Source: an uncultured Dehalococcoidia bacterium (GTDB lineage: Bacteria; Chloroflexota; Dehalococcoidia; DSTF01; RBG-16-68-14). From it: DNA of 64,000 bases. The notes under the pieces are model-generated. The model did no database searches. It was given only the letters and a program-made list of their open reading frames with translations, and was not told the origin of the DNA. The DNA is taken from the NCBI GenBank assembly GCA_964418365.1, contig CAYQLM010000001.1:24490-88489 (forward strand), written 5' to 3'. The position numbers and the translations under genes are program-made. Of the stretch, positions 1 through 64,000 are shown piece by piece (within the stretch, counting starts at the first letter, position 1; each line of letters opens with the position of its first letter).

Positions 1-531
1 CCGGGCGCCTTCCTCATCGGTATTCGCCGTCGTGACGATGTTGACCTGCAACCCACGAACGCGATCGACCTTGTCGTACTCGATCTCGGGGAAGATCAGC
101 TGCTCGCGCACGCCCAGACTGAAGTTGCCGCGCCCATCGAACGCGTTGCGCGAGACGCCGCGGAAGTCGCGGATGCGGGGCAGGGCGGCGTTCAGCAACC
201 TATCGAGGAACTCCCACATGCGGGCGCCGCGCAGCGTCACCGTCAGGCCGATTGGGTTGCCTTCGCGGAGCTTGAAGTTCGCGATCGAGCGCTTCGCCCG
301 CCTGATCACCGGCTTCTGCCCTGTGATGGTGGCGATGTCCTGTGACGCGGAATCGAGCGCCTTGGCGTCCTGCGTGGCTTCGCCCATGCCGATATTCACG
401 GCGACCTTCTCAACGCTCGGCACCTGCATCACGTTCTGATAGCCGAACTCGCGCATCAGCGCCGGCGCGATCTCGTCGCGGAAGCGCTGCTTCAATCTCG
501 GGACCATCGCCGTCGGTGTTGGAGCGGCCAT
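1..531 (-). CDS. rplE: 50S ribosomal protein L5, N-terminal part (gene runs off the window start)
   Basis: Reverse complement of 420-531 translates [38 protein letters not shown], a typical L5 N-terminus. Its ATG overlaps the rplX stop (TAATG). An alternative start is M9 at 507. Confidence 0.85.
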
Positions 532-848
532 TAGTCGATGTCCTGGTGACAGAGCCCGCACGTGCGTACCTTCACGCCGTCCGTGCGCACGCGAAAGCTC
601 ACGCGCGTCGGCTTCTGACACGCCCGGCAGATCAGCTTGACGTTCGAGACGTGAATCGGCGCCTCCTTGGCGATGATTCCCGCGGGCTCTCGCTCCGAGC
701 GCTGGCGCTCGTGACGCTTCACCATGTTCAGCCCCTGCACCACGACGCGCTGCGCTTTCGGCAGCACCTCGTGTACCAGGCCCTGCTTGCCCCGCTCCTT
801 GCCGGAGAGGACGAGGACGGTGTCGTTGCGCTTGATGCGCTGCATCAC
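531..848 (-). CDS. rplX: 50S ribosomal protein L24
   Basis: 105 aa with a KOW motif ([18 protein letters not shown]); position between L14 and L5. Confidence 0.93.
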
Positions 849-1213
849 ACCACCTCCGGCGCGAGCGAGATGATCTTCATGAAGCGCCGCTCCCGCAGCT
901 CGCGCGCGACCGGCCCGAAGATGCGCGTGCCGCGCGGGTTCTCTTTGTCGGCGAGGACGACGGCCGCGTTGTCATCGAACCGGATGCTGGAGCCGTCAGC
1001 GCGCTGCCAGCCCTTCGCCGTGCGTACGATGACCGCCCTCACAACGTCGCCCTTCTTGATCGGCGCGCCGGCCTGCGCCTGCTTCACCGACGCAACGACG
1101 ATGTCGCCGACGCGCGCGTAGCGCCGCCGCGTGCCGCCGAGCACCTGGATGCACATGATCTGGCGAGCACCAGAGTTGTCGGCGACCTTCAGCCGCGAAT
1201 ACTTCTGGATCAC
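845..1213 (-). CDS. rplN: 50S ribosomal protein L14
   Basis: 122 aa, [17 protein letters not shown]...; classic L14 N-terminus; 4-nt overlap with rplX. Confidence 0.95.
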
Positions 1214-1677
1214 GGCGCTTCCTCGTCCTCGCTTGCGGTGTCCTCGGCCACTGCGGGCTCTTCTTCCGCTTCCGCATCGGTCGATGGGGCGTGCTCGTCC
1301 ATCTCCGTCGCCTGTTCGTCGACGGCCTCGCCGCCTTCGGCGGCGGCCTGCGCCATCGGCGCGGCCGGCTCTTCCTTCTCACGAACGCGGCTCAGGTACT
1401 CGACGTCAATCTCGCGCGGCGCGATCTCCGCCACGTCGCCGCGCTCGACGATTTCGGCGACGCGCCAGCGCTTCAGCTTCGACAACGGCCGCGTCTCCTC
1501 GATCCGAACGGTGTCGCCGCGCTTCGCCTCAAGGTGGTCGTCGTGCGCCAGGTAGCGCTTCGAGCGGCGCATGATCTTCTTGTAAAGGCGATGGCGCGTC
1601 GTGCGCTCCACCTGCACGACGACGGTCTTCTCCATCTTGTCGCTCACGACGGTGCCGGTGATGCTCTTCTGCGTCAT
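1210..1677 (-). CDS. rpsQ: 30S ribosomal protein S17 with a roughly 70-aa acidic C-terminal extension
   Basis: The first ~85 aa match S17 ([14 protein letters not shown]...[11 protein letters not shown]). The tail is Glu/Asp/Ala-rich ([17 protein letters not shown]). Confidence 0.9.
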
Positions 1678-1680
1678 CGC

Positions 1681-1920
1681 CTATCCCTCGACCGCTACCG
1701 CGTGCGCGGCGAGCTGGCGTTCGCGCTGGATCGTCTTGATACGCGCCGCGTGGCGACGCAGCTTGCGCGGCAGCGACGTGTTCGCGAGCTGTCGCGTTGT
1801 CGTCTGGAGACGGGACACGAACATCTGTCGATAGGTGTCATCCAATTCTTTCACGAGATCTCCATCCGACATATCGCGCAGCGATTGCGTCTCTTCTTTT
1901 CGCTTGCGGTTCCGCGCCAT
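1681..1920 (-). CDS. rpmC: 50S ribosomal protein L29
   Basis: 79 aa, L29-like helical protein (LRDMSDGDLVKELDD...). Confidence 0.85.
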   Translation of the reverse strand: MARNRKRKEETQSLRDMSDGDLVKELDDTYRQMFVSRLQTTTRQLANTSLPRKLRRHAARIKTIQRERQLAAHAVAVEG

Positions 1921-1922
1921 CG

Positions 1923-2342
1923 TTAGAACTCCTGGTGCTCGCGCAGGACGAAGCGCGTCTGGATCGGCAGCTTGTGCGCAGCGAGGCGCAGCGCCTCCCG
2001 CGCGACGTCTTCTTTCACGCCTGCGACCTCGAACAGCATGCGGCCGCGCCGGACCACGGACACCCAGAACTCGGGCGGGCCCTTGCCGCTACCCATGCGC
2101 GTCTCCAGCGGCTTCTTCGAGACCGGCTTGTCGGGGAAGATGCGGATCCAGACCTTTCCACCGCGCTTCATCTCGTGCGTGATCGCGCGGCGCGCGGCCT
2201 CGATCTGGCGGGCCGTGACCCACGCGTTGGCCAGCGCCTGCAGCCCGAACTCGCCGAACGAGACCTGGTTGCCGGCCTGGGCCACGCCCCGCCGTCTGCC
2301 TCGATGCGACCTGCGCCACTTGATCCGCTTCGGTTGCAGCAT
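1923..2342 (-). CDS. rplP: 50S ribosomal protein L16
   Basis: 139 aa, [16 protein letters not shown]...; canonical L16. Confidence 0.95.
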
Positions 2343-2348
2343 CGTTCG

Positions 2349-3155
2349 CTAGGCGTCCTTCGTCTCCGGCTCCGCTGCCGGCGGCTGTCCGGCTTGCGCG
2401 ACGCCTTCCGCCGCTGCTGCGGCGGGCGCGACGCTCGGTGCCGGGCTTTCCGCAATCGCCTGTGCGGGAGCGGGGGTGGCTCTTTCTTCCTGCTCGCTCG
2501 GCCGCGACTCGGCGCGCGCTGGCTTGTCCTCGATCGATTCGCCCTTGTAGATCCAGACTTTCACGCCGATACGGCCGAACGTTGTGTGTGCCTCTGCGCG
2601 CCCGAAGTCGATGTCGGCGCGGATGGTGTGGAGCGGCACGCGGCCTTCCATCACCGCTTCGCGCCGCGACATCTCCGCGCCGCCCAGGCGGCCGGCCACC
2701 ATCGCCTTGCAGCCCTGGGCGCCGCGCGCCATCGTGCGCCCGACGGTCTGGCGCAGCGCGCGACGGAACGCCACGCGGCGCTCCAGCTGGTCGGCGATGT
2801 TACGCGCGACGAGCTGTGCGTCGAGCTCCGCCATGCGGATCTCCTGGATGTTCACGCGCACGCGCTTGCCGGTGAGCTTCTCGAGGTTCGTGCGCAGCTC
2901 GTCGACCTTCTGTCCGCTGCGGCCGATGACGATGCCCGGCTTCGCGGTGTGGATCGTGACGGTGATGATGTTGGCATTACGTTCGATCTCGACTCGCGAG
3001 ACTCCAGCGTCCCTCATGTTCTTTTCGATGTAAAGGCGGATCGAGAGGTCTCCCTTAAGCAGCTCGCGGTACGTTGGCCGCCCTGCGAACCACTTGCTTT
3101 GCCAGTCGTAGATGATCCCCAGGCGGAAGCCGGTGGGGTGTACCTTCTGTCCCAT
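2349..3155 (-). CDS. rpsC: 30S ribosomal protein S3 with an Ala/Pro/Glu-rich C-terminal extension
   Basis: 268 aa, [14 protein letters not shown]...; KH domain; tail ...[23 protein letters not shown]... Confidence 0.95.
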
Positions 3156-3156
3156 A

Positions 3157-3498
3157 TCAGCTCCCTTCCCGTTCGTCGACCACGATCGTCACATGGCTGG
3201 TGCGCCGGACGTACGGGTGATAGCGCCCGCGCGCGGCCGGCCGGTAGCGGCGGTCGCGACGGCCATCGTCCGCGATGGCGCGCTTGATGAACAGGCTGTC
3301 CGGGTCCATCGCGAAATTGTTCTCAGCGTTCGCTGCCGCCGACTTCACGATCTTCGCCACCTCCCGCGCGTGCGGGGACGGGAAGAACTTCAGCAGGTTC
3401 AGCGCGTCCTCGACCGACTGGCCTGGCAGGTGCTCAAGCACGAGCCGCGCCTTCTGCGGCGAGATGCCGATGTGCCGGTGGGTTGCCCTAACTTCCAT
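3157..3498 (-). CDS. rplV: 50S ribosomal protein L22
   Basis: 113 aa, [20 protein letters not shown]...; L22 signature. Confidence 0.93.
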
Positions 3499-3506
3499 AA
3501 CTCTCG

Positions 3507-3830
3507 TTACCTACTCGGCGCAGCCGCGGCCGGCGCAGCCGCGGCCGGACGCACCGTTGTGGTGCGCTCGGTCTTCTGCGTGTGACCGCGGAAGTGGCGC
3601 GTGAGCGCAAACTCGCCGAGCTTGTGGCCGACCATATTCTCGGTGATGAAGATGGGCACATGCCGCCGCCCGTCGTGCACGGCGATCGTCATGCCGACCA
3701 TCTGCGGCAGGATCGTGCTCGCGCGCGACCACGTCTTGATCACGGTGCGCTCGCCGCTGCGGCGGACGGCCTCCACCTTCTTCAACAGCTTCGGGTGAAT
3801 GAACGGGCCCTTCTTTGTCGATCGCGACAT
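3507..3830 (-). CDS. rpsS: 30S ribosomal protein S19 with a short Ala-rich tail
   Basis: 107 aa, [19 protein letters not shown]...[16 protein letters not shown]; S19. Confidence 0.95.
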
Positions 3831-4664
3831 CTACTTCGCTCCGTACCTGCGCCGGACGATGAACTTGTCCGACTGCTTCTTGCCTCGCGTGCGAACACCG
3901 CGCGCGCGCTTGCCCCATGGCGTCTTCGGGCTGGACATGCCGATGGGCGACTTGCCCTCGCCGCCACCGTGGGGGTGGTCACGCGGGTTCATCACCACGC
4001 CTCGTACGGACGGCCGGCGGCCGCGCCAGCGCGAACGCCCGGCCTTGCCCAGCTTGGTGAGCGCGTGCTCCACGTTGCCCATCTGCCCGATGGTCGCGAG
4101 GCAGGCCGACGGCACGCGCCGCATCTCGCCCGAGGGGAGGCGCAGCAGGCACATTGCGCCTTCGCGCGCCATTACCTGCGCCGCAGCGCCCGCGCCGCGT
4201 ACCATCTGTCCGCCGCGGCCCGGATTAAGCTCGATGTTGTGCACCATCATGCCGGTCGGGATGCTCGTGAGCGGGAGGGCGTTGCCGTTCTTCAGCTCCG
4301 CCTCCGGCCCCGAAGAGACGTTGTCGCCCACCTTGAGTCCGCTGGGCGCCAGGATGTAGCGCTTGTCGCCGTCGGCGTAGTGCACCAGCGCGATGCGCGC
4401 CGTGCGGTTCGGGTCGTACTCGATCGACGCGACCTTGCCCGGCACGCCGAAGTTGTCGCGCTTGAAATCGATGATGCGGATCTTGCGCTTCGGGCCCGCG
4501 CCGCGATGTCGTACCGTAATCCGGCCCTGCTGGTTGCGCCCGGCGTGCGCCTTGCGCGGCCGGGTCAGGTTCTTCTGCGGCGTCTTCTCCGTGATCTCAT
4601 CGAACGAGAAGCCGATCATGCCGCGACGGCCGGGGCTGGTGGGCTTGAAATGCTTTGTTGGCAT
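3831..4664 (-). CDS. rplB: 50S ribosomal protein L2
   Basis: 277 aa, ...[16 protein letters not shown]...[14 protein letters not shown]; L2 signature. Confidence 0.97.
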
Positions 4665-4665
4665 C

Positions 4666-4962
4666 TTAGAGTCCCTCGAAGAGCTGAATCGAATCGCCTT
4701 CGGCCAGCGTTACGATCGCCTTCTTCCAGCTTTTCGTGCGCGACTGCAGCCGCCCGCGACGGCGTCGCTTGCCGTGGACGGTCAGCGTGTTGACCTTCGT
4801 GACGCTCACGTTGAACGCGTGGTGCACCGCGTCGCGGATCTGGTTCTTGTTCGCGTGGCTCGCCACCTCGAACGCGTACTTGCGCTCGCCGGCGAGGATC
4901 GTCGCCTTCTCGGTGATCAGCGGCCGCACGATGACCTGGTAGGGGTGGATCGCCTTAGGCAT
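4666..4962 (-). CDS. rplW: 50S ribosomal protein L23
   Basis: The ORF runs 4666..5028, but the L23 homology starts at [21 protein letters not shown] (internal M at 4962). That start overlaps rplD by 8 nt. Confidence 0.88.
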
Positions 4963-5626
4963 TCGTCGCCTCCGGCAGGGGAGCGCGGCGCTTCTTCGCG
5001 CGTTCGCCGCCCCACAGCCCCTCCGCAATGCGCAGGGCGTCTTCCGTCATCAGCAGACTGCGGTACGAGAGCAGATCGAGCACGTTTAGGTATGCGGCGG
5101 GCAGCCACTTCACGCGCGGCATGTTGCCCGCGCTGCGCTTGATCATCGGTTCGGGCTGCGCGGTCACGACCAGCGTCTTGCGCTCGAATCCCAGCGTCTC
5201 GAGCAGCGACTGCAGCTCCTTCGTCTTCGGCTTCTCGAACGAGAGCATATCGATTACGCGCAGGTCGCCGTCGGCCGCCCTTGCTGACAGGACCGATCGG
5301 ATCGCGAGGCGTCGCATGCGCTTCGGCAGGTCCTGCTTGTAGCTGCGCGGCTTCGGCCCGAAGACGATGCCGCCGCCGCGCCGGTGCGGCGCCCGGATCG
5401 ATCCCTGGCGCGCGCGGCCGGTGCCTTTCTGCCGGAAGAGCTTGACCGTGCTGCCCGCGACCTCGCCACGCGTCTTGGTGCTGTGCGTCCCGCGCCGCTG
5501 GTTCGCGCGCTGCGCGAGCAGCGCCTGGTGCACCACTGCGCGCCGCGGCTTGAGCCCGAAGACCTGCTCGTCCACTTCGATGGACTTTACCTTGCTGCCG
5601 CTGCTGTTGATGACGTCCAGCTCCAT
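4955..5626 (-). CDS. rplD: 50S ribosomal protein L4
   Basis: 223 aa, ...FRQKGTGRARQGSIRAPHRRGGGIVFGPKPRSY...; L4. Confidence 0.95.
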   Translation of the reverse strand: MELDVINSSGSKVKSIEVDEQVFGLKPRRAVVHQALLAQRANQRRGTHSTKTRGEVAGSTVKLFRQKGTGRARQGSIRAPHRRGGGIVFGPKPRSYKQDLPKRMRRLAIRSVLSARAADGDLRVIDMLSFEKPKTKELQSLLETLGFERKTLVVTAQPEPMIKRSAGNMPRVKWLPAAYLNVLDLLSYRSLLMTEDALRIAEGLWGGERAKKRRAPLPEATNA

Positions 5627-6429
5627 TACGCCTTTTCTTCTGCCGAGCCTTCGTCGGCGGTTGCGCTGTCGTCGTTCGGTTCCACTTCGGTTTGGGCGAC
5701 GGCCGTCGCTGTCGCTGCCGGCTCGCCGGCCGCCGCGGCGGGCGCCTCTTCTTCCTCCGGCTCGGGCTCTGGCTCGATGACCTTGCGCTTGCCGGAGTGC
5801 GCCGCTGCCAGCGTGTCCTTCGAGAAGCGGATCTTGATGAGCCCGTTGCGCGCGCCCGGCACCGCTCCGCCAACGATGATTAGCCCGCGCGCTATGTTCG
5901 TCTCGAGCACTTCCAGGTTTCGAGTGGTGACCTGCTCCGCGCCCATGTGTCCCGGCATACGCATGCCCTTAAAGGTGCGGCCGGGTGTGTTGCCGGCGCC
6001 GATGGCGCCGGGCGCCCGGTGCCTGTCCGACTGGCCGTGCGTCTTCGGGCCGCCGGCGAAACCGTGGCGTTTCACGACCCCCGCGAAGCCGCGTCCCTTG
6101 CTCACACCCGTCACGTCGACGAGGTCGCCTTCTTGGAAGAGATCCGCGCCGTAGCGGTCGCCCAGCTTGTGGTGACTGACGTCGTCGACGCCTACCTCAC
6201 GGAGGTAGCGGAAGTCGCCGAGGCGCTTCAGGTGGCCGCGCGCCGGCTTGTTCAGCCGCTTCTTCGTGCCGAAGCCGAGCTGCACTGCCGTGTAGCCGTC
6301 CTTGATCTCTGTGCGTAGCTGTGTAATGAGGCACGGGCCGGCTTCGATCACCGTCCCGCCGCGCAGGTGGCCCTTCTTGTCGAAGACCTGGACCATGCCG
6401 AGCTTTCGCCCGAGCAGCGCCTCGATCAC
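5626..6429 (-). CDS. rplC: 50S ribosomal protein L3 with a roughly 60-aa acidic/Ala-rich C-terminal extension
   Basis: 267 aa, [20 protein letters not shown]...; tail [27 protein letters not shown]... Confidence 0.95.
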
Positions 6430-6734
6430 AGCTTCACCTCGATGTCCACACCGGCGGGCAGCTGCAGGCGCATCAGCGTGTCGACGGTGCGCGATGTCGG
6501 ATTCAGGATGTCGATCAGCCGCTTGTGCGTCCGGATCTCGAACTGCTCGCGTGAATCCTTATCGATGAACGGCGAGCGGATCACAGTGAACTTCTTGATG
6601 TCTGTTGGTAGGGGGATGGGCCCCGCAACCGCGGCGCCGGTGCGCTCCGCCGCTTCTACGATCTGCTCCGCCGACTGATCGAGGATGCGGTGGTCGTATG
6701 CCTTGAGCCGGATGCGGATCTTCTGCTGCGGCAT
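6426..6734 (-). CDS. rpsJ: 30S ribosomal protein S10
   Basis: 102 aa, [27 protein letters not shown]...; S10. Starts 3 nt after the fusA stop. Confidence 0.96.
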
Positions 6735-6737
6735 CGC

Positions 6738-8831
6738 TTAGGCCCTCACCGGTTGCCTTTTCGTCGCGCTGCCAGTGATGCGGTCGGCGACATCCGGCGG
6801 CACGCGCTCGTAATGGTCGAACTCCATGCTGTAAGTGCCGCGCCCCTGCGTCAGCGAGCGCAGACCGGTCGCGTAGCCGAACGATTCCGCCAGCGGCACC
6901 AGCGCGCGAATGACCTGCAGCTTGCCGCGCGCCTCGACGCCGTGGATCTGCCCGCGCCGGCTGTTCAGATCGCCCAGCACATCACCGAACGATTCCTCCG
7001 GCGTGACGATCTCGAGCTTCATGATCGGCTCGAGCAGCATCGGGTCGGCGCGGTCCATCGCCTCGCGAATCGCGAGGATGCCCGCGTTGCGAAACGCGAT
7101 CTCGGACGAGTCGACGGGGTGGTACTTGCCGTCGAGCAGCGAGACCTGCACGTCGATGACCGGGTAGCCGCCGAGGATGCCGGTGTCGAGCGCTTGCTGC
7201 ACACCCGTCTTGACCGCCGGTATGTATTCCTTCGGGATCGAGCCGCCCTTGGTCGCGTCGACGAACTCGAAGCCGGCCCCGCGCTGTCGGGGCGCTACTT
7301 CGATCTCGACGACGCCGAACTGGCCGTGGCCGCCGGTCTGCTTGATGAAGCGTCCCTCTGCGCGCGCGCCGCGGCCGATCGCTTCCTTGTAGGCGACCTG
7401 CGGTTGGCCGATGTTGGCCTCAACGCGAAACTCGCGCAAGAGCCGGTCGGCGATGACTTCCAAGTGCAGCTCGCCCATGCCGGAGATGATCGTCTGGCCG
7501 GTCTCTTCGTCGTAGCGCGTGCGGAAGGTGGGGTCCTCTTCCGCCAGGCGGCGCAGGCTCTCGCCCAGACGCTCCTGGTCTTCCTTGCTCTTCGGCTCGA
7601 TCGCGCGCGACACCACCGGTTCTGGGAAGCGGATCGATTCGAGGACGATCGGTTGGTTTGGATCGCAGAGGGTGTCGCCGGTAAACGTGTTCTTGAAGCC
7701 GATCGCCGCGGCGATGTCGCCTGCGAAGACCTCGCTAATCTCCTCGCGCGCGTTCGCGTGCATGCGCAGCAGGCGCCCGAAGCGCTCCTTCTTGCGCTGG
7801 CCGCTGCTCATGATCTGATCGCCCTCCTTGGCGTGGCCGGAGTAGACGCGGAAATATGCCAAGCGACCCACGTATGGGTCGCTCACGATCTTAAAGGCAA
7901 GCGCGCAGAACGGCGCCGAGTCTTCGGCGTGCCGCTCCGCGAGCTCGCCGGTCTCCGGGTGGTGACCGACGATCGGGGGCACGTCAGCCGGTGATGGTAG
8001 GTAGTCAACGACGGCGTCGAGCAACGGCTGGATTCCCTTGTTCCGCAGCGAAGCGCCGCAGAGCACGGCCGTGCCCTTGCTCGCCAGCGTGATCCGGCGC
8101 AGCGCCTTCTTCAGCTCTGCCGTCGTCACCACGTGTCCCTCGACGTAGCTGATCATGAGCTGGTCGTCGAGCTCCGCCGCGCGCTCGATGAGCTTCTCGC
8201 GGTGCGATGCCGCTTCGGCTGCTAGGTTCGCCGGGATGTCTTTCACTTCTGCTTCGGCGCCCTGCTCGCCCGAGAAGACCCACGCCTTCTGCTCGATCAG
8301 ATCGATGACGCCCCGGTGGTCAGCTTCGACTCCGAGTGGGATCTGGATGGGTAGGGGGTGCGCTTCGAGGCGTTCTTTGATCATGTCGATCGTCCGCCAG
8401 TAGTCGGCGCCGACGCGGTCCATCTTGTTCACGAAGCAGATGCGCGGCACGCGATAGCGATCGGCCTGCCGCCACACGGTCTCGGACTGCGGCTCGACAC
8501 CGTGTACTGCGTCGAACACGACGATGCCGCCATCGAGCACGCGCAGGCTGCGCTCTACCTCGACGGTGAAATCGACGTGGCCCGGCGTATCGATGATGTT
8601 GATGCGGTGGCCGCTCCAGTCGGTGGTCGTCGCGGCGGCGGTGATCGTGATACCCCGCTCGCGCTCCTGCGCCATCCAGTCCATCACGGCGGTGCCTTCA
8701 TGCACCTCACCGATCTTGTACGTGCGGCCGGTGTAAAAGAGGATACGCTCGGTCACCGTCGTCTTACCCGCATCGATGTGGGCGATGATGCCGATGTTTC
8801 GTATCTGCTCGATTGGTATCTCTCGTGTCAT
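6738..8831 (-). CDS. fusA: Translation elongation factor G
   Basis: 697 aa with GTPase motifs [21 protein letters not shown]; EF-G domain order. Confidence 0.97.
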
Positions 8832-8880
8832 CTCTTACTCAATAGTTCGGGGCCGTTTACTGAGCGGCCCCGGTACTGTC

Positions 8881-9351
8881 CTACCAGCGATAATGAGCAA
8901 AGGCGCGGTTCGCCTCCGCCATCCGGTGCATGTCCAGCTTCTGCTTTACGGTGTTGCCCTGGTTCTGCGAGGCGTCCAGCAGCTCCGCTGCGAGGCGGTC
9001 CGCCATCGTGCGGCCCTTGCGTGCGCGCGACGCGTTGACGAGCCAGCGCAGCGCCAGTGCGAGCCGCCGGTCGGGGCGAATGTCGATCGGCACCTGGTAC
9101 GTTGCGCCGCCGACGCGTCGCGGTTTCACCTCGACGACGGGCGTGACATTGCGTACCGCTTCTTCGAACACCTCGACGGGGCTGCGGTTGACCTGCTGCT
9201 CGATCTGATCGAACGCCTTGTAGACGAGGCGCTCCGCGATGCTCTTCTTGCCCGAGCGCATCACCTTATTAATGAACATCGCAACGATCTGGTTGCCGTA
9301 CTTGGCATCCAGCGGAATCTTTCGCTTCGTGATTCGTGCCCGTCTTGGCAT
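8881..9351 (-). CDS. rpsG: 30S ribosomal protein S7
   Basis: 156 aa, [23 protein letters not shown]...; S7. Confidence 0.96.
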
Positions 9352-9436
9352 CTATATGCTCCGTGGGACAGGCGCCAGCCTGTCGCCTCTCTCTAATCTT
9401 TCCGGACGGCAGGTTTCGGCCCGCCGCGCTCTCCAA

Positions 9437-9468
9437 CGAAAAGTCGCCCCGATAGAACCGGGGCGCCT
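9437..9468 (-). terminator. Terminator-like or attenuator hairpin in the rpsL-rpsG intercistronic region
   Basis: The minus-strand RNA reads GCGCCCCG-GUUCUAUC-CGGGGCGAC followed by UUUUCGUU. A second perfect 7-bp hairpin (GACAGGC-UGGC-GCCUGUC, 9367-9384) sits just upstream of the rpsG SD. Confidence 0.35.
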
Positions 9469-9498
9469 GTGACTGGACGAGGCGCGATTCGAACCTAG

Positions 9499-9930
9499 TT
9501 ACGCGCCTCCGCCGGGAACGCCTCCCTTGCGGGTGCCGTACTTGCTTCGACCGCGCTGTCTGCCGGACACGCCGGCCGCGTCCAGTGCGCCGCGAATGAT
9601 GTGGTAGCGCACGCCCGGCAGGTCCTTCACGCGGCCGCCGCGGATCAGCACGACCGAGTGCTCCTGCAGGCTGTGCCCTTCGCCCGGGATGTACGCCGTC
9701 ACCTCGATACCGTTGGTGAGCCGCACGCGGGCGATCTTGCGCAGCGCGGAGTTGGGCTTCTTCGGCGTCATGGTGCGCACCTGCGTGCAGACGCCGCGCT
9801 TCTGCGGCGAACCTTTGCCGCGCACCATTCTGTTCTTCAGCGCGTTGTAGCGAAAGCGAAGCGCGGGCGCCTTCGTTTTCTTCGTGCCCTGCTTGCGTCC
9901 CTTACGAACGAGCTGACTGATCGTCGGCAA
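9499..9930 (-). CDS. rpsL: 30S ribosomal protein S12, probable TTG start
   Basis: The ORF extends to 10038, but the S12 homology begins at (L/M)[16 protein letters not shown] at 9930 is preceded by a GGAGAGG Shine-Dalgarno. Motif ...KKPNSALRK... Confidence 0.9.
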
Positions 9931-10231
9931 GAAGCCTCTCCTTGGCGCCCTTGTTGAAGACACAGTGAAGGCCAAAAGCCTGTTCCGAAGCCTGACCCGG
10001 CGTGGGAACGAATCCCCACTTGCGCCGGCGGTCATCACGGTCGGGGCCTTTGGCCGCGACTGAAGCTCTTCGATAGGCGCCGAAGGTGAAGTGTAACGGC
10101 CTCTCTATCGAGTGTCAAGCGAATCTGGCTTGCCTGTCGGGTGTTTCACTCAAGGCTGGCCGCGGACGCGCCGATAACTCTTGCGGGACACCCCTACGGA
10201 ACAACCCTCTTCCACAGGAGTAAGAACGCGC

Positions 10232-11101
10232 ATGCGGTTCCCCAAAGCCTGGTTGGCGAAGCACCGGACCGCAGTCTTGCGAGGAGGGCTCATGGCCGGC
10301 GGCCTGGCCCTCATCGTCGGGGCAACGGCTTTCATGCTCGGCGGAAGTTGGAGCCAGACTCGAGAGGGGGCTTCCGCCTTCGCTCCGCAGGAGACCGTCG
10401 TGCAGATTCAGCCGGCCGCGACGCCGGACGCGCCCATCGCGACGAGGGCTAGCACGGCTGTTCCAATACCTCCCGCCATCAGTTGGGCCGATGCCGCCCA
10501 GAACTGGTCTGTTATCGCACATATGCTCGTATTGACGCCGACTGCGCTGCCGCCGGCTCCGGCCTCGGCGCCGCAGCAGGTCTCGGCCCCGCCGCCGGCC
10601 TCTCAGCGCGTCGTACCCACGGCCACGCCGTTCCCGCAGCAGCAGGAGCCGCCGCCCGCGCCGGCAACGCCGACGCCTACGAGCTGTCCGACGGCGACGA
10701 TGTCCGGCTTCGCGCTCCAGCTCTTCAACGACATCAACGACCAGCGAGCGCAGAACGGCGTCCCCGCCCTGGCCGCCGACGACTGCGTGACCTACGTGGC
10801 GCAGGAGCGCTCGACCGACATGGCAACGCGCAACTACTTCTCGCACAGCAGCCCGGAGGGCACGGGCGCGTTCGATCTGCTCACGGCGAATGGGGTGCTG
10901 TACGGGTGGGCGGGCGAGAACCTGGCGCGCAACAACTACCCGGACGACCAGACGGTCGACGTCGCCATCCGCGACCTGATGGCGAGCGAGGGCCACCGCG
11001 ACAACATGCTCAGCACGAACTACACCGCCATGGGCGTCGCCGCCGTCAACGACGGCACGGGCATGTGGTACTTCACCATGGTCTTCATCGGCCCGCCGTA
11101 A
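10232..11101 (+). CDS. Membrane-anchored CAP/SCP/PR1-like domain protein (YkwD-like) with a Pro-rich linker
   Basis: N-terminal TM (LMAGGLALIVG), PAPA linker, C-terminal CAP motifs (NYFSHSSPEG, GENLARNNY, GHRDNML). ATG at 10232 with an AGGAG Shine-Dalgarno; ORF upstream extension from 10181. Confidence 0.75.
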   Translation: MRFPKAWLAKHRTAVLRGGLMAGGLALIVGATAFMLGGSWSQTREGASAFAPQETVVQIQPAATPDAPIATRASTAVPIPPAISWADAAQNWSVIAHMLVLTPTALPPAPASAPQQVSAPPPASQRVVPTATPFPQQQEPPPAPATPTPTSCPTATMSGFALQLFNDINDQRAQNGVPALAADDCVTYVAQERSTDMATRNYFSHSSPEGTGAFDLLTANGVLYGWAGENLARNNYPDDQTVDVAIRDLMASEGHRDNMLSTNYTAMGVAAVNDGTGMWYFTMVFIGPP

Positions 11102-11126
11102 TTTCCGCAAGATACGGTAGTTTGCC

Positions 11127-11155
11127 TTGACTTGCACCATATCTCGGGTATAATT
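11127..11155 (+). promoter_or_regulatory. Consensus sigma70-type promoter TTGACT-17 nt-TATAAT
   Basis: TTGACT at 11127-11132, 17-nt spacer, TATAAT at 11150-11155, inside an AT-rich stretch about 85 nt upstream of the 11242 gene. Confidence 0.5.
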
Positions 11156-11241
11156 AAGCTGGACTTTGATCCCCAAATCAAGTCTGCTGAGTTCGTCAAT
11201 CATCGGATAGCTAGTCTCTCCTCTGCGAAAGGAGTCGCCCC

Positions 11242-12204
11242 GTGGGTCGTAAGGCTAATCGAGCACGACGCGGTTCTCTAACAAGGCCACAGCCCGCTAT
11301 CCCAAGCCTGGCAATGCCCGCGTCAGCGTCTGCGGCAACCGCACAGTATCGCCGCGCTCGCGCCCTAATCGGTTTCCTTCCAGAACCAGAGGCAGTGAGA
11401 CTTCTGCTCGGGCGCCTTCCGACTCCTGGCGAGGATACTGCTGTCACTGAGAAAGAGGCCGCCAGAAAGCGGTCAAATGTAGAGACTCGACGGCCGTATG
11501 AGCCGTCGGATCCTGAAATTTCCATTGATGATCGCTCAGGTCTTGAGGAAATCGCGAGGCGGCCCGAAATTCAGGCTTCGTTTGCTCCTTTCAACTGGCG
11601 GATCGCCCAAATCGACTTGACTCGGGTGCTGGCCTTTCAGCCGTTGGTCAGCCTACAGAATCTGGACGCCCGGATGATGGGTGTGCTCGAGGGGAGGGAG
11701 TCCCTCTCTGAATTCTGTCTGCCGAATGACCAGACGCCATCTTCAGCGGCATTCTCTCAAGATTCAGACAGTAGGGGCGTAGCCATCAGCTCGCCAAACC
11801 CGAATCTGCGCATAGCCGGTTCTGGAGTTGCCAATGTCGAAGTGCCAGGGCCGGCCGGCTCGCCGCCACTGAAGGCAGTGGCTCTTCAAACGTTTGTGAC
11901 ACTCAATTGCAGCTCCGTGCAGGTAGTTCGGTACTCCAATCGCTCTTTCATAAGAGATGGATATCATCGAGCCGCGGGTCTTCTGCGCGCAGGAATCAAC
12001 AATTGTCCGTGTATCTTCATTGAAGCTCGGAGCATGGATGAAATCGGTCGCGGCGCAGGGACAGTTCCTGAACAAGTTCTATTTGGCGACCGGCCGCCTC
12101 TTCTCGCCGACTTTTGGAACGATGAGGTGTCGAGTGAGGTAGCTCAGGCCGTGACGATGAAAGTTGTGAGAATGCGTGGCGATGAGTTCATGGTCCCGAT
12201 TTGA
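11242..12204 (+). CDS. Hypothetical protein encoded on a low-GC (about 54%) island
   Basis: 320-aa ORF with GTG start after a GAAAGGAG Shine-Dalgarno. No recognisable domain. Codon usage is A/T-ending, atypical for the window. Confidence 0.55.
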   Translation: MGRKANRARRGSLTRPQPAIPSLAMPASASAATAQYRRARALIGFLPEPEAVRLLLGRLPTPGEDTAVTEKEAARKRSNVETRRPYEPSDPEISIDDRSGLEEIARRPEIQASFAPFNWRIAQIDLTRVLAFQPLVSLQNLDARMMGVLEGRESLSEFCLPNDQTPSSAAFSQDSDSRGVAISSPNPNLRIAGSGVANVEVPGPAGSPPLKAVALQTFVTLNCSSVQVVRYSNRSFIRDGYHRAAGLLRAGINNCPCIFIEARSMDEIGRGAGTVPEQVLFGDRPPLLADFWNDEVSSEVAQAVTMKVVRMRGDEFMVPI

Positions 12205-12224
12205 CCGACTTTTACGTCTAACGT

Positions 12225-13586
12225 TTACGCGACCCTCTCTAGCTCTACGAAGTAGGAGGCGCAGGCGAGGTCGAGCCACTCCGCCGTGAGCGTGGGCTCT
12301 TTGCCGTAGAACTTCGTGATGTCGACAAGCAGCTCGACCAGGTCGCGCGGGTGGCATGCCTTCGGCTGCTGCGACTGGTTGCTCCGGTACATCTGCAGCA
12401 AGTACTGCGCGCCCTCGTCGCTGTAGGCAACGCCCTTCTGCGCACAGACGCGCCGCAGGATCTCCAAGTAGTCTTCCTCGGTCGGGTTCGGCACCTCAAC
12501 CTTGTGCCGGATGCGGCGGAAGAACGCCTCGTCGCCCAGCTTCCCGGGCGGGATGTTCGACGAAAAGACGAGCAGCACGTCGAACGGCAACTCTACCGTG
12601 TCGCCGGTGTGCACCGAGAGGTGGTCCGTACCCTGCTCCATCGGCACGATCCAGCGGTTCAGCAATTCCTGCGGCTGGATGGCCTGGCGGCCGAAGTCGT
12701 CGATGATCAGCACGCCGCTGTTCGCCTTCCACTGCAGCGGCGCGATGTAGAACTGCGAGATCGATGAATAGCGCAGCTCCAGGTCCTGCAACGTCAGCTC
12801 GCCGCCCACGCTCACCAACGGGCGCTTGGTCAGCGCCCAGCGCGCGTCTCGCCGGCGCTCCCGGCCGGCGATCGTCTGCGCCAGGCGGCGGCGCTCTTCC
12901 AGGATCAGCGGGTCGATGCGCTTGTGCAGCCTCGGGTCGAAGACCTTCACGATCTGCCCGTGCACGACGACCGCGTACGGTACCACGACTTCGCCGGGCA
13001 GCATGTCACCGATCGCCGTGGTGATCGAGCTCTTGCCATTGCCAGCGCCGCCGTAGATCAGTAGCGATCGCGCGGAGTTCAGCGCCGGACCCAGTCGCGC
13101 GAGCACCGTCTTGTTCAGTACCAGGTGCGACAGGCCGTTCATGTAGGTCTCGGTGTCGATCTCGATGCTGGTGACCGACTGGCGGCGCAGCACCTCGACG
13201 TACAGCTCGAAGGGCACCGGCGTCGGGCCGACGTAATGGCTGCGCGCGAGCGCTTCTTCCGCTTTCTTGCGTCCGCGGTCGGTCAGCGAGTACTGGTACG
13301 CCTGCTCGCCGACGCCCGCGCTGCCGACGACTTCGAGCACCTGCTCGCGGCGCAGGAACGTGATCAGCTCGGTCATGACGGGGAACGAAAGGCACAGCTG
13401 GTCAGAAAGCACCCGGCCGGAAGGCCGGCCGTAGAAGTAGATCGTCTTCAGTGTGAGATCGACCAGCATCGAGAGCTCGAGGCCGGTCTCTTCGACCGAG
13501 CTCGGCTGCGAGACGAACGGCGCTTCGCCGTCTGCGGATTGGTCGTGGTCTACCGTTACGGAGAGCGTTGGGGACTCTGCAATCAT
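12225..13586 (-). CDS. P-loop NTPase of the AAA+ superfamily with an N-terminal winged-helix-like domain
   Basis: Walker A LLIYGGAGNGKSSI; Walker B VLIIDDFGRQ followed by SSNIPP. This resembles the IstB/DnaC/TniB-style motifs, but the protein is 453 aa and no transposase is nearby. Confidence 0.6.
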   Translation of the reverse strand: MIAESPTLSVTVDHDQSADGEAPFVSQPSSVEETGLELSMLVDLTLKTIYFYGRPSGRVLSDQLCLSFPVMTELITFLRREQVLEVVGSAGVGEQAYQYSLTDRGRKKAEEALARSHYVGPTPVPFELYVEVLRRQSVTSIEIDTETYMNGLSHLVLNKTVLARLGPALNSARSLLIYGGAGNGKSSITTAIGDMLPGEVVVPYAVVVHGQIVKVFDPRLHKRIDPLILEERRRLAQTIAGRERRRDARWALTKRPLVSVGGELTLQDLELRYSSISQFYIAPLQWKANSGVLIIDDFGRQAIQPQELLNRWIVPMEQGTDHLSVHTGDTVELPFDVLLVFSSNIPPGKLGDEAFFRRIRHKVEVPNPTEEDYLEILRRVCAQKGVAYSDEGAQYLLQMYRSNQSQQPKACHPRDLVELLVDITKFYGKEPTLTAEWLDLACASYFVELERVA

Positions 13587-13639
13587 CGTTTTATACCCCC
13601 TAGGATTATCGCGTGGCTGCCGCCGTCCTGAAGAGCAGG

Positions 13640-14065
13640 TCAGCTGGCCAAAACCAACTCCTGCGTCAGATCGCCCCAGCTGAAGAAGACGGCGGAGAGG
13701 CGAACGCCCGCCTGCTCGAAGACGCCGTCCGCAGCCCAGCGCGCCAGCATCGCTCGTGTTTCAGCTTCGACCTCTCCCGTATAGAAGCCGGTAGGCCTCA
13801 GGACCGAGAAGTTCGCGCTCGCGAGCGGTGCCTGGCCTTCGCCCGCGGCCGCGATCGCCAGCGAGACGCTATCGACGCCGTACGGACGGTGCATCGCGCC
13901 GAGCTGCTCGCGGCACCAGGCGATCAGCTCCCCCGCGATGGCGTCGCTCGCGCCGAGCGTTACCGGCCAGCTCGTGTGGTACAGGCCGACGCCCGAATCG
14001 AGCGCCTGGCGCACGGCCCGGCGTAACGAACGGCGTTGCAAGAGTCGTGAGATGGCGTTCGCCAT
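13640..14065 (-). CDS. Hypothetical 141-aa protein, probably co-transcribed with the downstream AAA+ ATPase
   Basis: ORF in the same orientation, 53-nt gap to the ATPase start; no recognisable motifs. Confidence 0.45.
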   Translation of the reverse strand: MANAISRLLQRRSLRRAVRQALDSGVGLYHTSWPVTLGASDAIAGELIAWCREQLGAMHRPYGVDSVSLAIAAAGEGQAPLASANFSVLRPTGFYTGEVEAETRAMLARWAADGVFEQAGVRLSAVFFSWGDLTQELVLAS

Positions 14066-14129
14066 CGAATCTCCCCCGGCGTCAGGAAATCGCCTAGGGG
14101 AGTATCGGCAGCAGATCGAGGGGTCTCGA

Positions 14130-14456
14130 TTAGGGAGCGGGCGTCCGGCGCGGCGAAAGTGCGCCCTGGATCATCAGCGCGCCCGCGATCACGAGCGCGA
14201 TCCCTGCGAACTTCGACCACGCGATGCCCGCCACCGCGCTGCCCGAGCCGGATGCCGGCAGCGTGATCGACTGACGCGGCGGGTGGACGGACACAGGGCC
14301 CAGCTCGGAAACGTACGTCGCGGTCGGTAACGGCGCGGCCGCGACCGATGACGTCTCGCTGAGTGCATGCGAGCTTCCGCCGGCCGCGAGCGAAGCGCCG
14401 ACCGTCACTCCGATGACGGCGAGGAACGTGATAGCGGCGATTGTGGCGAGGCGCAT
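14130..14456 (-). CDS. Small secreted protein with a signal peptide and a C-terminal LPXTG-like sortase sorting signal
   Basis: Internal ATG at 14456 gives MRLATIAAITFLAVIGVTVGASLAAG (signal peptide). The C-terminus has LPASG, a hydrophobic stretch and an RRTPAP tail. The ORF upstream extension to 14753 is probably not translated. Confidence 0.5.
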   Translation of the reverse strand: MRLATIAAITFLAVIGVTVGASLAAGGSSHALSETSSVAAAPLPTATYVSELGPVSVHPPRQSITLPASGSGSAVAGIAWSKFAGIALVIAGALMIQGALSPRRTPAP

Positions 14457-14990
14457 AGCTCCGTAGATAACAAGACCGCCGTCTTCAGCAAGACGGCGGC
14501 TGAAGATCCTCCGAGCGTATCCTCTTCGGTAGCCCGGCTGTCGCTCCTGGAAGTGGAGTCGATCCTGGGGCTTTGCGTGGCCCTTCGCGTGACGGGCCGT
14601 GCCCTTTCGGAGGCTTCTATTCGATTGTTGGGTGGGGCCAGGGGACGCCTGCCAGGCCCCGCCTCCTGAACGCGCGTCCCCTGGGCCCGTAGCCCGATCG
14701 CACCCGCCTAAGGCGGGAGGATCGCTCCAGGAATGGCGAACCATCCCGGCCAAGTGGCTCGCGCTGCGCGCCGGCCCCGGCCTCCTGCTGCCCGGCGGCG
14801 GTCATCGCCTTCAGGGCTTCCCGCCCTGAACTGGACGGTCTACCCGTCCGATAACTCTCTAGGGTGTCTGATCCGACGGCCACCCTTCGCGGACCGGCCG
14901 CGGCGTCGGGTCGGGCCGCATTGTGTCACAGGGTTGGCGATATGTCAAGCGCATCAGCACCCAACGCCTAAAACGGGAGCGCTTTCGGCG

Positions 14991-17072
14991 ATGTTACAGA
15001 CTTCGACGATCCGTCATCGGACCTCCTGGCTACGCGCTGTTCTCGTCGCGCTCTTTGTGCTGGCGTTCACGATTGCCGGCTCACGCGATCTGCTCGCGCA
15101 GCAGCCGACGCCGCTGACCGTCAAGATCAACGGCTTTGCCGGCGGCGACTTGTCGCACGCGCAGGTAGTTGTCACGGTGCTGGACAACGCGGGGCATCCC
15201 CTCTCCGGCCTGACGAAGGACAGCTTTCACGCGCGGCTGAACGACGCTGACGCGATCACGATTGGGCTGAGCCAGGGCGTCGACAGCAGCGTGCCGCTTA
15301 CCGTCGTGCTGGCGATCGACGTCAGCGCCGGTATGGCAGGCCCGGCTATGGAACAGGCGAAGACCGCGGCTGGCGGTTTCGTCGATGGACTGGGGCCGCA
15401 AGATAGCGTCGCTGTGTTCGCGTTCAACGACACGGCGAATCTCGTCCAGCCGTTCACGCAGGATCACGCCGCTGCGCACAACGCCATCGACTTCTTAGGC
15501 GCGACTGGTGGCTCGCAGCTGTACCAGGCGACGCTGCAGAGCATCCTGCAGGCGTCCGCCAGCGCCGACACCGGCCGTCGCGCTGTCGTGCTGCTCAGCG
15601 GCTCCACAGACACGAGCGCGGCGACACCGGACCAGGCGCTGTTCGCTGCGCAGGCGCTCGGCGTACCGATCTTCGACATCGCGGTCGGCACGAGTGTCGA
15701 TAACGAGTATCTACGCAAGCTTGCCGACGTGAGCGGCGGCCAGTTCACGCAGGCATCCGGGCCGGAGGCGCTCGTACCGCTGTACCAGAACCTGGGCGAG
15801 CTGCTGCGCGATCAGTATGTGCTGACGCTCGACGCCTCGGCCGTGCAGCTGGGCAAGTCGCAGCCGGCGACGCTATCGATCACGGCGACCGCGGGCGACA
15901 GCAGCGGCAGCGACCAGCGTGTCGTGTGCCCGCAGCGCCTCTGCGTCACGCTCGACAACATCGCGGCCGGCGACAAGGTGGACGCCGCGCGCATCGTGAC
16001 CGCGAGTGTCGTCGCCACCGATCCGGTGACGTCGGTCACCTTCCTGGTCGATGGCCAGGTGGCGTCCACCGCCACGGCATCGCCGTACCAGTTCACGTTC
16101 GATCCGAAGCAGTACGGCAACGGAAAGCATCTCTTGGCTGCTGAAGTGGCATCGGGAAGCGCCACGGCGCGGACGGATGACGTGCAGATACAGTTGGGAG
16201 CGGCAAAGTCCGGCAGCAAGCTGATCGCCATGGGCGCCCTCGGTGCGCTCGGGCTGGTCGCGGTATTGCTCGTCTTGTTTGTCGTACTCCGTCGTCGTGG
16301 CCGGGGCGAGCGTCCTAAGCCTGTCGCGCCGTCCGACACGCCTAAAGTCGGCCCCATTTTGAAGGGCCGCGGACGGCTGCGCATACTCGAACCCGACGAG
16401 GCGCCGGCGGCGCCCGCCGCTGCAGCGCCCGCTGCGCTGGTGGGGCAGCTCCATGTCACGAGTGGCCCAATGGCGGGCCAGTCCTTCGCGATTGGTAGCA
16501 CGCCTGTCAGCATCGGGTCTGGCCATCGTTGCACGATCCGCCTCCCACGCGATCTCGATGAAGGCGGCGAAATCGCTCCCGAGTTCGCCCGCATCTGGGT
16601 GCGTAACGACCAGCTCATGGTGCACGAGCTGCGCCGGCTGACCGTCGCCGGTCCTGTGGGAGGCCGCTGGGAGATGCTGGAGAACGGTGACACCTTCTCC
16701 ATCGGATCGTGCGCCTTCCGCTTCGAGCTCGGCACGGGCGACGACAAGACAGAGGAAACGAAGCCCGCGGAGCCGCCGCCCGACATCCTCCGCAGCAGGG
16801 AAGGCAGCGATGCCTGGCCGGCCGCGTCTGCGACCTTCGCGGCACCGGCGCTACAGGCACCGGCGCAGCGCGCGCAAGAGCTTGCCGTAGAACCGCCGCC
16901 GGACATCTTCCGCAAGAGAGAACAGTCCGCTGCCGCGGCCTCATCCTCGGACACTCCGCCCTTGCCGACGCCGTTGCCCAGCGCTCAGAAGCAGGAGCTC
17001 GAGAACGGCCAGGGGAGGCAGGCGGAGGATTCGGGCCCCGATAGCCCCCCTCAGGCCGCCGCCGCCCCTTAG
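14991..17072 (+). CDS. Single-pass membrane protein: signal peptide, extracellular VWA domain, Ig-like region, TM, cytoplasmic FHA domain, Pro-rich tail
   Basis: VWA MIDAS motif (VVLAIDVSAGM) and TM (LIAMGALGALGLVAVLLVLFVVL). FHA-like region (GQLHVTSGP...SIGSGHRCTIRL...RIWVRNDQLMVHEL...NGDTFSIGSCAFRFE). Tail carries two EPPPDI(L/F)RxRE motifs. Start ATG 14991; the ORF extends up to 14733. Confidence 0.75.
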   Translation: MLQTSTIRHRTSWLRAVLVALFVLAFTIAGSRDLLAQQPTPLTVKINGFAGGDLSHAQVVVTVLDNAGHPLSGLTKDSFHARLNDADAITIGLSQGVDSSVPLTVVLAIDVSAGMAGPAMEQAKTAAGGFVDGLGPQDSVAVFAFNDTANLVQPFTQDHAAAHNAIDFLGATGGSQLYQATLQSILQASASADTGRRAVVLLSGSTDTSAATPDQALFAAQALGVPIFDIAVGTSVDNEYLRKLADVSGGQFTQASGPEALVPLYQNLGELLRDQYVLTLDASAVQLGKSQPATLSITATAGDSSGSDQRVVCPQRLCVTLDNIAAGDKVDAARIVTASVVATDPVTSVTFLVDGQVASTATASPYQFTFDPKQYGNGKHLLAAEVASGSATARTDDVQIQLGAAKSGSKLIAMGALGALGLVAVLLVLFVVLRRRGRGERPKPVAPSDTPKVGPILKGRGRLRILEPDEAPAAPAAAAPAALVGQLHVTSGPMAGQSFAIGSTPVSIGSGHRCTIRLPRDLDEGGEIAPEFARIWVRNDQLMVHELRRLTVAGPVGGRWEMLENGDTFSIGSCAFRFELGTGDDKTEETKPAEPPPDILRSREGSDAWPAASATFAAPALQAPAQRAQELAVEPPPDIFRKREQSAAAASSSDTPPLPTPLPSAQKQELENGQGRQAEDSGPDSPPQAAAAP

Positions 17073-17175
17073 GCCCCCACGTTCCGTCGCAAGCCAAGCC
17101 CTCTAGCGCCCAGGCGCTCCTGCCGAACCTTACCTGGGGACGATTTCGACTCACCCAATTGCGAACGACAAGCTT

Positions 17176-17775
17176 ATGGCACTTGCCACACCGAACATCG
17201 AAGAAGCCAGCCTCGTGCGCCGCGCCATTATGCGCGACCGCGAGGCGTTCGGCGAGCTGTACGACCGGCACGTCGTGCGCGTCTACCGGCACATCTACTA
17301 CCTCGTCGGCAACGCGGCCGAGGCGGAAGACCTCACGGCGCAGGCGTTCCTGCAAGCCTGGGAGGCGATCGACCGCTATCAGATGCGTGGTGCGCCCTTC
17401 GTTTCGTGGCTGCTGCGCATCGCGCACAACCTGGCCGTGAGCCACCTGCGGTCACGCAAGGACCGCTCGGAGCTGCCGGACACGCTGGTGGACCACAGCC
17501 GCCTGGGCAATCCGGAGGAAATGGTCCAGCAGACCGCGGAAGGTGAGCGCGTTCGCGCTGCGATTCTGCGCCTGCGCGAAGAGCAGCGTCAGGTGATCAT
17601 GCTGCGCTTTGTCGAGGACCTCGAGTACCCGGAAGTGGCGGAGATCGTCGGGAAGAGCGTCGCGGCCGTACGCGTCATCCAGCACCGCGCGCTCAACGCG
17701 CTGCGAAAGCAGATCGGAAACGAGCCCACGCCGGTGCGCCACCGCAGAGCGACTCGTTTCTCAGCCTCCGGTTAG
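17176..17775 (+). CDS. ECF-type RNA polymerase sigma factor (sigma-70 regions 2 and 4)
   Basis: 199 aa; region 2 (YRHIYYLVGNAAEAEDLTAQAFLQAW) and region 4 (EQRQVIMLRFVEDLEYPEVAEIVGKSVAAVRVIQHRAL). Confidence 0.88.
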   Translation: MALATPNIEEASLVRRAIMRDREAFGELYDRHVVRVYRHIYYLVGNAAEAEDLTAQAFLQAWEAIDRYQMRGAPFVSWLLRIAHNLAVSHLRSRKDRSELPDTLVDHSRLGNPEEMVQQTAEGERVRAAILRLREEQRQVIMLRFVEDLEYPEVAEIVGKSVAAVRVIQHRALNALRKQIGNEPTPVRHRRATRFSASG

Positions 17776-17776
17776 T

Positions 17777-19030
17777 CTACGCGGCGTACGCCTGCTGCGG
17801 CGCCTTCTCCGTTTCGCTCGACGTCGCGATGCTCTCCTGCGCTGGCCAACGGAACGACACGCAGAGATAGCCCGCGAGCACGAAGAAGCCCGTCAGCGAT
17901 AGCCCCTGGATCGCGATCACGGGCAGGACGAACAGCAGCGTAAACGATAGGAGCAGCGCGTTCGTCGCGCGCCGCGTCGCTTCGACGCTCGAGTTCGCCG
18001 TAAGGTACGCGCGCAGCGCAAGCGTCGCGGGTAACAGCATGAGCACCAGGCTCTGCGTGTGTACGTGTGGCGAAGCGATCAGCGGCAGCAGCACCGCGAT
18101 GCTGTAGTCGCGTTCGAGCGAGCCGCTGGCCCGCCAGCGCGCCACCGCGACCGCGATCGCGCCCGCCGCGATGATCGCGGAGCCCGGCGCCCAGTAGACT
18201 AGCCTGTCGCTGTTCGTCGCGCTGACGATGAAGCCCCGCCAGTTGGCCATGAACTGCGCATTCACCGTCAGCCGTCCGCCTGAGCCGTACGTGGCCAACT
18301 CCTTCACGTTGTCGAACAGCGTCGATGGGGCGGTCAGCAAGGCCGGGACGATCAGGAGCGCTAGGCCGGCACACGCCAGCGTTCCCAGCGTCCGCCAATC
18401 ACGTCGCAGTAGTAACAGGAGTACGACGCCGATCAAGAAGTGCGGCTTTATGAGCACGAGGCACAGGGTCAGGCCGGCGAGCACGCGTCGATCTGCGCGC
18501 AGGAGCAGGTAGCCGCCCAGCAGGCCAGCCAGCGCGACAAGATCGACCTGGCCGAAAACGATCGTCGCGAGCGAGGGCATGGCGAAGGCGGCGCAGGCGA
18601 GAAACAGCCAGCGCACACGCCCGGGAAGGTCTTTGAGCTCCTCGCCGAGCAGCCGGAGCAGGCCGCCTAGCAGGCAGGCCATCAGTGACATGTAGAGGGA
18701 GAACGCGGCCGTGAAAGGCAACCGCGATAGCGGCGCGAAGAGCCAGGCGGCGAAGACGGGCAGGGGGTAGCCGATCGCCTCGTCGAAGCCGCCCGGGTAC
18801 AGGTGGCGCTGGGTCGCTTCGATGGCCGCGGGATCGTAGAGGTGGGCGCCATGGCCCGTTCGAACGAGGAATCCCGCGGCGTAGAACGACAGGAAATCGC
18901 CGGTGGCGCCGTAGGCGTTCGTCGCGATGTGCTGGAGGACCGTCCCGAAGATGGCGATACTGCCGGCGGCGGCGATCGCGGCCGCCGCGGAGAGCGCCAC
19001 CGTCAGGGCCGAGAACTCTCGGAGCTTCAC
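17777..19030 (-). CDS. Polytopic membrane glycosyltransferase-like protein (DUF2029/GT87-like)
   Basis: 417 aa, about 10 TM segments, motif TNAYGATGDFLSFYAAG typical of DUF2029 mannosyltransferase-like proteins. Confidence 0.55.
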   Translation of the reverse strand: MKLREFSALTVALSAAAAIAAAGSIAIFGTVLQHIATNAYGATGDFLSFYAAGFLVRTGHGAHLYDPAAIEATQRHLYPGGFDEAIGYPLPVFAAWLFAPLSRLPFTAAFSLYMSLMACLLGGLLRLLGEELKDLPGRVRWLFLACAAFAMPSLATIVFGQVDLVALAGLLGGYLLLRADRRVLAGLTLCLVLIKPHFLIGVVLLLLLRRDWRTLGTLACAGLALLIVPALLTAPSTLFDNVKELATYGSGGRLTVNAQFMANWRGFIVSATNSDRLVYWAPGSAIIAAGAIAVAVARWRASGSLERDYSIAVLLPLIASPHVHTQSLVLMLLPATLALRAYLTANSSVEATRRATNALLLSFTLLFVLPVIAIQGLSLTGFFVLAGYLCVSFRWPAQESIATSSETEKAPQQAYAA

Positions 19031-19247
19031 CTCCCTAGCATCGACTCACCTTCATCTTACGGGCAGTCTGCGAAGCCCCTATCGGCCGGAGTTCGAGTCT
19101 GGAGCCGCATGTCTTTCGACCCCTTCAGATGGGCTAGGGGTTTACCGATGATGTCATCAGGGAACACACGTAAGGGAATGCCCGGCGAACATGGCGCTCC
19201 TAGAGCGGCCCGCGTCGGAGTCTGGAGAAGGGAAAGGAGGACAACGA

Positions 19248-19463
19248 ATGCAACTGCTCAACGAAGCGCTGCTGCGTATCCTCACCGGTTGGCACGGGCT
19301 TCAGGCTCGGGCGCAGGATGAGGAAGGGCAGACCCTGGCGGAGTACGGCCTGATTATGGCCGTCATCGCCGTGGCGGTCGTGGTTCTTGCGGTGACCGTG
19401 TTCCGCAACGCGATCGTGGGTGCCTTCAACGGCGCCGTCGACTGTCTAGACGGAAGCTGCTAA
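19248..19463 (+). CDS. flp: Flp-family type IVb prepilin, copy 1
   Basis: Leader MQLLNEALLRILTGWHGLQARAQDEEG, then QTLAEYGLIMAVIAVAVVVLAV (Flp G/xxxxEY motif). ATG 19248 with a GGAAAGGAGG Shine-Dalgarno. The ORF N-terminal extension from 19191 is unlikely. Confidence 0.85.
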   Translation: MQLLNEALLRILTGWHGLQARAQDEEGQTLAEYGLIMAVIAVAVVVLAVTVFRNAIVGAFNGAVDCLDGSC

Positions 19464-19479
19464 CCAGCAGCGGATTAGT

Positions 19480-19515
19480 GAAGAAGGGCCCCGCTCTGCA
19501 GCGGGGCCCTTCTTC
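19480..19515 (+). terminator. Rho-independent terminator after flp copy 1
   Basis: Perfect 15-bp stem GAAGAAGGGCCCCGC-tctgca-GCGGGGCCCTTCTTC, then TTCTGG. Confidence 0.7.
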
Positions 19516-19746
19516 TTCTGGCAAGCTGCTGTTCCGAAATATGGATGTCAATTTCCACATTCCATGTTCGTGAAAGATGTCGCAAGCCGATACTAGCACT
19601 AGGAGTAGACATGTAGCCTTCGGCGGTAAGCACAAGGATGGTGCGTAACGGTTCGCCACCGAAGACTGTTCCAACTATTGGACGCCCGGCGATAAGACGG
19701 AGATTCCTCCGCCCGTCGGAGCCTGTGAAGGAGGGAGGGCAAACAT

Positions 19747-19962
19747 ATGCAACTGCTGAATGAAGCCCTGCTCCGCATCCTCACTGGGTGGCACGGGCTC
19801 CAGGCTCGGGCCGAGGACGAGGATGGGCAGACGCTGGCAGAGTACGGCCTCATTATGGCCGTCATCGCCGTGGCGGTTGTCGTCCTGGCCGTGACCGTGT
19901 TCCGCAACGCGATCGTAGGGGCCTTCAACGGCGCCGTCGACTGTCTAGACGGAAGCTGCTAA
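19747..19962 (+). CDS. flp: Flp-family type IVb prepilin, copy 2 (tandem paralog)
   Basis: 71 aa, identical mature region. Two conservative leader differences (Q to E, E to D). GGAGGGAGGG Shine-Dalgarno. Confidence 0.85.
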   Translation: MQLLNEALLRILTGWHGLQARAEDEDGQTLAEYGLIMAVIAVAVVVLAVTVFRNAIVGAFNGAVDCLDGSC

Positions 19963-19993
19963 GCGCAGCCATCCCGCGAACATGCGACCGCGC

Positions 19994-20020
19994 GGAGGGG
20001 GTCCCCTTCGGGACCCCTCC
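19994..20020 (+). terminator. GC-rich hairpin after flp copy 2 (terminator-like, no U-tract)
   Basis: GGAGGGGGTCCC-cttc-GGGACCCCTCC. Confidence 0.4.
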
Positions 20021-20170
20021 GGCGGCAACGCCAGGAGACTCGTCCTCGGCTGGGGCGGGCCTTATAAAGCCCGACTCGAATCCGACCGATACATCTCATA
20101 GGCCTGCATAAGGCCGAAGGCTCTATCTCATTCGATAGGCCGAGTATTCCACTGGTAGCGAGGGAAGCGC

Positions 20171-21010
20171 ATGGCTCAGACAATCACGACCGCTGCAGTT
20201 AGTCGAGTAAACCGCCGGTTTCTGCTCCTGGCCATCGTACTGGCCATCTTGAGTGCGGTGCTGGTCTACGCCCAGCTCTCTCACTCGGGCTCCAATAGCA
20301 GCAGCAGCTCGGGCGGCGGCGATGTGTCCGTTGTCGTGGCGAAGGCCGCGGTTCCGGCCGGGACACGGATCACGGCAGACATGGTCGAAATTCGCTCGTT
20401 CGGCCAGAATGACGTGGGCTTTCAGGCCCTGACCGCAAGCGAGCAGGCTGTCGGACAGGTCGCGCGCTATCCGATCGCCGCGGGCGAGCAAGTGCTGTCG
20501 TCGAAGCTCGTCGACACAACGGTCTCGTCCAGCAGCAACCTCGCCTTCGTCCTCCAAAACGGCATGCGCGGCGTCGCGATGCACGTCGACCCCGTGACGG
20601 CCGCCGGCGGGCTCGTGTTGCCGGGCGATCACGTGGATGTGCTGTGGATCCCGTTCAAGGCCGCGCCCGTATACATCATGCTCTCGGACGTCGAAGTGAC
20701 CGCGGTAAGCCAAACCGTTGTCGATGTGGCGCCCGCGGCTCCTGGTCTGCAAAAGGACCCGAACGCACCGCAGACGGGCAATCGTACGCGCATCTCGGAA
20801 GGCAACCCTGACCCGGCGGCGGACACTGTGACGTTCATGGTGTCGCCGGAACAAGCAATGTCGCTGATCTGCGGCACGAGCATTGCGCAGGCGTATGGCG
20901 GGACCATCAGCCTGTCAGTGCGGAGCTTCGGCGACACGGCCCCGCTGGCGGTCAATGCGCCGCCTTGTCCGCCGACGGAGCTGATGCGACAGCTGGGGAT
21001 CATTCAGTAG
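20171..21010 (+). CDS. cpaB: Flp pilus assembly protein CpaB/RcpC (SAF domain)
   Basis: 279 aa, N-terminal TM (FLLLAIVLAILSAVLVYA), SAF-like VAKAAVPAGTRITADMVEIRSF. Confidence 0.8.
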   Translation: MAQTITTAAVSRVNRRFLLLAIVLAILSAVLVYAQLSHSGSNSSSSSGGGDVSVVVAKAAVPAGTRITADMVEIRSFGQNDVGFQALTASEQAVGQVARYPIAAGEQVLSSKLVDTTVSSSSNLAFVLQNGMRGVAMHVDPVTAAGGLVLPGDHVDVLWIPFKAAPVYIMLSDVEVTAVSQTVVDVAPAAPGLQKDPNAPQTGNRTRISEGNPDPAADTVTFMVSPEQAMSLICGTSIAQAYGGTISLSVRSFGDTAPLAVNAPPCPPTELMRQLGIIQ

Positions 21011-21049
21011 CGCGTAGCAACACGCGAAGACGCGGAGAGGCAGGAGACC

Positions 21050-22243
21050 GTGCCACGCGACCCTGAAATCATCATTGTCGACCCCGACCTCGATACTCGG
21101 GCCGACCTGAAGCATATGCTCGGGCTCGCGAAGCTGGCGGTCGTGGGCGAGGCGGACTACGGCATCGAGGCTGCCACCGTCTCCCAGGAGCACCCGCCGG
21201 ACGTCTTCCTCATCAGCATGGAGGAGCCGGCCGCCCGCGCGATCCAGACAGTGGAGATGCTCGGCTCGGTGGCGCCGCGCGCGGCGATCATTGTCTACTC
21301 CTCGTTGACGGATGCGGCGTCGGTCCGCCGCGCGATGGTGGCCGGGGCGCGTGACTATTTGATCAAGCCTCTCCGTCCCGAAGACGTCAGCCGCGCCGTT
21401 TACGGCATCCTCGAGCAGGAGGAGCGCCGCCGGCTTCAAACGGAAGGCGACCACAGCGAGGCGGTCGCGCACGGCACCGTGGTTACCATCTTCGGTGCGA
21501 AGGGTGGCATTGGAAAGACCACCATCGCGACCAACCTCTCGGCCGCGCTCGTGAACACGACGCAGTCGAACGTGGCGCTGGTCGACATGGACACACGCTT
21601 CGGCGACGTCGCCATCATGATGGACATCGCCGTGGAACATAGTATCGCCGACCTGGGCCGGCGAATCGACTCTCTGGACCGCGAGTCGATCAAGGACAGC
21701 CTCGCGCGGCACCACACCGGCGTTTCGATCCTGCCGGCGCCGCTGCACCCGACGGAGTGGCGTGACCTGACGCCGCAGCACATCGAGCGGATCGTCGACT
21801 TGCTGGCCCAGGGCTATGACTGGGTCGTCATCGACACGCCCGGGACGTTCAACGAGATCATCGCCGCGACGCTGGAGATCGGCGACATCATCCTGCTGGT
21901 CACCAGCATGGACATCGCCAGCATCAAGGACACGGCTCTGGCGCTAGAGATGCTGCGAGCAGCCGATGTATCAGAAGACAAAGTGAAGCTGGTCATCAAC
22001 CACTCCACATCGGCGAACAGCCTGCGTGAGGAGGATGTGGAGCGGGTGCTGGAGTACAAAGTGACCTGGCGCATTCCGCACGATTACAACGTGGCAAGCG
22101 CGAACCAGCTCGGCATTCCTATCGTAACGGCGAAGCCGTACGCTCGTGTGTCGCGCGCCATTGTGGATATGGCCTATGACCTTACGGGCGTTTCCAGAGA
22201 GCGAAAGGGCTTCCTGGAGCGGTTCCTGGGCCGGGCCTCGTAA
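21050..22243 (+). CDS. tadZ: Flp pilus assembly protein TadZ/CpaE (receiver-like N-domain plus ParA/MinD-like ATPase)
   Basis: 397 aa, GTG start, deviant Walker A (IFGAKGGIGKTTIATNLS), MinD fold. Confidence 0.85.
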   Translation: MPRDPEIIIVDPDLDTRADLKHMLGLAKLAVVGEADYGIEAATVSQEHPPDVFLISMEEPAARAIQTVEMLGSVAPRAAIIVYSSLTDAASVRRAMVAGARDYLIKPLRPEDVSRAVYGILEQEERRRLQTEGDHSEAVAHGTVVTIFGAKGGIGKTTIATNLSAALVNTTQSNVALVDMDTRFGDVAIMMDIAVEHSIADLGRRIDSLDRESIKDSLARHHTGVSILPAPLHPTEWRDLTPQHIERIVDLLAQGYDWVVIDTPGTFNEIIAATLEIGDIILLVTSMDIASIKDTALALEMLRAADVSEDKVKLVINHSTSANSLREEDVERVLEYKVTWRIPHDYNVASANQLGIPIVTAKPYARVSRAIVDMAYDLTGVSRERKGFLERFLGRAS

Positions 22244-22273
22244 CACAACTCAGGGAAAGAAGGTTAGCGAGAG

Positions 22274-23623
22274 ATGAGTCAATTCTCGTGGCACCCACGA
22301 AGCGGAAGCGGAACTGAAACTCCGGAGCGGCCGTTCCAGCGGCGCAGCCAGAGCGTCGAGGCCGTCAATGAGCTGAAGTTCACGCTGCACCAGCGCCTCA
22401 TCGAGGAGCTGGACCCGACCAAGCTCCAGGGGCTGGAGCCGGATCGCGCGCGCGACGCTGTCGTCGCCGCCGCGCGATCGCTCATCGCTCAGGAGATGCC
22501 GGGCATCGTCGGCGCCGTGCGCGACGAGCTCGTGCAGTCGGTCGCGGACGAAGTGCTGGGCCTCGGCCCGATCGAACCGTTGATCAGGGACGTAGCCGTC
22601 TCAGAAGTGATGGTCAACGCCCCCGATCAGGTCTTCTATGAGAAGGAAGGCCGGCTCTATCTGAGCTCCGTTCGCTTCCGCGATCAGGCGCACATCATGC
22701 GCATCGTCGAGCGCATCGTGGCGCCCCTTGGCCGTCGTGTGGATGAATCGTCGCCTATGGTGGACGCTCGTTTGCCCGATGGCTCCCGCGTGAACGTCAT
22801 CATCCCGCCTGTCGCGCCGAAGAGCCCGACGATCACCATCCGGAAGTTCCAGGCCGACAAGATGACGATCGAGGACCTGATCGGCATCGGCAGCTTGACG
22901 CGCGAGCTGGCGGAGTTCTTCCGGGCCTGCGTACAGGTGCGGCTGAACATCATTGTCTCCGGCGGTACCGGCACCGGCAAGACGACCATGCTGAACGCAC
23001 TCTCGTCCTTCATTCCAGACACCGAGCGCATCGTCACCATTGAGGACCCGACGGAGCTCAGGCTCCAGCAGGGCCACGTCGTGAGCCTTGAGGCGCGGCC
23101 ACCCAGCCTGGAGGGCAAGGGTGAGGTGACGCAGCGAGACCTAGTCCGCAATTCGCTACGTATGCGCCCCGACCGCATCATCGTCGGTGAGGTGCGCGGC
23201 GCGGAATCCTTCGACATGATGCAGGCGATGAACACCGGCCACGAAGGATCGCTCGGCACGGTGCACGCCAACACGCCCCGAGACGCCCTCGCCCGTATCG
23301 AGAACATGGTCCTGATGGCCGGGCTCGATCTGCCGATGCGCGCGATCCGCGAGCAGATCTCTTCCGCGATCCACATCGTCACCCAGCTCACCAGGATGGC
23401 CGACGGGACGAGAAAGGTCACGCACGTATCCGAGATCGCCGGCATGGAGGGCGACATCGTGACGATGCAGGACCTGTTTCGGTACGAACAGCGTGGTGTG
23501 GACAGCGACGGCCGTGTCATCGGTGAGTTCCGCGCGACGGGAATCCGCCCGCGCTTCGCAGAGAAGTTCGAAGTAGCCGGCATCCGGCTGCCGCCGGACA
23601 TGTTCATGCCGGGAAGGCTGTAA
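22274..23623 (+). CDS. tadA: Tad secretion ATPase TadA/CpaF (VirB11-like)
   Basis: 449 aa, Walker A (VSGGTGTGKTTMLNAL), Walker B/Asp box; His box region HTGHEGSLGTVHAN. Confidence 0.92.
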   Translation: MSQFSWHPRSGSGTETPERPFQRRSQSVEAVNELKFTLHQRLIEELDPTKLQGLEPDRARDAVVAAARSLIAQEMPGIVGAVRDELVQSVADEVLGLGPIEPLIRDVAVSEVMVNAPDQVFYEKEGRLYLSSVRFRDQAHIMRIVERIVAPLGRRVDESSPMVDARLPDGSRVNVIIPPVAPKSPTITIRKFQADKMTIEDLIGIGSLTRELAEFFRACVQVRLNIIVSGGTGTGKTTMLNALSSFIPDTERIVTIEDPTELRLQQGHVVSLEARPPSLEGKGEVTQRDLVRNSLRMRPDRIIVGEVRGAESFDMMQAMNTGHEGSLGTVHANTPRDALARIENMVLMAGLDLPMRAIREQISSAIHIVTQLTRMADGTRKVTHVSEIAGMEGDIVTMQDLFRYEQRGVDSDGRVIGEFRATGIRPRFAEKFEVAGIRLPPDMFMPGRL

Positions 23624-23626
23624 GCC

Positions 23627-24595
23627 ATGGACCCAATCGCGCTCTTAACCGCCGCTTCGGTCCTCGTGGCCGTCCTCTCGTTCGGCCTGGCGTTTGCTAC
23701 CACGCCGGTGAGCGCGCAGATGCGCGCTCGCCTCCACGGCGTGCTCGCCGCTCAGACCGGCATCGCTGACCGCGGCGCCTCGGACGCGCCGCTGCGGGCG
23801 CGCCGCGGGCTTGGCGTGTTCCAAACGCTCATCTCTGGTGGCTGGCTGGCGCGGATGGAGACAGACCTTCGCCTGGCGGACAGTCGGCTCCACCCGGGCG
23901 ATTACCTCGCGCTGCGGGTCGGGGTGGCAGGACTGGGCTTTGTCGCGCCGTTTCTCGCCCTCGGCGGGGGGATGGGCCTCATTCTCGGAATCATCGCCGG
24001 CGCGGCCGGGTTCCAGGTGCCACAGTTCTGGATCGGCAACCGAAAGGCCAGCCGCGCCAGGAAGCTGGAGGCCCAGCTCCCGGAAGCGCTCACGATGGTG
24101 GCGAACTCGCTCAAGGCCGGCTTTGGCTTGCTGCAGGCGCTCAGCCTTGCCGCAGAGCAACTCGAACATCCGGTCAGCACGGAGCTCGCGCAGGCCGTGC
24201 AGGAGACGAACATCGGCTCCAGCGTGGAGGAAGCATTCCGTCAGCTCAGCGAACGGAATGGCAACTACGATCTCGACATGGTGGTGACCGCGATCATGGT
24301 GCAGCGGACGGCTGGCGGTAACCTGTCCGAGATCCTGGAGACGGTCACCGCAACCATGCGCGAACGCGTGCGCATCAAGGGCGAGATCCAGACGCTTACC
24401 GCGCAGCAGAAGCTGACGGGAATCGTCATCGCGCTGCTGCCGGTAGGGGTGGCTGGCTTGTTCGTTGTGATCAGCCCGGAATACATCAAGCCTTTGTTCA
24501 CGGACCCGCTGGGCCGGGTCATGCTGGGCGTGAGTACCTTCCTTGAAGTCATCGGCGTGCTCGTGATCCAGAAGATCCTGTCAATCGAGGTGTAG
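23627..24595 (+). CDS. tadB: Tad inner-membrane platform protein TadB (T2SS F domain)
   Basis: 322 aa, GspF-like domain, TM segments. Confidence 0.82.
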   Translation: MDPIALLTAASVLVAVLSFGLAFATTPVSAQMRARLHGVLAAQTGIADRGASDAPLRARRGLGVFQTLISGGWLARMETDLRLADSRLHPGDYLALRVGVAGLGFVAPFLALGGGMGLILGIIAGAAGFQVPQFWIGNRKASRARKLEAQLPEALTMVANSLKAGFGLLQALSLAAEQLEHPVSTELAQAVQETNIGSSVEEAFRQLSERNGNYDLDMVVTAIMVQRTAGGNLSEILETVTATMRERVRIKGEIQTLTAQQKLTGIVIALLPVGVAGLFVVISPEYIKPLFTDPLGRVMLGVSTFLEVIGVLVIQKILSIEV

Positions 24596-24600
24596 GCGTC

Positions 24601-25506
24601 ATGCCAATGCTTGCCGCGCTAGTCTTCGCTTCCGCTGTCTTCGTATTCGTCCTGTCCTTTAGTGGCGGCGAAGCGCGCATTCGCTCTCGCCTCCAGGCGC
24701 TGCGCGGCCCCGACGTGCATGACCAGTCACGCGAGGCGCTCACGCTGAAGCAGCGCATGTTTCTGCCCATCACGGACGGCATCATGCAGTCTGTGTCGCG
24801 CTACCTGCCGTCCGGCGTCATGTCGCGCATGGAGGAGAAGCTGGTGATCGCTGGCGAGCCGATGTCGGCGAACACGTTCATGGCCGTCCGGCTGATCTGC
24901 TTCGCGTTGCTGGCGGGTCTGCCCGTGCTGCTGCTTACGGCCGGCATGATCAAGCTGAGCATGACGGGCATCGTCTTCATCGGGGCATTTACGGTAGCCG
25001 GGATCATGCTGCCCACCGTGTGGCTGTCGCAGCGCGTAGGGCAGCGTCAGAGCACGATCATCAAGAGCCTACCCGATGCCTTCGATCTCATCACGACATG
25101 CGTGGAGGCTGGCCTCGGACTGGACGCCGCGCTCGCCCGCGTCGCGGACAAGGTCGAGGGCCCGTTCGCCGATGAGCTATCGAGGGCGTTGCGCGAGATC
25201 GGTCTCGGCAGGATGCGCCGTGAAGCGCTACGCGAGCTCGGTTCGCGCACTGGCGTGCCCGACCTGATCACGTTTGTCAACGCCGTGATTCAGGCTGAAC
25301 TTATGGGCTCCAGTGTCGGTGCGGTGTTGCGCGTACAGGCGGAACAGCTTCGCATGCGCCGCCGCCAGCGCGCGGAGGAGCAGGCCTACAAGGCGCCGGT
25401 AAAGATGATCTTCCCCCTTGTGCTCTTCATCTTCCCGACGCTCTTCATCGTCATCTTGGGCCCGGCCATGATCACGATCATGAAGGACTTTCCTGGCGGG
25501 AAGTAG
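24601..25506 (+). CDS. tadC: Tad inner-membrane platform protein TadC (T2SS F domain)
   Basis: 301 aa, second GspF-like paralog directly after tadB. Confidence 0.82.
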   Translation: MPMLAALVFASAVFVFVLSFSGGEARIRSRLQALRGPDVHDQSREALTLKQRMFLPITDGIMQSVSRYLPSGVMSRMEEKLVIAGEPMSANTFMAVRLICFALLAGLPVLLLTAGMIKLSMTGIVFIGAFTVAGIMLPTVWLSQRVGQRQSTIIKSLPDAFDLITTCVEAGLGLDAALARVADKVEGPFADELSRALREIGLGRMRREALRELGSRTGVPDLITFVNAVIQAELMGSSVGAVLRVQAEQLRMRRRQRAEEQAYKAPVKMIFPLVLFIFPTLFIVILGPAMITIMKDFPGGK

Positions 25507-25515
25507 CCGGCTGGC

Positions 25516-25860
25516 GTGCGGATAACCAACCAGACGAAGGGGACGGAGCTGGCGAGCGCTGCTCGCGTCGCCCGCAGCCTCTCGTCTCGAACCATTGGCT
25601 TGCTTGGCAAGCGCGCGTTGCCTCAGGGTGAGGCGCTCGTCATCGATCCCTGTTCGTCGGTTCACACCGCCTTCATGCGCTTCACGATTGACGTCCTGTA
25701 CCTGGACCCGTCGAAGCGTGTCATCAAGGCCGTCGCGGATCTGAAGCCGTTCCGCATCAGCGGCGTCCTGCGCGGCAAGTGTTCGGTGATCGAGCTGCCG
25801 CGGGGCGCTATCGCCGCGAGCAACACTGCCCCCGGCGACCAGCTCGCCTTCGATTCCTAG
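25516..25860 (+). CDS. DUF192 (COG1430) domain protein
   Basis: 114 aa, GTG start; motif RTIGLLGKRAL...GEALVIDPCSSVHTAFMRFTIDVLYLD typical of DUF192. Confidence 0.65.
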   Translation: MRITNQTKGTELASAARVARSLSSRTIGLLGKRALPQGEALVIDPCSSVHTAFMRFTIDVLYLDPSKRVIKAVADLKPFRISGVLRGKCSVIELPRGAIAASNTAPGDQLAFDS

Positions 25861-25870
25861 GCCGCCCGGT

Positions 25871-28066
25871 CTAGCGAGTGCAGCTGACGTTGTACTCACT
25901 GATCGAGATCCGGATATCGATTACGGTGACGGTTCCGTCGCTGTTTAAGTCCGCCCGCGGATCGTCCATGCGGTGGTAGTGCTGGAGTACATAGATGATG
26001 TCGTTGATCGTCACCTTGCCGTTGCCGTCGAAGTCGGCGCAGGGCCAGGGCATCGGCGTCGGCGTCGGGGTGATCGTCGGTGTCGGCGTGATGGTCGGCG
26101 TGTTGGTGATCGTCGGCGTGTTGGTCGCCGTGAACGTGGGCGTCGGCGTCGGAGCGAGGATGAGGGTCTGCACCTGGGCGATATTGTTGGCGTATGACGA
26201 CTCCGGCGCGACATTGGTTACGAGCAAGCGGTTGGCCGCGGCTGAAGCCGTTAGGGTCGTATCGGAGGACACGGCGACGCGCCCGCTCAACGTGATCGTC
26301 GCCCTGTCATTCGGATGGAACGTTCCAGGGAAGGAGCAACTGAGCGTGCCCGTGGAAACGATGACGCACGTACCGCAAAAGAGCCCGCCGCCGGTAAGCG
26401 TGATGCAGGTACCGGTGAAGTCCGTTGTAAAGGTGGCGATGACGAGGCTTGGGGCATACTGCACGAGCGCTTCGATGAAATATGGCCGGCCGGTCGTCGG
26501 GTTGATGTCATTCACAACGTCGAGCCCGCCAATGTTCGTAACAGCGGCGGTATAGGTGAATATGGATCCGCTTGGTACTGGGTTTTGACTAACGTCCATG
26601 GTCGCCGCCAGATCGCCTGGGGGTGGCGCCGGCGTTGGGCTGGGCGTCGGTGTTCTTGTAGGCGTGGGCGGCGGGGAGACCGTGATCGAGGCCTGGGCAT
26701 CGTTGTTCGCCTCACTGAACTCAGCTACCTCATCAAACGGATCGACGGTGGCCGAATCCACAAAGACGCCCTCCTGCGTCATGTAGCCGCCGATCGTGAC
26801 CGTGGCCACCCCGCCTGCCGGCAGCGCGCCCAGATCGCAGTCCAGCTCTCCGCCAGTCAGAGACCCCAGCAGCGTGCAACTTCCAGCCGAAGCCGAGAAC
26901 GATGTATAGACGAAGTCAACGGGCGGGTTGTGCGCCAGCCGCACCGGCGCCACGGCTTGGCCGCCCACGTTGCGCACCTGGACCGTAAGCGTAAGCGGAT
27001 CGTTGCCTCGAACGGGGTTCGGAGTGGGGACGATCGTTACGGTCAGGTCGCCAGTGAGCGGCGTGGGTGTGAACGTAGCGGTAACCGTAGGCGTATTGGT
27101 CGGCGTGGCGGTCGATGTCGGCGTGCGGGTCGCCGTCGGCGTGCCAGGCGTCGGTGTTCGCGTGGCCGTGCGGGTCGATGTCGCCGTATCCGTAACTGTC
27201 GCCGTGGGCGTTGCCGTGGGCGCCAGCACCTGCGTCGTCGCTAGGGACGTGTTATTCGCCTCGTTCGACTCCGTCACGATGTTGTTAGGGTCGACGGTCG
27301 CCGTGTTCGTGACATTCGTGTCGACGCCTGCCGCGACGTAGCCGGTGACCGTCACCGTCGCGATGGCGCTCGGCCCCGTGCCGAAGGCGCCGAGGTCGCA
27401 GTCCAGCAGGCCGCCGGTGACGCCGTTCCTGAGCGAGCAGGCGCCACGCGTTGTGCTGAAGCCGGTGTACGTGAAATTGGCCGAGGGCTGGTCGATCAGG
27501 CGGACCGCGCTCGCGGGGGCGTTGCCCAAGTTGCGCACCTTGAGGGTGTAGTTCAGTGGCGCCCCGCCCACTACCGGGTCCGGGCTGTCTGTCGTCGTCA
27601 CGATCAAATCGACTCCGTTTGCCAGTGTCGCGGTCGGGGTGAAGGTGTTGGTCGGCACGGGCGTGAAGGTGTTCGTGGGCACGGGCGTGTTGGTAGCCGT
27701 AGGTGTGAATGTGTTGGTCGCCGTCGGCGTAAAGGTATTCGTTGGTGTTGGCGTAAGGGTGTTGGTCGGCGACGGCGTGAAGGTGTTGGTCGGTGAAGGC
27801 GTGAAGGTGTCGGTTGGCGTTGGGGTGAGAGTGTCGGTCGGCGACGGCGTGAAGGTGTCGGTTGGCGTTGGGGTGAGAGTGTCGGTTGGCGTTGGGGTGA
27901 GAGTGTCGGTCGCCGTTGCCGTCTCGGTGGGAGTATCCGTCTCACCCAGCGCCATGCCAGGGCGGGACGGCTGGCTGGACAGGGCGACGAGGGACACGGC
28001 AACGAGCGCGCCCACGAGGAGGCCCGCCACGATGCCCAGCCTGAGGTGTGGCAGCGCCCGACTCAT
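25871..28066 (-). CDS. Secreted protein with DUF11-type repeat domains, Thr/Pro linkers and a C-terminal dockerin-like module
   Basis: 731 aa with a signal peptide. Two DUF11-like repeats ([20 protein letters not shown]..., [20 protein letters not shown]...). The C-terminus has paired Ca-loop-like motifs ([40 protein letters not shown]). Confidence 0.75.
27798..27925 (-). repeat. Tandem 48-bp coding repeat (about 2.7 units) encoding a [16 protein letters not shown] linker
   Basis: Near-identical units GGCGTGAAGGTGTCGGTTGGCGTTGGGGTGAGAGTGTCGGTCGGCGAC on the plus strand. Confidence 0.8.
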
Positions 28067-28409
28067 GCTTTTGAGCCACCTGTCTCATGATGGCCGAGGC
28101 CGCCGTCTTGAGGCCGGCCAGGCCGTCTTGGTCCGTGCGTAGGAATCTATCCTCTCCCCATATCTACTAACGGCCGGCGGGGACGCTCGGTTGCAGCCGA
28201 GCGGTCCGGTCGGAGTAGAACATGCCTTCGGCGAGATGCCGGTCCGAGGGTGCCACCAGCTCTGGCTCCTCTCCCGCCATCATAGGGGCTGGGAGGCCTC
28301 GCGGCGGTTAATCATAACCCAACGATACGTAAAATAACGGCCAACTCCGGCCGTCGTGCCCATCGAATACGCCTGCGCTATACTCCCGCGGGACGAGAAG
28401 GGAGGCGTC

Positions 28410-29345
28410 GTGGAATACAAGAACGTAGGCCGCTCCGGGCTGGTGGTCTCCGCTGGCGGGCTGGGCTGCAACAACTTCGGCCGTCGCTGCGACGTGGGGC
28501 AGGCCGCGGCCGTGGTCGGCAGGGCCTTGGATCTGGGCGTCACCTTCTTCGACACCGCCGACATCTACGGCCCCCGGGGCGTCTCCGAGGAGTACCTGGG
28601 CAAGGCCCTGCAAGGGCACAGGCGCGACGCTGTCATCGCCACCAAGTTCGTCGGCCCGATGGGCGAAGGCCCGTTGTGGGAGGGGGCATCGCGCCGCTAC
28701 ATCTTCGAGGCCGTCGACGGCAGCCTGGGGCGCCTCGGCACCGACTACATTGACCTGTACCAGATCCACTTTCCGGACACGCGTACTCCCATCGAGGAGA
28801 CGCTGCGTGCGCTCGATGACCTGGTGCGCGCGGGCAAGATCCGCTACTTCGGCTGCTCCAACTTCGCTGGCTGGCAGGTCGTCGAGGCGCAATGGATCAC
28901 GCGTGTTCACCACTTTTCGCCGCTGGCCTCCGCGCAGAACCAGTACAACCTGCTCGACCGCCGCATCGAGCGCGAGTTGGTGCCCGCGTGTAAGAGCTAC
29001 GGCCTGGGCGTGCTGCCGTACTTCCCGCTGGCGAACGGCTTCCTGACCGGCAAGTACCGTCCCGGCCAGCCGGCGCCCGAAGGCACACGGCTCGCGACCG
29101 GCATGGGCGAGCGCGTCCTCACCGAAGAGAACTTTGCGAAGCTGACAAAGCTCGAAGACTTCGCCCAGCAGCGCGGCCACACGATGCTCGAGCTGGCGAT
29201 CGGATGGCTGGCGAGCCAGCCGCACGTCGCGAGCGTGATCGCGGGCGCGACAAAGCCGGAGCAGATCGAGCAGAACGTCAAGGCTGCCGAATGGCGGCTG
29301 ACCGCGGATGAGCTAGCTGAAGTCGATCGCCTGACGCAGCGCTAG
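28410..29345 (+). CDS. Aldo/keto reductase family oxidoreductase
   Basis: GTG 28410 after an AAGGGAGG Shine-Dalgarno gives MEYKNVGRSGLVVS...; AKR motifs (TFFDTADIYG, IDLYQIH). The ORF extension from 28356 is unlikely. Confidence 0.88.
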   Translation: MEYKNVGRSGLVVSAGGLGCNNFGRRCDVGQAAAVVGRALDLGVTFFDTADIYGPRGVSEEYLGKALQGHRRDAVIATKFVGPMGEGPLWEGASRRYIFEAVDGSLGRLGTDYIDLYQIHFPDTRTPIEETLRALDDLVRAGKIRYFGCSNFAGWQVVEAQWITRVHHFSPLASAQNQYNLLDRRIERELVPACKSYGLGVLPYFPLANGFLTGKYRPGQPAPEGTRLATGMGERVLTEENFAKLTKLEDFAQQRGHTMLELAIGWLASQPHVASVIAGATKPEQIEQNVKAAEWRLTADELAEVDRLTQR

Positions 29346-29354
29346 CTGACCGCA

Positions 29355-29933
29355 ATGTCGGCGACGACCGCGGTCATCATCGTCTGCCGGCTCCTCGTAC
29401 CCCTCAGCATCTTCCGCTGGCCCTTCATCGGGGCGGTGCTCTCCATCCTCGCGGATGCGCTCGACATCGTCATCGCGACGCTGATGGTGCGCTACCTACA
29501 CGGCGGCGACGTCTGGAGCTATCACCAGCTCGATAAGTACCTCGACACCTACTATCTCTTCATCGAGTGGATCGTGGCGCAGCGCTGGCCGGCGCTGCCG
29601 CGCTGGACGGCGAATGCGCTGTTCGGCTACCGGCTCCTGGGCGTGGTCCTCTTCGAGGTGACGGACGCCCGTGTCCTGCTCGTGGTGTTCCCTGCGCTGT
29701 TCGACTTCTACTTCCTCTACTACGCCTTCTGCAGCGACTACGTGCCGTGGTACGAAGTCACGCCCGCGCGGCTGTTCACCTGGCTCGCCGTGCTGGCCGT
29801 GCCGAAGATGGCGCAGGAGTACGCCCTGCATTACAAGCACTGGCTGGACAACGTCGTCGCCGTCGACGTGATCACGGGGGTCTACCACACGATCATCCGG
29901 TGGTTCCGACGCGCCATTGGCGCGGTGTTCTGA
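29355..29933 (+). CDS. Hypothetical membrane protein
   Basis: 192 aa, several hydrophobic and aromatic-rich segments, no clear family. Confidence 0.5.
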   Translation: MSATTAVIIVCRLLVPLSIFRWPFIGAVLSILADALDIVIATLMVRYLHGGDVWSYHQLDKYLDTYYLFIEWIVAQRWPALPRWTANALFGYRLLGVVLFEVTDARVLLVVFPALFDFYFLYYAFCSDYVPWYEVTPARLFTWLAVLAVPKMAQEYALHYKHWLDNVVAVDVITGVYHTIIRWFRRAIGAVF

Positions 29934-29941
29934 GTGCGCGG

Positions 29942-30970
29942 TTAGGGCAGCCTCAGGACGGAGATCCCGTCGGGGAAGCTGAGCCCCTGCCCCATGATCT
30001 GCGGCGCCTGCGGTCTGCCGAGGTCGTCGAACGTCACCTTGCGCACCGTTCCCTTGCCGCGCTGCGGACCGGGCAGCTTACCCTGCTCCTGCACGAGCCC
30101 GAGGTCGGCGTAATAGATCGTCCCCTTCGAATCGACGGCGATCCCTTCCGGGTTCCCGATGTCGGTTCCGGTGATAATGTTGCGGACGAGGTGGCCGTCC
30201 TTGTCGTACTCGTTGATCGCCGGCGGCACGAACACGCTCGATACGTACCAGTCGCCGTTCGGCGCGCGGACGATGCCCGCTGGACTGACCATGTTCGGGT
30301 CCTGGATGAAGACCGAGCTGTTCGCCGGCTTCGATTCGCACTCGTCCGCGTTGTCGGGGAAGGGCGGCGAAAAGCGCAGCACGTCGGCGCCGGCCGACTC
30401 CGCCACGAGGACGCTTGCGGTGTCGGTATCGAACGCCACTGTGCCTGCCGTGCGCAGCTTGTCAGAGAGGATGCAGTACGTGCTGTAGTCGGGCGGGAAG
30501 AACACGATGAGCTTGCCGCTCGCAGCTGTGAAGCTCCCTTCGCCGACATCCGTCACGAACAGCCGCTTGTCGTTGTCGAACACGCAGCCCATCGGATCGA
30601 GGGACTTCGGCTCATTGGTCGGGCTGCTCGGCTCCGGTATCTTGCGCACGAACTTGCCGTCACTCGAGAAGATGCTCCAGCCGGAGTGCACGCCCTTCTC
30701 TTCGTCCTTGTCCTCCGCCATGAGGAGGCTGTTGCTGCCGTCCGGCACGAGGCACACCTGCCCGTTTACCCAGCCGGTGACCGGGATCAGCACCGTCATC
30801 TTGCCCGAGGAGAGGTCGTAGACATCCAGCTCTTCGTTCTGCGGGCTGTACAGCTTCTCGGTGCCCTTCGATCCGCCCGTGCTGCCCTTGCAGGCGCTCA
30901 GCGCGATCATCGCGCCGGCCAGCGCGGTCGCCAACAACAAGAGAGTTCCAATGTGCTTACTGCGCTCCAC
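29942..30970 (-). CDS. Probable lipoprotein with an NHL/SGL-like beta-propeller
   Basis: GTG 30970 after an AGGAGG Shine-Dalgarno. Signal peptide plus lipobox (LAGAMIALSAC), NHL-like motif (NPEGIAVDSKGTIYYADLG). Confidence 0.6.
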   Translation of the reverse strand: MERSKHIGTLLLLATALAGAMIALSACKGSTGGSKGTEKLYSPQNEELDVYDLSSGKMTVLIPVTGWVNGQVCLVPDGSNSLLMAEDKDEEKGVHSGWSIFSSDGKFVRKIPEPSSPTNEPKSLDPMGCVFDNDKRLFVTDVGEGSFTAASGKLIVFFPPDYSTYCILSDKLRTAGTVAFDTDTASVLVAESAGADVLRFSPPFPDNADECESKPANSSVFIQDPNMVSPAGIVRAPNGDWYVSSVFVPPAINEYDKDGHLVRNIITGTDIGNPEGIAVDSKGTIYYADLGLVQEQGKLPGPQRGKGTVRKVTFDDLGRPQAPQIMGQGLSFPDGISVLRLP

Positions 30971-32594
30971 CGGGACAACCCTCCTCGCCTTGGACACAAA
31001 ACGCCCACACAGCCGCCGGATTCTGCGCAAGCTGGCGCGAGATATCCGGACCCGTGCTGCCTCCCGTGCCGAACCCCGAACCGATGTAGACGACGCCATC
31101 GACGATCGCCGCTGACGAGAACCCGAGGCCTTCCAGCTTGTACGCCGCGAGCATGTTGCCGCTGCCGGCGTCGTAGACGTGCAGTTGCGTGTCGATGCCG
31201 CCGGTGAAAATTAGGCCCGGCGCTGCGCTCGAGGCGCCGTAGAACGGGACGCCCTTCGGCTGCGACCAGATCACGCTGCCGTCGTTGCCGTTGAGCGCCC
31301 ACGCGGGGGCGCCGTCGCTGATCGCCGTCACCACGTAGATTGTGCTGCCGAGGACGGCGGCGGTGCCGGTCATCCCCGCGGCGTCGCCTCCGGAGACGAG
31401 GTGCTTCGTCCAGTACGGCTCGATCTTGTTCGTGAGCTTATTCGTGCCTTCGCGATCGAGCAGGTAGTACGTGCCGTCCTTGCCGCCCACGCCGACAACG
31501 TCGCGCGACGTTCCGCCGATCGTTGCGCTCAGCAAGTTCGGGCCGGCGCCGAAGTCGAGGTCGTCGTTGTCGACCTCACGCGGTCGCCACGTCCACGCGG
31601 GAGAGCCGTCGTAGTTCAGCGCAACGATGGCGTCGTCGTACTTCGGCATCGGCGGGAGCGGCTTCGGCGTCGACGGGTCGTTGTCGGTGTCACAGTTGCC
31701 GGTCGTGAAGTAGACGAGCTTGCGCTTCTCATCGACCGACACCGGCGACCAGACGTTGCCGCAGGCGGTCTCGGTCCGGTCGAAGCCACAGCCTGGGCGC
31801 GATGACAGGAAGCCATCGGGCAGGCCGAGCTGCTGTTCGGTATGGAAGCCGTCGAAGCGCCGGATGTTGTCGCCCGAATTGGGCGTGCAGGTCGCGCCCG
31901 CATCGATGTCGAAGTACCAGCGCAGGCGGCCGTCCTTTGCCGAGAGCGCGTAGAAGCCGCCCTTGCCCGGCGTCCGGTCGTTCGTGTCGGTGCCGAAGAG
32001 CACCAGGTCCTGGTCCGGCAGCACCGCGGCGGAAGAGAGGATCTCGTTGCGCTCCGTCTGCGCGTCGCACGTCGTGCAGCCCGTGCCGGCGTCGAACTCC
32101 CAGAGCTTTTCGCCCGTACCGGCGTCGAGCGCGTACATCGTCTCGCCGCCCGCCGCGAACACGGTCCATTTGCCGTGCAGCTTAACAATCGATGGTGTCG
32201 CGGCGATGACGCCGTAGGAGATGCCCGGCTGCGGCTTCACTGTGAAGCGCCAGATCTCCTTGCCGTCCGAGGCGCGGATCGCGTAGACGTTCCCGTCGTA
32301 CGAGCCCGCGACGACGATGCGCTCCTTGCCCTCGTTCGGCACGTCGACCGTCGCGACGACGGGTGAGGACGCGACGGGGCCGGCGGTGGGGAACTTCCAC
32401 TTCACGACGAGGCTGGCGACGTTGTCCTTGGTGATCTTCGTTTCGCCAACATTGGCGCCGGTGCGGGCGAGGTTGGCGGAGAGGGTGGGCCATTCGCCGT
32501 CGGAGCTCGAGGCGGCCTTCTTGCCACCGCTGCACGCCAGCGCCGCTAGCGCGAGCACGCCAGTGAGCAGCACGAGGAGTCGACCAGCGCTCAT
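30957..32594 (-). CDS. Secreted PQQ-like beta-propeller repeat protein (BamB-like fold)
   Basis: 545 aa, signal peptide, repeated YA(L/I)xAxxGxxxW motifs (GNVYAIRASDGKEIWRF, TMYALDAGTGEKLWEF, GFYALSAKDGRLRWYF). Confidence 0.7.
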   Translation of the reverse strand: MSAGRLLVLLTGVLALAALACSGGKKAASSSDGEWPTLSANLARTGANVGETKITKDNVASLVVKWKFPTAGPVASSPVVATVDVPNEGKERIVVAGSYDGNVYAIRASDGKEIWRFTVKPQPGISYGVIAATPSIVKLHGKWTVFAAGGETMYALDAGTGEKLWEFDAGTGCTTCDAQTERNEILSSAAVLPDQDLVLFGTDTNDRTPGKGGFYALSAKDGRLRWYFDIDAGATCTPNSGDNIRRFDGFHTEQQLGLPDGFLSSRPGCGFDRTETACGNVWSPVSVDEKRKLVYFTTGNCDTDNDPSTPKPLPPMPKYDDAIVALNYDGSPAWTWRPREVDNDDLDFGAGPNLLSATIGGTSRDVVGVGGKDGTYYLLDREGTNKLTNKIEPYWTKHLVSGGDAAGMTGTAAVLGSTIYVVTAISDGAPAWALNGNDGSVIWSQPKGVPFYGASSAAPGLIFTGGIDTQLHVYDAGSGNMLAAYKLEGLGFSSAAIVDGVVYIGSGFGTGGSTGPDISRQLAQNPAAVWAFCVQGEEGCPGGAQ

Positions 32595-32649
32595 GGGCTT
32601 AGCCTGTATCAGAGCGTGGCTCCGCTGTCAAGCGCTGGGACGCGACGGG

Positions 32650-33427
32650 CTACCAGGTGCCGCGCGGCGCGTCCGTTTCCTCGCCGTTGCCCGCGAGGTG
32701 CGCGTGCAGGAACTCGCGCACCCGCTCCATCGCCTCGCGCGGCACGCCGGAGTGCGGCCCAGGGAAGTAGAACACGCGCTTCGGCCCGGCGAGCTTGTCG
32801 TACAGGCGGAAGGTCGACTCGCGCGAGAAGATCTCGTCGTCCGACTGGTTGATCATCAGCACCGGCCGGTCGATCGTCGCGGCTGCGTCCGCGAGCGGAT
32901 TCGCGCCGTCGCCCAGGATGCCGCCGACCGCGAACACCGCGCAGCCGATGCGCGGCTCGCGCGCCACCGTCATGATGCCCAGCACGCAACCCATCGAGAA
33001 GCCCATGTAGGCGGCGCGATCGTTGCCTACGTTCGGCAGCTCCCCGCAAGCATCGAGCGTGCGCTGCCAGTCGGCCGCCATCCCTTCGTACGTCGCCGGC
33101 GAAACGAGAGCCTGGCGCGCCTCGAGACCGACGTTGCCGTTCGCCGACTGCCGCCGCTCGCCGTGCACCGGCCCGTCGATGATGGCGACGGCGAACGCCT
33201 CACGCCGCGCGAGCCAGCGCGCGATCTGCAGCATCTGCGCCTCGTCTTTCGATCCGCCGGCGCCGTGGCCGAGCAGCACGACAGGCCGCGAGCCTTCGGC
33301 GTCCTCCGGCGTGAGCACCAGCGCGGGCACGCGCCGGCCTTCGTGCCCGGAGACCCACAGATGTTGGGTGGTGACTCCCTTTTCGGTCTGCGGCGGGTCG
33401 AGATCGAGAACTGCGGTAGTTGCCACG
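32650..33427 (-). CDS. Alpha/beta-hydrolase fold protein (dienelactone hydrolase-like)
   Basis: GTG 33427 after an AGGAGG Shine-Dalgarno; nucleophile elbow GFSMG; HGAGGSKD. Confidence 0.7.
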
Positions 33428-33485
33428 ATGGACCTCCTTCTGCGAAGAGCACTCCAATAGTGCGTCCGGCTCGGCCGGTTGTCAA

Positions 33486-34382
33486 CTACTGTCCGGGCTG
33501 CATCCTCAGCCACGCAAAGTACCGGTCGATGCCATCCTTGTAGCCCTGCGCGATCGCCTGGCGGGTCTCGTCGCGCTGGAGGACGGCGGCCTCCGTATCG
33601 TTCGAGACGAAGAGCGCCTCTCCGATCATGCCCGGCATGTTTGTCGGCCGAAAGCCGGGCACATCGCCCAGGAGGAACGTGTGGCCCTCGCCCGTGAGCG
33701 CTGCCGCCGCCGTCGCGCTGTCGCTCAGCACGCCACGTGGCGGCGACTCGTAGCCGCCGTCGCGCAGCCGCGCGATGATCTCGTTGTAGATGTCCGTCGC
33801 CAGGACACCGCTCGCCGCTCCGAAGGAGCGATCGGGATTGTAGTAGACCGACGTCCCGGCCTGGCGCGCGTCGTTCGAGCCGTTGTGGTGGATCGCGAGG
33901 ATGATGTCGGCGCCCGCTGCGTTCGCCTTGTCCGCGCGCGCCTGCGATTCGTTGCGCGTCGTGGCGGCGAAGTCGCCGGGGACGGCCGGCGTGAGGCCGT
34001 AGTCGTCGTCGCGGATCATCACCGTCCGGTAGCCGCCGGCGCGCAGGAGCAGATCGAGGCGTCGCGCGACGTCTAGATTGAGGTCCTTTTCGACGAGATC
34101 GACCTCACCCTGGGCGTTCTTGTGCACAGCGCCGACGTTGTCGGGGCCGCCGTGCCCGGCGCTGATCGCGACGGTGTAGGTGCGCGGCTGCGGCGTCTCC
34201 GCCGTGGCGACGGGCGTCACCGCGGCTGCTGGGGGCGGAGTTCTCGACGCTGCCGTCCCCGTCGGGAGCGCCGTTCGCGGAGTCGGAAGGGATGATGTGT
34301 CGCGCGTGCTGCATCCGGCGCCCAGTAGGAACAGGGTGACGCTCGATAGAGCAACGAGGCGTGGGAGCGATAAGAGGCGCAT
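33486..34382 (-). CDS. N-acetylmuramoyl-L-alanine amidase (Amidase_3), probable lipoprotein
   Basis: Signal peptide plus LLGAGCS lipobox. Catalytic region VAISAGHGGPDNVGA...E...LAIHHN; start taken at the internal ATG 34382. Confidence 0.78.
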   Translation of the reverse strand: MRLLSLPRLVALSSVTLFLLGAGCSTRDTSSLPTPRTALPTGTAASRTPPPAAAVTPVATAETPQPRTYTVAISAGHGGPDNVGAVHKNAQGEVDLVEKDLNLDVARRLDLLLRAGGYRTVMIRDDDYGLTPAVPGDFAATTRNESQARADKANAAGADIILAIHHNGSNDARQAGTSVYYNPDRSFGAASGVLATDIYNEIIARLRDGGYESPPRGVLSDSATAAAALTGEGHTFLLGDVPGFRPTNMPGMIGEALFVSNDTEAAVLQRDETRQAIAQGYKDGIDRYFAWLRMQPGQ

Positions 34383-34434
34383 CGACTCTGGTGACGAGAG
34401 GTCGGTGAATCGTACCACGTGCTACCCTGCCCGC

Positions 34435-35322
34435 ATGCTCGCAACAACCGCCGTAATCGCCGGCCGCGAGGTCTCCTTCACCTGCCACAGCGCCTTGCTC
34501 GCCGGCATCGGGCTGCCGAACTCCTTAGCGGCGATGAGCGAGTGCCTTGACGCCGGCGCGGCCCGCATCGAGATCGATGTGCATTCGATCGCCGACGGCG
34601 AGTACCTCGTCTGCCACGCGAACCGGTTGGAGGAAGTATCGACGTCGGCCGGCGCGGTCGGGCGGCTGACGCTGGCCGAGGCGCTCGAGCTGCGCGACAA
34701 GCGCGATCCCTCGTCCCGGCTGCGGCTGCTGAGCGAGGTCGTCGAGCTGGTGCGCGGCCATAGCTCTGAGCTGCAGCTCGACCTCAAGGACTGGCGACCT
34801 CTCACCCCCGAGCGCGCCAGTGCCCTCGGCGAGCTGGTTCGGCCGCTCGAAGGGCGCGTGATCGTCTCGTCAGGCCAGGACTGGAACCTGCGCGCCCTCG
34901 CCCGCGCGGTCCCCAACCTCCGCCTCGGATTTGACCCCGACCGCTACATTTGCGCAGGCGCGCGCGATGACGCCCCAGTGCCCGGGCGGCTGGGAGCGTA
35001 TGGTTACAGGGACGATCACCCGCTCGCGCTCGGCCGCGCGCAAACGGCCGCAGACTACCTGCGCGACCGCTTCGAGATCCTGCTGGCGCAGTGCCCGGCC
35101 GCGGTCGAGCTCTTCATCGAGTATGGACTGCTGTTACAGGCGCAAGATGATGGCGTACTGCTGGCGGAGCGGCTGCACGAACGCGGCATCGCCGTCAGCG
35201 CGTGGACGCTGGACCTCGATGGCCCTGAGTCGCTCGCGGCGCTCGAGCGGCTCGCCTCGGCCGGCGTCGATCGCGTGACCACGAACACGACGCGGCAGTT
35301 CATCGAGGCGATGGCGCGCTAG
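34435..35322 (+). CDS. Glycerophosphodiester phosphodiesterase family protein
   Basis: Internal ATG 34435 gives MLATTAVIAGREVSFTCHSALLAG...PNSL...IEIDVHSIADGEYLVCHAN (GDPD motifs); the ORF extends from 34180. Confidence 0.65.
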   Translation: MLATTAVIAGREVSFTCHSALLAGIGLPNSLAAMSECLDAGAARIEIDVHSIADGEYLVCHANRLEEVSTSAGAVGRLTLAEALELRDKRDPSSRLRLLSEVVELVRGHSSELQLDLKDWRPLTPERASALGELVRPLEGRVIVSSGQDWNLRALARAVPNLRLGFDPDRYICAGARDDAPVPGRLGAYGYRDDHPLALGRAQTAADYLRDRFEILLAQCPAAVELFIEYGLLLQAQDDGVLLAERLHERGIAVSAWTLDLDGPESLAALERLASAGVDRVTTNTTRQFIEAMAR

Positions 35323-36056
35323 TACAGCCGGTACCGCCAGCCATCGCGGCGGAGCATCGCCTCACGTTCCTCAAAGTCAGGCATGGCGCTAGCGACCAAT
35401 CGCCAGAACCGCCGTCCGTGTCCGCGCTGTCGCAGGTGGCACAGCTCATGGACGACCAGGTAGTCGAGCACTGCCATGGGCGCCAGCATCAGGCGCCAGT
35501 TGAAGTACAACGTGCCGTGCTTGCCGCAGCTCCCCCAGCGCGTCTTCTGATCTCGTACCACCAGGCCTGTTGGGGTGACGCCGGCGAGCGGCGCGAAGTG
35601 GCGGACGCGCTCCGAAAGCACCTCCTGCGCCCGGTCCTTGTACCAGCGCTCGATGACGGCGATCGCTGCGGCACGGCGTCCGCTGGCGCTCGCGGTTTGA
35701 GGCAATTCGACGCGGAGGCGGTCGCCGGCTCGCTCGACGTGGGAACGGGTTCCGTCCTGCGCCTCCAGTACGATCAACTCCAACGTGCCGCCCAAGTAGG
35801 GTAGTGACTCGCCGCTGACGAAGCGCCGCTGGTGATGCAGTGTGCGTGTGTGCGCCTCCTTGAGCGCCCGCCGGATCCAGCGCTCTTTTCTGCGCACGAA
35901 GGCGTCGATTTCGTGCTGTGTTGCCCGAGCCGGCGCGGCGACGACGAGCCCCAGGGTGGCGTGAATCGACAGCTCGATCGTTCTGCGGCGCCGGGAGCTG
36001 CGCCGCAGCGTGTAAGACGGAGGTGGATCAGACTCGTAGAGCTGTGTGTCGTTCAC
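35319..36056 (-). CDS. DUF45/YgjP-like zinc metallohydrolase (M48-like HExxH)
   Basis: 245 aa, HELCHL motif near the C-terminus, typical of the YgjP/DUF45 family. Confidence 0.7.
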   Translation of the reverse strand: MNDTQLYESDPPPSYTLRRSSRRRRTIELSIHATLGLVVAAPARATQHEIDAFVRRKERWIRRALKEAHTRTLHHQRRFVSGESLPYLGGTLELIVLEAQDGTRSHVERAGDRLRVELPQTASASGRRAAAIAVIERWYKDRAQEVLSERVRHFAPLAGVTPTGLVVRDQKTRWGSCGKHGTLYFNWRLMLAPMAVLDYLVVHELCHLRQRGHGRRFWRLVASAMPDFEEREAMLRRDGWRYRLY

Positions 36057-36127
36057 AGAAGGGAGCTGGCGCCGGCTACGCGTAGCTGATCGTCGATCTG
36101 CGGGGCGCGGCGGCTCGCTCGAGGGCG

Positions 36128-38464
36128 TCAGTTGCAGTTCTGGTGGTACAGCCGCGCGATCAAGAGGATGTCGTCGGTGCTCATCTTGCCGTTCGGCGGG
36201 CCTAGGTTCCAGTAGTTCGGCCCGACGAGTGTCCGGTCGTAGTCAGGTGAGTAGTCCGGCGAGCTCGACGTCTGGCCATACTGCCGAGCGACGAGGAGGA
36301 CGTCAGCCATCGTGTGCTGCCCATCGTGGTTCGGGTCGAAGAAGTCCCACTGGTTCACCGGGTCCCGGCGTCCGCCGAACCACTCATTGGGCCCGAGCTC
36401 CCGCGTATCGCCGCAGGCATCGTGGTCTGTATCAGCGCCCGAGCCCTGGTCGAGGTTGGTGGGTGAGGCGCAGTGAATGTGCACCGAGTCCGCGACCTGC
36501 GTACCGCCCTTCGTGTAGGAGTTCAGCCAGATGCGGTTGCCGTAGATCGATGGGCGGTTGAAGAAGCTCACGGTCGCGCCGGCGCCGCCGACGATGTCGA
36601 TCTGGCCAGCGGTCGTCCCCGCGCCACAGGAGAAGTGGATGTTGGCCAGGATTCCGCGGTAGCTCTCCAGCGTGCCTTTGCATACCAGGACGTACTGTCC
36701 GGGTTGGCCGTTCGCCGGCTGCGTAAGCGTATCTGAACCGTAGTTGGGGCAACCGGGCCAGCGGTTCTCCGTGATCCCCTGCTGGTCCCAGAGCGTGAGG
36801 TTGCCGGTGTAGCGGATGACGATCTGGTAGCCGCTGAAACCTCTGGGGGGCGGCGAGCTCTTTACATCGACGCTGAAGAACGAGCTCGGCAGCAACGAAC
36901 ATGTTCGGCCCACAACTCCCGGCCCGCACACGAGCGGCGACTTGCTCCAGTTCGGGTAGACCAGCTCTTGCATCGCTGGTCCAGGCACGTCCGTCGGAGA
37001 CGGCGTAAAGGTCGGCGTGCTCGTGCGGGTGGCCGTCCGCGTCGGCGTGTTGGTCTTCGTCGGCACCAGCGTTGCGACTACCACCGTGCTTGTCGGTGTG
37101 CTCGTGCGCGTCGGGCTAAAGGTCGGCGAAGGCGTAGCCGTCGCCGTATTGGTCGGCGTAAAGGTGTCGGTCGGTGTATTGGTCGACGTTGGCGTGTCGG
37201 TCGGCGTGAAGGTGTCCGTCGGCGTCGGCGTCTTGGTCGCCGTGCCCGTTGCTGTTGGCGTAAAGGTGTTCGTCGGCGTTGCGGTGTCGGTCGGAGTATC
37301 GGTCACCGTGGGCGTGTCGGTGACCGTTGGCGTGTTGGTCGGCGTGAACGTCGGCGAAGGGGTGATGGTATTGGTCGGCGTGAAGGTATCCGTCGGCGTC
37401 GGCGTGATCGTCGGCGTATCCGTCGCCGTAGGAGTGTCTGTCGGCGTCGGCGAATGAAGGAACGTGGGGGTCACCGTCGGCGTGCTGGTCGGCGTGCTGG
37501 TGGCCGTTGGCGTGAACGTGTTGGTTGCCGTTGGTGTCGCTGTGTCGGTTGCGGTCGCCGTGTTCGTAGGCGTGCTGGTAGCCGTATTCGTCGCCGTATT
37601 CGTCAGTGTGTTGGTGGGCGTATTCGTTGCGGTGTTCGTTGCCGTACTGGTGGGTGTCGGGGTTCGGGTGGCCGTATTGGTCGGGGTCGATGTGATGGTA
37701 GGCGTCCGGGTGGCTGTTGGCGTCAAGGTGCGCGTCGGCGTCAAGGTAATCGTTGGCGTCCGAGTGGCTGTTGGCGTCAAGGTCCGCGTCGGTGTCCGCG
37801 TTGGAGTCAGCGTGGGGCCCCCCGGCGTGATCGTACGGGTTGGCGTCGACGTGATCGTCGGAGTCGGCAACACCTGGCAGTTAATCGTCAGCGACTCGTC
37901 CGCCGCCTCCGAGTGCGGCGCTAAGCTTGCATCGACAAGGTCAGTACTGCCGTCCCCGTGTACAAGGGTGAGGATCCCCTGTCCGACGCTGTCGCAATGG
38001 AAGTCCAGATGCATGAGCTGGCCGACGTAGAAGGAGGTGCCGAAGGACGCGCAGGCGGTCTTCGCGTCGCCGGCGCCAAAGCCGCCTTCACCGGTCGGGA
38101 ATGTGCAATCCGGCCAGTTGCCCGCCCCCTGCTGTGACAGGGAGCCGGCGGCGTAGCTGATCGCGCCGGAGTACATAATCTCCACGTCATAGCCGGCGTA
38201 TCCGCCGGCCGTGAGCGCGGCTCCAAGGGCCTTGACGTTGAAGCCCACCGTGAAATTGGCACCACTGCCCGCGATGCACGTGGTTGGCCCCGAGCTGCTG
38301 TCGCACGTGCCCGTTGAGATCGAGAGGTCGAGCCCTGGTTCGACGACGGCGTGGGCGTTGCCCAAATGACTTGCCAGGAGCCAGCTAACGGTGCCTAGCG
38401 TAGCTACGACGAGGACGAGGGCAACAGCGAAGCGTGGGGAGTACCAGATGCGCAAATTCGCCAT
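36128..38464 (-). CDS. Secreted protein: two paralogous Cys-containing domains separated by a roughly 315-aa Thr/Pro linker, with a C-terminal dockerin-like module
   Basis: 778 aa, signal peptide. The C-terminus has [24 protein letters not shown]...[23 protein letters not shown]. Roughly 65% identical to the C-terminus of the 58118-59965 protein. Confidence 0.75.
36920..37865 (-). repeat. Extended low-complexity coding repeat (TPTxTxTPT linker) within the 36128-38464 gene
   Basis: Degenerate 6-12 bp periodicity (GGCGT/GGTGT/GTCGG). It generates spurious ORFs on other frames (e.g. 36968..37924, 37017..37457, 37464..38030). Confidence 0.8.
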
Positions 38465-39170
38465 CCTAGGAAGCTAGCAGCTCGCTTTCGATCTCTTGCG
38501 GGCAGTATGGTCTGCCTGCAACAGGCGTCGCACAACGATAAAACCAGCGGCCTTGCAGGTTTGTTTCAACGGGCAGTGGCTGGCTGCGGCCTGCGGGGAG
38601 GGAGTGCGCCAGAAGGTGAGGATCGCCGTTCATGCTCCGCATTAAGCGTGACCTTCAGCGCGGGGTGGGGCCGAAGGAATGACTCCCCCGTGAGCTCGCA
38701 GGAGTATAGCAGGAAGCGGGCGGCCGTGACCAGTCTCGCGGGTCTCAGTTGACATAAGAACCCAGCTCGGCGGTGGCCCGCCCTGTGCCGACGGCCTGGC
38801 AGCGGCGGGGTCAACCCGGTAGGCGCGGCGCTCATCCTCCGGATGGAGGCCGGGCTCCTCCCACTGGGCTCGCTCAACTGTATGTGGAGGGAACAGGCAC
38901 AAAGACTCAGGGGGCATGGCACAGAGGCTATGCTCGCCCCTCTGGCGTTCAGCCAGATTCGCGGCGGATGCCGCCCTGGGCATCGGGGCCCGTTTGGGAT
39001 ATACTGGGCCAACATCATATTCCTCATCCTCGGCCCACCGCACCCATCCCTCCTCTGCACTGGATCGTGCCGGCGCGGGACACGTCGCAGGGCAGCGCTC
39101 GTGCCACAACGTGGCGTTCCCACATTCAGGGCCGGGCCAACCAGTAGGAAAGCTGAAAGGAACCGGCCAA

Positions 39171-40397
39171 TTGTCTTCGTTTGACGAATACCCCCTCCGC
39201 CCGTCGAGCTTTCAGGCTCTCGAGCGCCAAGACATCGATACCCCAACGTCCATCCAGCTAAGGGCCATCCCTGTCCTTCTCGAGGGCAAGGACCTCATCG
39301 CCCAGGCGCAGACAGGCTCTGGGAAGACCCTGGCGTTCGGGCTGCCGCTGCTGGAAGGCTGTGACCCGGGCGTTGACCATGTGCAAGCGCTCGTCCTGAC
39401 GCCCACCAGGGAGCTCGCGCGACAGGTAGGGTCTGTGCTGCAAGATCTTGCTCGTGACTCCGGCCTCCGCGTCCTCCTCCTGTATGGCGGCGCGTCCTTG
39501 GTCAATCAGGAGAAGGCGCTCAAGGGTCGCACGCACATCGTCGTAGGGACGCCGGGGCGGGTGCTCGATCACCTGACGCGCCGCACGCTGAAGCTCGGTC
39601 ACGTGCGGCTGCTCGTGCTCGACGAGGCCGATGAAATGCTCGACAGGGGCTTCGCGCCGGACGTCGAGCGGATCATCTCGCAGACGCCGAGCGCCAGGCA
39701 GACCGCCCTCTTCTCGGCCACCACGCCCGGCTGGGTGCACGACATCTCCGCGAAGTACCTCAAGACGCCGACCGTCATCACGTCGGACGAAGCAACCGAC
39801 ATGGAGCCCGACATCGAGCACACAGTCGTGGAGGCCTTCAGCGGCGATAAGTTCTCGGTGCTGCTGCGCCTCTTGCGAGAGCCTGTCGACGGCGATGGCA
39901 CAACGCTCGTCTTCGGCCGCACGAAACATGGCGTGCGGAAGCTCGGAGATAAGCTCCTCGATGCGGGCTTCAACGTTGCGGTCCTGCAAGGGAACCTCGG
40001 CCAGAACCAGCGCGACCGGGAGATGAAGCGCTTCCGTTCCGGCAGCGCGACGGTGCTGGTCGCGACGAACATCGCCGCCCGTGGGCTCGACGTCCTGCAC
40101 ATCGGCCGCGTGATCAACTATGACCTGCCGGATACGCTCGATTTGTTTACGCATCGGGTAGGCCGGACCGGCAGGATGGGAAGGTCCGGGCAGGCGATCA
40201 CGATTGTCGCCGCCACAGACCTAGCGATGCTGCACGAGATCGAACGCGGCCTCGGCAGGAAGCTTCCCCGGTCCGGCCTGCGCGCCACCAATGGGGGAAC
40301 GCCTTCCCCGACGCCGGCCTCCTCTCCCGCGTTGCCCCAACCATCCCTGTCACGGCGTTGGTCAACGCGAAGACGAAGCTCTAGTCGCAGCCGCTAG
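39171..40397 (+). CDS. DEAD-box ATP-dependent RNA helicase
   Basis: Q motif, AQAQTGSGKT, VLDEADEML, SAT, HRVGRTGRMG; Gly/Pro/Ser-rich C-tail. Proposed TTG start 39171 after a GAAAGGA Shine-Dalgarno; the in-frame ORF extends to 38916. Confidence 0.85.
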   Translation: MSSFDEYPLRPSSFQALERQDIDTPTSIQLRAIPVLLEGKDLIAQAQTGSGKTLAFGLPLLEGCDPGVDHVQALVLTPTRELARQVGSVLQDLARDSGLRVLLLYGGASLVNQEKALKGRTHIVVGTPGRVLDHLTRRTLKLGHVRLLVLDEADEMLDRGFAPDVERIISQTPSARQTALFSATTPGWVHDISAKYLKTPTVITSDEATDMEPDIEHTVVEAFSGDKFSVLLRLLREPVDGDGTTLVFGRTKHGVRKLGDKLLDAGFNVAVLQGNLGQNQRDREMKRFRSGSATVLVATNIAARGLDVLHIGRVINYDLPDTLDLFTHRVGRTGRMGRSGQAITIVAATDLAMLHEIERGLGRKLPRSGLRATNGGTPSPTPASSPALPQPSLSRRWSTRRRSSSRSR

Positions 40398-40547
40398 ACG
40401 ACGACGCACGCCGCGTGCCTGCGCGCAGTCCTGAGAGTACCGCCTGCTGATCTCGACGCTGTCCCGCGAGCGGATCGTGCCGTCCGGTGGCCGCACTCAG
40501 GACTCCGTACTGCTCTAGTGAAGATGAGACACCTGGGCTAGAATGGC

Positions 40548-41882
40548 TTGCTGGAACACAGGAGTCTGCAGTTGACAGATCGCTGGCAGGAGCTGTACCA
40601 CGCGAAGCTGAAGTCGCCGGACGAGGCCGTCGCGCTCATCCCCGACGGCGCGAGCATCGTCCAGCCGATCATTGCCGGCGAGCCGCCGGCCCTGCTGGCC
40701 GCCATCGCGAGCGCGGCGCGCCAGGGCCGCTTCTCGAAGCTCACCATGCGCGCGCTCCTGCCGTTCGTCGCCACAAAGGCCACCGTGCTCCAGCCCGACC
40801 TCAAGGAGATCATTCGCTGGGAGTCGCTCTTTCTCGGTGGGGCCGACCGCGACGCCGTGAAGGAAGGGCGCGCCGGCTTCACGCCAAACTACTTCCACCA
40901 GGTACCTCGCCTGCTCTCTGAGTTCATTCCCGTCGATGTCTGCATCGCGACAGTCTCGCCGATGGACAAGCATGGCTACATGAGCCTCGGCGTCGCCGTC
41001 GATTACACGTCCACCGCCGCGCGGGTGGCCAGGGTGCTGTTGCTCGAAGTGAACGAACACATGCCGCGCATTCACGGCCGCTCGTTCATTCACATCGCCG
41101 AAGCGACGGCCGTGGTTGAGAACAACGCGCCGCTGCCCGAGCTGCCGCCGCCGGCGCCCCGGCCGGAGGACGAAGCGATCGGCCGCGCCATCGCCGAGAT
41201 GGTGCCGGACGGTGCCACGGTGCAGCTTGGCATCGGCGGCGTCCCGAACGCTGTCGCGCAGTACCTCCACGATCATCGCGAGCTCGGCATCCACTCTGAA
41301 ATGTTTACGGACAGCATGGTCGATCTGATCGAGGACGGTGTCGCGACGGGCACGCGCAAGACGTTGCATCCGCAGAAGGCCGTCTTTACCTTCGCGGCGG
41401 GATCGCAGCGCACCTATCGCTTTCTCGACGACAATCCGTACTGCGAAGCGCACCCGGTCTCATACACGAACGATCCGGCGACCATCGCGCGCAACAACGA
41501 CCTCATCTCAGTCAACGCCGCGATCGAGGTGGACCTGACCGGGCAGTGCTGTTCTGAATCGATGGGGCCGGTGCAGTTCAGCGGCACCGGCGGGCAGGTG
41601 GATTTCGCTCGCGGCGCGTTCAACTCGCCGGGCGGGAAGAGCTTCATCGCCTTCTATTCGACTGCAAAGTCGGGCGAGGTCTCGCGCGTGGTGCCCACGC
41701 TCACTCCGGGAGCGGCCGTCACGACGCCGCGCCAAGAGGTGCACTACCTCGTCTCAGAGCACGGCGTGGCGCTGCTGAAGGGGAAGTCTGTCCCCGAACG
41801 CGCGCAGGCGATCATCGGGCTGGCGCATCCCAAGTTTCGTGAGTTGCTCACGCACGGAGCGCGCCAGCTCGGCTATCTGTAG
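40548..41882 (+). CDS. Acetyl-CoA hydrolase/CoA-transferase family protein (4-hydroxybutyrate/succinyl-CoA:acetate CoA-transferase-like)
   Basis: About 440 aa with the two-domain family size and a conserved GIGG region (VQLGIGGVPNAV). Alternative TTG start at 40572 after GGAG. Confidence 0.7.
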   Translation: MLEHRSLQLTDRWQELYHAKLKSPDEAVALIPDGASIVQPIIAGEPPALLAAIASAARQGRFSKLTMRALLPFVATKATVLQPDLKEIIRWESLFLGGADRDAVKEGRAGFTPNYFHQVPRLLSEFIPVDVCIATVSPMDKHGYMSLGVAVDYTSTAARVARVLLLEVNEHMPRIHGRSFIHIAEATAVVENNAPLPELPPPAPRPEDEAIGRAIAEMVPDGATVQLGIGGVPNAVAQYLHDHRELGIHSEMFTDSMVDLIEDGVATGTRKTLHPQKAVFTFAAGSQRTYRFLDDNPYCEAHPVSYTNDPATIARNNDLISVNAAIEVDLTGQCCSESMGPVQFSGTGGQVDFARGAFNSPGGKSFIAFYSTAKSGEVSRVVPTLTPGAAVTTPRQEVHYLVSEHGVALLKGKSVPERAQAIIGLAHPKFRELLTHGARQLGYL

Positions 41883-41887
41883 GTAGC

Positions 41888-42766
41888 TTACGCGCCTGCG
41901 GTGATGTCGCGGCGTCGATAGACGTAGAAGCCAAGCGCGACGAAGGCGATCGTATACAGCGCCAGGATGATCGCGGCCTGCGCGACCGAGTTCGACGCCG
42001 CATCGCCCAGCTCGCTGCCCGGACCGACGCGGAGCACCTCGGGCAGGCTGTTCTGCAGCAGGATGACCTGCTTGTTCGCGCTTGGCAGATAGTTCGGGAT
42101 GTGCGCCCAGCGGCCGCCGGCGGCGCGCATCAGACTGCTGATGATCGGCTCGAGAAACGTAAAGCCAAGCCCCGCGCCCACGCCAGACAGCGTTGACCGT
42201 CCGATCACGGCCGCCGCGAATGCAATCGCGACGAACGGGGACAGCACGAACAGCGTGCGCGCGTACGCCGCGCTCTGGTGTCCGACGAACGCGGCGGTCA
42301 AGAAACTGAAGTCGGCCCCGCCGCTGATCGACATGATGATGCTGCTGTAGATCAGCCCTGCCGCTACCGCCAGCAGCGCTCCGACCGCGATCAGCCCGCA
42401 GACAACGGCGAGCTGCGCCCCGAGTAGCCGCAGCCTGCCGCACGCTGCCGTCGCGGTGAGCCGGATCGTTCCCCACGCGTACTCGCTCCCGATCGCTCCC
42501 GCCATGAGGATCACGGCGAAGAGCGTGCCGAAGCTGGAGACAAGCTGCAGCGAAAACGGCACGGACGACTGGAGGAAGAGCGCCTTGCGGAGCTGCGACG
42601 CGGTGAACTGGTGGTGCTCGCCGAATGTCTGCGCGTGGCCGCTGATGCTCCACAGGATCGAGTACAGCAGGACAACGATGCCCACGATCAGGAGAGCGAG
42701 CACCCAGGTCATCATCCGCTTTCGCAGCTTGAAGAACTCCGCCAAGGCGAGCTGCCTCATGTTCAT
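41888..42766 (-). CDS. ABC-2 type exporter permease
   Basis: Internal ATG 42766 (MNMRQLALAEFFKLRKRMMTWVLALLIVG...), 6 TM segments, ATGA overlap with the upstream ATPase gene. ORF extension to 43114 is unlikely. Confidence 0.75.
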   Translation of the reverse strand: MNMRQLALAEFFKLRKRMMTWVLALLIVGIVVLLYSILWSISGHAQTFGEHHQFTASQLRKALFLQSSVPFSLQLVSSFGTLFAVILMAGAIGSEYAWGTIRLTATAACGRLRLLGAQLAVVCGLIAVGALLAVAAGLIYSSIIMSISGGADFSFLTAAFVGHQSAAYARTLFVLSPFVAIAFAAAVIGRSTLSGVGAGLGFTFLEPIISSLMRAAGGRWAHIPNYLPSANKQVILLQNSLPEVLRVGPGSELGDAASNSVAQAAIILALYTIAFVALGFYVYRRRDITAGA

Positions 42767-43686
42767 GCTTCGATCTCCTCGCTGGTGAGCTCCAGGAAGA
42801 GACTCTCCAGCTCGACTTCCCAGCGCGACAGCTCGTTCAGGTAGATCTCCTGCTGTGCCAGCGCCTTGTTCAGCTCGCCGGCCTTCGCGATCGGCGCTGC
42901 TGCCCGCACGTACCCGTCGATGCGCTCCGCGGAGGTCACGAAGGGGATGCCGCCCAGCGCGCGCAACAGCGCGTCGTTGTCGCCTGCCTGCAGACGCAAG
43001 TACTGCCCGCGGCCGAGGAGCTCGCTCACGGTCCCCTGCGCCACCATCCGGCCCTTCTTGACGATCGCGACGCGGTCGCTCACGGCCTGTACCTCGTGCA
43101 GCAGGTGGCTGCACAGAAACACAGCCCTGCCTTGCCGGGCCAGCTCCGGGATCAGCTCGCGTATCTCGCGCGTGCCCGCAGGATCGAGCCCGTTTGTCGG
43201 CTCGTCCAGGATCACGAGCTGCGGGTCACGCAGCAGCGTCGACGCGATGCCGAGCCGCTGCTTCATGCCGAGGGAGTACTCCTTGAACGCATCGCGTCCG
43301 CGCTCGCGCAGGCCCACCAGCTCCAGCATCTCATCGATGCGAGCGCGCGGGACATCGCCGAGCGCGATGGCGAGGCATCTCAGGTTGTCGTAGCCCGAGA
43401 GATACGGATAGAACGCCGGCGTTTCGATCACGGCGCCGATCTGTCGCAGCGCGGGCCAGGGATGCAGTGCCATGTCGCTTCCGAACGCGAGCACGCGACC
43501 CTGTGTCGGGCGCACAAGGCCCAGGATCATCCCGACGGTGGTGCTCTTACCGGAGCCGTTCGGGCCGAGGAAGCTGTAGACCTCGCCGCCGAAGACCTGT
43601 AGATGCATGTCGGCCACGGCCGTAACCGGCCCGTACTGTTTCCACAGCCCCTCGGTGCGAAGGACCTCGCGGCCGTTCGATATCAT
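42763..43686 (-). CDS. ABC transporter ATP-binding protein
   Basis: Start ATG 43686 (MISNGREVLRTEGLWKQYG...). Walker A (GPNGSGKST), signature LSLGMKQRL, Walker B VILDEPT. Confidence 0.88.
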   Translation of the reverse strand: MISNGREVLRTEGLWKQYGPVTAVADMHLQVFGGEVYSFLGPNGSGKSTTVGMILGLVRPTQGRVLAFGSDMALHPWPALRQIGAVIETPAFYPYLSGYDNLRCLAIALGDVPRARIDEMLELVGLRERGRDAFKEYSLGMKQRLGIASTLLRDPQLVILDEPTNGLDPAGTREIRELIPELARQGRAVFLCSHLLHEVQAVSDRVAIVKKGRMVAQGTVSELLGRGQYLRLQAGDNDALLRALGGIPFVTSAERIDGYVRAAAPIAKAGELNKALAQQEIYLNELSRWEVELESLFLELTSEEIEA

Positions 43687-43813
43687 GCGCTCAGGATAGC
43701 TCGTCTCTTCATCGCTGGCCGAGCAGCCTGCTCTCGCACCAGGGAAGCTCGAAGGCCTGTGCGGATGGTTACCGAAGTGTGACGATTGTCTGAGGGGGCG
43801 CAAGAGCACCCGT

Positions 43814-45094
43814 CTACTCGTGGCGCAGCGCCTCGATCGGATCGAGCCGCGACGCGCGCCACGCCGGGTACACTCCCGCCACGAGGCCCGTCGCGGCGGC
43901 TACAGCTAACCCGGCGATGATCCAGAACGGCGTCACCGTGTACGGGTTGTCGCCGCCGATCTGGAAGCGCTGCGCGATCTGTGTCGCGCTGACACCGGCT
44001 ATCACGCCAAGAACGCCGCCAAACGTTGTCACGACGAGTGATTCGACCAAGAACTGCCACAAGATGTCGAGCCGTTTGGCGCCGATCGCCTTGCGGATGC
44101 CGATCTCGCGCGTGCGCTCGGTGACCGACACGAGCATGATGTTCATGATCCCGATCCCGCCCACGACGAGCGAGATCAACGCGATCGACACGACAAGGAC
44201 TTGCAGCGAGCGCTGTACCGCAGTGGCGGTGGCGAGGATGTCGGTCTGCGTCTGGATGCGGAAGTCGTTGTCGTCGACGTTGTGACGCTGTCGGAGAAGC
44301 GCGCTGATGTCCTCCGTCGCCTGGCCCGCCTTCGAGCGGTTCGTGAGCTTGATATTGATCTGCGTCACATTCGTGAAGCCGCGCGGATTGCGGATGAACG
44401 GGATGCGCGCCTGGAACGACGGCAGCGGGACGATCACGACATCGTCCTGGTCTGTGCCGGCAGCGGCACCCTTTCGCTCCATCACGCCGACGATGGTGAA
44501 GTTGAAGCCGATGGCAAAGCTTCCCGGTCCGACGGCAATACGGACCGTCTGCCCGATCGGGTCTTCGGCGTCGAACAGGTCGTCCGCAACCTCCGCGCCG
44601 AGCACCGTGACCAGCGCCTTCTTGGTGAGGTCGTCCTCGCTGATGAACCGCCCGGTTTGGACGTAGAAGTCACGGACGAACTCGTATGATGGCTCCGTGC
44701 CCAGCAGCACCGTGTTCTTGTTCTGTCCCAGGTGGATCACCTGTGTGGTGAGGATGCCCGCGGCCGGCCCGCCGACGCTGGCCTGAGCAGCCACGTCGGC
44801 GACGTACGGGAAGCCGGCATCTTGGATCGCCCGGGCGTCCTCCAGGTAGAGGCTCGCTCCCGAGCCGGGGAGCTGGACGCCGGCCTGCTCGACGGCGCCC
44901 GGCCGGACGAACATCAAGTTGCTGCCCAGCCCTCGGATGCGGTTGCCGACGCCCTTTTGCGCCCCCTGGCTCGCGGCGGTGAGCGTGATGACCGCAGCGA
45001 TGCCGATGACGATGCCGAGCATGGTAAGCAGCGTGCGCAGCAGATTGCTGCGCAGCGCTGAAAGCGCCGTGACGATGACATCGGCCAGTGTCAC
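43814..45094 (-). CDS. MacB/FtsX-like ABC exporter permease
   Basis: 426 aa, N-terminal TM, large periplasmic domain, C-terminal FtsX 3-TM bundle. Confidence 0.82.
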   Translation of the reverse strand: MTLADVIVTALSALRSNLLRTLLTMLGIVIGIAAVITLTAASQGAQKGVGNRIRGLGSNLMFVRPGAVEQAGVQLPGSGASLYLEDARAIQDAGFPYVADVAAQASVGGPAAGILTTQVIHLGQNKNTVLLGTEPSYEFVRDFYVQTGRFISEDDLTKKALVTVLGAEVADDLFDAEDPIGQTVRIAVGPGSFAIGFNFTIVGVMERKGAAAGTDQDDVVIVPLPSFQARIPFIRNPRGFTNVTQINIKLTNRSKAGQATEDISALLRQRHNVDDNDFRIQTQTDILATATAVQRSLQVLVVSIALISLVVGGIGIMNIMLVSVTERTREIGIRKAIGAKRLDILWQFLVESLVVTTFGGVLGVIAGVSATQIAQRFQIGGDNPYTVTPFWIIAGLAVAAATGLVAGVYPAWRASRLDPIEALRHE

Positions 45095-45813
45095 GGCGCG
45101 ACCTGCTCCACAGGTGCGGGCGGCGCCGTTGCGTACGACGGCGTGTTCGGCACGTCGGAGATGATCGCTCCGTCTCGGAGCGAAACGATCCGGCGCGTGT
45201 AGGCCGCCACGTCGCGCTCGTGTGTGACGAAGGCGATGGTGATTCCAAGCTCCTCGTTGAGCTTGCGCAATACGTCCATCACGTCCAGGCTCGTCTTGGA
45301 ATCGAGCGCGCCGGTCGGTTCGTCGGCAAGAATGATCGCCGGCCGGCTGACGAGCGCCCGCGCGATGGCGACGCGCTGTTGCTGGCCGCCGGACAGCTGC
45401 GTGGGCTTGTGATGCGCGCGATTCGAGAGGCCGACGAGGTCGAGCGCGGCCGCGGCGACCTTACGTCTATTGAGCGCTCCGCGATACACGAGAGGCAACG
45501 CGACCTGGTCGATCGCACTGAGACGCGGCAGCAGGTTGAAGGACTGGAAGACGAACCCGAGTCGCCGGTTGCGCAGGATCGCGAGCTGGCTGTCGCCGAG
45601 CTTGTTCACATCGATCCCATCGAGCTCGTACGTGCCGCGCGTTGGCCGGTCCAGGCAGCCGACGATGTTCATGAGCGTCGACTTGCCGGATCCAGACGGC
45701 CCCATGATCGCCAGGAACTCACCTTTGACGACCTCGAGGTCGATGTTGTGCAGCGCGAGGACGCGCTCCGGCCCGACGCGATACTCTTTTGTGACGCCGC
45801 GCAGCCGGATCAT
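45091..45813 (-). CDS. MacB/LolD-type ABC ATP-binding protein
   Basis: Start ATG 45813 (MIRLRGVTKEYRVG...). Walker A (GPSGSGKST), LSGGQQQRVAIARAL, ILADEPTGALD. Confidence 0.9.
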   Translation of the reverse strand: MIRLRGVTKEYRVGPERVLALHNIDLEVVKGEFLAIMGPSGSGKSTLMNIVGCLDRPTRGTYELDGIDVNKLGDSQLAILRNRRLGFVFQSFNLLPRLSAIDQVALPLVYRGALNRRKVAAAALDLVGLSNRAHHKPTQLSGGQQQRVAIARALVSRPAIILADEPTGALDSKTSLDVMDVLRKLNEELGITIAFVTHERDVAAYTRRIVSLRDGAIISDVPNTPSYATAPPAPVEQVAP

Positions 45814-45820
45814 GCGTGCG

Positions 45821-48109
45821 TCATCTGATACCGGACGGCAGCGTCGGCTTTCGATTCGGCTGAGATGCCGAGCCGGAAATGAGAACGGGAACGACGATCG
45901 TATCGCCCTCCTGCAATCCGGACAGGATCTCAACGTTGTTGGTGTCAGAAAATCCCGTCGTGACGACTTGGTCTTCGACGGTACCGTTGCGGCGCACCTC
46001 GACCACCTGATCCGTGCCCTTTCGGCGAATGGCGCGCGGCGGTACGGAGATGACGTTCGGCCGCGATTCGGTGACGATCTGGCCGTTGGCGCTCATGCCT
46101 GGCGCGGGCAGGGGGGTGCCAGCCGGGATGTCCATGGCGGCCGTTACCTGATACGTGACGACTCCCTGGGTCACCGTGGGGCTAAGGCCGAGCTGCGCCA
46201 CCGTGAAGGGGTAAGGTTTTCCTGGAAGGGCATCAAACAGGGCGATGCCGCGTTGATCGAGCTTGACGTTCGGGTAGTCGGTCTCGCCCACCTGCATCTT
46301 GAGCACGATCGTGTCGGGCGTCAGCAGCACGATGGCTGGCGTGGTCGACCCGACGCCGGTGAACTCCCCCGGCTTGAGGTTGAGCGCCGCGACCGTGCCG
46401 TTGAACGGCGAGATGATCTGCGCGTTGCGGACCCGGATCTGCGCGGCTTCTACGGCCAGCTGCGCAACGCGGACCGACTGGGTCTGCCCTTCGATCTGGC
46501 TCGGCCGCGCTCCGCGCGCCGTCTCGGTCTGGTTGGCGATCGCCGAATCGAGGCTGCCTTGCGCGGAGCGCGCCGCATCTTCTGCCGAATTGAGCGTTGA
46601 GTCATTCGGCCCACCGAGCAGGTCGTTGCGTTTCGCCACAGCCGCGTCCAGGGCGGCCTGGGCGGACTGAACCGCTGACTCGGCAGCGGCGACATCGTCC
46701 GCCGTCGGCGGCGCGATGAGGTGATCGCGCTGCGCGACGGCAGCATCGAATACTGCTTGCGCCGAAGTCACAGCGTCCTCCGCGTTGGAGAGTTGGTCGG
46801 CCGTGGGGCCATCGGTCAAGTTATCGAGGTTGACCTGCGCCAGGGCGCGCGCCTGCTCCGCTGCCGTGACAGCCGCCTGCGCCGCAGCCAGGTCGCCCGC
46901 ATCTGGCGCCGCTTGGAGCGCCGCCAGCGCAGCCTGCGCTGAGCTGAGCTGCGCCTGGGCCGTAGTCACCGCGCTCTGGGCGGTGTCCACCGAGTTGAGC
47001 GCCACGACATAGCCCGTATTGGCCTGGATCAGCGTGTTGATCGGCGACAGCAGAGACGGGTCTGTGGCGGGGTTGCTCAGCGCGTCCAAGAGGTCGTCCA
47101 CAGTGCCACTCGGGATCGGAATCACAACCGAAGCGCAGAGCGAATCGCCGGGAGCGGCGGTGCAATACGTGGTGCGCGCGGCTCGCAGCGCCGACTCCGT
47201 CGAGTTGACGTTCGAGTGCGCGTTATCGAGCGCGTTCTGAGCGCTGCTCACCCCCTGCTCCGCCGCGGCGACCGATGCCTGCGCTGCGGAGATCTGAGCT
47301 GACGACGCGCCGTCGTTCAGATTGGCCAGCGCCGCCTGCGCGGACGCCAGGTTCGCGTCCGCCGCGGCGAGCTGCTGCTGCGCCGCAGCGAGCTGGGCGT
47401 CGGTTGGCCCGTCGCGCACCGTGTCGAGCGCGCGCTGCGCGCCGTTCAGCGCAGTCTGCGCCGAGGCCACCACCTGGTTCGCGCTCGCCACCTGCGAGGC
47501 GGTCGCGCCGTCCAACAGCGTTGTGCGGCTGTTTTGAGCCTGGTCAAGGCCCGCTTGAGCAGCGGCGACGGCTTGATCGGCCGCCGTCCTCTCCGGCGAC
47601 GTGGGAGTCCCGAACAGGTCCGACACGTCGCGAGCGGCGCGGTCCTGGTTGGCCTGGGCTGACACCACGGACTGATCGGCTGCGGCGCGCTCCGCGTCGG
47701 TCGCGCCCTCCAGCAGCTCCTTGAGCCGCGCCTGCGCGAGCGCCAGGTTCGCCTGGGCCGACTGGACGCTGTTCGCCAGGTCCTCGGATTCGAGCGCCGC
47801 CAGGACATCGCCCTTGTGGACCGTGTCGCCCACCTTGACTTGAACGGAATCGACGCGACCCGAGGACTGAAAGGAGAGGTCGCTGATGAGTTGAGCGTCC
47901 GCGACGCCGGAGATGAGGAGATTGGCGTTGATCGTCGCGCGGCCAACCTTCAGGTCTTCTGTCGCGCGTGTCTGCTGTGACGAGCCTCGAAAGAAGAAGA
48001 CATACGAGAGGATGCCAACCAGCGCCACCCCGCCGGCGAGTATCGCGAGTGTGAGCAGCCGTCCCCGCCGGTGGCCCTCCGAAATGCCAAGGTCGCGTTC
48101 GAGATCCAT
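45821..48109 (-). CDS. HlyD/MacA-family periplasmic adaptor with a greatly expanded repetitive coiled-coil region (about 760 aa)
   Basis: ATG 48109 after an AAGGGAG Shine-Dalgarno, TM anchor (LLTLAILAGGVALVG). At least 8 repeats of about 33 aa (DGPTDAQLAAAQQQLAAADANLASAQAAL...). C-terminal beta-barrel/MP domains. Confidence 0.75.
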   Translation of the reverse strand: MDLERDLGISEGHRRGRLLTLAILAGGVALVGILSYVFFFRGSSQQTRATEDLKVGRATINANLLISGVADAQLISDLSFQSSGRVDSVQVKVGDTVHKGDVLAALESEDLANSVQSAQANLALAQARLKELLEGATDAERAAADQSVVSAQANQDRAARDVSDLFGTPTSPERTAADQAVAAAQAGLDQAQNSRTTLLDGATASQVASANQVVASAQTALNGAQRALDTVRDGPTDAQLAAAQQQLAAADANLASAQAALANLNDGASSAQISAAQASVAAAEQGVSSAQNALDNAHSNVNSTESALRAARTTYCTAAPGDSLCASVVIPIPSGTVDDLLDALSNPATDPSLLSPINTLIQANTGYVVALNSVDTAQSAVTTAQAQLSSAQAALAALQAAPDAGDLAAAQAAVTAAEQARALAQVNLDNLTDGPTADQLSNAEDAVTSAQAVFDAAVAQRDHLIAPPTADDVAAAESAVQSAQAALDAAVAKRNDLLGGPNDSTLNSAEDAARSAQGSLDSAIANQTETARGARPSQIEGQTQSVRVAQLAVEAAQIRVRNAQIISPFNGTVAALNLKPGEFTGVGSTTPAIVLLTPDTIVLKMQVGETDYPNVKLDQRGIALFDALPGKPYPFTVAQLGLSPTVTQGVVTYQVTAAMDIPAGTPLPAPGMSANGQIVTESRPNVISVPPRAIRRKGTDQVVEVRRNGTVEDQVVTTGFSDTNNVEILSGLQEGDTIVVPVLISGSASQPNRKPTLPSGIR

Positions 48110-48233
48110 AGCTCCCTTTCCGTGGCGGTCTGGTGACAGGTCGTCGGGGGCCGGCGCCATTATGTCACACGGAAGCTGCTGCCACAAATGGGCGGGGGAG
48201 CCCATTGGAAGGGGGCCACGGCTCTTGCGCCGG

Positions 48234-48614
48234 CTACGATTCGACCGGCAGCCCGGCAGCGCGCCAGCCATCGGTGCCACCGTCCAGGCTGGTCACGTTG
48301 TCGAGGCCCGTCTGGCGCAAAAAGGCGGCGCATTTGGCTGAGCGCATGCCGCCCGCGCAGACGACGAGCACCTCGCGGGCCTTCGGGATCTCGGCGAGGC
48401 GCGTCGCCAAGTCCGCCTGTGGAATCGAGATCGCGCCGGGCAGGTGACCCGCGAGATGCTCTTGCGGCTCGCGCACGTCGAGTACGGTTGCGTTGCGCTG
48501 GGCGAGCCACGCCGGCGCTTCGTCGACGCTGATCGTTGGCGCATCCTCGGCGTGGCGCAATTGCGCCCAAGCGTGGTCGGCCGATCCGCGGTTCGTTTCG
48601 AGGATCGCCGTCAT
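48234..48614 (-). CDS. Rhodanese-like single-domain sulfurtransferase
   Basis: Internal ATG 48614 gives a 126-aa protein; the active-site loop reads CAGGMRS. Confidence 0.75.
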   Translation of the reverse strand: MTAILETNRGSADHAWAQLRHAEDAPTISVDEAPAWLAQRNATVLDVREPQEHLAGHLPGAISIPQADLATRLAEIPKAREVLVVCAGGMRSAKCAAFLRQTGLDNVTSLDGGTDGWRAAGLPVES

Positions 48615-48877
48615 GTTCAGCGGGCGGGCGGTCGGCTGTGATTCGAGGCGTAGGAACTCGTCACGGCCAAGCTGCAACACAGGGTTGTACGGGCGCTCGA
48701 AACCGATCGTGCTGCTGGGCCGGCCGGCCGACATCCCCCACGAAGAGGCAGTCGCCGTTGGAAGGCCCTCTCCTTCGCATCGTACGATCCGCCTCGGACG
48801 TTCGATCCTCGTTTGAGCCTGCCAGTTAGGGCCGGTCGGAGACCCGTCGGCAGCCTGATCCCTGCATCGGCTATACA

Positions 48878-50035
48878 TCACGGCCTAGGCGGCTCAGGCC
48901 CGAACCAGAGCTGGCGCCGTGATGCAGCGAACTCCTGCTTCTCCTCGGCCCCCTGCAAGGAAGCTTCGGTGAACGGAGCGATCACTGATGGGCCGGTCAA
49001 GAAGTCCACGTCGACACGCCCAACCTTATGGTTGCCGAACTCGATGAAGCAGGAGCCGGCACCATCGTACGGCTTGGCCGTGCCCGCTTGCCGCAAACGC
49101 ACTGTGAGGTGCTCTGCCACCGCGCGGCTGGCGCTTTCGGCGAAAATGCCAGCCTTGGGTACGGGCGCGCTGGTGACGTCGCCGACGGCGTACACGTCCG
49201 GGAACCGCGTCGAGAGATTCGCTTTGTCGACTGGGATCCAGCCGTCAACGGCGAGCCCCGAGGACTCGACAACGGCAGGGACGCGATGGACGGGGATGCC
49301 GAGAAAGAGGTCGTACGGCATCGTGCTTCCGTCTCGCAGTCGGGCGGTCTTGGTCGCCCCGTCGATCGACTCCACACCTTGGCTGCCAACCCATGTGATG
49401 TTCCGTTCGCGGAAGCGGGCCAAGATGGCGTCGGATGCCGGGCCGGAAGCGGGGATCGGGATTCCCCACGGTGAGACGACGCTGATGCCGATGTTGGCGC
49501 GAACGCCCCGTTCTGAGAAGTACTCGTCGAGCAGCATGGCCGCTTCACACGGCGCCGGTGGACACTTGAAGGGCTCACTCAGGACGGCGACGACCACAAT
49601 TCCTGTGGTGACCGTCGGGAGCAGGTCCCGCAAACGCAGGGCGCCGTCTACGGAGTAGAACTCGTGACCTCCCTCGACGAAGCCTGGTGTTGCGCCGAAG
49701 TCGTACTCGGCCCCGAGGGCAACGACGAGCACGTCGGCGGTGTAGGTGTCCCTGTCGGTCACCACGCGACGGGCGGCGGGATCGATCGATGTGATCAACT
49801 CCTGCCGGAACTCGACGCCGGGCTTCGCGATGGTCCGGTAATACGAGCTGACATCTTCGCGGCGCTGACGCCCAAACATCAGGTCGAACTTCGAGAAGCC
49901 AAAGATGAACGCGTCGTTCCTGTCAATAAGCGTGATCCTTATCCCGTCGGCGAACGCGGCGGATAGGCAAGCCGAGAGTTCGAGGCCGCCGAAGCCGGCT
50001 CCGAGAATGACTACGTGGGTCGCGTCGGTTGCCAC
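48878..50035 (-). CDS. FAD-dependent pyridine nucleotide-disulfide oxidoreductase, sulfide:quinone oxidoreductase-like
   Basis: Rossmann motif (VVILGAGFGGLE) and a second one (VVVALGAEY). Next to the rhodanese gene; an NDH-2 relative cannot be excluded. Confidence 0.65.
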   Translation of the reverse strand: MATDATHVVILGAGFGGLELSACLSAAFADGIRITLIDRNDAFIFGFSKFDLMFGRQRREDVSSYYRTIAKPGVEFRQELITSIDPAARRVVTDRDTYTADVLVVALGAEYDFGATPGFVEGGHEFYSVDGALRLRDLLPTVTTGIVVVAVLSEPFKCPPAPCEAAMLLDEYFSERGVRANIGISVVSPWGIPIPASGPASDAILARFRERNITWVGSQGVESIDGATKTARLRDGSTMPYDLFLGIPVHRVPAVVESSGLAVDGWIPVDKANLSTRFPDVYAVGDVTSAPVPKAGIFAESASRAVAEHLTVRLRQAGTAKPYDGAGSCFIEFGNHKVGRVDVDFLTGPSVIAPFTEASLQGAEEKQEFAASRRQLWFGPEPPRP

Positions 50036-50066
50036 GCCGGTCCTCCTTTGTGTTCAGCACCTGGAA

Positions 50067-50660
50067 TCATCCTCGCCTCCACGCCTTCAGGTGTCTCAGC
50101 ACCACGCCGCCATGCATGGTCGGAAGCGGCGCCATGGCGATGGCGAAGAACGCGAGGTTAAGAATGGCCAAGAAAAGCACGAAGTGCCCGTCTAGCCCGG
50201 CTACGTACAGGATGAGCATGACAGCTCCCAGGAGCAGGTTCGCTGCGGGCTCTCCCAAGCCGCGAATGAGGTGAACGCGGCTCGGAAATTCCCGCGATTC
50301 GTCGTACTCGTTGTAAGGTAAGCTTGCCGTGAAGATCACTGAGAGCATAGGTGCCCCGACCACCTTTCCAGCGATCGCGCCCCCTAGTTGATGGATGATG
50401 ATGCTCGCCCCGATGAGGAGACCGTAAGCGAGACCGGCGAGAAGTCGTTCGCCCACGCTGGATCCGACTTCGGCGATGAAACTGATGATGACGCCAACCG
50501 CCGCGATCCAAACGGGCGCTGCGAGGGCAGTTGGCGTAGCCATCCAGTTGATGCCGAAGACGGAAACGAGCCGATGCGGACGCATGTGGGCCATGTTCTC
50601 GATCACATAGGGAGGTGAGTGCGGAGGTTCGTTGAGGATAAGGTCTTTGAACCAGGACAT
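50067..50660 (-). CDS. Hypothetical polytopic membrane protein
   Basis: 197 aa, 4-5 TM segments; no HExxH motif. Confidence 0.45.
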   Translation of the reverse strand: MSWFKDLILNEPPHSPPYVIENMAHMRPHRLVSVFGINWMATPTALAAPVWIAAVGVIISFIAEVGSSVGERLLAGLAYGLLIGASIIIHQLGGAIAGKVVGAPMLSVIFTASLPYNEYDESREFPSRVHLIRGLGEPAANLLLGAVMLILYVAGLDGHFVLFLAILNLAFFAIAMAPLPTMHGGVVLRHLKAWRRG

Positions 50661-50844
50661 GTCGTTCCTCAGGCGATGGACCGCGCTTTCGGGTTGGCGG
50701 GGGCGGGTTGCTTAGCATTATAGACCCAGGCCGCGTACCACGCGACGCCAGCTCTTGGCCGGGCGGACTGGTCGCGGATTGAAGCCTGGCCGAGGTCGTC
50801 GTGCAGGAACTGCTTGAAGGACATGACAGCGCCTCGACCGCGGA

Positions 50845-51378
50845 CTACTCTGCTATGGCTCGATACAGCCGGATCGGCTGCGGGATACCCTTCATCACGA
50901 CCGGCCCCAGTTCATCAAACTGCACGTTGGGCAGCTTGTCATTCACGCTCGTTCTGGTTGCGTCCGAGAGGAGGACTTCGCCCGGGCCGGCGACATCGAC
51001 GACGCGCGACGCGACGTTCACGTCGTGGCCGACCAGGTCCTCGCCGCGAAGCGTTTGCTGACCGGAGTGCATGCCGCAGCGCACCCAGAGCGGACTGTCC
51101 GACGTGGCCGACTCGCGCTCGAAGCGTTCCTGCAGCCGCAGCGACGTCTCGACCGCCTCGCACGCATTCTGGAACCAGAGCAGCAGGCCGTCGCCCAGTT
51201 CCTTAACGATGCGCGCGTTGGGAGGGAGCGTCTCGTTCACGAGCCGTTCCTGCGTCGCGAGCAGTGCGAGCGCTTCTTCGTCGCCACGCAGCGCGGTGTA
51301 CTCCGTGAAGCCAACGATGTCAGTGAAGACCACGGTGCCCTGAATCACGCGCGGCCGAGACGTCTTGGTAGCGATCAT
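50845..51378 (-). CDS. Stand-alone class III adenylate/guanylate cyclase catalytic domain protein
   Basis: 177 aa; VVFTDIVGFT metal-binding region, LGDGLLLWF, no sensor domain. Confidence 0.75.
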   Translation of the reverse strand: MIATKTSRPRVIQGTVVFTDIVGFTEYTALRGDEEALALLATQERLVNETLPPNARIVKELGDGLLLWFQNACEAVETSLRLQERFERESATSDSPLWVRCGMHSGQQTLRGEDLVGHDVNVASRVVDVAGPGEVLLSDATRTSVNDKLPNVQFDELGPVVMKGIPQPIRLYRAIAE

Positions 51379-52094
51379 CAGGCGCGGACGACCGTGATCC
51401 TGCCGCTCATGGAGCGCACCGCAACCTGGCAGTCGTTGCCTTCGGGGCAGTCGCAGCGCGGACGGCTCGTGAGGGAGTGGAGCTGGGCATTCGGCCGCAC
51501 GCCGTCGGGCACCTCGATCTTGACCGAGCCCGAGACGGTCTGCACCGCAACGTCGCCGTCGCGCTGCGTGCCAACTTCCACCGTGCCGCTGACGCTCTGC
51601 GCGCGCACGCGGCCCGTCGTCTCCTCAAAACGGATCGTGCCGGAGATGGTCGAGGCGCGCGCGTCGCGCGCGCTGGCGCACGTCGTGTGCCCGGTCTTGG
51701 TGCGCATAGAGCAGCGCCCCGTGCAACGGTCCACCTCGATATTGCCGGAGATGGTGCGCGCATCCAGCTCTTCCGCGCGCTCGACCGTCGCTGATCCACT
51801 CACGGTTGTAATGCGCACCCGGCCGAGCGGCCCGCGCAGCATCACGTTGCCCGAGATCGTCCCGGCGGTTACGTCCGTGCCTGCTGGGCAGCGCACGACG
51901 AGGTTCGCCGAGCCACCCCGCGCCGACCCGAGGCTGATCCGGCCGGTCGGGTCGACTTCCGGCCCGCGCGACGACCCGCCCTCTTCCGCGAAGACGTTCT
52001 CCCGTTCCTCAGCGATGACGGTGACGGTTCCCGATCGTGTCGCCACGTGCAGGTCAGCGTGGCCGTGAACGTCAATGCTGAACGTCGCCGGCAT
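51378..52094 (-). CDS. DUF4097-type beta-helical repeat protein (putative adhesin/LiaG-like)
   Basis: 238 aa with repeated (T/S)xSGx(V/I) strands. Its stop overlaps the cyclase start by 1 nt. Confidence 0.6.
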   Translation of the reverse strand: MPATFSIDVHGHADLHVATRSGTVTVIAEERENVFAEEGGSSRGPEVDPTGRISLGSARGGSANLVVRCPAGTDVTAGTISGNVMLRGPLGRVRITTVSGSATVERAEELDARTISGNIEVDRCTGRCSMRTKTGHTTCASARDARASTISGTIRFEETTGRVRAQSVSGTVEVGTQRDGDVAVQTVSGSVKIEVPDGVRPNAQLHSLTSRPRCDCPEGNDCQVAVRSMSGRITVVRA

Positions 52095-52226
52095 AAGATG
52101 TCTCCCAACCCGGGCGCAGTCCTCGGGCCTGGTGGCAAGGACCGCAATCGGATGCTACGGCGCCCGCGCCCGGAACCCCAGAATACCACAGTTTGTATCG
52201 CGCACGATGGCACATGGTGGTCGTCC

Positions 52227-53021
52227 CTAGACCGCCTGCCAGGTGCGCCGTCCGTCGACAAGGACGAGGCGGCCGAAGCTGTTCGGCGTGAAGTGCCCAG
52301 CGGCCACAAGCGCCTGCTCCGCAATCAGCCGTTCGGCCAGCGCGCGCTTCGTTCGGCGCGAAACGCGCGGCAGCTCATCGATGGCCGCGACCCAGAAGCG
52401 GATCAAATGCAGCGGATGATGCGCTACGTCGCCCAGGATGATCCCGCGCTCCCCGGCAGAAGTGACCGCGAGCGAGCAGTGCCCAGGCGTATGGCCTGGC
52501 GTCGGCAGCAGGCTGAGCTCCGGCGTGACGGCGGCCTCGCCATCGACGAGGCGCAGCTGCGGGCTATCTTGTAGCGGTAGGACATCGGTGCGCAGGTGCG
52601 GCCCTTCCTCGTCGATGATGGCCGGATCCGTCCAGAAGTCCCACTCCTTGCGCGCGATCCAGTACTCGGCGTTTGGAAACGTCGGGACGAACGCCCCGCC
52701 GCTGCGCAGGCAGTTCCAGCCGACGTGGTCGAAGTGCAAGTGCGTGTTGACGACGACATCGATGTCGGCCGGCCGCACCCCGAGGCGAGCGAGGTTCGAT
52801 AGCAGCTCGCCGCCCGGCAGCTGCGGGTTCTTGTCCCCGATCCCGGTATCGACGAGAATCGTCTGGCCGGAGCTGCGCACGAGGAACGAGCCGCGCTTGA
52901 TCGGCAGGGCGCCATCCGCGGTGAGCTCGTCGTCGCGCAACGCCGCCTGGTACATGGCGGGCGGCACGCCGGAGAAGAGGAACGACGGGTGAGCGGGCAT
53001 CAAACCGTCCGTGACGCTCAC
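52227..53021 (-). CDS. Metallo-beta-lactamase fold hydrolase
   Basis: HLHFDHVGW motif, 264 aa. Confidence 0.8.
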   Translation of the reverse strand: MSVTDGLMPAHPSFLFSGVPPAMYQAALRDDELTADGALPIKRGSFLVRSSGQTILVDTGIGDKNPQLPGGELLSNLARLGVRPADIDVVVNTHLHFDHVGWNCLRSGGAFVPTFPNAEYWIARKEWDFWTDPAIIDEEGPHLRTDVLPLQDSPQLRLVDGEAAVTPELSLLPTPGHTPGHCSLAVTSAGERGIILGDVAHHPLHLIRFWVAAIDELPRVSRRTKRALAERLIAEQALVAAGHFTPNSFGRLVLVDGRRTWQAV

Positions 53022-53120
53022 GATCTCGACGCTGCCGATGGCTACGCGCTCCGGTGCTGCACCTCCGATTAGCCAGAACCGGCCACAGATTGACTCAATG
53101 CTGCCGTGTCGCAGAGGACG

Positions 53121-53468
53121 TCACAACTCGCGCAGGCCAACGATCCTCGCGATGGGAAGCGCAATCAACGTTCCGTTGCCGCGCTCGTAGAGATCGCCAA
53201 GCACGCGCTCGGTTGCCGCGATGAGCGGGTCGACGATGTGGTCGGGCACGGTTGTGAAGATGATCCGCCTGGGCGCGTCGTCTGACTGCAGGAGGTCCCT
53301 GATCGAAGGAAGCAGCGGCAGATCGTCCCGGTGCAGCTGCTCCCACGGCAGGCGCGTGCCGACGCCGTCCATGATCGTGAGCTCGGCCGCACCATTATCG
53401 TGCCACGCAGTCACCACCTCCTCGAAGTGGTTCAGGTTGTACAGCACGAGCATCAGGAGATTAGGCAT
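53121..53468 (-). CDS. Small hypothetical cytoplasmic protein, probably co-transcribed with the antiporter
   Basis: 115 aa; start overlaps the antiporter stop by 8 nt; possible P-II-like fold (speculative). Confidence 0.4.
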   Translation of the reverse strand: MPNLLMLVLYNLNHFEEVVTAWHDNGAAELTIMDGVGTRLPWEQLHRDDLPLLPSIRDLLQSDDAPRRIIFTTVPDHIVDPLIAATERVLGDLYERGNGTLIALPIARIVGLREL

Positions 53469-54669
53469 AACGCGCCTCCTTAGTTTGCGGGAAGACGATG
53501 CGCAGCAGGAGAGGCGTAGCGAGCGTCGTTGCGAGCACGGTTAGCACAATGATCGAGTAGACGTCGGTCTCGATCAAGCCCTTGCTGAGTCCAACCGTGG
53601 CGATAATGAGCCCAACCTCTCCGCGGGAGATCATGCCGGTACCGATCTGGAGCGAGCTCCTCAGGGACTCGCCGCCGAGCAGTGCCCCGAGGCCACACCC
53701 GACGATCTTGGACGCAGCAGCGACAAGGAAAATCACAACAAGCAGTACGGCGTCCGATCCGTGGATATCGCGCGCGTTTGCCGCCAACCCGACGCCAACA
53801 AAAAAGATCGGCACGAAGAATCCATAGGCCAGCGCGCGCGAACGTTCGTCGATCAGCCTGTGGCCATCGGTCTGGCGGAGGAAGAGGCCAGCCATGAAGG
53901 CTCCCGTGATCGCGGCCACCTGGCCGACGTACTCGGCGAACCAAGCATACGTCAAGACCGTCACCACGGCTGCCGTCAGCGCCCCTTCGCTCATCGGTGC
54001 GTTCATCGCCCAGCGGACGAACGGTGGGAGCAGGAACCGCCCGACAATCAGCGCCGCCGCGAAGAAGCCGGCCACGCGGAGGACGATCAGGACGGCGTCG
54101 GCCGGGCCGCCCCCGCTATTGCCCTGCACTGCGAAGGCGATGAAGAACGAAAGCACGAGGAGCCCAATGACGTCGTCGATCACCGCCGCCGCGAGAATCG
54201 AGAGCCCCTGCCTGCTTTGCAGCACGCCCAGCTCCATCAACGTCCGCGCGGAGATGCTCACGCTGGTCGCGGAAAGGATGATGCCGATGAAGACGCACTC
54301 CTTCGCCGAGAAGCCGAAGGGCACGCTTGCGCCGGCGCCCATCAGGACGGGAAACAGCACGCCGATAGAACCGACGAGGAGTGCAACGCGGCGTACCTTG
54401 TTGACTTCGCCCAGGTCGGTCTCAAGACCTGCCAAGAACATGAGGAAGATTACGCCGAGCTCCGCCAGCAAGTGCGTCATCTCCTCTAAGTAGGGCGTGT
54501 CGAGAAAGCCGGCGCCAAAGAGGTTGATCAAGGATGGCCCCAGGATCACGCCGGCGAGGAGTTCTCCCAGCACGGCCGGCTGGCCGATGGCGGATGAGAC
54601 GAGACCGGAGCCCTTGGCCACGACCAGGACGATCACAAGGACAAACAGCAGTTGAAGTACATCAGACAT
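53461..54669 (-). CDS. Monovalent cation:proton antiporter (CPA family Na+/H+ exchanger)
   Basis: 402 aa, 11-12 TM segments, Na_H_exchanger-like topology. Confidence 0.78.
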   Translation of the reverse strand: MSDVLQLLFVLVIVLVVAKGSGLVSSAIGQPAVLGELLAGVILGPSLINLFGAGFLDTPYLEEMTHLLAELGVIFLMFLAGLETDLGEVNKVRRVALLVGSIGVLFPVLMGAGASVPFGFSAKECVFIGIILSATSVSISARTLMELGVLQSRQGLSILAAAVIDDVIGLLVLSFFIAFAVQGNSGGGPADAVLIVLRVAGFFAAALIVGRFLLPPFVRWAMNAPMSEGALTAAVVTVLTYAWFAEYVGQVAAITGAFMAGLFLRQTDGHRLIDERSRALAYGFFVPIFFVGVGLAANARDIHGSDAVLLVVIFLVAAASKIVGCGLGALLGGESLRSSLQIGTGMISRGEVGLIIATVGLSKGLIETDVYSIIVLTVLATTLATPLLLRIVFPQTKEARYA

Positions 54670-54934
54670 TGTCAGGCGCCATTGGTACGCTAGCGCGGCG
54701 CAGCGAGTTCAGCCCAGGCCCGACTGTTACGATCGTGTGTCGAAACGTTTGCGGGCGCACTTCGCTTGGCGCGGCCCGCCGGCCACGCCGAGCTCGCTGA
54801 CGTACGTACCATCATCACTCGCCTCCTGCAGCTCCCCCGGTCGCGCGCAACTGCGAATTAACGTGGCAGTAACGCGCCCGTCATTCGGCCGTAATGCGGC
54901 GTCACTATCCTGAAACAAACTCGGGCTAGACAGA

Positions 54935-55297
54935 GTGAACATGATGACAACGATCTTGCTCAAGGACACGCCTCCGGAACAAGGCTCGATCCTCTCGGCG
55001 GGCAATATTCGCGCCAGCGTGGCGCTCTATCAAGCCTGGGTTGGAGGAAAGCAAGTTGATCTCACCTATAAGGAGTTCGAGCTCTTGCGGCTTTTGCTCA
55101 GCAACCCCGATCGCATTCTGTCCTATGACGATCTCGTGGACGTTCTTTGGCCCGAAGGCGGGTCGGGCGTGCGCCGTCGTCTGGGAGTTGTTGTCTGCAG
55201 ACTGCGGGCAAAGCTTGCGGGTTCATGGCCGTATCGCATCCGGACGGTGCGGCATCGAGGTTACGGCTTGACGGCGACAAGAGGAGGCGAGGAGTAG
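54935..55297 (+). CDS. OmpR/PhoB-type winged-helix DNA-binding domain protein (no receiver domain)
   Basis: 120 aa; KEFELLRLLLSNPDRILSYDDLVDVLWPEG...RLRAKL matches trans_reg_C; possible ATG start at 54941. Confidence 0.7.
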   Translation: MNMMTTILLKDTPPEQGSILSAGNIRASVALYQAWVGGKQVDLTYKEFELLRLLLSNPDRILSYDDLVDVLWPEGGSGVRRRLGVVVCRLRAKLAGSWPYRIRTVRHRGYGLTATRGGEE

Positions 55298-55459
55298 CGA
55301 TGGCAGATCGAAACGGCGCGATACAGGCGTCGCGGTTACAGGGAAGCTTCACGCGCACGACAGGACCGCCGAAGTTGCCTGCCTGGGTGCGGGGAATATC
55401 GGCGCGTATTCGGAGGGGAGCGGACCAACTCAACAACCAACGCGAAGAAGGAGAAGACG

Positions 55460-55960
55460 ATGCTATTTCTGATGCTGTTCATGGCGATGCTGGGGCTGAT
55501 GCTGTTGCGGGTGCACATGCCAATTGGCGGAGCGAATCTCCGCGGGCGCGTTCTGAAGACAGTTAGCCTTTCGTTTCCGGAGCGGCTGCTCATGCAGCGC
55601 GTAAACACGTACTCAATCGCGGCCGTGTTGTTGCTGACCACGGTCACAGGCACGCTTCCGTCCGGCTTGGCGATCCCGATTGTGCTGATCGCAACCGGGA
55701 TCCTGTTGCTCCCGGTGCGCTACGTCGTCACCACCGAGGGCGTCGGGATCAACAACGTCGTCTTCCGGCCCTGGAACGAGCTTTCGGGCTTCGTCACGGA
55801 GCGGCGGCGGATCCGCCTGGAAGGCCGCGATGGAAACAGAGCGTTCAATCTGACGCTGCTAAGCGAGAACCAGCAGGCTGTGCTGCCCACGCTACGGCGC
55901 TTCTTGAAGCCAGCCGCAGTAAGCGGGGAGGCGCAGTCGTTCGCACAGCAGCCGCACTAA
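55460..55960 (+). CDS. Hypothetical membrane protein
   Basis: 166 aa, 2-3 TM segments, GAAGGAGAAG Shine-Dalgarno. Confidence 0.45.
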   Translation: MLFLMLFMAMLGLMLLRVHMPIGGANLRGRVLKTVSLSFPERLLMQRVNTYSIAAVLLLTTVTGTLPSGLAIPIVLIATGILLLPVRYVVTTEGVGINNVVFRPWNELSGFVTERRRIRLEGRDGNRAFNLTLLSENQQAVLPTLRRFLKPAAVSGEAQSFAQQPH

Positions 55961-56012
55961 CCGGACAGATCCTTCGGCAACCCAAGCACTACCACAAAGG
56001 GGGAAAACGACG

Positions 56013-57677
56013 TTGAGCTTCACAAGACTTCTCAAACTCAGAGCGATAGCGCTGGTCGCCGTCGCATTGGTGCTCGCGGCGACGGTGGCCTTCGCGTTGC
56101 AGGGCACGGTGTCCGCACAATCTCCCGACGCTACACCCGCGGCTTGCGGCGGGAATGCTTCTGGGCCAGGCGACCCTTGCGGTGAGAAGACCGGCGGCGC
56201 GACGGACGTCGTCGGTACCGACGAACCCACGCTCGACCAGGACACATTTGCAACCGTCGTTGACCAGGTCGGGAAGAACAAAGTCTCAGTCAATTTCACC
56301 TGGACCCTGCTCGCAGGGGCGCTCGTGCTCTTCTTCCAATCAGGCTTCGCGCTTGTGGAGACCGGGTTCACACGCGCAAAGAACGCCGCCCACACGATGA
56401 TGATGAACTTCGTCATCTTCGCCATCGGAGGCGTCGCCTGGTTTATCACCGGGTTCGCCTTGATGTTCGGTGGGGTCGGATCGCTTTCAGTCCTCGGCGG
56501 CGGGACGGGCGTTCTCGATGGGATCTACCACCTCGGCGGTAACGCCGACCTTGGCTTGTGGGGGACGAAGGGCTGGTTCCTCGCGGGGAACTCCTACGAC
56601 GTAGGCGTCATGGCGCTCTGGTTCTTCCAGCTCGTCTTCATGGACACGGCGGGCACCATCGTGACAGGCGCGATGGCGGAGCGGTGGAAGTTCTCAGCCT
56701 TCATCGTCTACTCGTTCTTTATGGCCGGCTTCCTGTACCCGCTTTTCGGGAACTGGGCGTGGGGCGGAGGGTGGCTTGCGCACCTGGGCACCTCCTCCTT
56801 AAGCTTGGGTCACGGGTACGTAGACTTCGCGGGATCAGGAGTGGTGCACGCCGTGGGCGGCCTTTCGGCCTTGGCAGGCGCCATCGTTATCGGCCCTCGG
56901 CTCGGCAAGTACAATAAGGACGGCACTGCCAACACGATCCCCGGTCATAGCTTAGTGCTTGCGATCCTCGGAGTGTTCATCCTTCTGTTTGGATGGCTCG
57001 GATTCAACGCCGGCAGCACGCTGGCAGCCACCGAGCTTCGCATCAGTTCGGTCATCGTCAACACGGTGGTCGCGTCCTGCACGGGCTTGCTCGCCGCGAT
57101 GTTCACAGCTTGGGCGTGGAAGAGCGCATGGGGAAAGCCGGATCCAGGCATGAGCTGCAACGGGATGCTCGCCGGTCTCGTGGCGATCACCGCGCCCTCC
57201 GGATTCGTCGCACCGTGGGCAGCCTTCGTGATCGGCGCGATCGCCGGCGTCCTCGTCGTCGTGGTTTATCGCTTCGTCGACACAAAGTTGAAAATCGACG
57301 ATCCGGTCGGCGCATTTGCTGTGCACGGTGCCAACGGCCTCTGGGGTGTCCTCGCCGTCGGGCTGTTCGCCGATGGCACGTATGGTGCAGGGTGGAACGG
57401 TGTCAGCGGCACGGTGACCGGACTCTTTTACGGAGATGCTGGCCAGCTCGGGGCGCAAGCCATTGGCGTTGTGACCTTAATCGTCTGGGCCTTCGGTGGA
57501 ACGTTCGTCTTCATGAAGCTCCAGAACATGATCATGGGCATCCGCGTGCCTGCCGACGTGGAAACGCAGGGGCTGGATATCCCAGAGATGGGCGCGCTCG
57601 GTTACGCGCCGGATGCTGAGCCGCATCGCGGGCCTGCTCCGAGTCCGATGCCGGCCGGTGCCGGCGGAGGGCGGTAA
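56013..57677 (+). CDS. amtB: Ammonium transporter (Amt family) with a roughly 90-aa N-terminal signal/Pro-Thr extension
   Basis: TTG start after AAGGGGG; 554 aa, 11 TM segments, Amt signatures (FQSGFALVETGFTRAKNAAHTMMMN...). Confidence 0.9.
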   Translation: MSFTRLLKLRAIALVAVALVLAATVAFALQGTVSAQSPDATPAACGGNASGPGDPCGEKTGGATDVVGTDEPTLDQDTFATVVDQVGKNKVSVNFTWTLLAGALVLFFQSGFALVETGFTRAKNAAHTMMMNFVIFAIGGVAWFITGFALMFGGVGSLSVLGGGTGVLDGIYHLGGNADLGLWGTKGWFLAGNSYDVGVMALWFFQLVFMDTAGTIVTGAMAERWKFSAFIVYSFFMAGFLYPLFGNWAWGGGWLAHLGTSSLSLGHGYVDFAGSGVVHAVGGLSALAGAIVIGPRLGKYNKDGTANTIPGHSLVLAILGVFILLFGWLGFNAGSTLAATELRISSVIVNTVVASCTGLLAAMFTAWAWKSAWGKPDPGMSCNGMLAGLVAITAPSGFVAPWAAFVIGAIAGVLVVVVYRFVDTKLKIDDPVGAFAVHGANGLWGVLAVGLFADGTYGAGWNGVSGTVTGLFYGDAGQLGAQAIGVVTLIVWAFGGTFVFMKLQNMIMGIRVPADVETQGLDIPEMGALGYAPDAEPHRGPAPSPMPAGAGGGR

Positions 57678-57701
57678 CCTGCGGAAAAGGGGAATACAGT
57701 A

Positions 57702-58040
57702 GTGAAAAAGATCGAAGCGATCGTCCGGCAGGAAAAACTAGAGCTCATCCGAAAGGCGCTAGAAGGAATTGGAACGCACGGCGTGACAATTACTGAGGTC
57801 AGAGGACACGGAACGCAGAAGGGCATCGTCCAACAGTGGAGAGGCGCCACCTATGCGGTTGACCTGCTTCCTAAGGTGAAACTCGAGACCGTCATCCCGG
57901 ATGAGCTCCTCGAGCAGGCTCTGCAGCTCATTCATGAGACCGGACGCACCGGCGAAATCGGGGACGGCAAGGTGTTTGTCTCAGAGATCATCGACGTGAT
58001 GCGTGTGCGTACGGGGGAACGCGGTAAGGCGGCTGTCTGA
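57702..58040 (+). CDS. glnK: Nitrogen regulatory protein P-II (GlnK)
   Basis: 112 aa, MKKIEAIVRQEKLELI...TEVRGHGTQKG; GTG start; immediately downstream of amt. Confidence 0.92.
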   Translation: MKKIEAIVRQEKLELIRKALEGIGTHGVTITEVRGHGTQKGIVQQWRGATYAVDLLPKVKLETVIPDELLEQALQLIHETGRTGEIGDGKVFVSEIIDVMRVRTGERGKAAV

Positions 58041-58117
58041 CGCACGTACGAATCTATGGGCGCGGCGTCTATCGCCGCGCCCATAGATGACCGCGAGCTT
58101 TCACTGTCTTCATCATG

Positions 58118-59965
58118 TCATGAGCAGTCGTGGTTGTACTGTCTTACGCTGTCCAGGATGTCATCGATGCGGATCTGGCCGTTCGGTGCCCCCAGGTTCC
58201 AACTGTTCGGGCCGATATAGGTGCGGTCGTAGTCGCTTGAGTAGCCCGCATCGCCTGTGTTCTTCCCGTAATGCGACGCAACGAGAAGGACATCATCGAT
58301 GCGGTTCTGGCCGTCGTGCGACGGATTGAAGTAGTCCCAGGGGTTGAGGTAGTCGCGCCGGCCACCGCTCGTCTGGCTGCCGATGGCCGTCTGCTGCTCC
58401 TTCAGGTCGGGACAGCCGTCGCCGTCGCTGTCTCCGGCCGTGCAGGCCACGGCGTTGTCGTAAAAGACCTGCTGGCCGGTGGCGGTGTTGCCCGTCCACA
58501 CCGCATGCGCGACCCGGCTGATGACCGCCACGCCGATGTACTCGCCGATGCGCAAGGTGCCCGAAGGGGGGAACCTGTCCGGCGCTCCCAGGTCGGGATC
58601 GAACGCCACGTCGTTGATCCGCACCTCGGGGCCGAAGGTGATGCCGCCGTTGCCGCTACTGCGCATGTACACGTCGAGGAGGAGATCGCCGCTCCCGTTC
58701 GTCGCGCCCGCCCGCGAGTCGTACCATTCAACGGTCAGGCACTGCGAGACAGGGTCGATCGCCGCCGTTGGGAAGAGCTGGTGGCTATTGCCGGGGCCTT
58801 TGTCGACTTGGACGGGCGCGCTCCAGGTCGCCCCGCTGTCGAACGAGCGGGTGATGTAGATAGCGGCGTCGTCGTTCGCGCCGCCATGCGCCGTGTTCGT
58901 GGGGTCATCGGACGCCACGACGAACACGACGTTCGCCGCTGCCGGATCCGGCAGCAGCCAAGCCTGTCCCGACCCGTGTGTCCACGTCCGGTTCTTGTTC
59001 AACGTCCTCGGCAGGCTTTGGATGTTGTACGTGATGTCGCCGTTGCCTGGGGTGTACGCCAGCGTCTTCTGCGGGTAGGTCAGGCCGCCGTCCGTCGAGC
59101 GGGCAACAAATATTTGCGCCGTAGTGCCGTCGGATATGAAGCCCGGCACGGAGCGGTACGAGACATACACGTCGCCATTGGCCGCGACGGCGTTGTGGGT
59201 CGGCGTCACGAGGCCGTCGGCGCCGGTCGAGAGCGTAACCGCCGGTGTCCACGTCTGGCCCTGATCGCCGGACGATGTGGCATTCACTTGATTCGGGATG
59301 ATGCAATTCGCCCCCGTGAACTGCGTCCAGACGATATACAGCCGGTCTTGGAAGGGGCTGCCCGCGAAGCGATCGGCCGCCGACCAGGCCTTGTCATGAC
59401 AGTTGCCGCTGATCCCTGGCAGGTTCACGCCGGGTGATGCTGTGACGTTGACAGGATAGCCCGCGAGGATGGCTCCCGTCGCCGGATTCACCTGCGCAAT
59501 GAAGATATCGATCTCGTTGTAGTTTGTGGCGATGCAGCCGAGGTACGTCCAGAAGAGCCGTCCGGCGCTGTCGAACGCTAGCGACGAGTCTCCGCATAGG
59601 ACGTGCGTCCCGGGGACAGATTCCGGTGTGGCAGTGGACCAGTTGATACCGGCGTCTGTTGAGACACGCAAGCTATACAGGTCGGCCGCCGCGATGTTCA
59701 TCGAGTTCAGCGGGTTCGCGGCGATGGCCGGCTCGTTCGTGCCACCAAAGGCAACATCCGCGCCCGCTGAACCTGCGGCCTGACCTGCACCTCGCGTGGG
59801 TAAGCTCGGGGCGCCCACCGCTGGCACGGCCGAGGGGCCGACGGAGGCCGGGGGCTGCTGCGCCGAGACGTCGTCGAGAAGGAGGGTGAGACTCGCGAGG
59901 ACGAGCGCCAGGGCAAGGAAGAGCACGACAGGAATCCGAGGTCTTGCGCGTCGAGAGGAAGGCAT
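58118..59965 (-). CDS. Secreted BNR/Asp-box repeat (sialidase-like beta-propeller) protein with a C-terminal dockerin-like module
   Basis: Five Asp-boxes (STDAGINWS, SGDQGQTWT, STDGGLTYP, SFDSGATWS, SGNGGITFG). C-terminus DYFNPSHDGQNRIDDVLLVASHYG...APNGQIRIDDILDSVRQYNHDCS. Start ATG 59965 (GGAGG Shine-Dalgarno); the ORF extends to 60025. Confidence 0.8.
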   Translation of the reverse strand: MPSSRRARPRIPVVLFLALALVLASLTLLLDDVSAQQPPASVGPSAVPAVGAPSLPTRGAGQAAGSAGADVAFGGTNEPAIAANPLNSMNIAAADLYSLRVSTDAGINWSTATPESVPGTHVLCGDSSLAFDSAGRLFWTYLGCIATNYNEIDIFIAQVNPATGAILAGYPVNVTASPGVNLPGISGNCHDKAWSAADRFAGSPFQDRLYIVWTQFTGANCIIPNQVNATSSGDQGQTWTPAVTLSTGADGLVTPTHNAVAANGDVYVSYRSVPGFISDGTTAQIFVARSTDGGLTYPQKTLAYTPGNGDITYNIQSLPRTLNKNRTWTHGSGQAWLLPDPAAANVVFVVASDDPTNTAHGGANDDAAIYITRSFDSGATWSAPVQVDKGPGNSHQLFPTAAIDPVSQCLTVEWYDSRAGATNGSGDLLLDVYMRSSGNGGITFGPEVRINDVAFDPDLGAPDRFPPSGTLRIGEYIGVAVISRVAHAVWTGNTATGQQVFYDNAVACTAGDSDGDGCPDLKEQQTAIGSQTSGGRRDYLNPWDYFNPSHDGQNRIDDVLLVASHYGKNTGDAGYSSDYDRTYIGPNSWNLGAPNGQIRIDDILDSVRQYNHDCS

Positions 59966-60046
59966 GTCGGGCCTCCAAGCTGTCGGAGGCGGGGGATGGC
60001 TCAGGCCATCAAGTCCGTCAATCATATTGCTTCGCCCAGGGGCGCG

Positions 60047-60562
60047 TCAAGTGAGCGCGAGACAGAGCGATACGGTTACGTGCTTGCCCGCGAGCACCGA
60101 GCGGCGGTTGTCAAACTCGAAGAGGTAGTCGCCCCCAGCCGGCGCGACGAACTGGAGCTGCTGGCTGTGCTGCGGAACGGGGCGGTCGAGGACGAGTCGA
60201 TTCCCCGGGGACCACACGCGAAGGCCGATGTCGTCTCGCTCATTCCCGACGACGGAAACCGTGCCGGACACCTGCTGCCCCACCTTGACCGGGAAGAGCC
60301 AGCGCCCCAGCGTGCGGGCGCCCAACTCGAAGTCGACGCTGCCGCAGAGGGCGCCCGCCTCATTCGGTTGGAGCTGGGCGGCCTCCGCGATGACGGCGGT
60401 CTTCGTGTCCAGCTGGCGGTAGAAGAGGTATGAGACTGCGAGCGCCAAGCCAAGCAGCAAGACCAATGCGGTGACGGCGGCCCAACGCATGGCATGGCCC
60501 CCTCGATAGATCGCTCTATTCATGATCGGCTGCCGGATGTCTGTACTGGAGAGAACCCGCAT
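60047..60562 (-). CDS. Hypothetical N-terminally anchored small protein
   Basis: TM segment (WAAVTALVLLLGLALAVSYLF); likely start at 60523 or 60490. Confidence 0.45.
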   Translation of the reverse strand: MRVLSSTDIRQPIMNRAIYRGGHAMRWAAVTALVLLLGLALAVSYLFYRQLDTKTAVIAEAAQLQPNEAGALCGSVDFELGARTLGRWLFPVKVGQQVSGTVSVVGNERDDIGLRVWSPGNRLVLDRPVPQHSQQLQFVAPAGGDYLFEFDNRRSVLAGKHVTVSLCLALT

Positions 60563-60631
60563 CAGATGATTGCGGGGACGGCGGTGTCTCGGATGGCGGT
60601 CCTGGGCTGTCGCAGCGGCGAGCCGTCGGCG

Positions 60632-63600
60632 CTACCAGCGGACGGCGTACGCGATGTGCCGGCCGGCCAAGCCCTTCAGCTCCAGCTCACGGGCTGCGTC
60701 GAACCGGAACTCGTGCGCGCCGTCGACAAGATCTCGAAGGACGGACGACACGAGGATCTCGCCGCCGTTGGCGGCGTCCGCGATGCGACCGGCGAGGTTG
60801 ACCGTCAGGCCGTAGAAGTCGTCCGCCTCTTTGACCGCGGCGCCCGTGTGCAGGCCGATGCGGACCGGCGGCTGCTCGTCTCCACGAGCTACGCGGTCCG
60901 CTAGCGCGCGCTGGATCGCTATGGCGCACTCGAGCCCGCGGCGGACGTTGCGGAACACGACCATGAAGCCGTCGCCGATCGCTTTGACGATCGTCCCCTC
61001 ATGCGCGGCGACGTGCTCGGTAACGATCGCGTTGTGCTGGCGCAGCAGCGCCATCCAGCGCTCGTCTCCCAAGCGTTCGTTCAGCGCTGTGGAGCCCTCG
61101 ATGTCTGTGAAGAGGATGGTCACCGTGCCGTCCGGCGCCGTGTAGAGCGAGACATCGGGCCGTTCGGCCAGCACCGTCTTGGAGACGGCGGCGATCGAGT
61201 TGCCGGTGTCGCGACCGTCCGCGCCCTGCAGCTTGAGCTTCAGCGCGAGACAGCGCTCGACGATGACCTTCATTCCCATGGCTTCGGCAGCTTGCAGAGC
61301 TTGCGTGGCGAGCTCCTGAGCGCGCTCGCGATCGCCCGGCGCGCCGCGCGCGACCAGCGCAGCAGCGTACCCGGCGCGAGTGCGCGTCAGGGCGACCTTC
61401 GCTTTGAACTTGGTGTTTGCTTCGAGCGCTTGATCGAAGTGCCGGATGGCGTCATCCCAGTGCCCCATGGTTTGCGCGAGCATAGCCAGGGGGAGCCAGG
61501 CTGAGCCGAAGCTAGCCGCGAACGGCGCGATGCAAAGGCCGCCGCTCGGCAGCAGCAAGTCATAGAGCAGTTGTGCTCGCTCAGCATCCTTGAGGAAGAG
61601 GCACGCCATGGAAAGGAGATACATGCCGGTAGACCAGAACATGTCTCGAGGAAACGCGTCAAAACCTTCAGCAGCGAGGCGCTCGAACTCTGCCCTGGCT
61701 TCCGGCTCCAGGCCAAGCTCGGAGCAGGCAGCAACAAGGCCGCAGCGCCACGCTGGAATGGCAGCAAACTGCGTCGAGAACTGACGAATTGCTGGAAGGA
61801 TCTCATCCAATCCGCCTATGTCGAAGCGCATCGCTCCCATCTGGAGCGCGTATAGCTGTAAGGCGTTGGGATTCTCCTGGCTTTGCCCGTAGGACAGGGC
61901 ATGTTCAGCTAAACGCCGGGCCTCCGCAAAGTTCCCCTCGTGCATGGCGAGGGTGGCGCGGATGACCTGCAGTACCCACATCTCGTAGCGCTGCTGCTGC
62001 TGCTCGACCGGTCCAGATATGGTCTGGATGTTCCTAACGATCTGGTCCATGTCGCCGACCTCAATGAGGACCGCGGTATGCCAGATCGTCGCCTCGTGAA
62101 GCAGTTGAGCAGCTCCCAACGCTTCAGTGATGCGGCGCGCTTCCTCGACCATGGCCAGGCGTTCCGCCACGTTATCTGGGCTCCACAGCGCCCAATTTGC
62201 ATGAATCAGCACAAAGGCAAGGACGCGGGGATTCCCGAGCTCACGAGCAGCCTGGATCGCGGTGTGGCACAGCTCGATCCGCCGTTCCTGACCATGCGAG
62301 TAGGTGAGCGCGCTCGCGAGCCGGGCGAGGATTTTGAGCCGGGTAGCGGAACGCTCGTCCCCCAGGAGGGCCAGGGCACTCTCCAGTAGGTCGATCACCT
62401 GATCGTCCTGTACGCCGACGCCGAACCCGGGCGTCTCGCCGCCATAGCCCAGCGCCGCGCGAGCGAGTTGTTCCCCTTCAGAATTCTCGCGAGCGGCCGT
62501 CCCAGCCTGATAGTAAAGGTCTCGCGACTTGCCGTAGTTGCCGGCGGCCCACTCCGCCTCGGCGAGAGCGAGGAGCCCTTCGCAGCGCTCTGTCTCGCCG
62601 GCGGAGTCGTCGAGTTCAAGCAACTGGAGCACGCGCTCGAAGTGGCCAGCCGCTTCTTCGTAGGCATACACGGCAGTCGCGCGCTCGCCCGCACGGCGGG
62701 CGTACTCGATCGCCTTTGTCACATCGCCGCCACCGAGCGCCGCCTCGCCGAAGTGGTGCGCCAGCTCCGCCAGATGGGCGTCCGCCTTGCTGCCGTAGAG
62801 CTGCTCCAACGCATCGCCGATCTGGCGATGCAGCCGGACGCGCCGGGCTGTTGTCAGCTCTTCGTAGAGCGTCTCGCGGATGAGCGCGTGCGAGAAGCGG
62901 TACGTCCCGGCGGGGCGCGGCAGCTCAGCAACGACGCGAGCGGCGACGGCCTCCTCGAGCGCATCAAGGAGTGGGTCCTCCTCCATTCCCGACACTCCTT
63001 GGAGGACGTCGATACTGAACTCGCGGCCGGCGACCGCCGCGATCGTGAGCAGACGGTTGCATTCGTCCGATAGCTGATCGAGCCGGCGTCCCACAACCTC
63101 GCGCACGCTCTGCGGTATGACGACCGTCCACGTCGTGCTGGGATCCTTGCGGCCGAGGCGGCCCTCGCTGGTGAGCAGGTTGACGATCTCCTTGACGAAG
63201 AAGGGGTTGCCTTCGGTTTCCTGATAGACGGTCGCGACCAAATCGGGTGGGGGCTCCTCGCCCGCGGTCATCTCGATGAAGCGCGCGACGTCGTGTTCCG
63301 AGAGGCCGTGCAGCACGATACGGTGGCTAAGCTGCTCGCGGGTGAGCTCGGCCAGCGTGTGGGACAGCGGGTGCTGCCGCCCCAGCTCGACATCGCGATA
63401 CGTACCGAGCACGACAAGCCGGGTTTCGCGCAGCTCGCGCGCGAGGAACTGCAGCAGCAGCAGCGATGGCTTGTCGGCCCAGTGCAGGTCGTCGAGCAGG
63501 AGGACCAGCGGCTGGCCGCGCGACGCGTTCTTGAGGAACGTGGTGACGCTATCGAAGAGCCGGAAGCGCGCTTGCTCCGGCTCGAGCGCAGGCGGAGGTG

Positions 63601-64000
63601 GAAGCCCGGGGAGCCGTTCACGCACTTCGGAGACGATCTGGGCGATGTCGCCGGCGCCGGTGCCGAGCTCGGACAGGAGCGCTTCGGGGGAGCGTTCGTA
63701 GACGTAGCTGCGGATCGCCTGCACCCACGGCCAGTACGCAGGCGCGCCTTCGCCTTCGTAGCAACGGCCCCAGACGACCTGCGCGCTCCGCAGGCGAGCG
63801 TATGTAGCGAGCTCTTCGGCCAGCCGCGTCTTGCCGATACCCGGCTCACCGGCGAGCAGGATCAGCCTGCCGCGATCGGTTAGTCCCTGATCGATCGCTG
63901 AACGCAACTCGGCCAGCTCGTCCTCTCGCCCGACGAAGATCCCGCCGGCGAGCCGGTCGAGCGGGTTGGCGTCTTCGCGCGGGGCCGCCTCCGGCTGCAC
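60632..64000 (-). CDS. Large signalling protein: AAA/STAND-type NTPase, TPR-like helical repeats, C-terminal class III adenylate/guanylate cyclase domain. The N-terminus lies beyond the window end.
   Basis: Walker A (GEPGIGKTRLAEEL) near the window edge, about 700 aa of helical repeats, C-terminal cyclase motifs (ILFTDIEGST, KAIGDGFMVVF). Confidence 0.8.
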   Translation of the reverse strand: MQPEAAPREDANPLDRLAGGIFVGREDELAELRSAIDQGLTDRGRLILLAGEPGIGKTRLAEELATYARLRSAQVVWGRCYEGEGAPAYWPWVQAIRSYVYERSPEALLSELGTGAGDIAQIVSEVRERLPGLPPPPALEPEQARFRLFDSVTTFLKNASRGQPLVLLLDDLHWADKPSLLLLQFLARELRETRLVVLGTYRDVELGRQHPLSHTLAELTREQLSHRIVLHGLSEHDVARFIEMTAGEEPPPDLVATVYQETEGNPFFVKEIVNLLTSEGRLGRKDPSTTWTVVIPQSVREVVGRRLDQLSDECNRLLTIAAVAGREFSIDVLQGVSGMEEDPLLDALEEAVAARVVAELPRPAGTYRFSHALIRETLYEELTTARRVRLHRQIGDALEQLYGSKADAHLAELAHHFGEAALGGGDVTKAIEYARRAGERATAVYAYEEAAGHFERVLQLLELDDSAGETERCEGLLALAEAEWAAGNYGKSRDLYYQAGTAARENSEGEQLARAALGYGGETPGFGVGVQDDQVIDLLESALALLGDERSATRLKILARLASALTYSHGQERRIELCHTAIQAARELGNPRVLAFVLIHANWALWSPDNVAERLAMVEEARRITEALGAAQLLHEATIWHTAVLIEVGDMDQIVRNIQTISGPVEQQQQRYEMWVLQVIRATLAMHEGNFAEARRLAEHALSYGQSQENPNALQLYALQMGAMRFDIGGLDEILPAIRQFSTQFAAIPAWRCGLVAACSELGLEPEARAEFERLAAEGFDAFPRDMFWSTGMYLLSMACLFLKDAERAQLLYDLLLPSGGLCIAPFAASFGSAWLPLAMLAQTMGHWDDAIRHFDQALEANTKFKAKVALTRTRAGYAAALVARGAPGDRERAQELATQALQAAEAMGMKVIVERCLALKLKLQGADGRDTGNSIAAVSKTVLAERPDVSLYTAPDGTVTILFTDIEGSTALNERLGDERWMALLRQHNAIVTEHVAAHEGTIVKAIGDGFMVVFRNVRRGLECAIAIQRALADRVARGDEQPPVRIGLHTGAAVKEADDFYGLTVNLAGRIADAANGGEILVSSVLRDLVDGAHEFRFDAARELELKGLAGRHIAYAVRW

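Follow-up and report, generated by a model that had tools for sequence, protein, structure and literature searches.

Results

Gene content of the locus

The window, that is, the whole 64-kb stretch of DNA that was analysed, carries eight genes on the plus strand between positions 19248 and 25860, in the order flp, flp, cpaB, tadZ, tadA, tadB, tadC and DUF192. This is the order given in the original prediction, and all eight genes were identified by Pfam. The start of the locus had been placed at 19191; however, flp1 most likely begins at 19248, with the Shine-Dalgarno sequence GGAAAGGAGG upstream, and the ATG at 19191 falls inside a conserved putative 5'-UTR hairpin. The operon ends with the DUF192 gene because the next gene (25871-28066) is convergent. 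The locus and its upstream neighbours have the following features.

14733..17072, plus strand: membrane protein with a signal/TM segment, VWA, Big_7, a second TM segment and an FHA-like cytoplasmic tail
17176..17775, plus strand: ECF-type sigma-70 family factor (Pfam Sigma70_r2, Sigma70_r4)
17777..19030, minus strand: GT87-family membrane glycosyltransferase, inserted between the sigma factor gene and flp (Pfam GT87, E 1.4e-25)
19121..19153, plus strand: promoter-like motif CCCTTCAG-N16/17-CCGAYRATG, about 95 nt upstream of flp1
19180..19222, plus strand: conserved putative 5'-UTR hairpin GCCCGGCG ... CGYCGGAGC, just upstream of the flp ribosome-binding site, read by eye from the sequences
19248..19463, plus strand: flp1, 71-aa Flp prepilin (Pfam Flp_Fap, E 2e-7; 31 bits, slightly below the gathering score of 32.2)
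19480..19518, plus strand: behind flp1, a terminator-like GC-rich hairpin with a T-rich tract at its 3' side (terminator scan match at 19493-19507, longer arms visible)
19747..19962, plus strand: flp2, second 71-aa Flp prepilin (Pfam Flp_Fap, E 1.8e-7; likewise 31 bits, below the gathering score)
20171..21010, plus strand: cpaB/rcpC, SAF and RcpC domains behind an N-terminal TM segment (Pfam RcpC, E 1e-16; SAF, E 1e-11)
21050..22243, plus strand: tadZ/cpaE, atypical receiver domain fused to a ParA/MinD-type ATPase (Pfam Response_reg, AAA_31, CbiA, ParA)
22274..23623, plus strand: tadA/cpaF secretion ATPase (Pfam T2SSE, E 3e-71)
23627..24595, plus strand: tadB platform protein, 322 aa (Pfam T2SSF, E 1e-19)
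24601..25506, plus strand: tadC platform protein, 301 aa (Pfam T2SSF, E 6e-21)
25516..25860, plus strand: DUF192 gene, 114 aa, without signal peptide or TM segment, starting 9 bp after tadC

Among the components that define a Tad/Flp (type IVc) system, the Flp pilin, TadA/CpaF ATPase, TadB and TadC paralogues, TadZ/CpaE and CpaB/RcpC are present, and an A24 peptidase (TadV/CpaA), TadE/TadF/TadG, and the RcpA/CpaC secretin with the TadD pilotin are absent from the window. The 20171-21010 product is a CpaB equivalog according to NCBIfam pilus_cpaB (131.6 bits against a cut-off of 71). In TadZ the position of the phospho-acceptor Asp is replaced (DVFLISMEEP), and the ATPase motif KGGIGKT is present. 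TadA has an intact Walker A motif (GTGKTT) and other intact ATPase motifs; its best NCBIfam match is the TadA-family model TIGR03819, with 333.6 bits, under the cut-off of 373. The two Flp prepilins differ by 2 residues, and 194 of 216 nucleotides of their genes are identical. The flp1 product consists of a 27-aa leader, the cleavage motif G/QTLAEY and a 44-aa mature peptide with C-x5-C at its end; the motif EDEDG/QTLAEYGLIMAVIAVAVVV is present, with a hydrophobic mature N-terminus.

Components absent from the window

The original prediction held that TadV/CpaA, TadE/F/G, RcpA/CpaC and TadD are not encoded within 10 kb. This absence extends to the whole window. A Pfam scan of 59 candidate ORFs, which covered ORFs of about 80 aa or more outside the ribosomal-protein operon at 531-9351, gave no match to Peptidase_A24, TadE, Tad (PF13400), Secretin or TadD-like families, and neither a TPR lipoprotein nor a secretin was found in the window by Pfam. 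For A24, TadE and TadG, and for these three only, the remainder was covered by tblastn of the whole window with queries from related loci (A24 from Chloroflexota), which gave no match at E<=1e-3. Pseudopilins (TadE, TadG) likewise had no tblastn match in the related loci L001-L009 or L011. In the A24 search no match was attributable to any genome bearing the trimmed locus, and no minor pilin was located for those genomes either. The G/XXXXEY cleavage motif is intact in every Flp orthologue compared; since this canonical site is kept, a peptidase is probably encoded elsewhere.

Conservation of the trimmed locus

The closest relatives of the locus are found in Chloroflexota/Dehalococcoidia MAGs. 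The trimmed layout, composed of the VWA membrane protein, ECF sigma factor, flp, cpaB, tadZABC and DUF192, occurs in at least five of these related MAGs, and its ORFs are intact in L001, L003/L008, L005, L006, L009 and L011. Amino acid identity to L008, L009 and L011 is 82-87% for TadA, 63-73% for Flp and 58-63% for DUF192. The trimmed gene set is kept across several species-level lineages; it is a maintained variant, not a product of decay. Together with the Chloroflexota/Dehalococcoidia relatives, the missing secretin and TadD and a small LPXTG-like sortase-substrate gene near the locus, this conservation supports the earlier reading of a monoderm-type or divergent Tad system. Absence of the secretin and TadD is what would be expected of a monoderm lineage, and we did not count it against membership of the monoderm subtype.

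The upstream region is also conserved. The VWA membrane protein (Pfam VWA, E 7e-13; Big_7, E 1e-8; weak NCBIfam match to FhaB_Rv0019c at residues 557-608) probably starts near 14991 (MLQTS...), and its gene precedes the sigma factor gene and flp in L001, L003/L008, L006, L009 and L011. By synteny, the ECF sigma gene immediately upstream of flp is kept in all trimmed loci, which makes its product a candidate regulator of flp. The GT87 insertion is present in this species and in L006 and absent from L001 and L003. The promoter-like motif occurs once in the window (0 matches in 100 shuffles) and has a single copy, equivalently placed, in each of L001, L003/L008, L005, L006, L009 and L011.

The DUF192 protein

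The Pfam match of the last gene product to DUF192 (PF02643) scores 57.5 bits against a cut-off of 27 and spans profile positions 3-95 of 96. The structure model shows, with confidence, the DUF192 beta-sandwich fold of the solved UPF0127 structures 3pjy (Sinorhizobium) and 3m7a (Novosphingobium), although its sequence is only 19% identical to theirs. None of the relatives of this fold is characterised, and it does not resemble PilZ or any other known pilus regulator. The protein has no hydrophobic N-terminus, and the first beta-strand of the model begins at residue 2. In dozens of loci the DUF192 gene starts 0-50 bp from the stop codon of the upstream tadA or tadC, or overlaps it by 4 bp, so there is no room for a signal peptide. 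Sequence, model and gene spacing indicate that DUF192 at this locus is cytoplasmic, which makes it a candidate for an accessory or a regulator of the motor rather than for a part of the fibre or the envelope.

We propose a Tad-linked cytoplasmic DUF192 subfamily of about 107-130 aa, without a signal peptide, whose genes immediately follow tadC, tadA or another tad gene. Conserved signature residues of the Tad-linked proteins are N5, A19, R25, G28, L29, H50, F53-F56, I58-V60, P78, E93, G97, G107 and D108. The protein in the window agrees with this description in its length, its lack of a signal peptide and the position of its gene. The depositors of 3pjy labelled it 'hypothetical signal peptide protein', and a DUF192 protein of Haloferax is a Sec-processed glycoprotein (PMC8241124). 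Therefore at least some DUF192 proteins are exported, in contrast to the cytoplasmic Tad-linked subfamily.

Linkage of DUF192 to Tad genes

We inspected 80 loci, which are the closest DUF192 relatives of the query in GTDB species genomes and were not drawn at random from the family. In 53 of them DUF192 follows tadC (30) or tadA (23) at a distance of no more than 600 bp, often with a 4-bp overlap; about 63 are pilus-linked when TadG-like, A24 peptidase and distant or divergent Tad neighbours are added. The remaining homologues (about 17) lie away from pilus genes and include a WOR-3 cluster beside subtilases and some deltaproteobacterial genes. The Tad-adjacent homologues of this set span about seven phylum-level groups (Chloroflexota, Omnitrophota, Planctomycetes, Geomonas and Myxococcota, Bdellovibrionales, Bacillota and Acidobacteria), and the linkage is kept although the gene order takes two different forms. 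In a second, independent set of annotated sequences, all five plasmid matches inspected were in a pilus context (Streptomyces, Alkaliphilus, Moraxella). The linkage was also remarked, in passing, in Bulleidia and Helcococcus in a 2025 paper (PMC12786226). The suggestion that DUF192 recurs at the ends of tad operons is thus well founded. DUF192 is a strong candidate for an unrecognised part or regulator of the pilus machine; the missing signal peptide and the stop-codon overlaps argue against a fibre or envelope part. A TadC-like gene was found on 247 plasmids and this DUF192 on only 13. Since most plasmid Tad loci do without it, DUF192 is not a core component.

Natural fusions suggest that DUF192 serves as a regulator or adaptor. 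In one Tad locus DUF192-PAS-PAS-GAF-HD-GYP immediately follows T2SSF-T2SSF-Peptidase_A24, and DUF192-TPR is the first gene product of a Flp-RcpC-secretin locus. There is also a REC-LuxR-DUF192 fusion, and another DUF192 with a REC-like tail adjoins a histidine-kinase-like gene.

Other DUF192-bearing Tad loci have an A24 peptidase and TadE/TadG, and TadE/Tad-type minor pilins are present in L010, L028, L082 and L087. Because these parts coexist with DUF192 elsewhere, the idea that DUF192 stands in for the missing Tad parts was rejected. One MAG (CAYOSF01) has, besides L008, which is of the trimmed kind, another Tad locus, L010, with TadE and TadG; each locus has its own DUF192. From this arrangement we infer that the missing parts are probably supplied in trans.

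Discussion

We think it fairly probable that the locus is a functional, conserved, trimmed Tad (Flp) operon of the monoderm type in a Chloroflexota/Dehalococcoidia-like bacterium, and that DUF192 acts on the cytoplasmic side of the machine as an accessory module for docking or regulation. The two near-identical Flp prepilins would have a promoter of their own, probably recognised by the neighbouring ECF sigma factor, and would be cut after the Gly of the cleavage motif by an A24 prepilin peptidase whose gene lies in another part of the genome. Polymerisation would take place on the TadB/TadC platform with power from the TadA ATPase, TadZ would act as the positioning ATPase and CpaB as a membrane/wall-spanning adaptor. 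A secretin and TadD would be unneeded because there is no outer membrane, and the TadE/F/G minor pilins may be borrowed from a second Tad locus or be dispensable. DUF192 is a small soluble cytoplasmic beta-protein, and the genes of its subfamily accompany those of the Tad motor in many phyla; it may dock on or regulate TadA/TadZ or TadB/TadC and couple assembly to cellular signals. We liken this role to that of the adaptors that regulate type IVa pilus ATPases. Adaptors and regulators of the PilZ/FimX type are small cytoplasmic proteins that are encoded with the extension ATPase or act on it, and they are linked to cyclic-di-GMP. The analogy would be functional only: they share no sequence or fold similarity with DUF192, and the counterpart clue is the DUF192-HD-GYP fusion in a Tad locus.

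Monoderm Tad loci include tad2003 of Bifidobacterium breve, Rv3654c-3660c of Mycobacterium tuberculosis and tad of Micrococcus luteus. They share Flp, TadZ, TadA, TadB and TadC with the present locus and likewise are not known to encode a secretin or TadD. The prepilin peptidase TadV of B. breve is encoded away from its tad locus, an arrangement like the one that we infer here. These three loci have TadE/TadF-type pseudopilins and no known DUF192, whereas the present locus has CpaB, two flp genes, no pseudopilins, a terminal DUF192 and an upstream pair of VWA-membrane-protein and ECF-sigma genes. With the diderm Tad/Cpa systems (Aggregatibacter tad, Caulobacter cpa and Pseudomonas aeruginosa tad/rcp) it shares Flp, CpaB/RcpC, TadZ/CpaE, TadA/CpaF and TadB/C, the G/XXXXEY motif and a TadZ/CpaE made of an atypical receiver and a ParA-like ATPase; however, it lacks the RcpA/CpaC secretin, TadD, TadV/CpaA and TadE/F/G. 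We know of no DUF192 in the model loci of Aggregatibacter, Caulobacter and P. aeruginosa. Some diderm Tad loci, those of a Moraxella bovis plasmid and L095, do carry it. A 13-gene monoderm tad operon from a different phylum has, as here, a DUF192 protein of about 112 aa at its 3' end with a fold matching 3pjy/3m7a, but it also has tadV, TadE, TadF, TadG and a terminal coiled-coil protein (PMC12786226).

DUF192 may instead regulate the tad operon at the level of transcription or signalling, acting as a sensor or partner-switch on the sigma factor or on HTH regulators and not by docking on the motor. We regard this as unlikely, although several observations point to it: the REC-LuxR-DUF192 fusion, the two XRE-type HTH genes that flank DUF192 in L028, the REC-like-tailed protein beside a kinase-like gene, the ECF sigma factor conserved in the trimmed loci, and the title 'putative transcription regulator' that the depositors gave to 3pjy. 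However, DUF192 lacks a DNA-binding motif, no regulator gene adjoins it in most of the loci that carry it, and its tightest and commonest coupling, 4-bp overlaps included, is to tadA and tadC. Still more doubtful is a role in maturation, in which DUF192 would serve as a chaperone for prepilins or work with the prepilin peptidase at the cytoplasmic membrane face, for example by holding the amphipathic Flp leader. The leader here is long (27 residues), and an A24 peptidase gene lies directly before DUF192 in the Alkaliphilus plasmid, L039, L079 and L093. Yet the trimmed loci retain DUF192 with no peptidase nearby, DUF192 of Omnitrophota is coupled to tadZ-tadA far from the pilin genes, and the fusions found join it to signalling domains and never to peptidase or pilin domains. 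It is very improbable that the trimmed locus is non-functional for want of a peptidase and minor pilins, a paralogue of a complete Tad system that is decaying or has fallen silent, with DUF192 only hitch-hiking: A24, TadE, TadF and TadG are absent from the 64 kb and a related MAG has a second, fuller locus, but the seven machine genes and DUF192 are intact at 58-87% amino acid identity across L008, L009 and L011, gene order, promoter-like motif and putative UTR hairpin are kept in these and in L001, L005 and L006, the TadA catalytic motifs are intact, and hitch-hiking does not explain the linkage in unrelated phyla and different gene orders.

In many bacteria, Tad pili are the drivers of adhesion and biofilm formation, of colonisation and predation, and of the uptake of DNA. 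To our knowledge, the list of Tad parts (Flp, TadV, TadZ, TadA, TadB/C, TadE/F/G, RcpA/B/C and TadD) is considered essentially complete. To an accessory DUF192 at this locus we add, more tentatively, the wider proposal that the cytoplasmic DUF192 subfamily may be an unrecognised, widespread accessory of Tad/type IVc systems in monoderms and diderms of roughly ten phylum-level groups, docking on TadA/TadZ-TadB/C and serving as an input for signals such as cyclic-di-GMP. Carriers that can be cultured, in which this proposal is directly testable, are Helcococcus, Bulleidia, Streptomyces (on linear plasmids) and Moraxella bovis (on its plasmid). As the trimmed locus of Chloroflexota shows, a monoderm Tad system keeps very few of its parts in the locus itself; this locus also points to a peptidase and minor pilins shared between paralogous loci. 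If the proposal is true, a 20-year-old DUF would receive its first function, DUF192/UPF0127 its first functional context and a well-studied nanomachine a new part, and DUF192 with its fusions to HD-GYP, PAS/GAF or TPR would be a new handle on the control of Tad assembly.

Results

The Tad operon of the window, whose G+C content is 65%, consists of eight tightly spaced genes on the + strand at 19248-25860, which were identified by Pfam and NCBIfam as follows.

19248-19463 and 19747-19962 (+), two Flp pilins
(+), CpaB/RcpC, scoring 131.6 bits with the NCBIfam equivalog (threshold 71)
(+), TadZ/CpaE, receiver domain plus ParA/MinD-type ATPase
(+), TadA/CpaF, T2SSE domain (E 3e-71)
(+), TadB and TadC, two T2SSF platform proteins
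(+), DUF192 protein of 114 aa (57.5 bits, threshold 27)

The order flp, flp, cpaB, tadZ, tadA, tadB, tadC, DUF192 given by the original prediction is correct. Only the start of the locus, placed at 19191, has to be moved: the ATG at 19191 lies inside a conserved 5'-UTR hairpin, and flp1 should begin with the ATG at 19248, preceded by the ribosome-binding site GGAAAGGAGG. The flp1 product from this start has 71 aa and differs from that of flp2 in 2 residues, the nucleotide sequences being identical at 194/216 positions. Both pilins follow the pattern MQLLNEALLRILTGWHGLQARA(Q/E)DE(E/D)G|QTLAEYGLIMAVIAVAVVV...DCLDGSC, in which the leader has 27 residues, the prepilin-peptidase site is the canonical G/XXXXEY, and the mature pilin has 44 residues, with Cys-x5-Cys at its C-terminus. 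The same cysteine pair closes the mature Flp in the window and in the homologous loci L001, L008, L009 and L011 (DCLDGSC) and L010 (NCVDFTASPYSCP). This pair suggests a C-terminal disulfide loop in the Flp pilins of this Chloroflexota group, which to our knowledge is unusual among Flp pilins. The ATPase motifs of TadA are intact. TadZ has the P-loop KGGIGKT and an atypical receiver, in which the position of the acceptor Asp reads ...DVFLISMEEP. DUF192 stands last in the operon, and its neighbour at 25871-28066, encoding a DUF11/CARDB surface protein, is convergent.

Peptidase_A24, TadE, Tad (PF13400), Secretin and a TadD-like lipoprotein were found in none of the 59 candidate ORFs, of about 80 aa or more and spread over the 64 kb outside the putative ribosomal-protein operon (531-9351), that were scanned with Pfam. 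For three families only, A24, TadE and TadG, the coverage is complete: queries from related Chloroflexota Tad loci gave no tblastn match at E<=1e-3 in the whole window. Thus, the absence of peptidase, TadE/F/G, secretin and TadD, which had been proposed for 10 kb around the locus, holds and extends from 19 kb upstream to 38 kb downstream. Secretin and TadD are missing because Chloroflexota generally have no outer membrane.

The closest homologues of the DUF192 protein (58-98% identity) come from Chloroflexi/Dehalococcoidia MAGs. Context look-ups and GTDB loci revealed the recurring order VWA membrane protein, ECF sigma factor, flp (1-2 copies), cpaB, tadZ, tadA, tadB, tadC, DUF192 in L001 (Chloroflexi RBG_16_68_14), L003/L008, L005, L006, L009 and L011, and no match to A24, TadE or TadG was found in any of these trimmed loci. 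TadA of the window is 82-87% identical to those of L008, L009 and L011, and Flp 63-73%.

The non-coding region upstream of flp is also conserved. A bipartite motif, CCCTTCAG-N16/17-CCGAYRATG, occurs a single time in the window and in 0 of 100 shuffles; it is found once per trimmed locus, about 100 nt upstream of flp, and flp2 does not have it.

Positions of the bipartite motif
Window, 19121-19153 (+)
L001, 3889-3921
L003/L008, 4145-4177
L005, 703-735
L006, 3613-3645
L009, 4091-4122
L011, 4184-4215

The motif is probably the flp promoter from which the neighbouring ECF sigma factor directs transcription; the candidate recognition sequence would be CCCTTCAG-N17-CCGATGATG. Between the motif and the ribosome-binding site of flp, a GC-rich hairpin (GCCCGGCG...CGYCGGAGC, 19180-19222, +) was recognized by eye, as were hairpins at the equivalent positions in L001, L008, L009 and L011 and before flp2. 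Translational or stability control by this hairpin is possible.

Other features in the window were as follows.

531-9351 (-), run of short ORFs resembling a ribosomal-protein operon, with an EF-G-sized ORF of 697 aa at 6738-8831
9499-10038 (-), ribosomal protein S12, adjacent to this run and the one ORF here whose identity was confirmed
14139-14456 (-), protein of about 106 aa with a signal peptide, C-terminal LPxxG, hydrophobic segment and basic tail
14733-17775 (+), VWA-Big_7-TM-FHA-like membrane protein and ECF sigma factor
17777-19030 (-), GT87-family polytopic glycosyltransferase, between the sigma factor and flp
25871-28066 (-), Pro-rich DUF11/CARDB protein with a weak dockerin-like end
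36128-38464 (-), 778-aa protein with no Pfam match
50845-51378 (-), stand-alone cyclase domain protein
60632-64000 (-), STAND-type AAA_16-TPR-adenylate/guanylate cyclase protein of >1,121 aa, continuing past the end of the window

The ribosomal-protein-like run and S12 suggest that the Tad locus is core chromosomal, with no obvious mobile element. In every trimmed locus the VWA and sigma factor genes are conserved together directly upstream of flp, and the two may be a module that senses surfaces and regulates the pilus genes; an FHA domain in the VWA protein is indicated only by a weak NCBIfam match (E 1e-4). That this protein is a TadG-like tip pilin was rejected on account of its signal peptide, second TM segment and FHA-like cytoplasmic tail and because it has neither the Tad domain (PF13400) nor a pilin-like N-terminus. 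The small LPXTG-like, sortase-substrate-like surface protein (LPASG in the window, LPSTG in L001) is conserved in divergent orientation upstream of the VWA gene. The glycosyltransferase gene is also present in L006 and absent from L001 and L003. The large ORFs at 25871-28066 and 36128-38464 lie in strong positive GC skew (0.17-0.18), and a large surface-protein gene convergent to DUF192 is conserved in related loci.

The DUF192 protein of the window has no hydrophobic N-terminus. AlphaFold2 with 25 homologues predicted an all-beta domain with two short helices (pLDDT 90, pTM 0.85). Exhaustive HMMER searching gave 7,238 clusters of relatives (50% identity) at E<=1e-3 and 2,328 at E<=1e-10. In an 85-sequence subfamily alignment, N5, A19, R25, G28, L29, H50, F53, M54, R55, F56, I58, D59, V60, P78, E93, G97, G107 and D108 are conserved in at least 90%. 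N-terminal extensions of some representatives were rejected as signal peptides: they lack a hydrophobic core and are Arg/Pro-rich products of wrongly called starts.

With one genome per GTDB species, 590 DUF192 relatives were obtained, and the best 80, taken with 10-kb flanks, were queried with the Tad proteins of the window by tblastn and phmmer. Among these best 80 of 590, the gene on the same strand directly upstream of DUF192 (<=600 bp) was tadC in 30 and tadA in 23; most gaps were <50 bp, and eight were overlaps of 4 bp or 1 bp. Tad genes lay further upstream in five more loci (L039 included) and were divergent in L029 and L073; a TadG-like (PF13400) gene was directly upstream in L034 and L064, and an A24 peptidase in L079 and L039. 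In total, about 63 of the 80 were pilus-linked. Chance linkage to a system of about 7 kb in a multi-Mb genome would be expected in well under 1%.

Two architectures were seen. The order ...tadB-tadC-DUF192 occurs in Chloroflexota, Bacillota, Geomonas, Myxococcota and Bdellovibrionales. In Omnitrophota and Planctomycetes, the order is cpaB...(tadZ-tadA fusion)-DUF192, in which the fusion is one ORF of about 720 aa, DUF192 follows immediately 3', often with a 4-bp overlap, and tadB and tadC are several kb downstream.

Loci with the TadZ-TadA fusion (at about 7800-10000)
L014, L016, L021, L022, L027, L033, L041, L047, L058, L060, L070, L077

In an independent annotated collection, 13 plasmids had a DUF192 homologue, and all five inspected showed a pilus context: cpaF-tadB-tadC-small ORF-TadE-TadE-TadG-LysM protein-DUF192 on three Streptomyces linear plasmids, prepilin peptidase-DUF192 on an Alkaliphilus megaplasmid, and cpaB-secretin-like-ATPase-tadB-tadC-DUF192-TadE-RHS on a Moraxella bovis plasmid. 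Both sets support the recurrence of DUF192 at tad loci that the original prediction had raised. In the same collection a TadC-like gene was on 247 plasmids, so that DUF192 accompanies only a subset of Tad systems.

In the Moraxella bovis locus (L090 3072-14842, NZ_CP087831.1, a diderm), DUF192 is followed by a 333-aa TadE-family protein and, directly after it, a 1,516-aa RHS-repeat toxin-like protein, an arrangement reminiscent of Tad-like contact-dependent killing systems. Unlinked DUF192 genes are in small clusters of their own (beside subtilases in WOR-3, and in some deltaproteobacteria) or on truncated contigs. One of them, in an Ardenticatenaceae MAG (L042 10363-11109, +), precedes a gene for a ComF-like protein, with a double zinc ribbon and a phosphoribosyltransferase domain, which hints at a connection to DNA uptake.

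Discussion

In kind, the Tad operon of the window is an ordinary system; its form, a monoderm one, is conserved and unusually trimmed. Since its ORFs are intact and its gene order and non-coding signals are conserved, the sequences argue for a maintained, expressed system and not a remnant. The proposal of a monoderm-type or divergent Tad system is supported, with refinements, by the trimmed order in Chloroflexota relatives and by the LPXTG-like neighbour at 14139-14456, which fits a monoderm envelope.

Fuller loci exist in the same phylum. A complete Dehalococcoidia Tad locus, L028, has A24 (449-1198, -), two flp, TadE-like, TadG-like, cpaB-tadZABC, HTH and DUF192, and L040, L063, L082 and L087 are similar DUF192-bearing Chloroflexota loci. 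In L028, paralogous XRE-type HTH genes (9553-9930 and 10477-10944, +) lie on either side of DUF192. The MAG CAYOSF01 contains the trimmed L008 and, on a separate contig, the Tad locus L010 with TadE and TadG, each having one DUF192. Most simply, the trimmed system would be a paralogue that depends on a peptidase, and perhaps on minor pilins, from genes at other sites. When a set of 5.8 billion proteins was searched with a Chloroflexota Tad-locus A24, none of the 412 matches was attributable to trimmed-locus assemblies. In Bifidobacterium breve, TadV is encoded apart from the tad locus, so a locus with no peptidase has a monoderm precedent; a total lack of pseudopilin genes is less usual. DUF192 as a stand-in for the peptidase or pseudopilins was rejected, because many DUF192-bearing loci have A24, TadE and TadG.

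DUF192 is genuinely associated with Tad systems over a broad range, and the literature has hardly taken note of it. A 2025 paper on Bulleidia extructa mentions in passing that a 112-aa DUF192, to which it gives no function, is the penultimate gene of the tad operon in that species and in Helcococcus ovis (PMC12786226); beyond this paper, full-text searches yielded neither a connection of DUF192 to pili nor a function. Linkage that survives rearrangement of the locus is good evidence for functional coupling of DUF192 and Tad, and it is very unlikely that DUF192 is a mere passenger.

Being cytoplasmic and coupled in translation to the motor genes, DUF192 is no part of the fibre or envelope. What the original prediction called a candidate pilus component, given recurrence at tad operons, is refined to a candidate accessory part or regulator of the motor. 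The natural fusions are the best clue to this role. P0219, a DUF192-PAS-PAS-GAF-HD-GYP protein in locus L093, occupies the usual place of DUF192, 3' of T2SSF-T2SSF-Peptidase_A24, and P0230, a DUF192-TPR protein, opens the Flp-...-RcpC-secretin locus L095. P0226 is a REC-LuxR-DUF192 fusion, and P0257 has DUF192 with a receiver-like tail and adjoins a kinase-like gene. Because the position in the Tad locus is kept while sensor and output modules are gained, DUF192 behaves like a docking or adaptor module linking the machine to signalling. We tentatively favour the reading that DUF192 is a regulatory adaptor of the TadA/TadZ-TadB/C motor, through which the machine would be connected to signalling. 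That its role is purely transcriptional or signalling appears unlikely beside the motor adaptor, and a prepilin or peptidase maturation factor would be more doubtful still. The association of DUF192 with Tad loci yields a concrete, testable prediction of a new accessory part of Tad machines.
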